Below are positions 1 to 64,000 of a stretch of 64,000 bases of DNA, piece by piece. A model generated the notes under the pieces. That model had not been told where the DNA came from. It saw nothing but the letters and a program-made list of their open reading frames with translations, and ran no database searches. Position 1 is the first letter of the stretch. The number at the start of each line of letters is the position of its first letter. Both the position numbers and the translations under genes were made by a program. The stretch is from the NCBI GenBank assembly GCA_964016885.1, contig OZ024743.1, forward strand, positions 244,156,001 through 244,220,000, given 5' to 3'. This stretch comes from Eledone cirrhosa (taxonomy: Eukaryota).

Positions 1-619
1 GGTTCAATGAAATAAAGTATGAGGCAATTACTGCAGTCGATTTTATTAACTTTCTCCTCCCCGCGAAAATAGTTGGTCTCTCAGCCTAAATTAAAAACCA
101 TTAATATTCTTGTTGTTATCGTTATTTAACTTCAGGTCCGTCCTGATCCAATAGAAGCATGATCAAAATGAGAAAGGTATCCTCAATTTAAAGACTTAAG
201 TCGAAAGCTTGCAACCCAGTGTACTTCGCTAGTCACCAAAGAGTCCTCTGGATGGATTGAACTGTGACAGATTATTTGCCACCTAAGACATTTGAATTTA
301 GAATGCAAAGAACCTGGCCAAACACCACTTCTTGTGCGATGCTATAACAAATCCGCTAACTCATCACCCTGGAGTGCTACATTATTTTATTATTCTAGAA
401 ATGGAGAGGACAAAAGATGACTTCAGCGGGATTTGAACTCTAAGAGTAGAGAGCCGGAACAAATATTTCAAAGCATAATGACTCTCAGTTGGGCATTTTA
501 TCTTTGTTACTTTAGTAATTACCCCCTTATTGCATTGTTAGTGATATCTTATTCTACGATACTATTTGTGTTGTTGACGTTAGTCTTATCAACAATTGCA
601 TTATTGCCACTGTTGTTAG

Positions 620-835
620 GGAAATGGATTGACAGAATCGTTAGAGCGCCGGACAATATGCTTTACGTCATTAAGTAACGGCTCTTTACATTCTGAGTTC
701 AAATCCAGTGATATTCAGCTTTGCCATTTATCCTTCAGAAGTCGATGAAATAATATACCAGTCAAATACTAGGGTGATCTAGCCGATTTCCCATACACCA
801 AATTGCTGGCCTTGTGTCTAAATTAGAAACCAATA
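620..835 (+). mobile_element. tRNA-derived-type SINE, family A (other copies/fragments at ~240-480(-), 26930-27060, 39180-39550, 45340-45490, 52430-52580(-), 55230-55520, 55940-56280(-))
   Basis: Recurrent GGCAGAATCGTTAG...GAGTTCAAATCC (B-box-like)...TTTGCCTTTCATCCTT..GTCGATAAAATAAGTACCAG sequence at many dispersed sites. Confidence 0.7.
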
Positions 836-1417
836 TTGGTGTTTTTTGTAATCAGTTGTGAGCAATGATATTGTTACTGTTGTGTTTGTTGTTATTCTAT
901 TTGCGACAACAATATAGTTACTGTTGTTATTATTGTTAATTATGCTGTAATTATTTCTCCAAATAACGTGCACACACATACATACATTTCCTCAAATTAG
1001 CTGACTAAACACATACTCTTTTACTCTTTTACCTGTTCATCCATCAGGCTGAGGCCATGCTGGGGCAACGCCCTCGCCATACACACTTTCCTTCCGTAAA
1101 ACATTTTTTTCTGTTTCTTCCCCTTCTTCCTCTTGTCTATCTTTCTATTTCTTCTTCTATTTCTCATTCTATCTTCTGATGAACGACTACGTCCGAACCA
1201 TTATCACTCTTTTCCTACCATATCAGGTGTGAATCTAATATTTATTTTCATTTTACTGTATCGTCCCCCTCCGTTGTTTTACCTCGTTGACTTACATTTA
1301 TATCTATATAAATATATATACACACACACACACACGCACACGCACACGCACACGCACACACACACACACACACGCACGCACGCGCGCGCGTATATTTATA
1401 TATATATATATATATAT

Positions 1418-1448
<31 letters not shown>

Positions 1449-1838
1449 AACTGAGTTCGAGGGTTATAAATTGAAGTAATGACTGTATTCCAGGCCATTC
1501 TCCCTTTTTCACATTTTGTAGAACAACAAAACAAGTAAATCCTGGATACAGTGAATTAATAATGATGTGATAACTACACTTCATTCTAGTGAAGTGTAGT
1601 TGATTAAAAAAATGTATTAATTTCTAACCCAAACACAAGGAATCTCATTTGCGCGTACTTCAATATTTTATCCTTTGGAAAGATGAAAAGCAAAGTTCAC
1701 ATTGGCCGGATTCGCAATCAGAACGATATTTTTTAACATTTTGTAATCCTGTTTTATTTTTTATAATAGATTCTGTTGTTAATTGTTTATTTCGCTTACA
1801 CCTGTCTGTTGCTTCAGTCTCATTTATATATATATATA

Positions 1839-1849
1839 TCTTTTTTTAG
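1839..1849 (+). promoter_or_regulatory. 3' splice acceptor (phase 0) for the giant exon
   Basis: tctttttttag|G directly at the transition from AT-rich intron-like DNA to the coding repeat. Confidence 0.6.
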
Positions 1850-4800
1850 GCTTCTTTGAAGATTTTCAGTAACCACTCAATTTTCAGTGATGAAATAGCT
1901 ATGATAGAAAACTCAAGTACGATTGAAGACTTAGCTCTGATTGAATACTCAGCTATGATTGAAGTCACAACTATGATTGAAGACTCGGATATGATTGAAT
2001 ACTCAACTATGATTGAAGATTCAGCTATTGAAGAGTCAGATCTGAGTGGAGAGTCGACTCCGAATGAAGATTCAGATTTCATCGAAGACTTAATTCTGAT
2101 TGATGGCTCATTTCAGATTAAAGAAACAGCTATGATTGAAGATTTAGCTATGATTGAAGAGATAGCTTTTGCAGAAAAATTAGCTTTGATTGAAGAATCA
2201 ACAATGACAGAGTACAACACTCTCTTTGAAGACTCAGCTTCGATTGATGATTCAACACTGTTTGCGGACTCAGGTTTTATTGAAGAATCAGTTCGGAATA
2301 AAGGTTCACCTAAGATCAACGACGATTTAAGTCCGATTATAGACTCAATTATGGAGGAATACTCAGCTCTAATAAAAAAGTTAGATCTAGTTCCGATTGA
2401 CGACTCAGTTTTAAGAGCAACAAATGAAGACTCATATTTGATTAAACATTCAGCTTTGAATGGTTCAGATGTCATGGATGATTCAACTTTGAATAATGAC
2501 TTAACTGTGATTGAAGAATCCTACCTGAGTGAAGACTCATTTCTCATGGAAGTCCTAGCTGGGATTGAAGACTCAGTTATTATTGACAAATTAGAAGATT
2601 TCATTGAAAACTTAAATTTGATTGAAGATTTTTCTATGATGGAAGACGCGGCGGTGAATAAAGATTCCTCTATGATTGAAAATTCACATTTGACTGAAGA
2701 ATCAGTTCCATTTTACGGATCATCTCTGATTGAAAACCCAGCTGTGACTGAAAACACAAATGTGAATGAAGTTTCAGCTCCCATTGAAGCCCCAAGTGAG
2801 ATGGATGACTCATCTTTGATTGAAAGCTCAACTCTGACTGAATATTCATCTCTAATTCAAGATACAGCTGTAATTGAAAACTCAGCTCTTAGTGAAGCCC
2901 CAAGAGAGATGAAAGACTCGTCTATGATTGAAGACACATCTTTGATTGAAGACTCAATTTCAAAAGACGATTCACTTATAATTGTAGATCCAATTCTGAT
3001 TAATGACTCAACCCTGGTTGATGATTCAGCTGAGATTAAGACTCTATATTTGATGAAAGATTCAGTTCCAATTGAAAGTCAAGCTATGGAGGATGATACA
3101 GATAAGATTGAAGGCTCAGTTCCAATTTTCGGTTCAGCTCTAATTGAAAACCCAGTAGTGACTGAAGACACAAACATGAATGAAGTCTTAGTTCGAATTG
3201 CATATACAGCTTTGATTGAAGACTCTGCTTTGATTGGTGTCTCAACTGAATTTCAGGATTCCCCTTTGATTGAAGATTCAGAAAATGAATGCTCAACTCC
3301 AACTGAAGATCCAACTCTGATTGAAGACTCAAATCTGATTGAAAGATCAGCTCCAATTATAGATCGAGCTCCAGTAGATGACTCGACTATGACTGAAAAT
3401 TCAGTTGTAATTAAAGATTCATCTTTGATTAAAGAATCTATTATTGAATCATCAGCTATGATTGAAAACTCATCTCTCATTACAGACCCACCTTTGATTG
3501 AAGGCTCAACTGTGACTGTCGATTCATCGTTAATTGAAGATCCAGCTGTAGTTGAAGACTCAGAACTTATTGAAGCCTTATATGGGATGGAAGACACATC
3601 TTTGACTGAAGACTCAACTCCGACTGAAGATTCAGCTGCAATTGAAGACTCGGTTCTTCTTAAAGCCCCAAATGAAATGGAAGACTCGTCTTTTATTGAA
3701 GGCTCAACTCTAACAGAAGATTCTTCTCTAATTGAAAATGCAGCTGTAATTGAAGTTTTGGATCTTATTGAAGCCCCAAATGTGATGGAAGACTCATATA
3801 TAATAGAAAACTCATCCTTGATAGAAAACTCATATTTGATTGAAGAATCAATTCCAAAAGAGGATTCACTTATAATTGAAGATCCAATTCTGGTTAATAA
3901 CTCAAATCTGGTTGATGATTCAGCTGAGATTAAGACTTCATATTTGATTGCAGATTCAGTTCCAATTGAAAGTCAAGCTATGGTGGACGATACAGATGAG
4001 ATTGAAGGCGCAGTTCCAATCAATGGATCAGTTCTAATTGAAAACCCAGTAGTGACTCAAGACACAAATCTGATTGAATGGTCAGCTCCAATTGCAGATT
4101 CACCTTTGATTGAAGACTCAACAAGTAAAAGTTCAACTTCAATTGAAGATCTAATTCTGATTGAAAGATCAGCTCCAGGTGTTGATGCAGCTCCATTTGA
4201 AGAGTTAACTATGGCACAAAATTCAGTTGTAAATAAAGATTCATTTGTGATTAAAGAATCTATTACTGAAGAATCTGCTATGATTGAAAACTCATCTCTC
4301 ATTAAAGACCCACATTTGATTGAAGATTCAACTCTGACTGAAGATTCAACTCTGACTGAAGATTCATCTCTAACTGAAGATCCAGCTGTAATTGAAGACT
4401 CGGCTGTTAGTGAAGCCCCAAATGAAATGGAAGACATATCTTTGATTGAAGGCTCAACTCTGACTGAAGATTCATCCTTAATTGAAGATCTAACTGTAAT
4501 TGAAGGCTTGGCACTTATTGAAGCCCCAAGTGAGATGGATGACTCATCTTATTATGAAGGCTCAACTCTGATTAAAATTTCATATCAAATTGAATATCCA
4601 GCTATAATTGAAGACTTGGATCTTATTGAAGCCACAAATGAGATGGAAAACTCGTCTTTGATTGAAGGCTCAACTCTGACAGAAGATTCATCTCTGATTG
4701 ATGATCCAAATACAATTGAAGACTCGGGTCTTAGTGAAGCCCCAACTGAGATGGAAGACTCATCTTTGATTGAAGGCTCAACTCTGACTGAATATTCATT

Positions 4801-7800
4801 TCTAATTGAATATCTAGCTGTAGTTGAAGACTTGGCCCTTATTGAAGCTCCAAGTGAGTTCGATGATTCATCTTTGACTGAAGGCTCAACTCTACCTGAA
4901 GATTCATCCTTAGTTGAAGATCCAGCTGTAATTGAAGACTCGGCTCACAGTGAAGCCCCAAATGAGATAGAAGACGCATCTTTGATTGAAGGCGCATCTT
5001 TGATTGAAGACTCATATTTGATTCAAGACTCAATTCCAAAAGAGGATTCACTTGTAATTGAAGATCCAATTCTGATTAATGACTCAAATCTGGTTGATGA
5101 TTCAGCTGAGATTAAGAATTCATATTTGATTGAAGATTTAGTTCCAATTGAAAACCTAGTAGTGACTCAAGACACATATGTGATTGAAGGGTCAGCTCCA
5201 ATTGCAGATTCACCTTTGATTGAAAACTCGGCAAGTGAAGGCTCAACTTCATTTGACGATCTAACTGTGATTAAAGATTCATTTGAGATTGAAAGATCAG
5301 CTCCATGTGATGATGCAGCTCCAGTTGAAGAGTCAACTTTGACACAAATCTCAGTTGTAAATAAAGATTCATTTGTGATTAAAGAATCTATTACTGAAGA
5401 ATCTGCTATGATTGAAAACTCATCTCTCATTAAAGACCCACATTTGATTGAAGATTCAACTCTGACTGAAGATTCAACTCTGACTGAAGATTCATCTCTA
5501 ACTGAAGATCCAGCTGTAATTGAAGACTCGGCTGTTAGTGAAGCCCCAAATGAAATGGAAGACATATCTTTGATTGAAGGCTCAACTCTGACTGAAAATT
5601 CATCCTTAATTGAAGATCTAACTGTAATTGAAGGCTTGGCACTTATTGAAGCCCCAAGTGAGATGGATGACTCATCTTATTATGAAGGCTCAACTCTGAT
5701 TGAAATTTCATCTCAAATTGAATATCCAGCTATAATTGAAGACTTGGATCTTATTGAAGCCACAAATGAGATGGAAAACTCGTCTTTGATTGAAGGCTCA
5801 ACTCTGACAGAAGATTCATCTCTGATTGATGATCCAAATACAATTGAAGACTCGGGTCTTAGTGAAGCCCCAACTGAGATGGAAGACTCATCTTTGATTG
5901 AAGGCTCAACTCTGACTGAATATTCATTTCTAATTGAATATCTAGCTGTAGTTGAAGACTTGGCCCTTATTGAAGCCCCAAGTGAGTTCGATGATTCATC
6001 TTTGACTGAAGGCTCAACTCTACCTGAAGATTCATCCTTAGTTGAAGATCCAGCTGTAATTGAAGACTCGGCTCACAGTGAAGCCCCAAATGAGATGGAA
6101 GACGCATCTTTGATTGAAGGCGCATCTTTGATTGAAGACTCATCTTTGATTCAAGACTCAATTCTAAAAGAGGATTCACTTGTAATTGAAGATCCAATTC
6201 TGATTAATGACTCAAATCTGGTTGATGATTCAGCTGAGATTAAGAATTCATATTTGATTGAAGATTTAGTTCCAATTGAAAATGAAGGTATGGTGGACGA
6301 TACAGATGAGATTGAAGGATCAGTTCCAATCAATGGATCAGTTCTAATTGAAAACCTAGTAGTGACTCAAGACACATATGTAATTGAAGGGTCAGCTCCA
6401 ATTGCAGATTCACCTTTGATTGAAAACTCAGCAAGTGAAGGCTCAACTTCATTTGACGATCTAACTGTGATTAAAGATTCATTTGAGATTGAAAGATCAG
6501 CTCCATGTGATGATGTAGCTCCAGTTGAAGAGTCAACTTTGACACAAATCTCAGTTGTAAATAAAGATTCATTTGTGATTAAAGAATCTATTACTGAAGA
6601 ATCTGCTATGATTGAAAACTCATCTCTCATTAAAGACCCACATTTGATTGAAGATTCAACTCTGACTGAAGATTCATCTCTAACTGAAGATCCAGTTGTA
6701 ATTGAAGACTCAGCTCTCAGTGAAGCCCCAAATGAGATGCAAGACACATCTTTGATTGAAGGCTCAACTCTGCCTGAAGATTCATCCTTAGTTGAAGATC
6801 CAGCTGTAATTGCAGACTCGGCTGTTAGTAAAGCCCCAATTGAGATGGAAGACGCATCTTTGATTGAAGGCGCATCTTTGATTGAAGACTCATCTTTGAT
6901 TCAAGACTCAATTCCAAAAGAGGATTCACTTGTAATTGAAGATCCAATTCTGATTAATGACTCAAATCTGGTTGATGATTCAGCTGAGATTAAGAATTCA
7001 TATTTGATTGAAGATTTAGTTCCAATTGAAAATGAAGGTATGGTGGACGATGCAGATGCGATTGAAGGATCAGTTCCAATCAATGGATCAGTTCTAATTG
7101 AAAACCCAGTAGTGACTCAAGACACAGATGTGATTGAAGGGTCAGCTCCAATTGCAGATTCACCTTTGATTGAAGACTCAGCAAGTGAAGGCTCAACTTC
7201 ATTTGACGATCTAACTGTGATTAAAGATTCATATGAGATTGAAAGATCAGCTCCATGTGATGATGCAGCTCCAGTTGAAGAGTCAACTATGACACAAAAC
7301 TCAGTTGTAAATAAAGATTCATTTGTGATTAAAGAATCTATTACTGAAGAATCTGCTATGAATGAAAACTCATCTCTCATTAAAGACCCACATTTGATTG
7401 AAGATTCAACTCTGACTGAAGATTCATCTCTAACTGAAGATCCAGCTGTAATTGAAGACTCAGCTGTTAGTGAAGCCCTAAATGAAATGGAAGACATATC
7501 TTTGATTGAAGGCGCATCTTTGATTGAAGACTCATCTTTGATTCAAGACTCAATTCCAAAAGAGGATTCACTTGTAATTGAAGATCCAATTAAGATTAAG
7601 GACTCAAATCTGGTTGATGATTCAGCCGAGATTAAGAATTCATATTTGATTGAAGATTTAGTTCCAATTGAAAATGAAGGTATGGTGGACGATACAGATG
7701 AGATTGAAAGATCAGCTCCATGTGACGATGCAGCTCCAGTTGAAGAGTCAACTATGACACAAACCTCAGTTGTAACTACAGATTCATTTACGTTTGAAGC

Positions 7801-10800
7801 ATCTATCACTGACGAATCTGCTATGATTGAAAATTCATCTCTCATTAAAGACCCACATTTGATTGAAGATTCAACTCTGACTGATGATTCATCTCTAACT
7901 GAAGATCCAGCTGTAATTGAAGACTCAGCTGTTAGTGAAGCCCCAAATGAAATGGAAGACATATCTTTGATTGAAGGCGCATCTTTGATTGAAGACTCAC
8001 CTTTGATTGAAGACTCAATTCCAAATGAGGATTCAATTTTGATCGAAGATCCAATTCTGATTAATGATTCAAATCTGGTTGATGATTCAGCTGAGATGAA
8101 GACTTCATATTTGATTGAAAATTCAGTTTCAATTGAAAGTGAAGCTATGGTGCACGATACAGATAACAATGATGGCTCAGTTCCAATCTCCAGATCAGCT
8201 CTAATTGAAAGCCCAGTAGTGATTGAAGACACAAACATGAATGAAGTCATAGTTCCAATTGCAGATTCAGCTTTGATTGAAAACTCAGCTTTGATTGATG
8301 TCTCAACTGTGTTTCAGGATTCACCTTTGATTGAAGACTCAGTAATTGAAGGCTCAACTCCAATTGAAGATTCAACTCTGATTGAAAACTCAGATTTGAT
8401 TGAAAGATCAGCTCCAGTTGTAGATCCAGCTCCAGTTGAAGATTCAAGTATGATTGAAAATTCAGTTATAACTAAAGATTCATCTTTGATTAAAGAATCA
8501 ATTATTGATACATCAGCTATGATTGAAGACTCATCACTCATTAAAGACTCACCTTTGATTGAAGGCTTAACTGTGACTGAAGATTCATCTCAAATTGAAG
8601 ATCCAGCTGTAATTGAAGACTCGGCTGTTAGTGAAGCCCTAGATGAGATGGAAGATTCATCTTCGATTGACGGCTCAACTCTGACAGATGATTCATCTCG
8701 AATTGAATATCCAGCTTCAACTGAAGACTCGGGTCTTAGTGATGTGACAAGTGATATGGGAGACTCGTGTTTTATTGAGGGCTCAACTCTGACTGAAGAT
8801 TCATCTCAAATTGAAGATCCAGCTTTAATTGAAGACTTGGATATTAATGAAGCCCCAAATGAGATGGAAGACTCGTCTTTGATTGAACGCTCAACTCTGA
8901 CAGAAGTTTCATCTCTAATTGATGATCTAGCTGTAATTGAAGACTCGGATTTTAGTGAAGCCCCAAGTGAGATCGATGATTCATCTTTGACTGAAGGCTC
9001 AATTCTGCCTGAAGATTCATCCTTAATTGAAGATCCAGCTGTAATTGAAGACACGGCTGTTAATGACGCCCCAATTGAGATGGAAGACACATGTTTGATT
9101 GACGACTCAATTCCAAAAGAGGATTCACTTATAATCGAAGATCCAATTCTGATTAATGACTCAAATCTGGTTGATGATTCGGCTGAGACTAAGAATTCAT
9201 ATTTGATTGAAGATTCAGCTCCAATTAAAAGTCATGCTATGGTGGACGATACAGATAAGAATGAAGGCTCAGTTCCAATCACCAGATCAGCTCTAATTGA
9301 AAACCCAGTAGTTGAAGACACAAACATGAATGAAGTCTTAGTTCCAATTGCAGATTCAGCTTCGATTGAAGTCTCAGTTTTGATTGATGTCTTAACTGAG
9401 TTTCAGGATTCACCTTTGATTGAAGACTCAGCAATTGAAGGCTCAACTCCAGAATCAATTATTGAAGCTTCAGCTGTGATTGAAAACTTATCTATCATTA
9501 AAGATGCACCTTTGATTGAAGGCTCAACTTTCACTGAAGATTTATCTCCAATTGAACATCCAGCTGTAATTGAAGACTCGGTTGTTAGTGAAGCCCGAAA
9601 TGAGATGGAAGACGCATCTTTGATTGAAGATTCAACTCTGCCTGAAGATTCATCCTTAATTGAAGATCCAGCTGTAATTGAAGACTCGGCTGTTAGTGAA
9701 GCCGCAATTGAGATGGAAGATGCATCTTTGATTCAAGGCGCATCTTTGATTGAAGACTCATCTTTGATTGAAGAGTCAATTCCAAAAGACAATTCGCTTA
9801 TAATCGAAGATCCAATTCTGATTAATGACTCAGCTCTGGTTAATGATTCAGCTAAAACCTCATATTTGATGGAAGATTCAGTTCCAATTGAAAGTCAAGC
9901 TCTGGTGGACGATACAGATAAGAATGAAGGCTCGGTTCCAATCGCCAGATCAGCTCTAATTGGAAACCTAGATGTGATTGAAGACACAAACATGAATGAA
10001 GTCTTAGTTCAAATTGCAGATTCAGCTTTGATTGAAGACTCAGCTTTGATTGATGTCTCAACTGAGTTTCAGGATTCAACTTTGATTGAAGAGTCAGCAA
10101 TTGAAGGCTCAACTCCAATTGAAGATCCAACTCTGATTGAAGACTCAGATGTGATTGAAAGATCAGCTCCAGTTATAGATCTAGCTCTAGTAGAAAACTC
10201 AACTATGACTGAAGATTCAGTTGTAATTAAAAATTTATCTTTGATTAAAGAATCTATTATTGAAGCGTCAGCTGTGATTGAAAACTCATCTATCATTAAA
10301 GACCAACATTTGATTGAATGCTCAACTGTCACTGAAGATTTATCCACAATTGAAGATCTAGCTGTAATTGATAACTCAGATCTTACTGAAGCCCTAATTG
10401 AGATGGTAGATTCAGCTTTGATTGAAGGCGTAACTGTGACTGTAGATTCATCTCTAATTGAAAATACAGGTGTAATTGAAGACTTGGCTGATAGTGAAGC
10501 CCCAAGTAAGATGGAGGATGCATCTTTGATTGAAAGCCCATCTTTGATAGAAGACTCATCTTTGATTGAAGACTCTGCTTTGATTGATGTCTCAACTGAA
10601 TTTCAGGATTCACCTTTGATTGAACACTCAGCAATTGAAGGCTCAACTCCAATTGATGATACAACTCTCATTGAAGACTCAGATCTGATTGAAAGAGCCG
10701 CTCTAGCTGTGGATCAAGCTCCAGTAGAAGGCTCAATTATGACTGAAAATTCAGTTGTAACAAAAGATTCATCTTTGATAAAAGCATGTATTATTGAAGC

Positions 10801-11494
10801 TTCAGCAATGATTAAAAACTCACCTATCATTAAAGACCCACCCTTGAATGAAGGCTCAACTCTGACTGAAGATTCATCTCTACTTGAAGATCCAGCTGTA
10901 ATTGAAGATTCGGTTCTTAGTGAAGCCCGAAATAAAATGGAAGACGCATCTTTGATTGAAGACGCATCTTTGATTGAAGGCGCATCTTTGATAGAAGACT
11001 CATCTTTGATTGAAGACTCAATTCCAAAAGAGGATTTACTTATAATCGAAGATCCAATTCTGATTAATGACTCAGCTCTGGTTGATGATTCAGCTAAAAC
11101 CTCATATTTGATGGAAGATTCTGTTCCAATTGAAAGTAAAGCTCTGGTGGACGATACAGATAAGAATGAAGGCTCAGTTCCAATCTCCAGATCAGCTCTA
11201 ATTGAAAACCCAGTAGTGATTGAAGACACAAACATGAATGATGTCTTAGTTCAAATTGCAGATTCAGCTGTGATAGAAGACTCTGCTTTGATTGCTGTCT
11301 CAACTGAGTTTCAGGATTCACCTTTGATTGAAGACTCAGCAATTGAAGGCTCAACTCCAATTGAAGATCCAACTCTGTTTGAAGACTCAGATCTGATTGA
11401 AAGATCAGCTCCAGTTGTTGATCAAGCTCTAGTTGAAGATTCAACTATGACTGAAATTACAGTTGTAATTAAAGATTCATCTTTGATTAAATAA
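1850..11494 (+). CDS. Giant acidic repetitive protein exon (>3200 aa; E/D/S/I/L-rich, hexapeptide-periodic xLIEDS); start codon presumably in an upstream exon
   Basis: 9.6-kb stop-free frame in AT-rich DNA made of diverged repeats. Polypyrimidine + AG acceptor (tctttttttag, AG at 1848-1849) puts GCT-TCT-TTG exactly in frame. Ends at TAA 11492-11494, where sibling repeats have GAA. Confidence 0.65.
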   Translation, partial: ASLKIFSNHSIFSDEIAMIENSSTIEDLALIEYSAMIEVTTMIEDSDMIEYSTMIEDSAIEESDLSGESTPNEDSDFIEDLILIDGSFQIKETAMIEDLAMIEEIAFAEKLALIEESTMTEYNTLFEDSASIDDSTLFADSGFIEESVRNKGSPKINDDLSPIIDSIMEEYSALIKKLDLVPIDDSVLRATNEDSYLIKHSALNGSDVMDDSTLNNDLTVIEESYLSEDSFLMEVLAGIEDSVIIDKLEDFIENLNLIEDFSMMEDAAVNKDSSMIENSHLTEESVPFYGSSLIENPAVTENTNVNEVSAPIEAPSEMDDSSLIESSTLTEYSSLIQDTAVIENSALSEAPREMKDSSMIEDTSLIEDSISKDDSLIIVDPILINDSTLVDDSAEIKTLYLMKDSVPIESQAMEDDTDKIEGSVPIFGSALIENPVVTEDTNMNEVLVRIAYTALIEDSALIGVSTEFQDSPLIEDSENECSTPTEDPTLIEDSNLIERSAPIIDRAPVDDSTMTENSVVIKDSSLIKESIIESSAMIENSSLITDPPLIEGSTVTVDSSLIEDPAVVEDSELIEALYGMEDTSLTEDSTPTEDSAAIEDSVLLKAPNEMEDSSFIEGSTLTEDSSLIENAAVIEVLDLIEAPNVMEDSYIIENSSLIENSYLIEESIPKEDSLIIEDPILVNNSNLVDDSAEIKTSYLIADSVPIESQAMVDDTDEIEGAVPINGSVLIENPVVTQDTNLIEWSAPIADSPLIEDSTSKSSTSIEDLILIERSAPGVDAAPFEELTMAQNSVVNKDSFVIKESITEESAMIENSSLIKDPHLIEDSTLTEDSTLTEDSSLTEDPAVIEDSAVSEAPNEMEDISLIEGSTLTEDSSLIEDLTVIEGLALIEAPSEMDDSSYYEGSTLIKISYQIEYPAIIEDLDLIEATNEMENSSLIEGSTLTEDSSLIDDPNTIEDSGLSEAPTEMEDSSLIEGSTLTEYSFLIEYLAVVEDLALIEAPSEFDDSSLTEGSTLPEDSSLVEDPAVIEDSAHSEAPNEIEDASLIEGASLIEDSYLIQDSIPKEDSLVIEDPILINDSNLVDDSAEIKNSYLIEDLVPIENLVVTQDTYVIEGSAPIADSPLIENSASEGSTSFDDLTVIKDSFEIERSAPCDDAAPVEESTLTQISVVNKDSFVIKESITEESAMIENSSLIKDPHLIEDSTLTEDSTLTEDSSLTEDPAVIEDSAVSEAPNEMEDISLIEGSTLTENSSLIEDLTVIEGLALIEAPSEMDDSSYYEGSTLIEISSQIEYPAIIEDLDLIEATNEMENSSLIEGSTLTEDSSLIDDPNTIEDSGLSEAPTEMEDSSLIEGSTLTEYSFLIEYLAVVEDLALIEAPSEFDDSSLTEGSTLPEDSSLVEDPAVIEDSAHSEAPNEMEDASLIEGASLIEDSSLIQDSILKEDSLVIEDPILINDSNLVDDSAEIKNSYLIEDLVPIENEGMVDDTDEIEGSVPINGSVLIENLVVTQDTYVIEGSAPIADSPLIENSASEGSTSFDDLTVIKDSFEIERSAPCDDVAPVEESTLTQISVVNKDSFVIKESITEESAMIENSSLIKDPHLIEDSTLTEDSSLTEDPVVIEDSALSEAPNEMQDTSLIEGSTLPEDSSLVEDPAVIADSAVSKAPIEMEDASLIEGASLIEDSSLIQDSIPKEDSLVIEDPILINDSNLVDDSAEIKNSYLIEDLVPIENEGMVDDADAIEGSVPINGSVLIENPVVTQDTDVIEGSAPIADSPLIEDSASEGSTSFDDLTVIKDSYEIERSAPCDDAAPVEESTMTQNSVVNKDSFVIKESITEESAMNENSSLIKDPHLIEDSTLTEDSSLTEDPAVIEDSAVSEALNEMEDISLIEGASLIEDSSLIQDSIPKEDSLVIEDPIKIKDSNLVDDSAEIKNSYLIEDLVPIENEGMVDDTDEIERSAPCDDAAPVEESTMTQTSVVTTDSFTFEASITDESAMIENSSLIKDPHLIEDSTLTDDSSLTEDPAVIEDSAVSEAPNEMEDISLIEGASLIEDSPLIEDSIPNEDSILIEDPILINDSNLVDDSAEMKTSYLIENSVSIESEAMVHDTDNNDGSVPISRSALIESPVVIEDTNMNEVIVPIADSALIENSALIDVSTVFQDSPLIEDSVIEGSTPIEDSTLIENSDLIERSAPVVDPAPVEDSSMIENSVITKDSSLIKESIIDTSAMIEDSSLIKDSPLIEGLTVTEDSSQIEDPAVIEDSAVSEALDEMEDSSSIDGSTLTDDSSRIEYPASTEDSGLSDVTSDMGDSCFIEGSTLTEDSSQIEDPALIEDLDINEAPNEMEDSSLIERSTLTEVSSLIDDLAVIEDSDFSEAPSEIDDSSLTEGSILPEDSSLIEDPAVIEDTAVNDAPIEMEDTCLIDDSIPKEDSLIIEDPILINDSNLVDDSAETKNSYLIEDSAPIKSHAMVDDTDKNEGSVPITRSALIENPVVEDTNMNEVLVPIADSASIEVSVLIDVLTEFQDSPLIEDSAIEGSTPESIIEASAVIENLSIIKDAPLIEGSTFTEDLSPIEHPAVIEDSVVSEARNEMEDASLIEDSTLPEDSSLIEDPAVIEDSAVSEAAIEMEDASLIQGASLIEDSSLIEESIPKDNSLIIEDPILINDSALVNDSAKTSYLMEDSVPIESQALVDDTDKNEGSVPIARSALIGNLDVIEDTNMNEVLVQIADSALIEDSALIDVSTEFQDSTLIEESAIEGSTPIEDPTLIEDSDVIERSAPVIDLALVENSTMTEDSVVIKNLSLIKESIIEASAVIENSSIIKDQHLIECSTVTEDLSTIEDLAVIDNSDLTEALIEMVDSALIEGVTVTVDSSLIENTGVIEDLADSEAPSKMEDASLIESPSLIEDSSLIEDSALIDVSTEFQDSPLIEHSAIEGSTPIDDTTLIEDSDLIERAALAVDQAPVEGSIMTENSVVTKDSSLIKACIIEASAMIKNSPIIKDPPLNEGSTLTEDSSLLEDPAVIEDSVLSEARNKMEDASLIEDASLIEGASLIEDSSLIEDSIPKEDLLIIEDPILINDSALVDDSAKTSYLMEDSVPIESKALVDDTDKNEGSVPISRSALIENPVVIEDTNMNDVLVQIADSAVIEDSALIAVSTEFQDSPLIEDSAIEGSTPIEDPTLFEDSDLIERSAPVVDQALVEDSTMTEITVVIKDSSLIK

Positions 11495-14400
11495 TCTGTT
11501 ATTGAAGATTCAGCTATGATTGAAAACTCATCTATCATTAAAGACCCATCTGTGACTGAAGGCTCAACTGTCACTGAAGATATATCTCCAATTGTAGATA
11601 TATCTTCAGTGACAGTTGAGCCTTCAATCAAAGATGGGTCTTTAATAATGTAGATGGAGTTGTAATTAATGATTCGGAACTTACTAAAGCCCCAATTAAG
11701 ATGGGAGATTCATCTTTGAGTGAAAACTCAACTGTGACTGAAGATTCATCTCTAATTGAAAATCCAGCTGCAATTGAAGACTCAGCTGTTAGTGATGTGC
11801 CAACTAAGATGGAAGACACATCTTTGATTGAAAGCTCATCTTTGATAGAAGACTCATCTTTGATTGAAGTCTCAGCTTTGATTGATGTCTCAACTGAGTT
11901 TCAGGATTCACCTTTGAATGAAGACTCAGCAATTGAAGACTCAACTCCAATTGAAGATCCAACTCCGATTGAAGAAACAGATCTGATTGAAAGATCAGCT
12001 CCAATTGTAGATCGAGCTCCAGTAGAAAATTCAGTTGTAATGAAAATTCAGTTGTAACGAAAGATTCATCTCTGATTAAAGAATCTATTATTGATGCATC
12101 AGCTAGGATTGAAAACTCATCTATCATTAAAGACCCACCTTCGTTTGAAGGCTCAACTGTCACTGAAGATTTATCTCCAATTGAAGATCTAGCTGTAATT
12201 GATGACTTGGAACTTACTGAAGCTTTAATTGAAGACTCAGCTTTGATTGATGTCTCAACTGAGTTTCAGGATTCAACTTTGATTGAAGAGTCAGCAATTG
12301 AAGGCTCAACTCCAATTGAAGATCCAACTCTGATTGAAGACTCAGATCTGATTGAAAGATCAGCTCCAGTTATAGATCTAGCTCTAGTAGAAAACTCAAC
12401 TATGATTGAAAATTCAGTTGTAATTAAAGATTTATCTTTGATTAAAGAATCTATTATTGAAGCGTCAGCTGTGATTGAAAACTCATCTATCATTAAAGAC
12501 CAACCTTTGATTGAATGCTCAACTGTCACTGAAGAGAATCTCTTATTGAAGCTTCCGCTATGATTGAAAACTCACCTCTCATTAGAGACCCACCTTTGAT
12601 TGATGGTTCAACTGTGACTGAAGATTCATCTTTGCTTGAAGATCTAGCTGTAATTGAAGACTCTGTTTTTAGTGAAGCCCGAAATGAGATGGAAGACACA
12701 TCTTTGATTGAAGATTCCACTCTGCCTGAAGATTCATCCTTAATTGAAGATCCAGCTGTTATTGAAGACTCGGCTGTTAGTAAAACCCCAATTGAGATGG
12801 AAGACACATCTTTGATGGAAGGTGAATCTTTGATAGAAGACCCATCTTTGATTGAAGACTCATCTTTGATTGAAGACTCAATTCCAAATGAGGATTCACT
12901 TATAATCGAAGATCCAATTCTGATTAATGACTCAAATGTGGTTGATGATTCAGCTGAGACTAAGACTTCATATTTGATTGAAGATTCAGTTCCAATTGAA
13001 AGTCAAGCTCTGGTGGACGATACAGATAAGAATGAAGGTTCAGTTGCCATCTCCAGATCAGCTCTAATTGAAAACACAGTAGTGATTGAAGACACAAACA
13101 TGAATGAATTCTTAGTTCCAATTGCAGATTCAGCTTTGATTGAAGACTCTACATTGAATGATATCTCAACTGAGTTTCAGTATTCATCTTTGATTGAAGA
13201 CTCAGCAATTGAAGGCTCAACCCCATTTGAAGATCCAACTCTGATCGAAGACTCAGATTTGATTGAAAGATCAGCTCCAGTTGTAGATCAAGCTCCAGTA
13301 GAGGACTCAACTATGACTGAAAATTCAGTTGTAACAAAAGATTCATCTTTGATTAAAGAATCTATTATTGAAGATTCAGCTATGATTGAAAACTCATCTA
13401 TCATTAAAGACCCACCTTTGATTGAAGGCTCAACTGTCACTGAAGATTTATCTCCAATTAAAGATCTAGCTGTAATTGATGACTCGGAACTTACTGAGGC
13501 CCCAATTGAGATGGGAGATTCATCTTTGATTGAAGGCTCAACTGTGGCTGAAGATTCATCTCTAATTGAAAATCCAGCTACAATTGAAGACTCGGCTGTT
13601 AGGGAAGCCCCAATTGAGATGGAAGACGCATCTTTGATTGAAAGCTCATCTTTGATAGAAGACTCATCTTTAATTGAAGACTCAATTCCAAATGAGGTTT
13701 CACTTATAATCGAAGATCCAATTCTGATTAATGACTCAACTCTGGTTGATGATTTAGCTAAGACTTCATATTTGATGGAAGATTCAGTTCCAATCGAAAG
13801 TCAAGCTCTTGTGGACGATACAGATAAGAATGAAGGTTCAGTTCCCATCTCCAGATCAGCCGTAATTGAAAACCCAGTAGTGATTGAAGACACAAACATG
13901 AATGAAGTCTTAGTTCAAATTGCAGATTCAGCTTTGATTGAAGACTCTCCTCTAATTGGTGTCTGAAATAAAGTCATAGCTGAGACTGAAGACTCAAATA
14001 TTATCGGGGATCCAACTGTTATTGAAGACACATCTTCGATTGGAGACTAGTATTATTGAAAAGCTATATTTTATAGAAGGCTCAGCCCATGTAGAAGACT
14101 CACCTGTTATTAAATATTCAGCTGTAAATGGGGAGACACCTCTAATTAACTTAGCTATGCATGAAATATCAGATCCAATTGAAGACTCAGCTATGATTTA
14201 AAACTCAACTCTGGTTGAAGACCATTGAAAAGTCTGCTATGGATGAAGAATCAACTGTGATTGAAGACATCTCTCATTGAATGCCCAGTTGTGATTGAAA
14301 ACCCAGATATAGTTGAATACTCAACTATTATTGGAGAACCAGCTGTGTTTGAAGACTCAGCTTTTATTGAAAACTCAGCTGTAATTAGACACTCGATTGT

Positions 14401-14559
14401 AACTGGAGAACCAGATTGATGTATAAACTCATTGGTAATTGAAAGCTCAACAAATACTGAGGACTCATCTGTCATTGAATACTCATCTCCGATTGAAGGC
14501 CCAGCTGTGATTGAGAACCAGCTATCAATGAAGGCTCAATTATTATTGAAGAAATAGAT
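11495..14559 (+). pseudogene. Disrupted continuation of the acidic repeat (ORF pieces 11701-12057, 12207-12563, 12560-13966)
   Basis: Same IEDS modules, but interrupted by an inversion, frameshifts and stops. AATAAA at 13967-13972 directly follows the TGA at 13964-13966. Confidence 0.55.
11537..11646. repeat. 110-bp near-perfect palindrome (fold-back inversion)
   Basis: Arms 11537-11587 and 11596-11646 are reverse complements with 2 mismatches; CAATTG at the centre. Confidence 0.9.
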
Positions 14560-14562
14560 TTG

Positions 14563-16050
14563 ATTGAAGACTCATCTCTCATTGAAGAACCAGCTCTCAT
14601 TGAAGAACCATCTCTGTTTGAAGAAGCATCTCTCATTGAAGAACCATCTCTCATTGAAGAACCATCTCTCATTGAAGAACCATCTCTAATTGAAGAAGCA
14701 TCCCTGATTGAAGAACCATCTCTCATTGAAGAACCATCTCTAATTGAAGAACCATCTCTCATTGAAGAACCATCTCTCATTGAAGAACCGTCTCTCATTG
14801 AAGAACCATCTCTCATTGAAGAACCGTCTCTCATTGAAGAACCATCTCTCATTGAAGAAGCATCTCTAATTGAAGAACCATCTCTCATTGAAGAACCATC
14901 TCTCATTGAAGAAGCATCTCTAATTGAAGAAGCATCTCTAATTGAAGAACCATCTCTCATTGAAGAACCATCTCTGATTGAAGAACCATCTCTGATTGAA
15001 GAACCATCTCTCATTGAAGAACCATCTCTCATTGAAGAACCATCTCTGATTGAAGAACCATCCCTGATTGAAGAACCATCCCTGATTGAAGAACCATCCC
15101 TGATTGAAGAACCATCTCTGATTGAAGAACCATCCCTGATTGAAGAACCATCTCTGATTGAAGAACCATCTCTGATTGAAGAACCATCTCTGATCGAAGA
15201 ACCATCTCTCATTGAAGAACCATCTCTCATTGAAGAACCATCTCTCATTGAAGAACCATCTCTCATTGAAGAACCATCTCTCATTGAAGAACCATCTCTC
15301 ATTGAAGAACCATCTCTGATTGAAGAACCATCCCTGATTGAAGAACCATCCCTGATTGAAGAACCATCTCTGATTGAAGAACCATCCCTGATTGAAGAAC
15401 CATCTCTGATTGAAGAACCATCTCTGATTGAAGAACCATCTCTCATCGAAGAACCATCTCTCATTGAAGAACCATCTCTCATTGAAGAACCATCTCTGAT
15501 TGAAGAACCATCCCTGATTGAAGAACCATCTCTGATTGAAGAACCATCTCTGATTGAAGAACCATCTCTCATCGAAGAACCATCTCTCATTGAAGAACCA
15601 TCTCTCATTGAAGAACCATCTCTCATTGAAGAACCATCTCTCATTGAAGAACCATCTCTGATTGAAGAACCATCCCTGATTGAAGAACCATCCCTGATTG
15701 AAGAACCATCCCTGATTGAAGAAGCATCTCTAATTGAAGAACCATCCCTGATTGAAGAAGCATCTCTAATTGAAGAACCATCCCTGATTGAAGAAGCATC
15801 TCTAATTGAAGAACCATCCCTGATTGAAGAAGCATCTCTAATTGAAGAACCATCTCTAATTGAAGAACCATCCTTGATTGAAGAACCATCTCTGATTGAA
15901 GAACCATCCCTGATTGAAGAACCATCTCTGATTGAAGAACCATCCCTGATTGAAGAAGCATCTCTAATTGAAGAACCATCCCTGATTGAAGAACCATCCC
16001 TGATTGAAGAAGCATCCCTGATTGAAGAAGCATCTCTAATTGAAAAACCA
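14563..16050 (+). repeat. 18-bp tandem array ATTGAAGAA(C/G)CATC(T/C)CT(C/G/A), encoding IEEPSL/IEEASL, roughly 80 units
   Basis: Direct reading; ORF 14560-16218 on + and ORF 14472-16157 on - both run through it. Confidence 0.95.
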
Positions 16051-17481
16051 TCTGTGATTGGGGTTTCTATTGGAGACATGGCTGTAATTAAAAATTCAGC
16101 TGTGAGTGAAGACTCAATCGAAAAGATAGTCCGGATGGGTGTCTCAGCCCTGATCAATAACAGAGCCCTGATTGATTATTCAGCTCTGGCTGAAGCATCA
16201 GCACGACTGAATGGATAAATATAACGGATGTCTCTCCTCGACCGCTGGAAGTTAAAACAAAAAAAAACAAAAATAGGAAACACCAGATAAGATTTGACTT
16301 TTGAGTACTTACCACAGCAATATATATTTTGCTGAACAATGAAATAACTGGTACTATTGAACGAAGATCAAACTGGATTTATTAGTTAAAATAACTCGAC
16401 AACATGAGGCCAGGAAGTTGAGCATTAAACTAAATAACTCACAGGATGAATTTCTTCTCTTTTAACTGAGTGCAATTCCAGCCTGTATCGATTATGCTGT
16501 TCAACCCTTCAAACTTGACAAAAGAAATTGTTATTATGTGCTCCAAGTTACTCCCGATCCAAAAGGCTCATAGTCAGAGCGAAATGGTCGTGTCCATTCC
16601 ATTATAATCCAAGACGCAATGCAGCCAGAGCCACATTATATTCAATATATATTTTTCTATGATTTGAGGAAGATTTGACTGCTATTTCTAGCAGGACGAG
16701 CTTAAAGGCTCTTCTCTCATTGATTGTAGCCAGCCATACTTCTCCTCGTCAAAAACTGTTTTTACAACAAATAAAGAAATAGTTTATAAACTGAATAGGA
16801 GAAATGTGAAATTTCATGTTGAATCTGATGCAGAGGGTATCACTGGTATTTTCACAGCGGCAATGGTTTCACCATCTTGTTTGCAGGGTGCAGCTGAAAT
16901 ATATATTGTCTAGCCAAAAGGGTGGAATTTACCTGTGAGATAGAATGCAAAAGTATCGCTGGGATATACCGCATAGTCAAGGGTTTAAAGTCCCTACCCC
17001 TCTATTTCTCTATTCTACTTTTTTTATTTCCTTTTCTCTATTTTTTATCTTTTATTTTAATATATTTTGTAAATCACAATTTTTCTAACCCTTTTATTAC
17101 TAAATCTCCTGAAGTCTGCCTTGGTTCTATGATACAAAACTGTTAATTTTAATGTACTTATATTTTTCTAAAAATCATCAATTGTAATTACCGTATATAC
17201 TTTTTTTTTGTAAATTATTCCTTTGATGAATTAATTTTTTAAAAATTCACCAAAAGATCTACGATGTAAGTCACTCTGTATATGGTATCTCATGTGTAGC
17301 TTCCTTAGTTTATGTTATCCATAATCAAGGCCAAGCAGGAGTACCGCTTTCAAGGAAAAACACCATATTTTGCTGGAGACAAAATAACAAACAAATGTTT
17401 TCAGATTTACCACCATATTGACGGACAGGTGACGAGTAAGTAACGAGATAAGTGAGCAGGTTTACTAGTATGCTGTTGTTG

Positions 17482-18486
17482 CTTCTTCTTCTTCTTCTTG
17501 GATGGTCGTGGAAGTGGAGTCCTCAAACGGGTCCTGTCAGAAGAAACCGTCTCCAATTGATCTGACTGGATTCCCAGGCGAGACCAGCCGAGTTCATGGA
17601 TGATATCCAACCATTTAGCTCGTGGCCTACTCCTGGGTCTCTTGCCGGTTGGTTTTGCCCGTAAAATCTTTCCAGCCATTCTTTCCTGAGACATTCTAGC
17701 CACATGCCTGTAGATTCGGAGCTGTGATCTCACATTTCGGAGAAACGGTGACTCTACATGGAGTGACTCACTGATCTCCGAACTACGCACTCTATCGAGT
17801 AACGATGCTCCAGAGACCATTCGGAGGAACCCTATTTCGGCCGCTTGTATTCGCGATCGTATTCTTTCGGTCATTACCCAAGCTTCATGACCCTAGGTAA
17901 GGGTTGGCACGAATTGAAGATAGCGAGTTTGGCTTTTACACCTACCTCCCTACTGATTACCGAATACAGAAGCTGTCGTATTACTGCACCAGTTCTTGCA
18001 AGAATTGCACTTAATTCAGCCCCCTGCCTTCCATCACTCATGAACACGCCTAGAGATACTTGAACTTTTCCACTTCCTTCAGTGGAACTCCACTCACATG
18101 AAGAGTGCACTTTGTAAGCTTCTTTGAGAGGACGAATGCCTCAGTCTTCGCAGCACTGATATTCATTCCAGCCGTGCAGCACTTGACATCAACACCTATC
18201 AAGTGCATGTCGGAGGTCACCTTCTGACGAGTTAAGTAATACCATGTCGTCTGCAAATACCAGCCAACTGATCTTACAGCCACCAGTCATGATATCACTT
18301 TCAACCCAGTTGCGGATGTCAATCCAGTTCATGAAGATTACGAACAGAATAGGTGACAAAATGCACCCTTGGTGGATTCAGACTGAATGGTTTCAAATTA
18401 GCAGCATTTATCCGAGCACAAATACAATTCCTATAAAGACAGGGCAACAAGAAGTTGTCCATCAACCCCAAACTCCTGCAGAATAG
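17482..18486 (-). mobile_element. RTE-clade LINE, 5'-truncated and degenerate (RT C-terminal half), with (AAG)n tail
   Basis: ADDMV RT motif near 18240-18255, VEKFKYL, and a C-terminal IQAAEIGFLR...LDRVRS...GKRPRSRPR..W typical of RTE; short tandem tail at ~17482-17499. Confidence 0.8.
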
Positions 18487-18615
18487 ATTTACAATTAGGT
18501 TTATTGGCGCGATGACAGACAGATAAAGCTGGCTTACTAATATCTTGGCAGATGGTTTGCTGGTGTGTTGACAGATAGATAGCTATATAAAAACATATAG
18601 GTATATTGATAAATA

Positions 18616-21600
18616 ACTTTCTTTTTATTTGCCATCAGGGCATCAAAGAGTGGGACATGTACAATGGGGGGAGTTTACATAAAAAGGCGTCTTCAATAAG
18701 GAGGAGGCAATAACAAAATATAAAAATATAAAATATAACAAAAATAAATTGAATAACAAAATCCTCAATAGGGAGGAGGCGCCTTGGGGGGTTCGCCCCC
18801 CCCCCCGAAAAAAATGTGCAACCCTTCTCCTCAGGAGCACAGAGAGAGGATGCTCCCTTGCTCTTTCATCTTTCTCACCTACAGTCTGATGTAGAGTGAA
18901 GGCCCATTCACACGGGCCATTCTCGCCACTTTCACCCATCTTTCATAAAAACGGCTGGGGTGCAACACCTCTCTCTCCATCCTGATCCTTCTTCCGAAAT
19001 GATATCGGAAGAAACGGACCAGTTGTTGGCCAGAGAGGAAGGTATCTGACCTCAGTCCTTTCAGACGCGTCCACCATACAACTTCTTTCACCATGGCTAT
19101 TACGCACAGAAACACCGCCTCTCCTTCGTTTTTGAAGAGGGGAGGCGGCTTGATCGTTACAATAGACTCGGTGGTCAACCGGATCGGTCCCACCCGTGAC
19201 ATCAGTCGTTCGACATAACCCCACAGATCGGCAATGCCCGAGCAGTGTACCAATGCGTGTGCAACGGTTTCCTCGTCGCACACGCATCTGGGACAGATCT
19301 TTTTCGAGGGGTCCTTACCCGGGCGCCCGTGTCTGTAGAGCCTTTCTCGAACTGGCAGAGCCCCTCGGTAGCACTTTCAGGCCAGGGACCTCTGGGAGTT
19401 ATTCATAGGTCCCGGGCTGAATGTCCTAGTGAACAGGTTGGCCAGTTCCTTTTCCTCCATGCCTAGGGCTTCTCCGAGGGCGTGGTCGTACCTGCTAACA
19501 ACCAGCCCTCTATAGAATGACGAGGTGGATTCGCCACCGACAGCCGGGTCCGCCTGCCAGAGAGCCGTGAGCGCCTGGACACACTCGGTGTGCCAGGCGC
19601 CCAGTTTTCTCGGTCTTTGCTTGACCCAGGATTGCAGCTCGGTGAGCGAGACGAGTCTGGGAAAGCTCGCCTCACAAACGGGGCCCACACCGGTTCACCG
19701 GTGAGGAATACCTGGAGGTGCCGTAGCCTTAATGCGTGTTTACGAATCATCAGCCACGGCATCCCCAGCCCTCCTTTCGAAGGGTGTTGACAGCAGATGG
19801 ATCTCCTCACCATAGGAGCCCGCTTCTTCCAAAGGAATTGGAAGAGTGCGCGTTCCATCTTGGCGAGCGTTTCCCTTGGGCAAGGGACGACGGTCAGGCG
19901 GTAGTAGATGAAGGACGCTATATAAGTGTTCGCCACCTCCGCCCGACCTTTCAGGGACAGTTTGCACTCGGCCCACTTCTGGGTCAGTGCAAACACCCTG
20001 TTCGTTACCTCACCCCAGTTCTTCTCCACCTGGAGGTCGGTCCGAACCAGACCCCGAGCAACTTCACCGGACCCTCTGTCCAGCGCCCGACGACGCCATC
20101 GGAGGGCATCGATTTGCCCCTCCACGTGCTGAGTTGCAAACCGATCGACTTGTCCCGGTTCAGCTTAGCCCCTGTAAACCTTTCGTACTCCTCCAGTAAG
20201 GTGTCGATCGCCCCGATTTCCGAGGCCGTCGACACCATTACTGTTACGTCATCGGCGTAGGCCGACACCGCTTTCCGCAATCCCGGTTCCAACGGGATGC
20301 CCTGCAACAACTCCAACTTTCGCAGCAGTGGCTCTAGAGTCATTACATACAGAAGGGAGGACCGCGCGATTTCGAATGGCTCCGAGAGGTAGCCGTTCAC
20401 CTTGACTCTAGAGCAGATGCGGCTGCTGTGCATGGCAGTGATCCAGCCCCTGAAAACGGGTCCGAAGCCTGCCGTCGCTAGCACCGCATCCAGGTAACCA
20501 TGGTCGACCCTATCGAACGCCTTAGATTGATCCAAGTTGATCACCAAAGCCGGGTTCGTTCCCAACCCTCTCTATGATGTATCGCATGAGGTGGAGGTTG
20601 TCATGGATGGACCTGCACGGGATAGCAAATGTCTGCGCATCTCCCACCAGGTTGCCCACGACAAGCACCAACCTCTTTGCTAGCACCTTGGCCAAAATCT
20701 GTAACTCTGTATTTAGCAGAGTTATGGGCCTGAAATTACTTATATCGTCCCCCTTGTTCTCGTCCTTTCTCACTAGCGTGACTACGCCCTTGGTCACAGC
20801 ACAGGGAATTCTCCCGTTCTGTTGCCAGTTGCAGTAGACCGCCTCGAGGAGATCGGGGAACAAGTCCGGCATAGCTAGATATAGTTCGTATGGAAGACCA
20901 TCGAGACCCGGGGATTTGCGTTTGCCACATTGGCTCAGGATGTTCTCTATCTCAGCAGCTGAAATCGGCTCCTCGCAGGACTTCGCCTCCTTGTCCGAGA
21001 GACGCGGCAGGCCGTCGAGATATGGACCGAAGTCCACTTCCCCAACCGGCTTCCCGCCCCTTCCGAACAATCTGACAAAGTGCTTTTGAAAAGCATCGCA
21101 CATCTGCTTAGGTTCAAGGATCACCCGTCCATCCTGGTCTCGCAAAGACCGGATAGTGGATTTACTCCCTCTTTTGGCTTCTGTCACGCGGGCCCAGCTA
21201 ACAGCTTTGGTCCCCTCGTTTCCCAGAGCACGTATTTTGCTTCGGACGATGCAGCCTTCGTGTTTCGCGTCGAAGAACTGGCCCAGGGCCGTTCTCGACG
21301 CTAGCACTCTGGCCACGTCGCCGCTTCTAATTGCCTCTTCTACATTATCTACCAACTCCCTTTCCTTCCTATTTCTATTTGAGACTAACTCCTTACTAAA
21401 TTCTATAGAGACTACTTTAATCTCTCTTTTGAGAGATCCCCACCACCTGCTGTTGACGATGGCGCCCGTCAACCGCTCCTTAACTAAAGTGCTAATCCGG
21501 TCCCTGTAAGCCTTACTTGCCGGTAAGGACAAGTTGAGCTTCCAGTAACCGGGTCCCTGTCTATGCGTTCTGTCAAGGTTGACCATGCAGGTCACTAACT

Positions 21601-22654
21601 TGTGGTCTGAATAGCCAACCATGAGCATTTCTGGACAACTTAAAAAGTCCTTATCCTTATTTCTAACTAAGAACCTATCTAGGTACGACCTAGATGATCC
21701 GCTGCGGTTTTCCCAAGTCCAGGATGGCGCAGTCGGAAAATCTAGTCGATATCTATCGGCCAGGTCAAATCGGCCGATTAACCCTTTGAGGCTGTTACAC
21801 CCCTATCTATCGGGACAGGCCCCTACGTAGTCCCAACGTGCATCTAGGATACCATTCCAGTCCCCCACTAATAGCAAGGAACGAGACGTCACTAGAAAAG
21901 TCTCCAGACGATAGAAGAAGTCCGGCCGCGTTGACCCGAAAGGGCCGTAGACGGCTACCAGCCTAAACGCTCCGCCTTCACCACTGCCAAGGTCCAGTAC
22001 CACTAGTCGACCCTCCGGGTCCAAATGTACCGTCTGGTTTGCGAGACCCAGATGTTTTTGCAGCAGAACGACAACCCCACCCCCACCTCCGGGCTGACAG
22101 AGCGATGCGTGCATCTCAAAGTCATCAAAGGTGGGGGCCAGCTGTCGCACGTTGCTGATCCGGGCCTCGCAAATAACCATCACATCTATACGTTGTGACC
22201 TGAGGTCATTTAGAAGCATTGCTTGCTTCCAAGTTGAGCCCAGGCCACGCGCATTTAGACAACCTACTCTCAGCATAGCCATGTTGGTGGTGAAGAGAAA
22301 AGGCACTTACCTCTCTGCGTCCCGGGTATCGGGCTGCACAATTTCCATGAGGGTGGGGGATGGGTTGTTGTGTGGGGTGGTGGTTTGTGGAAGTGTAGGG
22401 GCATCAGTGTGTTGTGTGGTTGGGGTGTTTGGAGTTGTGTGGGTGTTTGGGGAGGGGGTGGGAAATTTTTTTAGGAGGACGCGGTTAATGGGCCCGGCGC
22501 AGGGGGGGGGGGGGGCACGTCCTCTTTAAAGTTGTTTTTTAGCGTTTTATATGTGTCCTCTGGGGCCTTAATCATTTTGAGGTGGGGGAAATCCCCTGCC
22601 TGGGAGAAGTTAGGCCCATGGGTTTTCACTAAATTGTTGTATACAATGTTTAGC
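18616..22654 (-). mobile_element. Tx1-clade (L1-like) LINE copy 1, truncated within ORF1; frameshifted ORF2 (APE endonuclease, RT, CCHC finger)
   Basis: CLNARGL, GDWN, SDH, GPGYWKLN, NFRPITLLN, DQSKAFDRV, AYADD, GGLG motifs. 17-bp TSD AGGTATATTGATA(A/G)ATA at 18599-18615 and 22655-22671. Confidence 0.93.
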
Positions 22655-22971
22655 AGGTATATTGATAGATATGTCGCTAAATAGGTAAGTTGGTTTATTG
22701 CTGTGTTGACAAATTGGTAACTAGATAGGCAAGTAGATTTTCAGTCTGTTAATAGATAGGTAGCTATAATGGCAAGCTTTACTGATTTTGGTAGATAGTT
22801 TGTTGGTAGGTATGACCGTGAATCGGTCAGTTAGTGGGCAAGATTGTTAACAGATAAATAGTGATTCAGACAGACATCAAACACAACGGGAAAGATAGAA
22901 TGGGTTAATAAAACATAAGATAAGAGAGAGAGGGGGAGGGTGAGAGGGTATGATGGGTAGGTAGATAGATA

Positions 22972-25900
22972 TCTTTCTTTATTTGCCACAGGGGCGCACA
23001 AAAATGGGACATTACAAGACGTGACGGCGGGGGTTTTACATAAAATCTTTAACAATGATAAATAACAATAAACTATATAAAAATAAAACAATTGCAATCC
23101 CCATTGGGGGGGGGGGGGGGGTAACGTTACTGCGGAGTTGTTTTACACCCCGTCGATAGAACAACCCTCAACACCAGGAACACGTTTTGTAGGTGTTCCC
23201 GTATTCCCTCTGTTTATCTTCCTCAACCTACAGATTTATATACAGAGAAGGCCCATTCACCCAGGCCATTTTTTTCACATTCACCCACCTTTCAGCGATT
23301 TTACTGGGGTGTAGCACCTCTCTCTCCACCCTCACCTTCCTTCTGAAGTGGTACTTAAAGAAGAGGATGAGTTGTTTTCCGGAGAGAAAGGTGTTTGCCC
23401 TCGATCTTTTTAACTTCGTCCACCATATTACCTCTTTCGCCAAAGCCATCAGACAGAGGAAAATCGCCTCTCTTTCATTCTTAAATGAAGGCGGCGGGGT
23501 GATCCTCACGATGGATTCGACTGACAACTGGATGCGTCCTACACGTGACAGTAGCTGTTCGACATAATTCCACGGGTCGGTCACTCCTGGGCACTGAACA
23601 ATTGCGTGCAGAACGGTTTCGATGTCCTGCTCGCATCTTGGACAGGTTCTTTTGGCAGGATCTCTGCCAGGGCGTCCGTGCCTGTAGATTTTGTCTCGAA
23701 CTGGTAGAGCTCCTCGGTAGCACCGCCAGGCCAGAGACCTCTGGAAGTTATCGATAGGCACTGGACGTAAAGTCCTCCCGAACAGACTGGTCAGTTCGTC
23801 CTCCTCGATGCCTAGAGTTTCCCCGAGAACGTCGTCGCACTTATCCTCCACTAATCCCCTATAGAAAGTGGAGTCACTGCTGAATACCATTTCTGCTTAG
23901 TAGAGGGCTGTGAGCGCCTGAAGGCACTCAAGGTGCCAGGCGCCCATTTTCGGTCTTCGCTTGACCCAGGACTGCAGTTCTGTTAGTGAGACGAGTTGTG
24001 GAAGAGCTCGTCTCACAAACGACAGCCACACCGGTTCGCCGGTCAGGAATACCTGGAGATGGCGTAGCCTCGGCGTGTGTTTGCGAATCATCAGCCACGG
24101 CATACCCAGCCCTCCGTTAGAAGGATGTTGACAGCAGATGGATCTCCTCACCAATGTAGCCTGTTTCTTCCAGAGGAACTTGAAGAATAGGCGTTCCATT
24201 TAGGTGAGGTATTCGCGGGGGACAAGGCACGACTGTCAAGCGGTAGTAGATGGACGCTATGTAAGTGTTCACCACCTCCGCTCGACCTTTCAAGGAGAGT
24301 TTGCACTCAGCCCACTTCTGGGTGAGTGTAAACACATTCGCCGTGACCTCGTTCCAGTTCTTGCCCACCTGGAGGTCTGGACCAAACCAGACCCCGAGCA
24401 ATTTTACCGGCCCTTCCGTCTAGCGTCCAACGACACTGTCGGACGGCATGGGTTTGCCTCTCCATGTGCCGCGTTGCAAACCGACAGACTTGTTTGGGTT
24501 TAGTCTTGCTCCTGTCAACATTTCGTATTCCTGTAATAGGTTGCCGATTACGACGATGTCCGAGGTTTTCGACACCATTACGGTTATGTCGTCGGCATAG
24601 GCCGACGCTGCTTTCCGCAGTCCTGGTTCGATCGGGATGCCCTGCAACAGCTCCAACTTCCGCAGTAATGGCTCGAGAGTCAGTACATACAAAATGGAGG
24701 AAAGAGGGCACCCCTGACGGATGGAGCGCATGATTTGTAATGGCTCCGATAGGTAGCCATTCACTTGAGATGCCGAGCAGATGCTCGTGTGCATGGCAGC
24801 GATCCAGCCTCTGAAGACGGGACTGAAGCCGGCCACCTTGAGAACCGCTTCCAAGTATTGATGGTCGACCCTATCAAATGCCTTAGAATGATCTAAATTG
24901 ATCAGAGCCCCACCGAAGCCAGGCTTACACTCTACGCTCTCTATGATGTATCGCATGAGGTGGAGGTTGTCGTGTATGGACCTAGTCGAGATTGCAAACG
25001 TTTGCGCTTCCCCTACCAAGTTCTCGACGACAAGCGCCAGCCTCGCTGCTAACACGTTGGCCAAAATCTTAACTCTGTGTTGAGCAGAGTTATGGGCCTA
25101 AAATTGCTTATCTCATCCCCCTTGTTTTCATCTTTCCTGACCAGCATTACTACGCCTCTGCCTACAGAACTGGGAATCCTCCCGTTCTGCTGCCAGTTGC
25201 AGTAGACCGCTTCGAGGACGCCAGAGGACAAGTCTGGTATGCCTATGTATGGGTAGATCATCTAGACCGGGTGATTTGCGTTTCTCACAGCGGCCTAGGA
25301 CATCTTCTATTTCGCCCGCTGTGATCGGCCTTTCGCAACTCTCTGCATCCGTGCTGGAAAGTCGTAGTGCGCCGTCGAGGTAGGAACTGAAGTCCACACC
25401 TCCCTTGACGTACCGCTTTGCCCGAACAGTTGTGCAAAATGCTGCTGGCAGGCCGTGCACATCTGCTTGGATTCAAGTAGAATGCGTCCATCTTTGTCTT
25501 GCAAGAACCGAATTATGGATTTGTTGCCACTTTTCACCTCTGCCACTCGGGCCCAGCTAACAGCTTTGGCTCCCTCGTTTCTTAGAGCACGTGTTCTACT
25601 TCTAACAATAGAACCTTCGTGTTTCACGTTGAAGAACTGGTCTAGTGCTGGTCTCGCCGCTAGTATGTCAGCTGTACTGCCATTCATAAGTGCCTCTTCT
25701 ACTTTAGCTACCAATTCCTTTTCGGTTTTTTTTCTTTTCTAAAGCTACTTCCTTGCTAAATGCTATCGATTCTATTCTAATTGCTCTCTTGAGAGAGCTC
25801 CACCACCTGTTGTAGACGATCGCCCCCGTCAACTGGCACTTAACTAAGGTGCTAATCCGTTTACTGTAGGTCTTACGCGCCGGAAGCGACATGTTTAGTT

Positions 25901-26463
25901 TCCAGTATCCGGGTCCCTGTCTATGTGTTCTATCAAGGTTGACTATGCAGGTGACTAATTTGTGGTCTGAATAGGCAACCATGTGCATTTGTGGACAGCT
26001 TAATGTTTCCTTATCATTCTGTCTAATTAAAAATCTATCTAAATACGATCTAGAAGACCCAGTGCGGTTGCTCCACGTCTACAGTGGTACACTTGAGAAG
26101 TCTAGTCGATATCTATCAGCCAGCTGGAATTGGCTGATGAGATTTTTGAGGCTATTACACCACCCTCTATTATCACAAGCTCCTACATAATCCCAACATG
26201 CATCTAAGATGCCATTCCAGTCCCCCGCTAACCCTAAGGAGCGAGACGCTCCCAGGAATGGCTCCAGACGCTTGAAGAACTCTGGTCGCGATGTCCCAGT
26301 CGGGGCATATACGGTCACCATTCTGAAAGCTCCACCTTCACTACCATTCACGTCCAGGACCACAAAGCTGCCCTCCGGGTCCAAATGAATCGTCTGTGCT
26401 TTGAGATCCAAGTTTTTTTCGAAACACAACAGCAACTCCCCCTCCACATCCTGGCTGGCAGAG
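22972..26463 (-). mobile_element. Tx1-clade LINE copy 2, truncated within the endonuclease; multiple frameshifts
   Basis: Same ORF2 motifs (RQGCPLS, AYADD, CPRC..ETVLH...C). 3' end AATAAAGAAAGA abuts TATCTATC; the 5' end joins (GATA)n at ~26463-26480. Confidence 0.92.
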
Positions 26464-28773
26464 ATAGATAGATAGATAGAGTGGTTTGGTAAGCAAGTTG
26501 TTTGTAGATAGTTATGTTGTTTGATGAGTTGTTGAAGGTGCATGGCTTAGTGTTTAAGATGTTAGCGTGTTAGGTTCACATGAGTGGCAACTGCAATTCA
26601 AAGGGTCGACCATGCTTCACAGTGTCCCGCTGAATCTCCCTGAGAACTACGCTATAGGTACGTGTGCTTGTTGAATGGTCAGCCACTTGAACGTTAATTT
26701 CGCGGGCAGGGTGTTCTGTTGATCAAACAACTGGATCATTCGTCGTCGGAACTGACTGTGTCCGACTCACGCACACACGCACACACGCACACACGCACAA
26801 GATGTGTATGTGGTAATTAGTGAGGTGGATAGGCAAACTACCAACCAAACAGCAATGTAGACATCTAAATAAACGTGCATATAGGCTTTAATTGCGACAA
26901 GTAATAGGTGGGTTATGTAGTTGGGTAGAGTGCAGCGAAATGACAGAGTCGTTAGAACGTTAGATAGAATGATTTGCGGTATTCATTCCGGCTCTCTGTG
27001 CTCTTTGAGTTCAAATTCCGCAGATGTAAGTACCAGAACAGTAATAGGATCGATTCTTCTTCTATAACTCTCTCTCATTTCCTCATTCCCACGCTTTCTC
27101 TTTTTCTCCGGGAGAAATCGGCTGTGTTCTGGTCTGGAATTACGGGTCTATACATAGACAGTCGGGTAGATAGGTAGTAATAGTTGGGTAAAATAATGTT
27201 TTGTTGGACACACGTCGCTTTCGACGATACGTGTTCCAATTGTTTGAACAACGGTATAGCATACTCGTGAAATTAATGTGCAAGTAAATGAGCATTCAAC
27301 AAACATGTGTACTCTTAACGTAGTTCTCAGGAAGATTAGCGAGACACAGGTATGACTCTTTTTGCCAGCTGAGTGTCTTGCTCAAGAATGAAACTCCTTA
27401 ACCACTAATCCACACTCTATTACGGAGCGAATAATAAGATCAGTATTGAATGAAGTAGGGAATTGATAAATTGATAGCTGGTTGGTTGGTTTGATCGGTT
27501 TACTGTTTGTTTATGTTTGTTTATTAGCGGCTCGACAATATAGAGATCGATAAAATAAGACCCCCAAAATAAAACAAGAAAAATATGAATTGATGTTGAT
27601 ATGATCACTTTAAGGTGGAGACCCAGCATGGCCACAGTCAAATGACTGAAACCAGTTAGTGGATAAAAGAGTTATAGAATAATAGATTATTTAAGATCTA
27701 TGAGAGATTATTTGAGGTTATAGTTATATGACTGGACACAGTATGACTGAATAGTTAAGAAATTCGCTTCTCAGTTATGAAGTCCAATGTTCGATCTTAC
27801 TGCGTAGCATCTTGAGCAAGTCTCCTCGCCATAGCCTTGAGTTAACCTGAGCATTTTAAGTAAAATTTGTTTGACGGAAACAATGTAGAAGCTTGACAGA
27901 TGATCTGTACCTGAAATTCAAAGGTCAAACCGTGTTACATATTGTGTCACGCTGCTTCTGCTTGAGAAATACATTAAGGATACACGTGTTTGTGGAATAC
28001 TCAGATAATTACTCATCAATTAGTTGAACGTATTAGACATTCAGCTCATTGAACGACTAGATGTTCATAGCCGAAACCGACGAAGGATCAATCAGATGAA
28101 TACAGAGAAGGGTATGGTAGATAGATAATTGGGTAGGTGGAGAAGTAGATAATGAGGTCGTTGGTTATATGTAGGCAATGTTGGGCGTGATAAGGGTAAG
28201 AGAGCAGGAAAATGATGTCAGTGTAAGTATTTTGGTAGATATCGGGTTGGAGAAAGAAGAAGGAAGAGGAAGGGGGAGAAAGTGGGTAAGCAGACTTTAG
28301 GGAAAGCATCCCAATCCCAATATCGGATCGATGATTAATAATAGTCTCGATCATATCACTCCTTTAAGCAAACAAATTGTTGCCATAGTAACGCAGGTCA
28401 ATTGCTGAAGACCCAACATACATTGTACACAAGCAGACACATAGATATATGTTGTGTGCTCATCGGTGTATATAAATATATATGTGTACGTATGTATATA
28501 TATAGAGCGAGAAATGGATATATATATATTTATATGGATATATATATAGATAGATAGATTTCTTTATTTACCATAAAGGCATAAAAAGAAGGGACAAATA
28601 CAAAGGGGGAGTTTACATATAATCGAGTAAAAAGGGTGTAACATGAAAATAATCGAAAATAACCTCAAAAGGGAGGGGACGTGATGGGGGTTGCACACAC
28701 CCCCGAAAAAGTGTGCAATCCTTTGCCCAGGGAGCACATGGAGAAGGTGCGCCCCTCTCCTTTACTTCTTTAC

Positions 28774-31700
28774 CTACAGGATGGTATACAGAGAAGGCCC
28801 ATTTACACGAGCCATTCTCGCCACTATCACCCACCTTTCATAAAACTGCCTGTGGCCAAGCACCTCTCTCTCCATTCTTATCCTTCTTCCGAAGTGATAT
28901 CGGAAGAAGTAGACCAGACTATGGCCAGAGAGGAAGTTGCCTGACCTCAGACCTTTCAATCGTGTCCACCAAACAACCTCTTTCAACATGGCTATTACGC
29001 ACAGAAAAACCGCCTTTGCTTCCTTTGTGAAGAGGGGAAGCGGTTTGATTGTCATCACGGACTCGGCGGTCAATTTAATCGGCGCCACCCGCGACAGCAG
29101 TCGTTCGGCGTAGCCCCACAGATCAGCCACGCCCGGACATTGCACCAATGCGTGCGCAACGGTTTCTTCGTGACGCACGCATCTAGGGCAAATCTTTTTT
29201 GAGGGATCCCTGCCCGGGCGTCCGTGTCTGTAGAGCCCCTCTCGAACGGGTAGAGCCCCCCGGTAGCACTGCCAGGCCAGTGACTTCTGGAAGTTGTCCA
29301 TTGGTCCTGGGCCGAAAGTCCTACCGAACAGGCTGGCCAGTTCGTCTTCTTCCATGTCCAGCGACTCTCCAAGGGTGTCATCGCCCCTGCTAGCCACCAG
29401 CCCTCTATAGAATGATGAGGTGGATTCTCCACCGATGGCCTGGCCCGCTTGCCAGAGAGCCCTGAGCGCCTGAGCACACTCAGTGTGCCCGTCTCCCAGT
29501 TTTCCGGATCTTTGCTTGACCCAGGACTGTAGCTCGGTGAGGAGACGAGTCTCGGAAAGGCTCGTTTCACGAACGGAGCCCACACCGGTTGACCAGTGAG
29601 GAATACCTGTAGGTGCCGTAGCCTTAATGCGTGCCTACGCATCATCAACCACGGCATCCCCAGCCCTCATTTCGAAGGTTGTTGGCAGCAGATGGATCTT
29701 CTCACCATAGGAGGGCGCTTCTTCCAAAGAAATTGGAAGAGCATGCGTTCCATGGTGGTGAGTGTTTCCTTAGGGCAAGGCACGACAGTCAGGCGGTAGT
29801 AAGTGACGGACGCTATGTAAATGTTCGCCACCTCCGCCCGGCCTTTTAGGGACAGCTTACACTTAGCCCATTTCTGGGTTAGTGCAAACACCTTGTTCGT
29901 AACCTCGTTCCAGTTCTTTTCCACCTGGAGGTCCGGTCCAAACCAGACCCCAAGCAACTTTACCGGGCCCTCCGTCCAGTGTCCGCCGACACCGTCAGGA
30001 GGCATCGGTCTGCCTCTCCGCGTTCCGAGTTGCAGCCCGATGGATTTTTCCCGGTTCAGTTTCGCTCCTGACAACCTTTCGTACTCCTCCAGTAAGGTAC
30101 CGATCGCCTCGATCTCCGAGTCGGTCGATACCATTACTGTTACGTCATCGGCATAGGGCGACACCGCTTTGCTCAATCCTGGTTCCAGGGGGATACCCTG
30201 CAACAACTCCAACTTCCTCAGTAAAGGCTCGAGAGTCAATACGTACAGAAGGGAGGAGAGAGGGCACCCCTGTCGAATGGATCGTGTGATTTCGAACGGC
30301 TTCGAAAGGTAGCCGTTCACCTTGATCCTAGAACAGATGTGGTTGCTATGTAAGGCAGTGATCCAGCCTCTGAAAACAGGACCGAACCCAGCCGCCGCTA
30401 GCACCGCATCCAGGTAACCATGGTCGACCCTATCGAAGGCCTTAGACTGATCCAAGTTGATCAGGGCCCCACCGAAGCCGGATTTGTTGCCAACCCTCTC
30501 TATGATGTATCGCATGAGGTGGAGGTTATCGTGAATGGACCTGGATGGGATAGCACATGTCTGCGCATCTCCCACCAGGCCACCCACGACAAGCGCCAAC
30601 CTCTTTGCTAACACCTTGGCCAAAATCTTTAACTCTGTGTTTAGCAGGGTTATGGGCCGAAAATTATTTATACTATCCCCCTTGTTCTCGTCCTTCCTCA
30701 CCAGCGTGACTACGCCCTTGGCTACAGAACAAGGAATTCTCCCGTTCTGCTGCCAATTGCAGTAGACCGCTTCGAGGAGTTCGGAGAAGAAGACCGGCAT
30801 TGCTAAATAAATTTCGTAAGGTATACCATCGAGACCTGGAGATTTGCGTCTGCTGCATTGGCTCAGCGCATCTCCGATCTCATCAGCCGAGATTGGTCCC
30901 TCGCAGGACTCTGCCTCTTCGCTCGAGAGACGCGGCAGGCCGTCGAGGTATGGACCGAAATCCACGCCCCCGCCCGGACCCTCGCCTCCCCCGAACAATC
31001 GGGCAAAGTGCCTTTGAAAGGCCTCGCACATCTGCTTAGGCTCCCGGATCACCCGTCCATCTTCGTCTTGCAACGACCGGATGGTGGATCGATTTCCACT
31101 CTTAGCTTCTGTCACGCGGGCCCAGCCAACGGCTTTGGCCCCCTCATTACCTAGAGCACGTATTTTACTTCGAATGACGCAGCCTTCGTGCTTTGCATCG
31201 AAAAACTGGTTCAAGGCCGTCCTCGATGCCAGCACTCTGGCCACATCTTCGCTCTTGATTGCCTCTTCTAATTTACCTGTTAATTCTTTCTCGTTTCTAT
31301 TCCTATCGGCAGCTAACATCTTGCTATAACTTATTGATTCTGTTCAAATCTCTCTTTTGAGAGATGCCCACCATCGGTTGTTGACGATTGCACCCGTCAA
31401 CCTCTCCTTAACTAATCTGCTAATCCGGTTTCTGTAAGTCTCTTTTGCCGGTAAAGACAAATTAAGTTTCCAGTAACCGGGACCCTGTTTATGTGTTTTC
31501 TCGAGATTGACTACGCAGGTCACTAATTTGTGATCCGTGTAGCCAACCGAGCGCATTTCTGGACAGCTTAATATGTCCCTATCCTTACTTCTAACTAAGA
31601 ATCTATCTAAGTACGATCTAGATTGACCACTGTGGTTTCTCCAAGTCCAGGTAGGCACAGTTGGAAAATCTAGTCGATATCTATCGACCAAGTTAAAACG

Positions 31701-32210
31701 GTCGAGTAACCCCTTGAGGCTGTTACACCCCCCTCTATTAGGACATGCTCCTGCATAGTCCCAACGTGCATCTAGGATGTCATTCCAATCCCCCGCTAGA
31801 AGCAGGGAACGCGACGTTCCCAGAAAAGTCTCCAAACGCTGGAAGAAGTCGGGCCGTTCAGCTCCGAAAGGGGAGTAGACGGCGACCAGTCTCAAGGCCG
31901 CACTTTCACTACTGCCAACGTCTAGCACCAACAAACGAACCTCCGGGTCCGAGTGCACAACCTGTACGGCAAGATCCAGGTGTTTTTGCAGCAGTACGAC
32001 AATCCCACCCCCACCTCCAGGTTGACAGAGAGATGCATGCACCTCAAAGTCATCGAAGGTGGGGGCCAGCTGCCGCACGACGCTGATTCGAGTCTCACAG
32101 ATAACCATTACATTTATACTACATGACCTGAGGTCATTTAGAAGCTTTGCTTGCTTCCAAGTTGAGCCCAGGCCACGTGCATTCAAACATCCTACTCTTA
32201 ACACATCCAT
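28774..32210 (-). pseudogene. Tx1 ORF2 (APE endonuclease-RT-zinc finger) with two in-frame TGA stops (31344-31346, 29667-29669) and one frameshift (~29550)
   Basis: ORFs 31344-32210, 29667-31319 and the start of 29070-29657 share one frame; the C-terminus continues in 28774-29583. Confidence 0.9.
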
Positions 32211-34174
32211 GTGGGCGGCAGAGCCAAAGGAGAGTGTAGAGACCTACCTTTCCGCTTCCCGGGGTTCGGGTTGCACGACTTCCATGGGGTCGGGGGTGTT
32301 GGGTGAAGGGGTGTCTTGTGGTGGTGTGGGGTCGTCAGTGTGTGGTGGGGTTGGGGTGTTTGGAGTTGTGTTGGGGAGGGGAAGGGAGGGGGAAAGCTTT
32401 TTAGTAGGACGCGGTTTATGGGTTTGACAGAGGGTGGTCCTACGTCCTCCTTAAAATTCTTTTTTAGTTTTTGGTAGAGGTTCATTGGGATCTTTATTAA
32501 TTTTAAATGTGGGTAGTTTTCTGTAGAAACAAAGTTTACACCTTTGGTTTGTACCGAAGGATTATTGTATATGAGTTCATTTAATTTATTATTGTTTCTG
32601 TTGATGTAAGTATAGTGTAATGTCTTTTTTTCGGATGGTGTGAGTGTTTCGAAGAGGGGAGGGGCAGGTTTGGTTTTGTTTGTTGCTGGAGGGGTGTTTT
32701 CTGTTTTGTTGGATTGTGTTGACATTTGGGTAGGGGTTGTTTGGCCTTGTGTGTTTTGCACATGTTTTCTTTTTTTCCTTTTAATCTGTCTGAAGGACTC
32801 CGTTTCTTCCTCCGAATTCGTTGGGTTATCTTCAGTGTTGGAGGGAAGAGGTATGTTTGCTGGTAATGTTTCCGTGTTGGTTTTCTTTGTGGGGGAGATG
32901 GATGTCACTATGTTAGACTGTGTTGTGTGTTGTGTCTGCGGTGGTTGTGTTGTTTTATTGAGTGAGGGGTTGGGTGGGCCTGTATTTTGTTTTGGGGTAA
33001 TGTGTTGTGACTGTTTGTGTTGTAGTGGTGGTGTGGTTTTACTGAGGGACGGGTTGGGTGGGACTGAGTTTTGTTGTTTGTTTATCTGTTGTGGTGGTGG
33101 TGGTGGAGCTGGTGTTGGTAGCAGGGTTTTCTTTTTGTTGAGTTGGGGACAAGCGGCCTTCAGGTGCCCTCTGCCTGCACAGATATGGCAGGACGGCCTT
33201 CTCCCCTCCACGCTAATATTTATATACCCGTGGTCCTCTAATAGGATTCTGTCGGGTATTTGGGCGATGCGTTCAGGCTTCATTTGCACTACCAGCTCTA
33301 TACCTGTTCCACTGAACGCATTGCCTGTGGTTTTCCCAATGGAAATCACGTTGTCATTCACTGGATCGATGAAGCCAGCTATGAGCCAGCAGTAGTCCAC
33401 ATCTGGCATCATTGCATCCAGCCATATGCGTTGAGTTCTTTTACCCATATAAGATGGATAAAAGGTAAAATTTTTCGAACGAATCGGTGACAAAGCACAT
33501 TTTTTTGCCGCCGATTCGTTCTTCATGATAATTGCTAGGCTTCCATACAGTCTGTCTTTTCTTATGAAAGTGGTTTCATTAAGTACTTCTGTGAGTACTG
33601 TTTTGATATCTGCTTGAGAAGGCTGTTCAGGTTTTTTTGTACTGTTGTTGATGGTCCGAAACTTGACCGTTCGGCTTTCAATGTCTTTGGTGAATTCTTG
33701 AGGCATTTTTACCGATAAAATACCATTCTCTCCTTCACTTATGTATTGTTTGGCGTCTGTGATCCTTCGTGCCACATCTGAAATATTTTCCGGTATATAA
33801 GTCAAAGATTTCTTTGTTTTCTGTGCAAATGAAATCTTGTCGTCTGCTTTGCTTTCTGTTATGGTGTTATTTTCAAATGTTATTTTTGTGTTTGTTGTGT
33901 CTTTGTTTGTGTTATTAGTATTGTCATGCAATTTTTCAAATTTTTTTTTTTCGTTGTTGGAATCCATGTCCAGATTTGTGTTTTCGTCATTTTTTTTCTC
34001 CGCAGATTCGTCTGTTTTTATTTTAATTTTTCCTTCCTTCTCTATGACGTTAGTTGGGAAGGAAGGGGGGACTAAAGCGTGCGAGCTTACAACTCTTACC
34101 GCTGTCCCCCCACCACTATTTTCGTTCGCTGCGTTTAACATTTCTGTTAGACGATTGAAATTTTTTTGCCACAA
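32198..34174 (-). CDS. Tx1 ORF1 (Gag-like protein with zinc knuckle)
   Basis: 658-aa ORF with CHICAGRGHLKAAC (CX2CX4HX4C) followed by a P/T/Q/K-rich region; lies directly upstream of ORF2. Confidence 0.85.
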   Translation of the reverse strand: MWQKNFNRLTEMLNAANENSGGGTAVRVVSSHALVPPSFPTNVIEKEGKIKIKTDESAEKKNDENTNLDMDSNNEKKKFEKLHDNTNNTNKDTTNTKITFENNTITESKADDKISFAQKTKKSLTYIPENISDVARRITDAKQYISEGENGILSVKMPQEFTKDIESRTVKFRTINNSTKKPEQPSQADIKTVLTEVLNETTFIRKDRLYGSLAIIMKNESAAKKCALSPIRSKNFTFYPSYMGKRTQRIWLDAMMPDVDYCWLIAGFIDPVNDNVISIGKTTGNAFSGTGIELVVQMKPERIAQIPDRILLEDHGYINISVEGRRPSCHICAGRGHLKAACPQLNKKKTLLPTPAPPPPPQQINKQQNSVPPNPSLSKTTPPLQHKQSQHITPKQNTGPPNPSLNKTTQPPQTQHTTQSNIVTSISPTKKTNTETLPANIPLPSNTEDNPTNSEEETESFRQIKRKKRKHVQNTQGQTTPTQMSTQSNKTENTPPATNKTKPAPPLFETLTPSEKKTLHYTYINRNNNKLNELIYNNPSVQTKGVNFVSTENYPHLKLIKIPMNLYQKLKKNFKEDVGPPSVKPINRVLLKSFPPPFPSPTQLQTPQPHHTLTTPHHHKTPLHPTPPTPWKSCNPNPGKRKGRSLHSPLALPPTWMC

Positions 34175-34396
34175 AATTTTTTAAAACAGGTTTTTCACCT
34201 CTAGGAGGGGTAAAGATGAGCTGACCCACCGCCTGACAGTTCAGACGGGGGGGGGGGGGGTCAAGTTACACAATTGTATCAAAATTAAGTTTGAACTCAC
34301 AAAATTTCCTCAATAAATTTGAACAAAACTTCTGCGCGAAGTGAATTACATCCACACTGTAGAACAGACGACAGCTAGATTAATATATATAGAGAG

Positions 34397-34469
<73 letters not shown>

Positions 34470-34470
34470 T
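34397..34470 (+). repeat. (GATA)n microsatellite at the 5' junction of Tx1 copy 3
   Basis: Direct reading. Confidence 0.97.
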
Positions 34471-34705
34471 GGCTATCTATGCGATTATATATGACATGTT
34501 ATGGCGATCATTATGAAGTAGATGACTTTGTCTCCGGTGTGATTGATAACGTTTAGTCTCCTACCTTTTTTAGCTGTGAGAGTGCGAGGTGGTAACAGCT
34601 AAGTAGGGATTCGTATGGATCCATTTGTAAGATGAGTGCTGTGACTTTATGCACATGGCACCTCACGGACCTCAGAGCCGCAGAGACTAATGGGGTTATA
34701 ACTCA

Positions 34706-35644
34706 CCTCGGGTTGTTCGTAAACAAAATAAAGATAGTGTTCTACATCATGAAGAAATATTTCAATATTTTAACACCTCGAAAAGAAACAGAATTGGAGT
34801 CGTAAAAAAAATATTTCAAATACAAACTACAAGTTTTCCCTTTCGAAATAATCCCCCTCGTGTCTAACGCACTTTCCCGTCCTTCTCCGCCACGCCTACA
34901 TGCACTCCTTGAAGGATTCTCGCGCGATTCTCCGCAGCTTCATTGCTACGGCTCCCTGGCGCTTGGTCTTCAGGTCGAACTCGATGATCTATGAGTCATC
35001 ACTAGTGATGACTCTCCCCAGCAAGTTTGGTTCGATTTCAAGACGCTCGATGATGTCTTGACACACCTACATGCGCCGCTCCTTCTAGTCATCGTTCAGC
35101 AGCTTCGGCACCATCTTCACGCAGACCTTCCACATGCCGAAATCCTCGGTGATAATCTTCCAAACGTTATTGCACTTCATACCAAGCTCAGTTACGATCA
35201 GTCGAACAATCAGCCGATGGTCTCCACCACCACCCGTCTCACGCGTTCAACGTTGGTGTCAGTCCTGCTCGTTGAAGGCCTTCCGCTCCTAGAGTCGTCT
35301 TCCGCATGTTCGCGCTCCTCTTTGAACTTTTTATGTCTCTCGAACAACCTATCTCATCTCCGTACGTATGCTGCAGTAACCTGAGTGCTTCTGACGGAGT
35401 TTTTACCAGCCGGACCAGAAACTTCAGATGGATTCATTGTTCTGTGCCCTTCGCTCGACGGCCTAAAATCGAGGAGCTGTTAACAAAAGCACATGAAAAC
35501 ATACATTGGCTGTAGAGAGCTGAGATGGTAGTTATATATTCCTGGATATCACATCACACGGTGGTGATGTAGCTCGCTAATCCCTACCCTACTCATAGCT
35601 CACACAGCACACTAATTCCAATCACTTTTATGGCAAACTTCGTG
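34706..35644 (-). mobile_element. Degenerate, internally deleted mariner element (boundaries approximate)
   Basis: Minus strand encodes remnants EDDSRSGRPST, KVCVKMVPKLLNDD, ITSDDS and GDYFE; clearly related to 37927-38821; right end abuts (TA)n. Confidence 0.75.
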
Positions 35645-35667
<23 letters not shown>

Positions 35668-35675
<8 letters not shown>

Positions 35676-36335
35676 CGTAAAATAAGAAAATTTAAAAAAA
35701 ATTTTTTAAAAATTTAAAAAATTAACTTACTTACTAGCATTAGCGTACATCTGTACGCATATGTTAGTAGATATACTAAATTCTCTATATTTATCTCCAA
35801 ATTACTTATTGTTGAGCAAACCTGCCAAAATCACTACTAATTTATTGGTGTGATAGTAGGCTCCTGTCATCTTACCATCCCACTCCTACCGACTAGCCTC
35901 AGTGTCACGTGATTGATTCTTTAGAATCTGCCATTTGACCAGAGACAGCGAGCTTTTCAGTGCATGGAATCCAGTCCCCGCTAGCTGTTCCATCTACCGA
36001 ATTATTATTATTTTTATATGAGTCCCCAGTGTCCGCGCATTGCCTGGAGACTTAGCTGAGAATAGACTCCCTGATGACGCAATGAATTCTCGACAGTTAT
36101 ATTACGTAACTGTCTTTATCCCATTGCAGAAACTAATTAGTTTGAGTGAAAATTTTAGTAAGTAAGTTAATTTTTTAAATTTAAAAAAAATTTTTTTTTA
36201 ATTTTCTTATTTTACGTCTTTTATATTATTGTTCTGCATCCTCCTGCATTGAACCACCTAGGTACTATGACATAACCTGTGTATTTGCTAGCATTAGCGT
36301 ACATCTGTACGCATATGTTAATAGATATACTAAAT

Positions 36336-36345
<10 letters not shown>
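35668..36345 (+). mobile_element. Non-coding hammerhead-bearing element (Penelope pLTR / retrozyme-like) with an inverted 5' segment and terminal direct repeats, inside (TA)n
   Basis: 35668-35736 is the reverse complement of 36156-36226; 35734-35786 is directly repeated at 36288-36340; hammerhead at 36066-36147. Confidence 0.75.
36066..36147 (+). ncRNA. Type I hammerhead ribozyme, extended stem II
   Basis: actcc-CTGATGA-cgcaatg..[gacagtta/taactgtc]..cattgca-GAAAC-taatta-GTT-tgagt; palindromic stem III AACTAATTAGTT. Confidence 0.8.
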
Positions 36346-36367
<22 letters not shown>

Positions 36368-36408
36368 CGGGATAACAGGTTATCGTTATAGGATCAAGCG
36401 AGTAGCGA

Positions 36409-36522
36409 TCTTGTGTTAGTTGGCTTTACTAGTACTCTACCCGTCGGTTGCACACATATATATATATATATATATATATGCAACCGACGGGTAGAGTACT
36501 AGTAAAGCCAACTAACATAAGA
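36409..36522. repeat. Inverted repeat with 44-bp arms around a (TA)n spacer
   Basis: 36409-36452 and 36479-36522 are reverse complements with 1 mismatch. Confidence 0.9.
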
Positions 36523-37098
36523 TAGATTCACTCACATCTATTGCCTAACTGCAGTGTTTTGAAATCAATAAACAATATTAATAAATCAATGAACAATCTT
36601 AATAAATTACTGATTTAAATATATTTTTGTTTTCTTTTTCTTGAGATGTTCAGTATATTAGTGACAGATATATTGGTTGTATATCTATATATAAATTTCT
36701 GCGATTCTGTCACAAGACGTAAGATAGAGGAGTAGTTTGACTACCTCATACTACTCCCCTCTCTTTTTTTCTGCTGCCGGCGTAAATGCATGTGGGTGTA
36801 AAAGGAACGACGTGGGTGGTGAAAAAACAATAGCAAAATAGCGGCTGGCATTCTATTTGTTATGGTGTGTATGTGTGTATGTCTTTGTGTGAATGTATGG
36901 GTATGTTTGTGTGAATATATAAGTGTGTTTGAGTGAATGTATGTCTGAGTGTGTATTTTTGAAAGAATGTCTGTGTTTACACGTTTATATATATATACTC
37001 ATACATATAAAAATATCATTGGTGCTGTTATATGTGTGCAGATGAAGAACCTTTTGTGGATGCGCATGTCATTGATGTTAACTCTACTTTGTGTGTAA

Positions 37099-37175
<77 letters not shown>

Positions 37176-37549
37176 TGTGTGTGTGTGTGTGTGTATGGCT
37201 GGGTGGATGTGTTTATGAGTGTTATCAGTCTGTTTGTGTTTGTGCGATTAGTGTATGCGCATAAGCTTATATGACTGGCAGTATCCCTGAGTACACACAC
37301 ATATATATATGTAACGGCTGACTAACTTTTTCCCGTTTTCTTTCTTTTCTTACTCCCGTCTGTCGTCTTATGTCTTAGCTCACGCTAGCATTCTTCTTTC
37401 TCTCTCTCTCTCTCGTTCTATATATCGATGAAGGACTAACGTCCGAAATGTTGATACTCTTTTCCTACTATATCAAGAGTTAAACTACTATATATCATAA
37501 TTGTAAACATTCATGGTTTTCCCTTGTATTCTTTGTTGTTGAATTTTCT

Positions 37550-37628
<79 letters not shown>

Positions 37629-37632
<4 letters not shown>

Positions 37633-37902
37633 AACGTAAAATAAGAAAATTATAGTAATTATCTTACTTACTTAAATTTCACTCCAACTAATTAGTTTCT
37701 AAAAGGGAATATACATGGAGATCATGGAGAAACCTTTTCGTCATCAGGGAGTCATTCTCAGCTAAGAGATATATTTTACGTTTTTCATATAATTGTTCTG
37801 CATCCCCTTGCATTGAACCACAAAGTTACTAAGACAAAACCTATATATTTGCTTGCATAGGTATAGATCTGTATATATATGTTGGTAGATATACTAATTC
37901 TT
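37629..37902. mobile_element. Second member of the 35.7-kb hammerhead element family: inverted arm plus direct 3' arm, between (TA)n tracts
   Basis: 37629-37766 matches the reverse complement of ~36050-36222; 37775-37902 matches 36209-36340 directly. Confidence 0.75.
37681..37752 (-). ncRNA. Type I hammerhead ribozyme, extended stem II
   Basis: Minus strand actcc-CTGATGA-cgaaaagg...cctttta-GAAAC-taatta-GTT-ggagt; stem I actcc/ggagt is perfect. Confidence 0.8.
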
Positions 37903-37926
37903 TATATATATATATATATATATATA

Positions 37927-38821
<895 letters not shown>

Positions 38822-38826
38822 TATAA

Positions 38827-38868
<42 letters not shown>

Positions 38869-39894
38869 TGTGGTGTGTGTGTGTATGTGTGTGTGTGTGT
38901 GCGAAACCGACGGAGGTTCAACATACACAGACACACACGGGCGTGCGTGCAATGAAGAAGGACTGAAGGTTCAGAAAAGCAGGAAGGGAGCCTATCGCCA
39001 GATTGAACCAATGAAACAATATTTCCATTGGTTTTTCCAATGCTGATACTGTCAGCCAGTCGCAACTCCTGACAGACAAAGTTCAGATTTGAACTGAGAA
39101 TGGACAGAGCTGGATCAGATACTGCCAAGCATCCCCTCCGTCTCTTTCACAATTACACCTTGTGCTTAAATCAGAGCCTAGGGCAGTGAATTGGCAGTAT
39201 GGGTAGGACGTCGGACAATATGCTTTTGCGGCATATAGTAACGTCCTGAGTTTAAATCTCGCCGAGGTTAACTTTGCTTTACATTCTTACGAAGTTGATA
39301 AAATAAAGTACCAGTAATGCACTGGAGTCGTTTTAATTGACTTTCTCCTCCCCACTAAATTATTGGTCTTTTTCTTAAATCAGAAACCATTATTATCTCA
39401 TGCTTTGCAGTATTTGTACTGCCCCTTTAAGTTCTGAGTTCAAATCCCGCCGAAGTAAATTTGCCTTTTATCCTTTCGGGGTCGATAAAATAAAGTACTA
39501 GTCAACTATTGAGGTCAATAAAATCAACTTTCCTTTCCCTTTCTACAATTTGCAGGTGTTGTACACAAGTGACAAAACGAAAGAGACGATGAAAACAAAA
39601 GATAAAGAAACAAAAAGGGCTGAGAATGGGCGGAGGGAAAATGTTACCCCCTTGGTTGAATATATCACAGCTGCACCTCGCGGAGAGCAGCCAGTGATAC
39701 CTGCTGCACCAGACATTTTACCTCAGCATGCTCTTTCCTCAGGCATATAGCCTCATTTCTGTTGGAAGAAGGAAAACGGTATTCCGGGGATCGATAACAA
39801 CTATTATCTCCTCTAAATCTCTCATATCAGGGTCAGCACACAGCGTAATGACCAACAATAATACAACTGTTATATTTACCATGATATCATCTCT

Positions 39895-41480
39895 CATCAC
39901 CATCACCACCACCACCTCCACCACCACCGCCACCAACACTACCACCACTATCACTACCACCACCGCCGTCGCCACCACCACCACCACCACCACCTCCACC
40001 ATCACCACCAACACTACCACTACCACCACCACTATCACTACCACCACCGCCGTCGCCTCCACCACCACCACCACCACCAAGGCCGCCGCCGCCACAAGCA
40101 CCACCACCTCCACCGCCACCATCACCACCAACACTACCACTACCACCACCACTATCACTACCACCACCGCCGTCGCCACCACCACCACCACCACCACCAC
40201 CAAGGCCGCCGCCGTCACAAGCACCACCACCTCCACCACCACCTCCACCATCACCACCAACACTACCACCACTATCACTACCACCACCGCCGTCGCCACC
40301 ACCACCACCACCACCACCACCAAGGCCGCCGCCGCCACAAGCACCACCACCTCCACCACCACCTCCACCATCACCACCAACACTACCACCACTATCACTA
40401 CCACCACCGCCGTCGCCACCACCACCACCACCACCAAGGCCGCCGCCGCCACAAGCACCACCACCTCCACCACCACCTCCACCATCACCACCAACACTAC
40501 CACCACTATCACTACCACCATCGCCGTCGCCTCCACCACCACCACCACCACGAAGGCCGCCGCCGCCACAAGCACCACCACCTCCACCACCACCTCCACC
40601 ATCACCACCAACACTACCACCACTATCACTACCACCACCGCCGTCGCCGCCACCACCACCACCACCACCACCACCAAGGCCGCCGCCGCCACAAGCACCA
40701 CCACCTCCACCACCACCTCCACCATCACCACCAACACTACCACCACTATCACTACCACCATCGCCGTCGCCACCACCACCACCACCACCACCACCACCAC
40801 CAAGGCCGCCGCCGCCACAAGCACCACCACCTCCACCACCACCTCCACCATCACCACCAACACTACCACCACTATCACTACCACCATCGCCGTCGCCACC
40901 ACCACCACCACCACCACCACCAAGGCCGCTGCCGCCACAAGCACCACCACCTCCACCACTACCTCCACCATCACCACCAACACTACCACTAGCACCACCA
41001 CAATCACTACCACCATCGCCGTCGCCACCACCACCACCACCACCACCACCAAGGCCGCCGCCGCCACAAGCACCACCACCTCCACCACCACCTCCACCAT
41101 CACCACCAACACTACCACCACTATCACTACCACCATCGCCGTCGCCACCACCACCACCACCACCACCACCACCACCAAGGCCGCCGCCGCCACAAGCACC
41201 ACCACCTCCACCACCACCTCCACCATCACCACCAACACTACCACCACTATCACTACCACCATCGCCGTCGCCACCACCACCACCACCACCACCACCAAGG
41301 CCGCTGCCGCCACAAGCACCACCACCTCCACCACTACCTCCACCATCACCACCAACACTACCACTAGCACCACCACAATCACTACCACCATCGCCGTCGC
41401 CGCCACCATCACCACCACCACCACGAAGGCCGCCGCCGCCGCCACAAGCACCACCACCACCACCACCACCACCACCACCC
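39895..41480 (+). repeat. ACC-rich minisatellite, 12 units of ~115-130 bp; reads as a Thr-rich mucin-like ORF (+) and Gly- or Val-rich ORFs (-)
   Basis: Landmark AAGGCCGC(C/T)GCC occurs 12 times between 40079 and 41426; coding status unproven. Confidence 0.9.
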
Positions 41481-41879
41481 TTACCCCACAAACAACATGA
41501 TGACCATCACCAGGACTCTCACATCTACCACTACAACTACAATAACCACCACCACCACCACCACCACCACCACTGCCACTACTACTACTACCACAACCAC
41601 TGCCACCCCACCGCCAACAACAATAACTACAACAACCTCGATCAAAAAAACGCAGAAAAAATTCAAAGTAGTAAAGTGTAAAACTATACAGTTTCTCTGG
41701 GCATGTGTGGAATGTTGCAGCAATTATAGAATGGTGAGATGGGTGAGGAGTAGGATGAGGCTGGGAAGAAGGATGGTGGTAGGAGGTAGGATGGGACATT
41801 AGAGGTTTGGGGTGAAAGAGAGAAAAAGTGTAGGAGGAGGGAAAGTTAGAGGCTGAGAGATAAATCGTAAGTTATATAT

Positions 41880-41900
41880 AACTTATATATTACACACACT

Positions 41901-41953
<53 letters not shown>

Positions 41954-42011
41954 TATATATATATATATGTATATATATATATGTATATATATATATGTAT
42001 ATATATATATA

Positions 42012-42051
<40 letters not shown>

Positions 42052-42287
42052 TGTATTTATATGTATATATATATGTATATTTTATATATATATATGTATA
42101 TATTTATATATATATATATATATATATACCTATTTATATATATACATACATATATATATTTATACATATATATATATAAATATATATATACATATATGTA
42201 TATATATATGTATATATATAAATATGTATATATATATATATATGTATGTATATATATAAATATATATATATATATAAATATATATAT
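41880..42287. repeat. Long degenerate (TA)n microsatellite
   Basis: Direct reading. Confidence 0.95.
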
Positions 42288-43925
42288 TGTTATACTTTAG
42301 GAGGGTCATGTTGCCAATAAGAAACACACACACCAGTTGCTTTCACTTCAATTTATTATAATAAATTTATAATAAATTTATAAATTTCTGGTTGGTTGGC
42401 TGGTTCCACAACCAGATAGTTGTTTATATATTGTCATAGTTCTTTCGTCACACACTATGTGACCTCTTCAGTGACTGGGGATTCCTTTCTTTGTTTCTGT
42501 GCCTCTCCTTTGTTCTGTCCTACGCCATTTTGTTTCTGTGTGTGTGTTGCGTGCTCAGTCTGCGCATGCGCCACATCCGGGTGTCTGTGTGTGTTTATGT
42601 TCATTTATTTATTTGTTTATTTACATGTTACTGGTTGGTTGTTTGTTCTATGTGTGTGTGTGTTTTCATTTTGTCCTTAATTGTAAGTTGTGATGTTGCT
42701 GTTCCACTCATATTTTCTATTTAATTTTGGTTGTAATTCTTTTATGTTTATTGCCTCTGTAATTTGTCTAAACATTGCGTCTTTTCTGTGTGTAGATTCT
42801 ATTTTTATTTCTATGTTCTCTAATTTACCCTTGTGTTCTATTTTAGCATGTTGGTAGAGTACAGATGATTCTTTACTATCTTGAAGGTCTCGCCAGTGTT
42901 CATTTATCCGTTCCCCTACACGACGAGCTGTCTCACCTATGTACACTATATTTTTGTCTCTACATTGTCCTTCAGTACATCTTATGCTACACACTACATT
43001 TCTAGTTTTACAGTTAATATGGGGGCTTATTTTACAGGTTATACATTTCTTATCTATACATGAGGGTCTTTGAAAAGGGTATGTCTTGCTAATAAGTGTT
43101 TTTACGGAGGTACCTGGTCTTTCTACTATCTTAATATTGAGTTTATGTTTATTTAGGGCCCTTCTAAATTTGTAAGCTAATTCACCTCTAGGGGTTGTAT
43201 CGATGAACATTACACTCTGGTATTTATTGCTATCATACCATGAGTTTATTCTATTAGCCTTGTTCCTAGTTCTTTCTATTCTATTCCAAAATTTGCTCCT
43301 ATACAAGGGGAAGGTCCCATTTATGTCATTATTTACCATTTTTTCCCATTTGGTTCTGGCTCCTCTATACACTCTGATTTTATCTCTCTGATTGTAGCCA
43401 GAGAACTGCATACGGTGGATGAAGTGTTGTATGTGTCTCTCTAGTTCTTCGGGGTTGCACATGCGGGACACGTTTCTCATCACCCGTACCAAATCCGCAA
43501 TCAGTATGTTGATTTTGGTATGGTCAGAAATGGCCGAGTTTCAGTGGATCAGATGTTTGGAAGTCATGGGTTTGGCATAATGGGAATGGAGGATTTGTTT
43601 TTTGTTATTAATGGTATCTAACCAGAGCTCTGTGTCTAGTACATGTAATCGATGGTTGGGGTGTTTACTTGGGTAGTCTATAGTAACTCTAATGCTCTGG
43701 TGGATGGAGTTTGCTATTTGCTGGATGCTTTCCATTGTGTTTTTCTCTAGTTCCTGACTGTTCTCTAGTGGGGGTGTTTTAACTACGATGTTTATATCAT
43801 CAACGTAGCGGGAGTACATTATCAGGGTTAAGGGGTCTTCTAATTGTTCTTTAAGTTTAAGTTTAAGTCTACTGTCCCACCATACCATGAATAAGTTAGC
43901 TGTGTCGCCTGCAATGCTAACACTA
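42288..43925 (-). mobile_element. Penelope-like element, 5'-truncated: RT C-terminus, Cys linker and C-terminal GIY-YIG endonuclease, followed by a pLTR with hammerhead
   Basis: RYVDDI, VLD and YAKP motifs; CIDKKCITC linker; NVVCSIRC...YIGETARRVGERINEH...EAINI...PKLN; one in-frame TGA at 43541-43543; 3' end abuts (TA)n. Confidence 0.9.
42433..42475 (-). ncRNA. Minimal type I hammerhead ribozyme in the Penelope pLTR
   Basis: gtca-CTGAAGA-g-gtcaca(tagtg)tgtgac-GAAAG-aa-CTA-tgac; same strand as, and 200 bp downstream of, the GIY-YIG stop. Confidence 0.85.
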
Positions 43926-44519
43926 GGTAACAAATACACAAACACTCATACACACATATATACATATATAATAAATACACACACATGTATATAATGTTTA
44001 ATAGTAGCACTAACACAATGTGATTCAGAATAAAGGCGTATATGGAAGCCCTGAAATACCAGTAACTGGCCTTTTCACCTTGTTCTGACGCAGCTGTGAC
44101 ATGATCACAACTTAACATACCCATAGCTAATACGTTTATTATACATAAACATTGTATATACTTCCATATATGACTCTATTCTGAATGACACTGTGTTAAT
44201 TCTACTGCTAATTAATACTGGCCTATGAAGCCTACGCTATATGCATTTTAAAAGGGTCTGTCGAGCTGCCGATTATTGAGTCGGGTAGGATCGATACAGA
44301 TCGAACCTTGAGCTGATCAGTGGCGAAACGCGCGTCACCTATCAATAAATGCAATGAAGGAGTAATCAATCGTCCTTGTTATCCTTTCAATATATTACAC
44401 TCTGTATAGCTCTACACCTCATCACAGAAGTGAACCTAAACATCGAGTGCTCTCCCGGGTGAACCTGCAGTAACTCCAAGTTACACCCCCTGGATATATA
44501 TATATATATATATATACAT

Positions 44520-44608
<89 letters not shown>

Positions 44609-44689
44609 TGTATGTATGTATGTATGTATGTATGTATGTATATTGTAAATAATACACCATCTCCAAAAGTGTATTATTTACAACATACA

Positions 44690-44756
<67 letters not shown>

Positions 44757-44832
44757 CGAAGGAAATGTGGTAAGGAACCAGGTGGACCATAACGCACCAA
44801 AGTACTCAATACTTAGGGTAGTAGAGTGGGTA

Positions 44833-45157
<325 letters not shown>

Positions 45158-45206
45158 TAATATATATATAAGCTATTAGGTTATTTTCCTCAGTACCAAG
45201 TGAGCA

Positions 45207-45255
45207 AACATCACTGATGAAGGGTTAAGGTCCTGAAATACTAGTATTTGGCGTT
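45207..45255 (+). ncRNA. Type I hammerhead ribozyme
   Basis: aacatca-CTGATGA-aggg(ttaagg)tcct-GAAATAC-ta-GTATT-tggcgtt; palindromic stem III. Confidence 0.75.
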
Positions 45256-45917
45256 CTGGCACAGTTACCAAAGTACCGGTGACACGATCACGCCTTAGAA
45301 TAGCCACAATGAAACTTATGCATGTTTATTATACGACGCTATGCTTTGCAGCATAGAGTCATGGCCCTTTAAGGTCTGGGTTCAAATCCCACTGAGGTTA
45401 ATCTTGCCTTTCATCTTTACGAGGTCGATGAAATGAAGCACCAGTAATGCACTGGGATAATTGCTGGCCTTGTGCCAAAAGTAGAAATAATTATACATAA
45501 ATACATTTTATATGCTTCCATATACGGTCACTATTATATATAATGTTTGAAGTACAGAGGTATTTAAAACACTACATTGTGTGCCCTTTGAATAGAGGCT
45601 ATGGAGTATTCGAAAGTCGATAAAAAAGGTTGTGTTAGAACAATCGGTACAATTTTGAGTCGCATCGAAGGTGCTCTACTGATTTATTACTAGTTAATAT
45701 CCCTTCGTTTCTTAATTAAGTTGGGGGTATCACTATTACATTGATGTAATAGATTAAACAAACCGCAAGAACGAAATATGTCGATGCAAGATTGTATCAT
45801 TTAAATAACAAAAATGTAAGTTTTCCTCCCTTCATACATTTGAATAAATTATGAAACACACACACGCCAACACTAACAGAAAATAGTCGTTATATATACT
45901 TATATAGATATATATAT

Positions 45918-46020
<103 letters not shown>

Positions 46021-46148
46021 ATATTGAGTATATGTTGGTTGCTTTCAGTTCCTTAGAGGATTAACACTACACTCAGTATATGAACGAACTAACAAGGTTA
46101 AATCTATTCCAACATTATGTTTTCCTGTTTTTTCGGTTTAAGTTCTAA

Positions 46149-46205
46149 CTGCCTGATGAGGTCATAGCTGTTGAATAATGGCTATCACTGAAATATACAT
46201 AGCAG
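46149..46205 (+). ncRNA. Type I hammerhead ribozyme, long stem II
   Basis: ctgc-CTGATGA-ggt.atagctgtt(gaat)aatggctat.act-GAAAT-atac-ATA-gcag. Confidence 0.8.
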
Positions 46206-46288
46206 CGAATATGAATAAACGCAGTTAATTTTAACCTGTTGACTTACACGTCTTGCTGTCCTCTCAATCTATCTTATTTCTCATTCTT

Positions 46289-46324
46289 TCTTCTGATGAA
46301 GGACTAGTGTCCGAAACGTTAAGA
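46289..46324 (+). ncRNA. Minimal type I hammerhead ribozyme
   Basis: tctt-CTGATGA-a-ggac(tagt)gtcc-GAAACGTT-aaga; palindromic AACGTT. Decayed relatives at ~1172-1205 and ~37423-37456. Confidence 0.85.
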
Positions 46325-46582
46325 CCCTCTTCCTGTTATATGAAGCGTTAACCTAATATATCCTTTCCATATACTGTACCGATTGTGTTGTTATTTCTTT
46401 TTACCTTTTACATCGATAAAAGGCCTTTGGCACGCCGCTGATCGCTTTTGATGTCCTATTTTAAGCACCGAAACATCTATGATCTGCAGTTAACAGCTGA
46501 TGAAGGGTTTCTTCTCTTGTTTCGTCCATATTACCATCTTAAACCTTGTTTACAGTAACCTCACAGCTCGCTTCATTTCTTG

Positions 46583-46638
<56 letters not shown>

Positions 46639-46678
46639 ATATTAATAAATGGAAACTATATTTATAAAACCATATTTA

Positions 46679-46740
46679 TTTTATTATACATATTTCAAGG
46701 GCAACCAAGGCAAATTATGGTGCGCTTTCATCAGATAAAA
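46679..46740 (-). ncRNA. Type I hammerhead ribozyme
   Basis: ttttat-CTGATGA-aagcgcacc...ggttgccctt-GAAATA-tg-TATA-ataaaa. Confidence 0.7.
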
Positions 46741-46845
46741 TACAGATTTGTTTTATAAATAAATATTGACATACCCGGAAAAAAAGACAACCTTAACGGT
46801 TGGGGCTTCCTGGATAGTGGAGATATTACATTTATTGAGGGTGAT

Positions 46846-47045
46846 NNNNNNNNNNNNNNNNNNNNNNNNNNNNNNNNNNNNNNNNNNNNNNNNNNNNNNN
46901 NNNNNNNNNNNNNNNNNNNNNNNNNNNNNNNNNNNNNNNNNNNNNNNNNNNNNNNNNNNNNNNNNNNNNNNNNNNNNNNNNNNNNNNNNNNNNNNNNNNN
47001 NNNNNNNNNNNNNNNNNNNNNNNNNNNNNNNNNNNNNNNNNNNNN
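46846..47045. other. Assembly gap (200 N)
   Basis: Direct reading. Confidence 1.
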
Positions 47046-47117
47046 CTCTCAACAACAACTTTTCACTCTTCCCCTTAAACTTGTTAGTTGCTATGGTGAC
47101 AACACTATCTATTTATA

Positions 47118-47259
<142 letters not shown>

Positions 47260-47766
47260 CCACCCCCACTGAATAGCAACAACAGCAACAACAACTACAA
47301 CCTACCAATATATTGAAAGTTTTAAAAAAGTCTGTCATTATCACTTTCATTCTCGCGTCTTAAACGATCCATTTCTTTTTCATACTTACACACAAACTTA
47401 CGAGCTCACGCGCGTGCACACCAACGCATGCACGAGCGTACACGATTACATACACTTCTTCCAACACGCACACAGACTCTCTCTCTAGTTCGCTTTCTCT
47501 CTCTCGTTCTCTCTCTCTTACTATGTTTCTCTCTCTTTTCATTCTTTCCCTTTTCATTCCTTCTGCATATATGTTGTGACGGACAGACAGGGGGAGAAAT
47601 AGCTTCTCTTTTATGATATAGATTATTCTTAATACACTGGTTGTTAAGGATACCGACTATAGTGAAATACCAAACGTAGAATTCCACATCGGTAGTAGGA
47701 CCCAAATATTAGCATTAAGTGCTCAAACTGGTAAACCATCAGTAACTAAACATTGCACACGAATAC

Positions 47767-47883
<117 letters not shown>

Positions 47884-48078
47884 ATTATGGTCGGGTCACT
47901 CTTGAGTGCTACTGGTAACATGTAACCCAGTACAACCTGTCGCATGGTCGGATCGTCAGTGACTCACCAAGTTTACTTGGTGAGGAGGGTGATTTTGGAC
48001 ACCCTGCAGGACAAAAAACAAAACCTGGCAAAGAGCACAACTCATGAGTCAACGGCCATCCAAAAATGTGTAAATATG

Positions 48079-48115
<37 letters not shown>

Positions 48116-49240
48116 ATGTGTGTGTGTACATGTATATATATGTGTATATATGCACGAGGACATAGAAATAATCGGGCTGGATACCCGATCGCGTGGTTAA
48201 ACCACTGGGAGTGAAGGACCCCTAACACTTGTCAGGGCATTCTTCTAGGAGAAGGCAACTCAGGAAACTGGGATAACTCTGACATAAAACCTGCGGCTCA
48301 GTAGTTACCGATGATGTTAATCTTTTCTTCTTTTCGGGTTATGGCTACTGTCGCTCAGAGAATGAGATTGCCTCAGTACGCGGTCTTTCCTCACTTAAAA
48401 AAAATCTTCACGTACAGGCATTGCACGATAGCATTAATTGATAATTATTAATAAAGTTATATCGTGCAATGCCCATACTCGATAACGAGGGGGCAGCCAT
48501 CATGTATGTATGTATGTATGTATGTATGTATGTATGTATGTATGTATGTATGTATGTAGGTAGGTTTATAGTAGAATGGTGTTCCGCTAAGGATAGGATG
48601 GGAACCAAAATTAATTAAGGTACTCAATACATTAGGTAGAGATTGTACTTTATTTCATTTCACTGAGAGGTGACTTTACGTAATTAGTTCCGATTCATTC
48701 AGTGGCGAAATCATAGACACACACACGCACACACATAGACACAAACATACACATATATATACACATATATATACACATATATATACACATATATATTTAC
48801 ATTCAACTTAAGAAGCTCTACTTATATATAAAAATGAATTAGTAGCCAATATATCAAATTTAAAAATGGAGTTAAAGGCTGATATATATACATACACGTG
48901 TCAATAGGCTGATCAAGATACTCTCATGGAATGACTAAACGAGTTTTAGTTTTCAACATATTTCTTGGAAAGAAAGAATGCAGCTATTAATAAGAAGTGT
49001 TGAAATATAATGCATGCAAGATTTCATGGCGCTATCATCACTATTTCATAGTAAGCCTATCATCGTATATATATACACACACACACACACATACATACAT
49101 ATATATATAATAAGTTGACGGGACTAACATGTGTTTAACTGCTACTACCGGTTGCATCTTAGCGTACTCAATAGGTAATGTTATGTAAAATCCCATAGTA
49201 GACACAGTTATTCACTTTAACACAACACACGTAAATGGGT

Positions 49241-49353
49241 ACCCGTACTCGAGTTTCAGTCACACTTAATGCATCAATAGAGTGTACAGCATCAACTGTC
49301 TGCATTTATTATGCAACAATGCACAATGGGCGCATGTGGCTTCATCAGCGGGT
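49241..49353 (-). ncRNA. Type I hammerhead ribozyme with an ~85-nt stem II domain
   Basis: acccg-CTGATGA-agccacat....gtgtgact-GAAAC-tcga-GTA-cgggt; perfect stem I, palindromic stem III. Confidence 0.75.
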
Positions 49354-49615
49354 TTCGCCTAATCAATAACCAATCGATCGACAGAATTCGATTCCAGTCC
49401 GTGTCAGCTATGACAGTGAATGTGACGGCCAACACAGCAATACATTAGCAACTGAAATCCCTACGCGTCATCACAATGTCATCAACCGATTGGCTACGGG
49501 TTCAGAAATTTACGTGGCGGTCGGAGACAAAGTTCAAAATAGCTCCGCTTCCGCCATAAGCACTCAGCCAAAGTATCTCAAACACAAATTAACAATATAT
49601 ACAGTATACACACAC

Positions 49616-49718
<103 letters not shown>

Positions 49719-51288
49719 TACATATATATACACACATATATATATATATGCGCGCGCGCGGCGTGTGTGTGTGTGCGTGTGTGTTTGGCAGTTGTAAATA
49801 TTTCATATTTTTATGTTAATATATTTGAGTCTAATGACCCTGCTGATTCGTGACTGTAATAAATATAAAAGAGTGTATTGATCTTTTTCTTCAGATGATG
49901 GATTGAGGAAAAATATTTTAACACATTTTGAACCTAAATTAGGAAAAGGCTTTATGCAGATTAGTATAGTATGAATTAGAAATACACAGAAAATATTTCT
50001 ATTTCCTTAGTCAATGATGAAATATGCGCTTAGTGTTCTTTTGGCACTGTTTTCATTCTTAGATGAAATGATTTTCTCTTTGACAGTAATATATGAACTT
50101 TATTACGAATTTCAAGTTGTATTTTTCACATTTTGAAATATATTCCTGTTCTTTTGCGGCCGGGGCGCCCAATTTACGTACTATGAATTTCGAGGACATT
50201 TATTTACATCCGAGAAGGCAATTATACCATTGACATCTAATTCGTGCATGAATCTAAGTACTGATAAATATCGCCTTAATAACTTTTTTAGATTAACTAA
50301 TTGTTTCATACAATCATTGACTGAAAGAAATAGTAAAAAATAAACAAACAAAAATGACACACACGCGCACACACAAGCATACATAAATGAACGTATACGC
50401 TTAAATACACCCACACAGACACAAGCTAATATAGCTACACACACAAACAAACACGAGCGTAAACACATACACACATGCCTCACACAGGAGCATACGCACC
50501 TACACACAAACGCACGCGAACTTACACGCCTACATAAACAGAAGCTTGCCTACCAAATTGAATGCGCACGCACACACACACACACACATACACACACACA
50601 CAAATTTACGAGCTCACGCGTGTACACACCAACGCATGCACGAGGATACACGATTACATACACTTCTTCCAAATTGAAAATATACTCTCATAACAGAAGT
50701 CTCGTGAGACAAAAGCTATATCAAAGAGTCTAGGCTTATCAAGAGGCTTAAACTGATTATAAGTAACAGGTTTGGGTTACATTATGCCGATTGGCTATTA
50801 TGATTACACTAATCTGCACAAGTCACCAACGACCGACTACAGTAGGGGCAGCTTGCCCTAACACCGCACTCTAATTCTTTTTCTTTTGAAAAGAGGGTTC
50901 TATTCTCGAAATATAATCGGAATATAAGATAAATATTTAAAACCATTATTTTCTTTTTTCCTTTTTTTTTACATTACTTTACTTTATTCCAATTCGCATT
51001 GTACCGGTTTTCCTAAAACAATCTTAACATATATTCGAATATTTGCCATAGAATGTTTCAGGGTGTAAATTAGACACAAGAGATGGTTGTAAATATGAGT
51101 TTGAAGTCATGAGAGTATGAACTTTTACCATTGGTGAAATATCTCAGCCAAGGAGAAAGCGGAAGTAAGCAGAAGTCAACGGAAGTACAATTTTTATATT
51201 ACACTTGTTTTTCAGTGTCGGCTTTCAGAAGGTTTCGGATACAGAATCCCACAAACTTCCGATCTTATAAACATCCTAAATTTACATA

Positions 51289-51397
<109 letters not shown>

Positions 51398-52802
51398 ATG
51401 TATGTATGCATGTATGTATGTATGCATGCTTGTATGTATGTGTGTATGTATGTATGTATATATGTGTATGTGGTGTGTGTGCGTGTTTCTGCTCGTGCAT
51501 GATTGGTTGTGTTTGAGATATGTTTGTGTCTGTGTATGTGTGTGCTTGTCAGTAAGTATGTTAGTAGTATGTTTATATCAGAGTGCATCAAGTTTCATTT
51601 GTTTTTTATATTACACGTTCTGAGTTCAAATATCAGCAATTTCAACCATTATTTATTCAGTGTTTTAGTCCATAAGTCTGTATATCCCACCGGAGATACT
51701 ACGAAGTACAGCAAGCAAGAAAGAACATAAACAACAGACTACAGATCAAAAGCATCCTCTCTGGCTATGTGCTAGCCAAAAGCCGCCAATCCTGGAAAGG
51801 TTTCCTATAGAGCGTCACGACCCCTGGAACATCAAGCATAGTAGTGAGTCATTCGCTGGGAAGAAAATCTTAACCTCCCATCCGTAACAACAATGGAACT
51901 AAAGGCGAACGAGGCACTTCACCCTGGAGCAGATACAAACTATGCAGTGCAGAAATGCCTAAACAGACTAAGATCTCATGTTGGACGTGCAAATGTCACT
52001 CTTGCAAAATGAGGATAGTTAAAGGATGGGGACGTTGTGTGTGACTGCGACATCGAACCACAGACTACTCAGCACCTGATATGCCCCTTGCTGGAACACT
52101 TCTGCACAGCATTGGACTTGGAAGAGTTTAATGAGAAAGGAAAGCAATGTGTTCAGCTGTGGCGGAACTACATCTAGCCAAGCTTTGTAACTGACACTCT
52201 TGTGGACACGACAGGAGGGAAGGAAGTCCATAAGTAAATTTGTTTGCAAGTCTTCCCTAAAGGCACTCAAGAACCAGATGATAGTGCTGTCAAAATGGCT
52301 AACCGATAGAGACTTCCACCCATCTGGGCCACAGCGTGATGAGCTCAAAACGCAAAGAGCCAGAAGAAATACATACTGCAAGTCAACTCATCCGATGCTC
52401 TTCTAATTCCTCTAATTAACAATCTAAGCTAAGCTGGTACTTCATTTTTTTCAGTCCTAAGAAGATGGAAACGACGTTGATTTCGGCGGGATGTAATCTC
52501 AGCGCGCAGAAAGCCGAAAGAAATGCCGTAAGGAATTATATCCGACACTAAAACAATCCTGCAAATTCGTCGTCTAAATGGTAGCACATCATTGATACAT
52601 CAAATATCTTCTATATATAAAAACAATTACTTTTGTTTCCTGAGTATATTTTTAGATTAGCCGAAAAGGTGCATTTTAACGCAGATATCTTTTTTTTAAA
52701 CAACGTAACTAAAAAGCGCTAAGTTAAACAAAACGTTTTAAATTTCTGACAATATTTCTTCATACAAAGAGTCATTTTAAGGTCTTTGTAGAATTTCACA
52801 TA

Positions 52803-52998
52803 CGAGACTCGGCTGAAACGTTTATAGGTTGACCAAGATATTCTCACGGAATGACCAAATGAGGTTTATTTTTCAATATATTCCCTGGAAAGAAATAATG
52901 CAGTTATTAATAATAAGATTTGAAATTATTGCACGCAAGATTTCGCAGTACATGCATCACTTCTTCATAGTCAACCAATGAACTTTTCAGCGAATTCG
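52803..52998. mobile_element. ~200-bp mariner-type MITE with TA TSD; second, more degenerate copy at ~48893-49067
   Basis: Ends TA|CGAGACTCGGCTGAAACGTTTATAGGTTGAC and GTCAACCAATGAACTTTTCAGCGAATTCG|TA are imperfect inverted repeats; internal sequence is shared with the 48.9-kb copy. Confidence 0.7.
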
Positions 52999-53267
52999 TA
53001 CGTTAGTTCTTCACCAGGAAAGAGTAAAGTTCGGAGATAGAGGAGGTTAGCTTTATATGTTATAAAGTTTTATATCTCTCTCTCTATATATATATGTATA
53101 TTAAAACTTAGCTTCGGCATAACTGCATACATGCATATATGTGAATCTCGTATATCTAAATATATACGGTATGTTTAATAAATAAACATTTTGAAAGCTA
53201 AGCTAGGAATTGAAACGCTGGCGGCTAGTGCCGTTTAGTGGATTCCAGCAGAAGAAGGGGAAGATAA

Positions 53268-53306
53268 CTGTCTATGCATTTCGAGCTCTGGCTCTCATCA
53301 GGGCAG
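53268..53306 (-). ncRNA. Minimal type I hammerhead ribozyme
   Basis: ctgcc-CTGATGA-gagc(caga)gctc-GAAATGCATA-gacag; palindromic ATGCAT. Confidence 0.8.
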
Positions 53307-54374
53307 TGTGCCCCTTGCTCTCTGCTGGAATTTGAAACTAAATCAATTGTTGAAAATCATTTATAGGAAATGTCTTCTGGTTCAGTTATTACGCGCAAAC
53401 AAAGATTTCTTCAATTGTAGGTAGATGCTTAAATTCTTCTACTGAATCATCATCATCATCTTAGCGTGTACGGATCGCCATGATTCTCTCACTCTTTCCT
53501 TTCGTATGCATCCAGCGGTTATTTAGATAATATACATACCTTCTGATACAAGGCTTGAAAATCGGTTGAAGATATTTATCATTCTCCCGAGAGCCACTCT
53601 GCCAGGTTTACGGGGAATCCATGTATGTGCACTGTGGCAATGGTGATCTACGGCAGATGAATTCAAGTCAGAATCAACAGCATACCTCATCTGATGCGGA
53701 GCAGAAGAACGTTCTTGGCCAACGGACAGGATCACGAAATTCAGTCAGTAAACTACTGAAACTCATCTACATGTTGAGAATTTAACCATCGGAAGATTAA
53801 CATGACTCAAGCTCTATTGAATATGATAATTGCATAAAAAGTAAACCAGAAATTTAGTAAACGTAGTTTGCTGACTTAACTTTGTGATCCTGTCCGTTGG
53901 TCAAGGAGGTTCTTCCCTTCTGTATCATATGAGACACGCCGTTGATTCTGATTTAAATTCATCTGCTGTAGTTCACCATCCATCAGGCTGTAAACACATG
54001 GCTTCACCGTAATCCTGGCAAGGTGGCTCTCGAGTATTTTCCTGCATCCACATACGCATTCATGTTTGATACAATCTTTATGCATATTTATGAAAGTCAT
54101 GTGATGATAAAGGTACCACGTGATTCCCGATGAACAGGATTTGAAAACATAATTAGGATACTTGCAAAATGCTTCGTTCGTGTGTGAAGAATAATATACC
54201 CATGGTGAATATTTGGTTTAAACACACGATATCATTACCACTAGAATATGTACTTTAACTACAGTCAACTGTTATAACTGGCTCGGGGCTGATGCTTCGT
54301 TGTTATTCAGGTTCGTTTTCTCGGTATTTGAAACTTTTCATTTACCCAATGTTCTCTTTATCTTTTATACATAT

Positions 54375-54431
<57 letters not shown>

Positions 54432-54465
54432 TCCTCTCTCTCTCTCTCCCCCACACACACACACA

Positions 54466-54503
<38 letters not shown>

Positions 54504-54653
54504 ACCTCAAGGGCGGTGCCCCAGCATGGCCCCAGTCGGATGGCTGGAACAGGTAAAAGAGTAAAAGATATATATATATAGGTATTCCATTTAAAAATGT
54601 TTTTCGTTTTGCCTTGTTTTCGTTCGTTGTATTGTCCTCTGTTGATTTTCCTA

Positions 54654-54689
<36 letters not shown>

Positions 54690-54696
54690 ATAGAAG

Positions 54697-54749
54697 GAGC
54701 TTCTACAGGACTAGTACTGTTTCATTCAGATGAAATCTTCAGGAAGCTC
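54697..54749 (-). ncRNA. Type I hammerhead ribozyme
   Basis: gagcttc-CTGAAGA-tttc(atct)gaat-GAAACAG(tactagtc)CTGTA-gaagctc; 7-bp perfect stem I; element lies between (TA)n tracts. Confidence 0.8.
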
Positions 54750-56386
54750 TGCCATGTATTGAGTACCTTACTTACTGTGGTTATCCCCGACTCAACCCGG
54801 GACCTACGTATATATATATATATATGAGAACATATCCAGATTATCCGCCAACACTGCTGTGCAGAATCTTAACAGTATAACTATAGCAACTGGATCTAAA
54901 TCACGATATCATAACTTTAGTTTCATAACAACTTGATCTAAACTCTCAGTATCTTAATATTAGTACAATGTAATACAATATAACATCATAGCAATGTAAA
55001 AATAACAGCTGAAGAAAATTATCATACCGTGGACACTAGTGTCATTGTAATGCAGTGTAATGTAAAAATAGCCACTTAATTTAAACTCACGGACTCACAG
55101 TACAATGAAAATACTTTCTTAGTATAAAATCACAACGCCGTGAAACAAAATCTTGGTAGAACAGCAAAGAAAGCATCAATATTTTAAAACCAATACTATA
55201 ATATTTTTAACGTTATAATATAAGGCCAGCAATTTTATCGACCTCGTAAGTATGAAAGACAAAGCTAAGCTCGGGGGAATTTGAGCTCATATCGTAAAGG
55301 GGCGTAACTCTATGCTGCAAAGCATGGTATCCGACGCTCTACCGATATTGCCAATCCCTTGTAGTATAGCTTCCAGCAAAAAGACAGTAGATTGGCAGAA
55401 TCGTTAGAGTGTCGGGTAAAATGTTTTGCGGTATTAGTTGAGGCTTTTTATGTTTTGAGTTCAAATCCCATCAAGGTCAACTTTGTCTTTCCTCATTCCA
55501 TGTAGATAAAGAAAAGTACTGAAACTCAATATAATAGACTTTTCCCTTGAGGTGCAATAACAATACATATAATACAACACAGTAAAATGTCTTTAGATCT
55601 GTTATAAGATTTAAAAAATCAATTTTTGCAAACACCTTCTGTTATTAACATCAACTATTTTTTAGATACTATATTTTTTAACATTGATACCAGACCACAA
55701 ATTTAAAGGGAAGAGTATCACCTATTCAATTGCATCGACCCCAGGCCTTTTTTCTTACCGTTTAGTCAGGAAGGGAAAGATGATGCCATTTCAGACTCTT
55801 CGAGAAGTGAGAAAAGAAAAGAAGACGATTTAAACTGCAAAATTTGGTTCAGATGCATGCAACAGAATGGACTCTGTTAAAGACAACGAAGTATCAGGTA
55901 GATGTGTTAAGCTCAGTGATGGATGAAGTATACCACTCAAGTAGGCCACAGCAGGATTCGAACTCAGAACCCAAAGAACCGGAACAAATACCACAAAGCA
56001 TCCGCCTTACGCTCTAACAATTCCGCTAATCCACCGCCCTAGACAAGCATTTTATAGACCACAAAAGGATGGCAGGCAAAGTTGACCTCGGAAGAATTTG
56101 AATTCAGAGTGAAGAGAACCAGAAAAAATAAGGGTACGCTTTAACGACTTTGTTAACAAGACAGGTATTTTATCGATTCCGGAGAGATGAAAGGCAAATT
56201 TGACTTCGGCGTAATTTGAACGTAAAGGTCCGTAATTAAACATAGAACAAGATGTTCTGCTGATTCTGCCAATCTCTGTTCAGGGCATTTACTTCATTTT
56301 GATTTTGGAAGTTGTCGGTGTTTGCATCTTATCGGTCGATATAAAGTCATTAGTTAGGACCCCCAAAACAAAAAAATCTGTATTAC

Positions 56387-56596
56387 TTAACTTTTATTAC
56401 CATATTTCGAACCAAGTATTTGGAGGGGTTTAGTAATATTTTGTCATTATTAAGCTGGTGTTAACGCATTACTTAACGGTACTTACATAAAATAATGATG
56501 GAATGTTTTTAGATGAATATGAATACTTTAAAGCAAACATTCTTTAAACCATAAGACTAGTGACGATTTCGGGTGACTTGATATGAAAAGGGTTAA
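56387..56596. mobile_element. Possible TTAA-bounded MITE
   Basis: TTAACTTTT... and ...AAAAGGGTTAA termini; left end is degenerate. Confidence 0.35.
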
Positions 56597-57269
56597 GTCC
56601 TGCAACGGCTTTACAATGACATATTTCTTTAATTCAACTACATTAAAGTACATCACTATAATAAATAGAAAATAGTTACGTAAGTGTGTGCGAAGTGATG
56701 TTGAGTAATTGTTGTATTGGTGTTGGTGGTGAGTATAACGTATTTTAACATTCCTTCTCTCTATTTCAACTGTCCATCGCGAATGATTCACATTCACCAT
56801 GAAACATTTACAAAAAAGGTAAAATAGATCTAGAGTTTTTTTTTTTTGTTTGCTTTTTATCTTATTTATTTTGTTGTTTTATTTTAGCTTAGAATCCCAA
56901 AATATTTTCTCCGTCAACACGCTAGAATATTTTAGTAAGCTGTGCCAATTCTGTTTCCAACGGGAATGGAAAAATCTCTAAAACAAATGCCAGAACAATC
57001 AAGCTTTCTTTAACATGAAGGGAAAAACTAAAGCTGAAACAGTCAAGTTTTCATTTCCATTCTAGATAAGCAATAATATTAGAGGAACATTACTTCATCA
57101 TCTCAGCACTTACTGAAAAACACGACCACAACAACAGCATCAACACAAACAATCCATCAACAACACATCAACAAAAAAAAAACATCATCATCAACAACAA
57201 AATGTCATCATCATCAGCATCATCATCAACAACAAAAGCAATAATAGCTACAACGAAAAGACCAACATG

Positions 57270-57765
57270 AAAAGAGTAAGAGTGAGAACAAGAAAGAAAG
57301 TAAGAAAGAAAGAAGGAAATAAAGAAAGAATAAAAGAAAGAAAGAAACAATAAAAAGAAAGAAAGCAAGGAAGGAATCAAGACGGAATAAAAAAGAAACA
57401 AAGAAAAAGAGTAGAGAGTAAGAAAGAAAAAAAGAAAAAACGAATAAGATAAGAAAGTGGATAAGAATAAAAGAACGAAAAAATGAAGGAAATATGAACG
57501 AAAAATAGAAAGAAAGAAGGAAATACAGAAAAAAGAAAGAAAGAATGAAGGATGGAGAGAGAGGGGAGAGAGGGAGGTAGAGGTGGAGCGAGGGGGAGAG
57601 AGGGAGGTAGAGGTGGAGCGAGGGGGACAGAAAGAGATAGAGAGAGAGGGTGAATGAAAGAGAGAGAGAGAGCGAGAGTGACAGAAAGTGAGAGAGAAAG
57701 AGAGGGTGACAGAAAAAGAGAGAGAGAGAGGGGTGACAAAGAGAGAGAGAGAGAGAGGGGGGTAA

Positions 57766-57821
<56 letters not shown>

Positions 57822-58740
57822 GAGGGACAGAAAGAGAAAGAAAGAGGGTGGCAGAAAGAAGGAGACAGTGAGGGTGACAGAAAGAGAGAGAGAGGGTGAC
57901 AAAAAGAGAGAGAAAGAGAACAAGGGTGACAGAAAGACAGAGAGGGAGAGGGTGACAGAAAGAGAGAGAGAGCGAGGGTGACAGAAAGAGAGAGGGAGAG
58001 AGGGTGACAGAAAGAGAGCGAGAGAGAGAGAGAGACAATGAAAGAAAGCAAGCAGAAAAGAAAAAATAAGGAAGAAAACTAGACAGACATAAGGAAGATA
58101 GTGAAGGAAAGCATAACAAGAAAAGACGGAAAGGAAGAGAGAAAGAGCGAAAGAAAGAAGGAAAGAAGGAAAGAAAGGAAGGAGAAAACAGGAAAAAAGA
58201 AAGAAGACAAGAAAGAAGGAAAAGGGAGGAGAAAGAAGGAAAGAAAATAAGGAGAAAGGAGGAAAGAAAGAAAGAAGAGGTGAAGGGAGTAACAGAAAGA
58301 AAGAAGACAGTGCAGATGAGGGTGTGGGGCGAGATAACAGAAAGAAATAGAGACATGAAGAAAAAAAGAAAAAAGGAAGTAAATTAAAGAAAAATGTAAG
58401 ACTGAAATTATAAAAGATGATAAGAAAGACAGTAAAAAAAAAGAAATATAAAAGAAATAAAGAACGAAAATAAACGAAAAACAGAAAGAAAGAAGAAAGA
58501 AAGAAAGAAAGAAATATGAAAGAAAATACGAAAGAGAGAAAGAAGGAAAGAAAAAAGTAAGAAAGAGAGAAAGAGAGAAAGTAAGAAAGAAAGTGATAAA
58601 GAGAAAAAGAATGAAAAAAGAAAGACGGAAACTAAGGAAGTTAGAAAGAAAGAATAAGAGTATGAAAGAAGGAAAGTAAGAAGGAAAGACAGAAAGAATA
58701 GAAGAAAGAAAGGAAAAAAAAGAGAAAGAAGCCATTGAAG
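57270..58740 (+). repeat. Polypurine low-complexity tract (GAAA/GA) with a recurring GAGGGTGACAGAAA motif
   Basis: Direct reading. Confidence 0.9.
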
Positions 58741-59084
58741 AAGAACCTAACGGTTTCCATAGATTCCCTAAATAAATTATACTGATGAAAGGACATTTAC
58801 TGTTTACATAGGTTTACCTGGAAGTAAAGGTGTCTATAAGTGTGTGTGTGTATAAGTGTGCTTGTGTGTGTATAAGTGGGTTTGAGTGTGTATAAATGTG
58901 TGTGTATATGTGTGCTTGTGTGTGTGTTTGTGTATAAGTGGGTTTGAGTGTGTATAAGTGTGTGTGAGTATGTATAAGTGTGTGTGTATGTGTATAAGTG
59001 TGTGCGTGTGTATATATGTGTGTGTGTATAACTGTGTGTGTGTATAAGTATGTGTGTGTGTGTATATATAAGTGTGTTTGTGAA

Positions 59085-59460
59085 GGAGACTTAGTGGTTA
59101 TATTGTCTGGTTCACGGCTGCAAGATGATATAAGTTCGATTCCAGACAGCAAAACACTCTATTTCACGTTGTCCCAGTCCACTCTATTATCAAAAAAGGA
59201 GGTGTACCACCGATTCATAGAGTCAACCTTGTCACACACCGTGTCACGCTGTATCTCCCTGAGAATTACGTTAAGGGACCATGTGTCTGTGAAATGCTCA
59301 GCCACTTACACGTCAATTTCACAAGCAGGCTGTTCCGTTGTTCGGAGGTTCAACACACAAGTACTTGTGTGAATGTGTATGACTTAGTGGTTCGGGATCG
59401 TAAGTGGATGAGTTCAATTTCCAGTGTTCTGGCTTTTTGAGCAAGACACTTTATTTTTAC
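59085..59460 (+). mobile_element. SINE family B (other copies at ~26540-26760, 27250-27420(-), 27740-28080)
   Basis: A-box-like TTAGTGGTT and B-box-like GTTCGATTCC; shared CCCTGAGAA.TACG.TAAGG...CTCAGCCACTT..ACGT.AATTTC core. Confidence 0.6.
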
Positions 59461-59474
59461 CTTACTAACAAAAA

Positions 59475-60174
59475 ACGGAGGCCCTGGCAGAGATCCTGCC
59501 AAAAGAACCTGTCCAAGATGCGAGCAGGACATCGAAACCGTTCTGCATGCAATTGTTCAGTGCCCAGCGGTGACCGACCCGTGGAATTATGTCGAACAGC
59601 TACTATCCCGTGTGGGACGCATCCAGTTGCCAGTCGAGTCCATCGTGAGGATCACCCCGCCGCCTTCATTTAAGAATGAAAGAGAGGCAATTTTCCTCTG
59701 TCTGGTGGCTATGGCGAAAGAGGTAATATGGTGGACGAGGTTAAAAAGACTGAGGGCAAACACCTTTCTCTCTGGAAAACAACTCATCCCCTTCTTTAAG
59801 TACCACTTCAGAAGGAAGGTGAGAGTGGCGAGAGAGGTGCTACATCCCAGTAAAATCGCTGAAAGGTGGGTGAAAGTGGCGAAAATGGCCCGAGTGAATG
59901 AGCCTTCACTGTATATAAATCTGTAGGTTGAGGAAGATAAACAGAGAGAATACGGGAACACCTACAAAATGTGTTCCTGGTGTTGAGGGTTGTTCTATCG
60001 ACGGGGTGTAAAACAACCCCGCAGTAGCGTTACCCGACTAATGGGGATTGCAATTGTTTTATTTTTATATAGCTTATTGTTATTTATCATTGTTAAAGAT
60101 TTTATGTAAAATCCCCGCCGTCACGTCTTGTAATGCCCCATTTTTGTGCGCCCTTGTGGCAAATAAAGAAAGAT
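59475..60174 (+). mobile_element. Tx1-clade LINE copy 4 (3'-terminal ~0.7 kb), same subfamily as copy 2
   Basis: Near-identical peptide and 3' UTR to the reverse complement of 22972-23680; ends AATAAAGAAAGA|TATCTATCTATCT. Confidence 0.92.
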
Positions 60175-61199
60175 ATCTATCTATCTATTTACCTACCTAC
60201 CTCTCTATCTGTCTGCCCGTCTATCTATCTGTCTGATTGTCAATCTATAGCTATCTATTTATGTATATTTACCAAGAGCAAAAACAATACCAATTCACAA
60301 CTCCCTATAGCAGTCTGAAGATAGACATATAGCCTGACAGATAGCTAGTCAGATATATATTATAGGACTTTGAAATTTAACTTATTTGCCTTAAGTTGAC
60401 AGAAGCTTAACGTATTTAAAATAGACCCTTTAATTTTTTTAAAGGGGTTGGTTTAGAAAGCATATGGTCTGAATTTATTTTAATTTATTTTTAATTTTAT
60501 CCATTTGCTTGTGATCTAAGTAAATTTGGTATATTTGTAGTAACGCACCCGCTGGGGATCGCGAAGAAAAACATTTTTCCTAGATTTCTTTTCGTGTGTT
60601 TTCAACTAATCTCACCTCCAATATTCTCACAATCAGCATTTGCCCACAGAAACGGAATAGGGTAAGAGGAGAACCTACAAACTATGTGTGCAAATACGTC
60701 AACAATGGTTTCGATGCTGCCATGCTTGCGTTACAAATATGAAATATGTCCGACGAGGTGTCATACTTCCAACACGGCCAATATATCAGCAGTAGAGAGA
60801 GGAGGGGTCGATGGGTTGACTTTCGGATTTTCCCAGCCTCGGATATTTCTTCTGTCGGAATTTATTTCTTTTCTAGGTTTTTTCGTTTGTGTTCTACCGA
60901 TCTGACAACCGACGCACTCGCCAACGACTCAATTTTGACCATCACACAGTGAATGCCATAAAACAAATCTCTTACAAATGATCCTTGGAGGTAGCTAGAC
61001 CTATAAATCTATAGACAAAGTTGTTGTCTAGGACAAAACTGTTCATTGTCCCGTTGAATTTCTCAACAGTCTGGAACTATGCTGCCATACAACCTTAAAT
61101 TAAAGAAGGGCACAGTCAGCATACTTCTCAGAAATCTCAATCAGCCATGATTGTGCAATGGGATGCATATGGTTGTGACTGAGTTACAGCCTCACATTA

Positions 61200-62978
61200 C
61201 ACCGTGTAACAACAAATTTTTTTTCTCTGTTCCTGGCTTGTAATCACTTTTTTTTGTTGCTTAGGTCCTAAATAAATAAAAAAAAAGTGCTATTAAACAG
61301 TTAAAAGTTTGGGTTTGTAAAAATTCTAAGCTATTCACTAGAATTATTTGTATGCTGGATTTTACGTTGTATGCTTATGTTAAATGATTTTTTTATATGT
61401 TTCAAGTTAAATTAAAATTATAAAATAAAGAGTAATACCTAAAGAAAATTATAAAAGTGCAATAAAATATAAAATTGTTAAAAAGTCGATTAAAGAGATT
61501 TATTGATACTGGGGTACCAGACAAAGTTCCTCACTTCCCAAACCAAAAAGAAGTCAATGACTTGGTCAGGGATATGGGTCTGACAAAGTTCAATGCAGAG
61601 CTACTCGTCTCCAGGATGAAGCAGTGGAACTTGGTCAAGGAGGAAGTGCAGGTGACAAGTCAGAGAAGTCGACACAAACCTTTCTCAGGCTTTTACACTC
61701 TTAGGGATGGCCTCTGCTTCTGTCATGACGTGCCTGGACTGTTTGACGTTATTGGGGTGCCGTTTGTGCCCAAGGAGTGGCGGCTATTTATAGACAGCTC
61801 CACCACAAGTTTGAAGGCTGTCCTCCTCCAAAATCGAAACAAGTTTCCGACACTGCCCCTAGCTCATTCAGTCTGCCTGAAGGAAGATTACTACAGTGTG
61901 AAAGTCCTCTTGAAAGCTCTGCAATACAACCAGTACAATTGGGAAATCATTGGAGACTTCAAGATGGTGGATTTCCTGCTTGGACTCCAAGGACGCTTTA
62001 TCAAATTCCAATGCTTCCTCTGCCTTTGGGACAGCAGAGCCACCTCTGACCACTACAAAAGAAAGAACTGGGAGCAGCGAACAGAATTTGTAGTTGGGAC
62101 CTGGAACGTCATGTGGGAGCCACTGGTTGATCCCAGGATTGTGCTCATGCCGCCACTGCACATTAAGTTGGGGTTGATGAAGCAGTTTATGAAGGCTCTC
62201 AACCAAGAATCAGCCGCTTTTAAGTACCTTCTTGAGTTCTTCCCCAAGTTATCTGAGACCAAAATCAAAGGTGGAATTTTTGTTGGACCTCAGATAAAGA
62301 AGGTGTTTGAGTCTACCGAGTTCTCTAATAAGCTAAATAGGATTGAGAGAACAGCATGGAACTGTTTCAAGGCAGTTGTTAAGGGTTTTCTGGGAAACTA
62401 CAGAGCTGAAAACTACAAGCAACTGGTGCAGGATCTGATAAAGGCTTTTGACGCCATGGGATGCAGGATGTCGCTTAAACTCCATATGCTGGACGCTCAC
62501 CTGGAAAAATTCAAGGACAATATGGGCGCCTACTCAGACGAACAAGACGAACGATTCCATCAAGATGTGAAAGAGATAGAGCGGAGGTACCAGGGCCACT
62601 ACAATGAAAAAATGATGGGGGACTATATCTGGGGCTAGTGCGGGAATACGACCTGGACTACAACCGCAAATCCAGGAAATCCAGTCATTTCTGACGTGTG
62701 TATAAGTTGCTTTATAAGTGTTATTTGTTTTTACTTGTTTGCTTTTGATAAGCTTGTGTAATAAAATAAATATATACTCTGTTTATTTAATTATATGAAC
62801 TGATAAATTTTAAAAAAATGTATCTTTTCTTGAAAAATATGAATATTTCGAAGTATCAAACTTCTGACCACAAACCCAAACTTCTGTTTAAATAATAGTG
62901 TTTTTTTAATAATAATGGGATATAACAAACCAGTAAATGACACTTAGAACGGGGGAACAAAAAATATGTTACACGGTG
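61200..62978 (+). mobile_element. Chapaev3-type (CMC) DNA transposon, 1779 bp, 3-bp TTA TSD
   Basis: TIRs CACCGTGTAACA / TGTTACACGGTG; TTA at 61197-61199 and 62979-62981. Confidence 0.85.
61475..62638 (+). CDS. Chapaev3-type transposase (core; N-terminal part apparently missing)
   Basis: WRLFIDSS..SLKAVLL, CFLCLWDSR, PPLHIKLGLMK, GIFVGPQI, MSLKLH.L..H, SDEQ.ERFHQD motifs within the TIRs. Confidence 0.8.
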   Translation: MLKSRLKRFIDTGVPDKVPHFPNQKEVNDLVRDMGLTKFNAELLVSRMKQWNLVKEEVQVTSQRSRHKPFSGFYTLRDGLCFCHDVPGLFDVIGVPFVPKEWRLFIDSSTTSLKAVLLQNRNKFPTLPLAHSVCLKEDYYSVKVLLKALQYNQYNWEIIGDFKMVDFLLGLQGRFIKFQCFLCLWDSRATSDHYKRKNWEQRTEFVVGTWNVMWEPLVDPRIVLMPPLHIKLGLMKQFMKALNQESAAFKYLLEFFPKLSETKIKGGIFVGPQIKKVFESTEFSNKLNRIERTAWNCFKAVVKGFLGNYRAENYKQLVQDLIKAFDAMGCRMSLKLHMLDAHLEKFKDNMGAYSDEQDERFHQDVKEIERRYQGHYNEKMMGDYIWG

Positions 62979-63116
62979 TTATCGAAGTCAAAATCCTCAC
63001 TCGGTGTGGTATGAGAGACATCATATTTATACCTAGAATTCCTCTAATATTAATAGATGTTCCTTTTCATTATAAACGATTTCAATTCCCAGTGGGAATT
63101 ACGCAATAAACATTAA

Positions 63117-64000
63117 CAAGTTCAAGGCCAAACACTGCAGGTTGTCCGTCACACTCTAGAAGAGGTCAAGGCCAAACACTGCAAGTTGTCCGTCGCTCTC
63201 TAGAAGTTCAAGGCTAAACACTGCAGGTTGTCCGTCGCTCTCTAGAAGTTCAAGGCCAAACACTGCAGGTTGTCCGTCGCTCTCTAGAAGTTCAAGGCCA
63301 AACACTGCAGGTTGTCCGTCGCTCTCTAGAGTAGGTCAAGGCCAAACACTGCAGGTTGTCCGTCGCTCTCTAGAAGTTCAAGGCCAAACACTGCAGGTTG
63401 TCCGTCACTCTCTAGAAGTTCAAGGCCAAACACTGCAGGTTGTCCGTCGGTCTCTAGAAGTTCAAGGCCAAACACTGCAGGTTGTCCGTCGCTCCCAAGA
63501 AGAGGTCAAGGCCAAACACTGCAGGTTGTCAGTCGCTCTCTAGAAGTTCAAGGCCAAACACTACAGGTTGTCCGTCGCTCTCTAGAAGTTCAAGGCCAAA
63601 CATTGCAGGTTGTCCGTCGCTCTCTACAAGAGGTCAAGGCTAAACACTGCAGATTTCCATCGTTCTCTAGAAGTTCAAGGCCAAACACTGCAGGTTGTCC
63701 GTCGCTCTCTAGAAGTTCAAGGCCAAACACTGCAGGTAGTCCGTCGCTCTCTAGAAGTTCAAGGCCAAACACGGCAGGTTGTCCGTCGCTCTCTAGAAGA
63801 GGTCAAGGCCAAACACTGCAGGTTGTCCGTCGCTCTCTAGAAGTTCAAGGCCAAACACTGCAGGTTGTCCGTCACTCTCTAGAAGTTCAAGGCCAAACAC
63901 TGTAGGTTGTCCGTCGCTCTCTAGAAGAGGTCAAGGTCAAACGCTGCAGGTTGTCTGTCCCTCTCTAGAAATTCAAGGCCAAACACTACAGTTTGTCCGT
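63117..64000 (+). repeat. Tandem satellite, 42-bp unit TAGAAGTTCAAGGCCAAACACTGCAGGTTGTCCGTCGCTCTC with interspersed 44-bp variants; runs off the window
   Basis: Unit starts at 63201, 63243 and 63285; variant units contain AGAAGAGGTCAAG; about 21 units. Confidence 0.95.

Follow-up and report, generated by a model that had tools for sequence, protein, structure and literature searches.

The window, i.e. the whole stretch of 64,000 nucleotides of Eledone cirrhosa DNA analysed here, carries on its forward strand a giant open frame that translates into an acidic hexapeptide repeat. In the reading that we favor, to which we give about an even chance, this frame is one giant coding exon, probably the last, in a gene with several exons; it would encode a mostly unfolded, polyanionic spacer of ~3200 residues that would work by length and charge and that seems to be shortening from its 3' end. 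That the frame is stop-free for more than 3200 codons had been stated in the original prediction and holds; the array does not stop with the open reading frame (ORF) at 11494 but continues with a broken tail to about 16.2 kb. The region divides into the following features:

1770 to 1849, + strand: likely intron end, consisting of a T-rich stretch, (TA)n, and nine pyrimidines plus AG (from the sequence)
1850 to 11494, + strand: acidic hexapeptide-repeat ORF, likely one giant coding exon (3214 codons, zero internal stops)
1850 to 2760, + strand: single-copy, degenerate 5' part of ~300 codons (single contig, flat depth)
2761 to 11491, + strand: higher-order array of 108-bp/36-aa units and ~190-aa blocks (module alignment)
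11492 to 11494, + strand: TAA in the middle of a module, GAA (Glu) in other copies, ending the ORF (module comparison)
11495 to 14514, + strand: decayed continuation of the array (register-tracking alignment, ORF list)
13964 to 13972, + strand: TGA, then immediately AATAAA (from the sequence)
14515 to 16218, + strand: 567-codon open frame with 82 near-identical SLIEE[PA] units at 14575-16050 (ORF list)

The remaining five frames across 1850-11494 carry 359, 516, 374, 37, and 173 stops. Antisense coding was rejected, the best minus frame having 37 stops and the third-position variants of Leu in the SLIEEP block being silent in the sense frame only. The ORF product has a computed mass of 346 kDa and a net charge of -708. 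As predicted, it is dominated by S (14.8%), E (13.5%), I (11.7%), D (11.6%), and L (9.0%), which together account for 61% of the residues (D+E 25%), and is poor in basic residues (K+R 3.1%, Lys 2.4%) and Cys (n = 9). Neither a signal peptide nor a membrane segment is visible in the ORF by inspection. Amino-acid autocorrelation, computed up to lag 40, amounts to 0.25-0.29 at lags 6-36 vs 0.02-0.12 at the others, confirming the proposed 6-residue rhythm, and the hexamer position profile, I57/E65/D53/S61/[A,S,T,V]/[L,V,P] (numbers in %), gives the consensus I-E-D-S-[AST]-[LVP], position 1 being occupied by I (57%), T (12%), V (7%), M (6%), N (5%), or S (5%). The DNA of the array has an 18-bp unit plus 54-bp, 108-bp, and longer periods, so that the rhythm is to be understood as the translated 18-bp unit and needs no fold. 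The consensus 18-bp unit lacks a stop in the ORF frame and in one antisense frame.

At the 5' boundary, the TAG closing the pyrimidine run at 1849 is both the in-frame stop bounding the ORF and a candidate phase-0 acceptor. The same context of pyrimidine run and AG is found at only 7 of the 4629 stop triplets elsewhere in the window, a rarity that favors a real phase-0 acceptor at 1849/1850. The single exon and the in-frame acceptor of the original prediction are putative: the phase hangs on an exon upstream of the window, and an acceptor at 1888 or an ATG at 1901 may be the start instead. An ATG followed by five codons up to AAG|GTATCC, a weak phase-0 donor, lies at 159-178 (+); this donor would join the 1850 acceptor in frame, which may be chance. 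Contigs from three public runs, all from a single sample that is perhaps the assembly's own source and thus not independent, match 1460-2812 with zero substitutions. One single contig of flat depth extends over the putative intron and exon, i.e. the runs behave as DNA and are therefore silent on expression.

The whole array of 18-bp units measures 14.4 kb, and the ORF is its intact 5' two-thirds. Between 2761 and 11491 we counted 31 of the 36-aa units, arranged in runs of 1-6 that alternate with ~11 copies of the ~190-aa block, and recent duplications aligned within the array are 82-96% identical. Duplication is nested, from the 18-bp unit via the 108-bp unit to modules of roughly 0.5-1.1 kb. 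Segment 12221-12535 of the frameshifted tail is 98% identical to segment 10024-10338 of the ORF, which points to gene conversion or a recent duplication that crossed the coding boundary.

Selection was assessed in five blocks of paralogous copies comprising 2281 of the 3214 codons, with identical rows collapsed. The 250 distinct single-base changes between modules comprise 200 missense, 50 synonymous (61-69 expected), and no nonsense changes (8.5-11.3 expected for kappa 3 to 1.5), where counts of distinct changes saturate and the nonsense test is inflated since the ORF was picked for its openness. Codon models yielded omega values of 1.07, 1.24, 1.17, and 0.74 for four of the five blocks, the fifth giving no optimised value, and gene conversion between 12221-12535 and 10024-10338 breaks the tree assumption behind these values. 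The dN/dS comparison between modules that had been suggested as a check thus resulted in omega about 1 with no synonymous excess; a lack of synonymous bias among the repeat substitutions had been named beforehand as a sign against the prediction, and the bias is indeed absent. Changes of ILVM to hydrophobic or polar residues occur in a ratio of 30:16 vs about 31:19 under neutrality (all ILVM positions pooled), i.e. ILVM residues are not preferentially retained and the conserved aliphatic core of a left-handed β-helix was not found. D/E losses (42 vs 38 expected) give no sign that acidic residues are spared either, and acidity itself is under no measurable recent selection.

As a control we evaluated the antisense frames, two of which exhibit no stop depletion (19 vs 15.8 and 15 vs 19.8); stops are depleted in the third (6 vs 17), mostly owing to the overlap of its stops with stops in the sense frame. 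Register shifts, as determined by register-tracking alignment, are in frame in 29 of 29 cases in the ORF, many of them copies of one event, vs 12 of 19 in the tail. The absence of nonsense changes, the in-frame shifts, and the acceptor context together argue that the frame is protected and support the original view of a non-random, probably coding frame, which appears to be kept open while its residues drift freely.

The original prediction had recognised no known family. This is wrong, as Pfam LED_rpt (PF20854) matches the ORF with 419.3 bits over 22 stretches (gathering threshold 59) and LbH_EIF2B (PF25084) with 159 bits (cut-off 54); the 5' part at 1850-2760 scores 43 bits with LED_rpt, under the cut-off. 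LED_rpt also matches unrelated proteins weakly (7 of 11, all below cut-off, e.g. a UvrD helicase tail), suggesting that the match to the ORF may be convergent, and a literature search, mostly without full texts, found no paper on the LED repeat or on this protein. Three word-based protein searches, covering proteins of up to 5625 aa, returned no homologue among 2669 candidates of near length, none among 5683 candidates of 453-2000 aa, and 3 matches among 7999 shorter candidates, all three being unrelated proteins with repeat patches. An HMMER scan of all representatives gave 40 weak matches at E<=0.001 with 15-44% identity but none at 1e-30 (best E 8.5e-15, 21% identity), and the 14 matched stretches inspected are simple periodic repeats in unrelated proteins. 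None of 55 pattern matches in metagenome contigs was confirmed, the best score in the ESM Atlas was an uninformative 0.80, and Rfam gave 0 matches. With no close relative among about 15 billion predicted proteins, the ORF has the look of a lineage-specific, LED-repeat-like giant acidic repeat exon. Titin PEVK E-rich exons, neurofilament tails, Plasmodium Pf332/Pf11-1, and molluscan Asp-rich shell proteins are presumably comparable in being acidic, repeat-encoded, of low complexity, and fast-evolving, but our searches detected no sequence relationship between any of them and the ORF.

A β-solenoid rod had been preferred over disorder, and part of this proposal stands. The hexapeptide motif of left-handed β-helices, [LIV]-[GAED]-X2-[STAV]-X (as given in the part of PMC3046976 considered), is found in 207 of about 535 hexamers vs 99 ± 9 in 200 shuffled sequences and, together with the LbH_EIF2B match, speaks for the rod. 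The hexapeptide motif and register are shared with the left-handed β-helix superfamily (LpxA, NeuO, γ-carbonic anhydrase, eIF2B-ε LbH; PF25084). The superfamily members, however, have tens of hexamers, and the ORF differs further in being 25% acidic, in its frequent Pro, in lacking a catalytic or other domain, and in having neither a predicted fold nor constrained core positions. The structure prediction asked for was carried out with AlphaFold2, and neither of the two blocks folded: a 364-aa block resulted in a mean pLDDT of 42.8 and a pTM of 0.11 and a 146-aa block in values of 53.8 and 0.10, both without secondary structure, and the triangular parallel β-helix with three hexapeptides per coil did not appear. 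As the input consisted of only 22 paralogous rows and ions were absent, this failure is weak evidence, made slightly more telling by the tendency of AlphaFold2 to over-predict confident β-solenoids for near-perfect repeats (as described in the part of PMC11795689 considered). In a charge-hydropathy comparison the ORF product falls by a tiny margin to the disordered side of the boundary (0.486 vs 0.492), and an Ile+Leu+Val content of 27% is high for a disordered tract. A strict 29-residue hexapeptide pattern has 0 matches in the ORF, and a PDB sequence search with the ORF gave chance matches only (best E 0.29). A stable β-solenoid rod is thus not supported, given the pTM values, omega about 1, and aliphatics not being preferentially retained.

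What survives of the fold is a conditional version, in which Ca2+ or other cations would induce a left-handed β-helix rod. We consider this minority reading unlikely. The fit of the hexamer profile to the LbH motif and the scores of both Pfam families argue for it, the 54-bp and 108-bp periods would correspond to one and two coils, and the two Ser/Thr-starting hexamers of the 36-aa unit would share a face. Multiples of 18 bp come from the DNA unit anyway, however, and the would-be core is under no selection, Pro occupies 13% and 12% of hexamer positions 4 and 6, respectively, like charges would stack, neither AlphaFold2 run gave a fold, and the strict 29-residue pattern and the PDB search gave no meaningful match. 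An extended scenario, highly speculative and in our estimate improbable, would have an 18-bp minisatellite turned de novo into a giant exon in an octopus lineage, encoding a Ca2+-switchable polyanion whose micron-long coil zips into a ~90 nm left-handed β-helix rod as cations neutralise the E/D ladders, its length being adjusted by the duplication of modules and by a stepwise 3' truncation that is still under way.

Composition would also suit a secreted, phosphorylated acidic matrix protein of statolith, stylet, egg case, or cement, with a signal peptide on an upstream exon, that binds Ca2+ and steers mineral or glue formation. The ORF contains 25% D+E, 15% Ser, 167 [ST]xx[DE], and 30 N-x-[ST] motifs, and genes for secreted biomaterials typically have giant repeat exons and a fast turnover. 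The usual motif of secretory kinases is S-x-E, [ST]xx[DE] being of the CK2 type, and only 21 S-x-E sites face the 167 CK2-type sites. As the ORF itself displays no signal peptide or membrane segment and the homologue searches gave no match to named shell or egg proteins, we regard such a function as quite unlikely.

The array 3' of the ORF bears on the question of whether the frame is coding at all. From 11492 on we found four in-register stops (11492, 13964, 14199, 14417) and seven frameshifting register shifts (near 11647, 12041, 12538, 14049, 14224, 14268, and 14515), i.e. 11 lesions in 3.0 kb vs 0 in the preceding 9.6-kb ORF. Four of them are spread over the 2.5 kb up to 13964 and seven are packed into the next 0.55 kb, and this change from sparse to dense suggests two successive truncations, the TGA with its adjoining AATAAA at 13964-13972 possibly being an older end of the coding frame. 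A 477-codon open piece persists in the decayed tail at 12533-13966, and the frame at 14515-16218 was probably once the C-terminal part of the exon that holds the ORF. Two ORFs of the tail match LED_rpt with 79 and 124 bits, both above cut-off, the higher score belonging to the SLIEEP frame. Among the variants in the SLIEEP block 6 of 10 distinct and 5 of 6 recurrent ones (present in more than one unit) are synonymous (~30% expected), a small-number hint of past coding. The lesions could also be haplotype-specific or assembly errors. Removal of the broken tail by splicing is unsupported, as the seven donor-like sites in the ORF all have A at -1 and lie inside repeat units and a good acceptor before 14515 was not seen.

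Broken from 11492 on, with omega about 1 and no orthologue found in the homologue searches, the array might be a non-coding minisatellite or an already dead gene, open only because the 18-bp unit lacks a stop, as its consensus does in the ORF frame and in an antisense frame, and because recent duplication copied few mutations. Nonsense changes are missing where 8.5-11.3 are expected, however, and all lesions are on the 3' side, with the three post-stop frameshifts falling within the last 2.5 of 12.1 kb (chance ~0.009). Moreover, the single-copy 5' 300 codons remain open at 27% mismatch to the 18-bp unit, and the acceptor context at 1849 and the synonymous skew of the SLIEEP block speak against it as well, so that we hold a non-coding or dead array to be decidedly improbable.

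In a special case of the favored spacer exon, the ORF would be the giant-ankyrin long exon of this animal. As far as the part of PMC5135030 considered describes them, the long exons of ankyrins have a mean length of 8103 bp, quickly lose homology, and contain about 25% Ser+Glu; the array in Drosophila has been postulated to be a spacer, and in protostomes, including Aplysia and Lottia, the long exon is located downstream of the death domain, which would place the ankyrin core (ANK-ZU5-ZU5-UPA-death domain) upstream of the window, where 1.85 kb precede the ORF. Like these giant exons (Drosophila Ank2-XL, UNC-44, Aplysia) the ORF would be a multi-kb, Ser/Glu-rich single exon with a lineage-specific repeat array lacking outside homology, and its size of 9.6 kb, its Ser+Glu content of 28.3%, and its 3' position fit. 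Its S+E+T+D+K+P content is 52.9%, below the >55% given there, it is far richer in Ile/Leu and has little Lys (2.4%), its repeat fills the whole exon with no unique stretch, and the mollusc repeat consensuses tabulated in that part of PMC5135030 are unrelated. A weak match from the HMMER scan (P0010, Salvelinus, E 7.6e-9) appears on inspection to be an ankyrin with a 12-residue repeat in its long region, but the match is limited to this repeat and looks convergent; with no ankyrin exon found in the window, where the best 20 tblastn rows all lie within the array, an ankyrin exon is very unlikely.

In the favored model of a largely unfolded spacer, the exons preceding the repeat exon would be located upstream of the window and spliced to it at 1849/1850, splicing and translation being deduced from the DNA. 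Inclusion of this exon would add a strongly negative chain of ~3200 residues, acting as a length- and charge-dependent spacer or a cation-binding brush. The array would have grown by nested duplication of 18-bp, 108-bp, and larger modules, with selection holding the frame open and leaving the residues free, as judged from the statistics of paralogous copies. Its open frame probably used to extend over about 4790 codons to 16218, and the array may then have been shortened stepwise from its 3' end, near 13964 in a first step and at 11492 in a later one, leaving a decaying tail behind; the polarisation of lesions to the 3' side is the basis for this order of events.

The surroundings of the array in the window include microsatellites, LINE copies, and a short dispersed repeat, an ensemble that resembles octopus genomes. 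On the minus strand, a non-LTR retrotransposon (endonuclease, RVT_1 reverse transcriptase) is present in three copies at about 18700-26450 and 28700-34200, each broken by stops or frameshifts, the third also having a 660-aa ORF1-like frame (32198-34180, -), and two related fragments at about 34850-35440 and 37975-38630 (-) look by eye like mariner-type transposases. An exon-like island at 39556-39750 (+) combines a strong polypyrimidine acceptor (…ctttctacaatttgcag) with ~64 open codons to a TAG; it has no Pfam match and could serve the host gene, or a different one, as terminal exon. Just 3' of it, at 39885-41500, an ACC-rich compound repeat of 46-64% GC and extreme skew is open over several long frames on either strand, those on the plus strand being rich in Thr/Ala, and is probably a satellite. 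An intact 390-codon ORF of ordinary complexity and without Pfam match at 61466-62638 (+) is reminiscent of DNA-transposon-borne proteins, a short tandem array located at the window end (63330-63905, +) has an open frame, and a 200-N assembly gap spans 46846-47045.

The open frame is thus apparently protected while its amino acids evolve neutrally, and the protected and the released parts adjoin in one array, which makes the array a test bed for the birth, lengthening, and trimming of giant repeat exons. Annotations may lack such exons, given that no relative was found among about 15 billion predicted proteins. Should the chain stay unfolded, a Pfam β-helix match on an acidic repeat need not imply a fold; if it folds on Ca2+, it would be an unusually long natural β-helix and a candidate template for mineral or cement.
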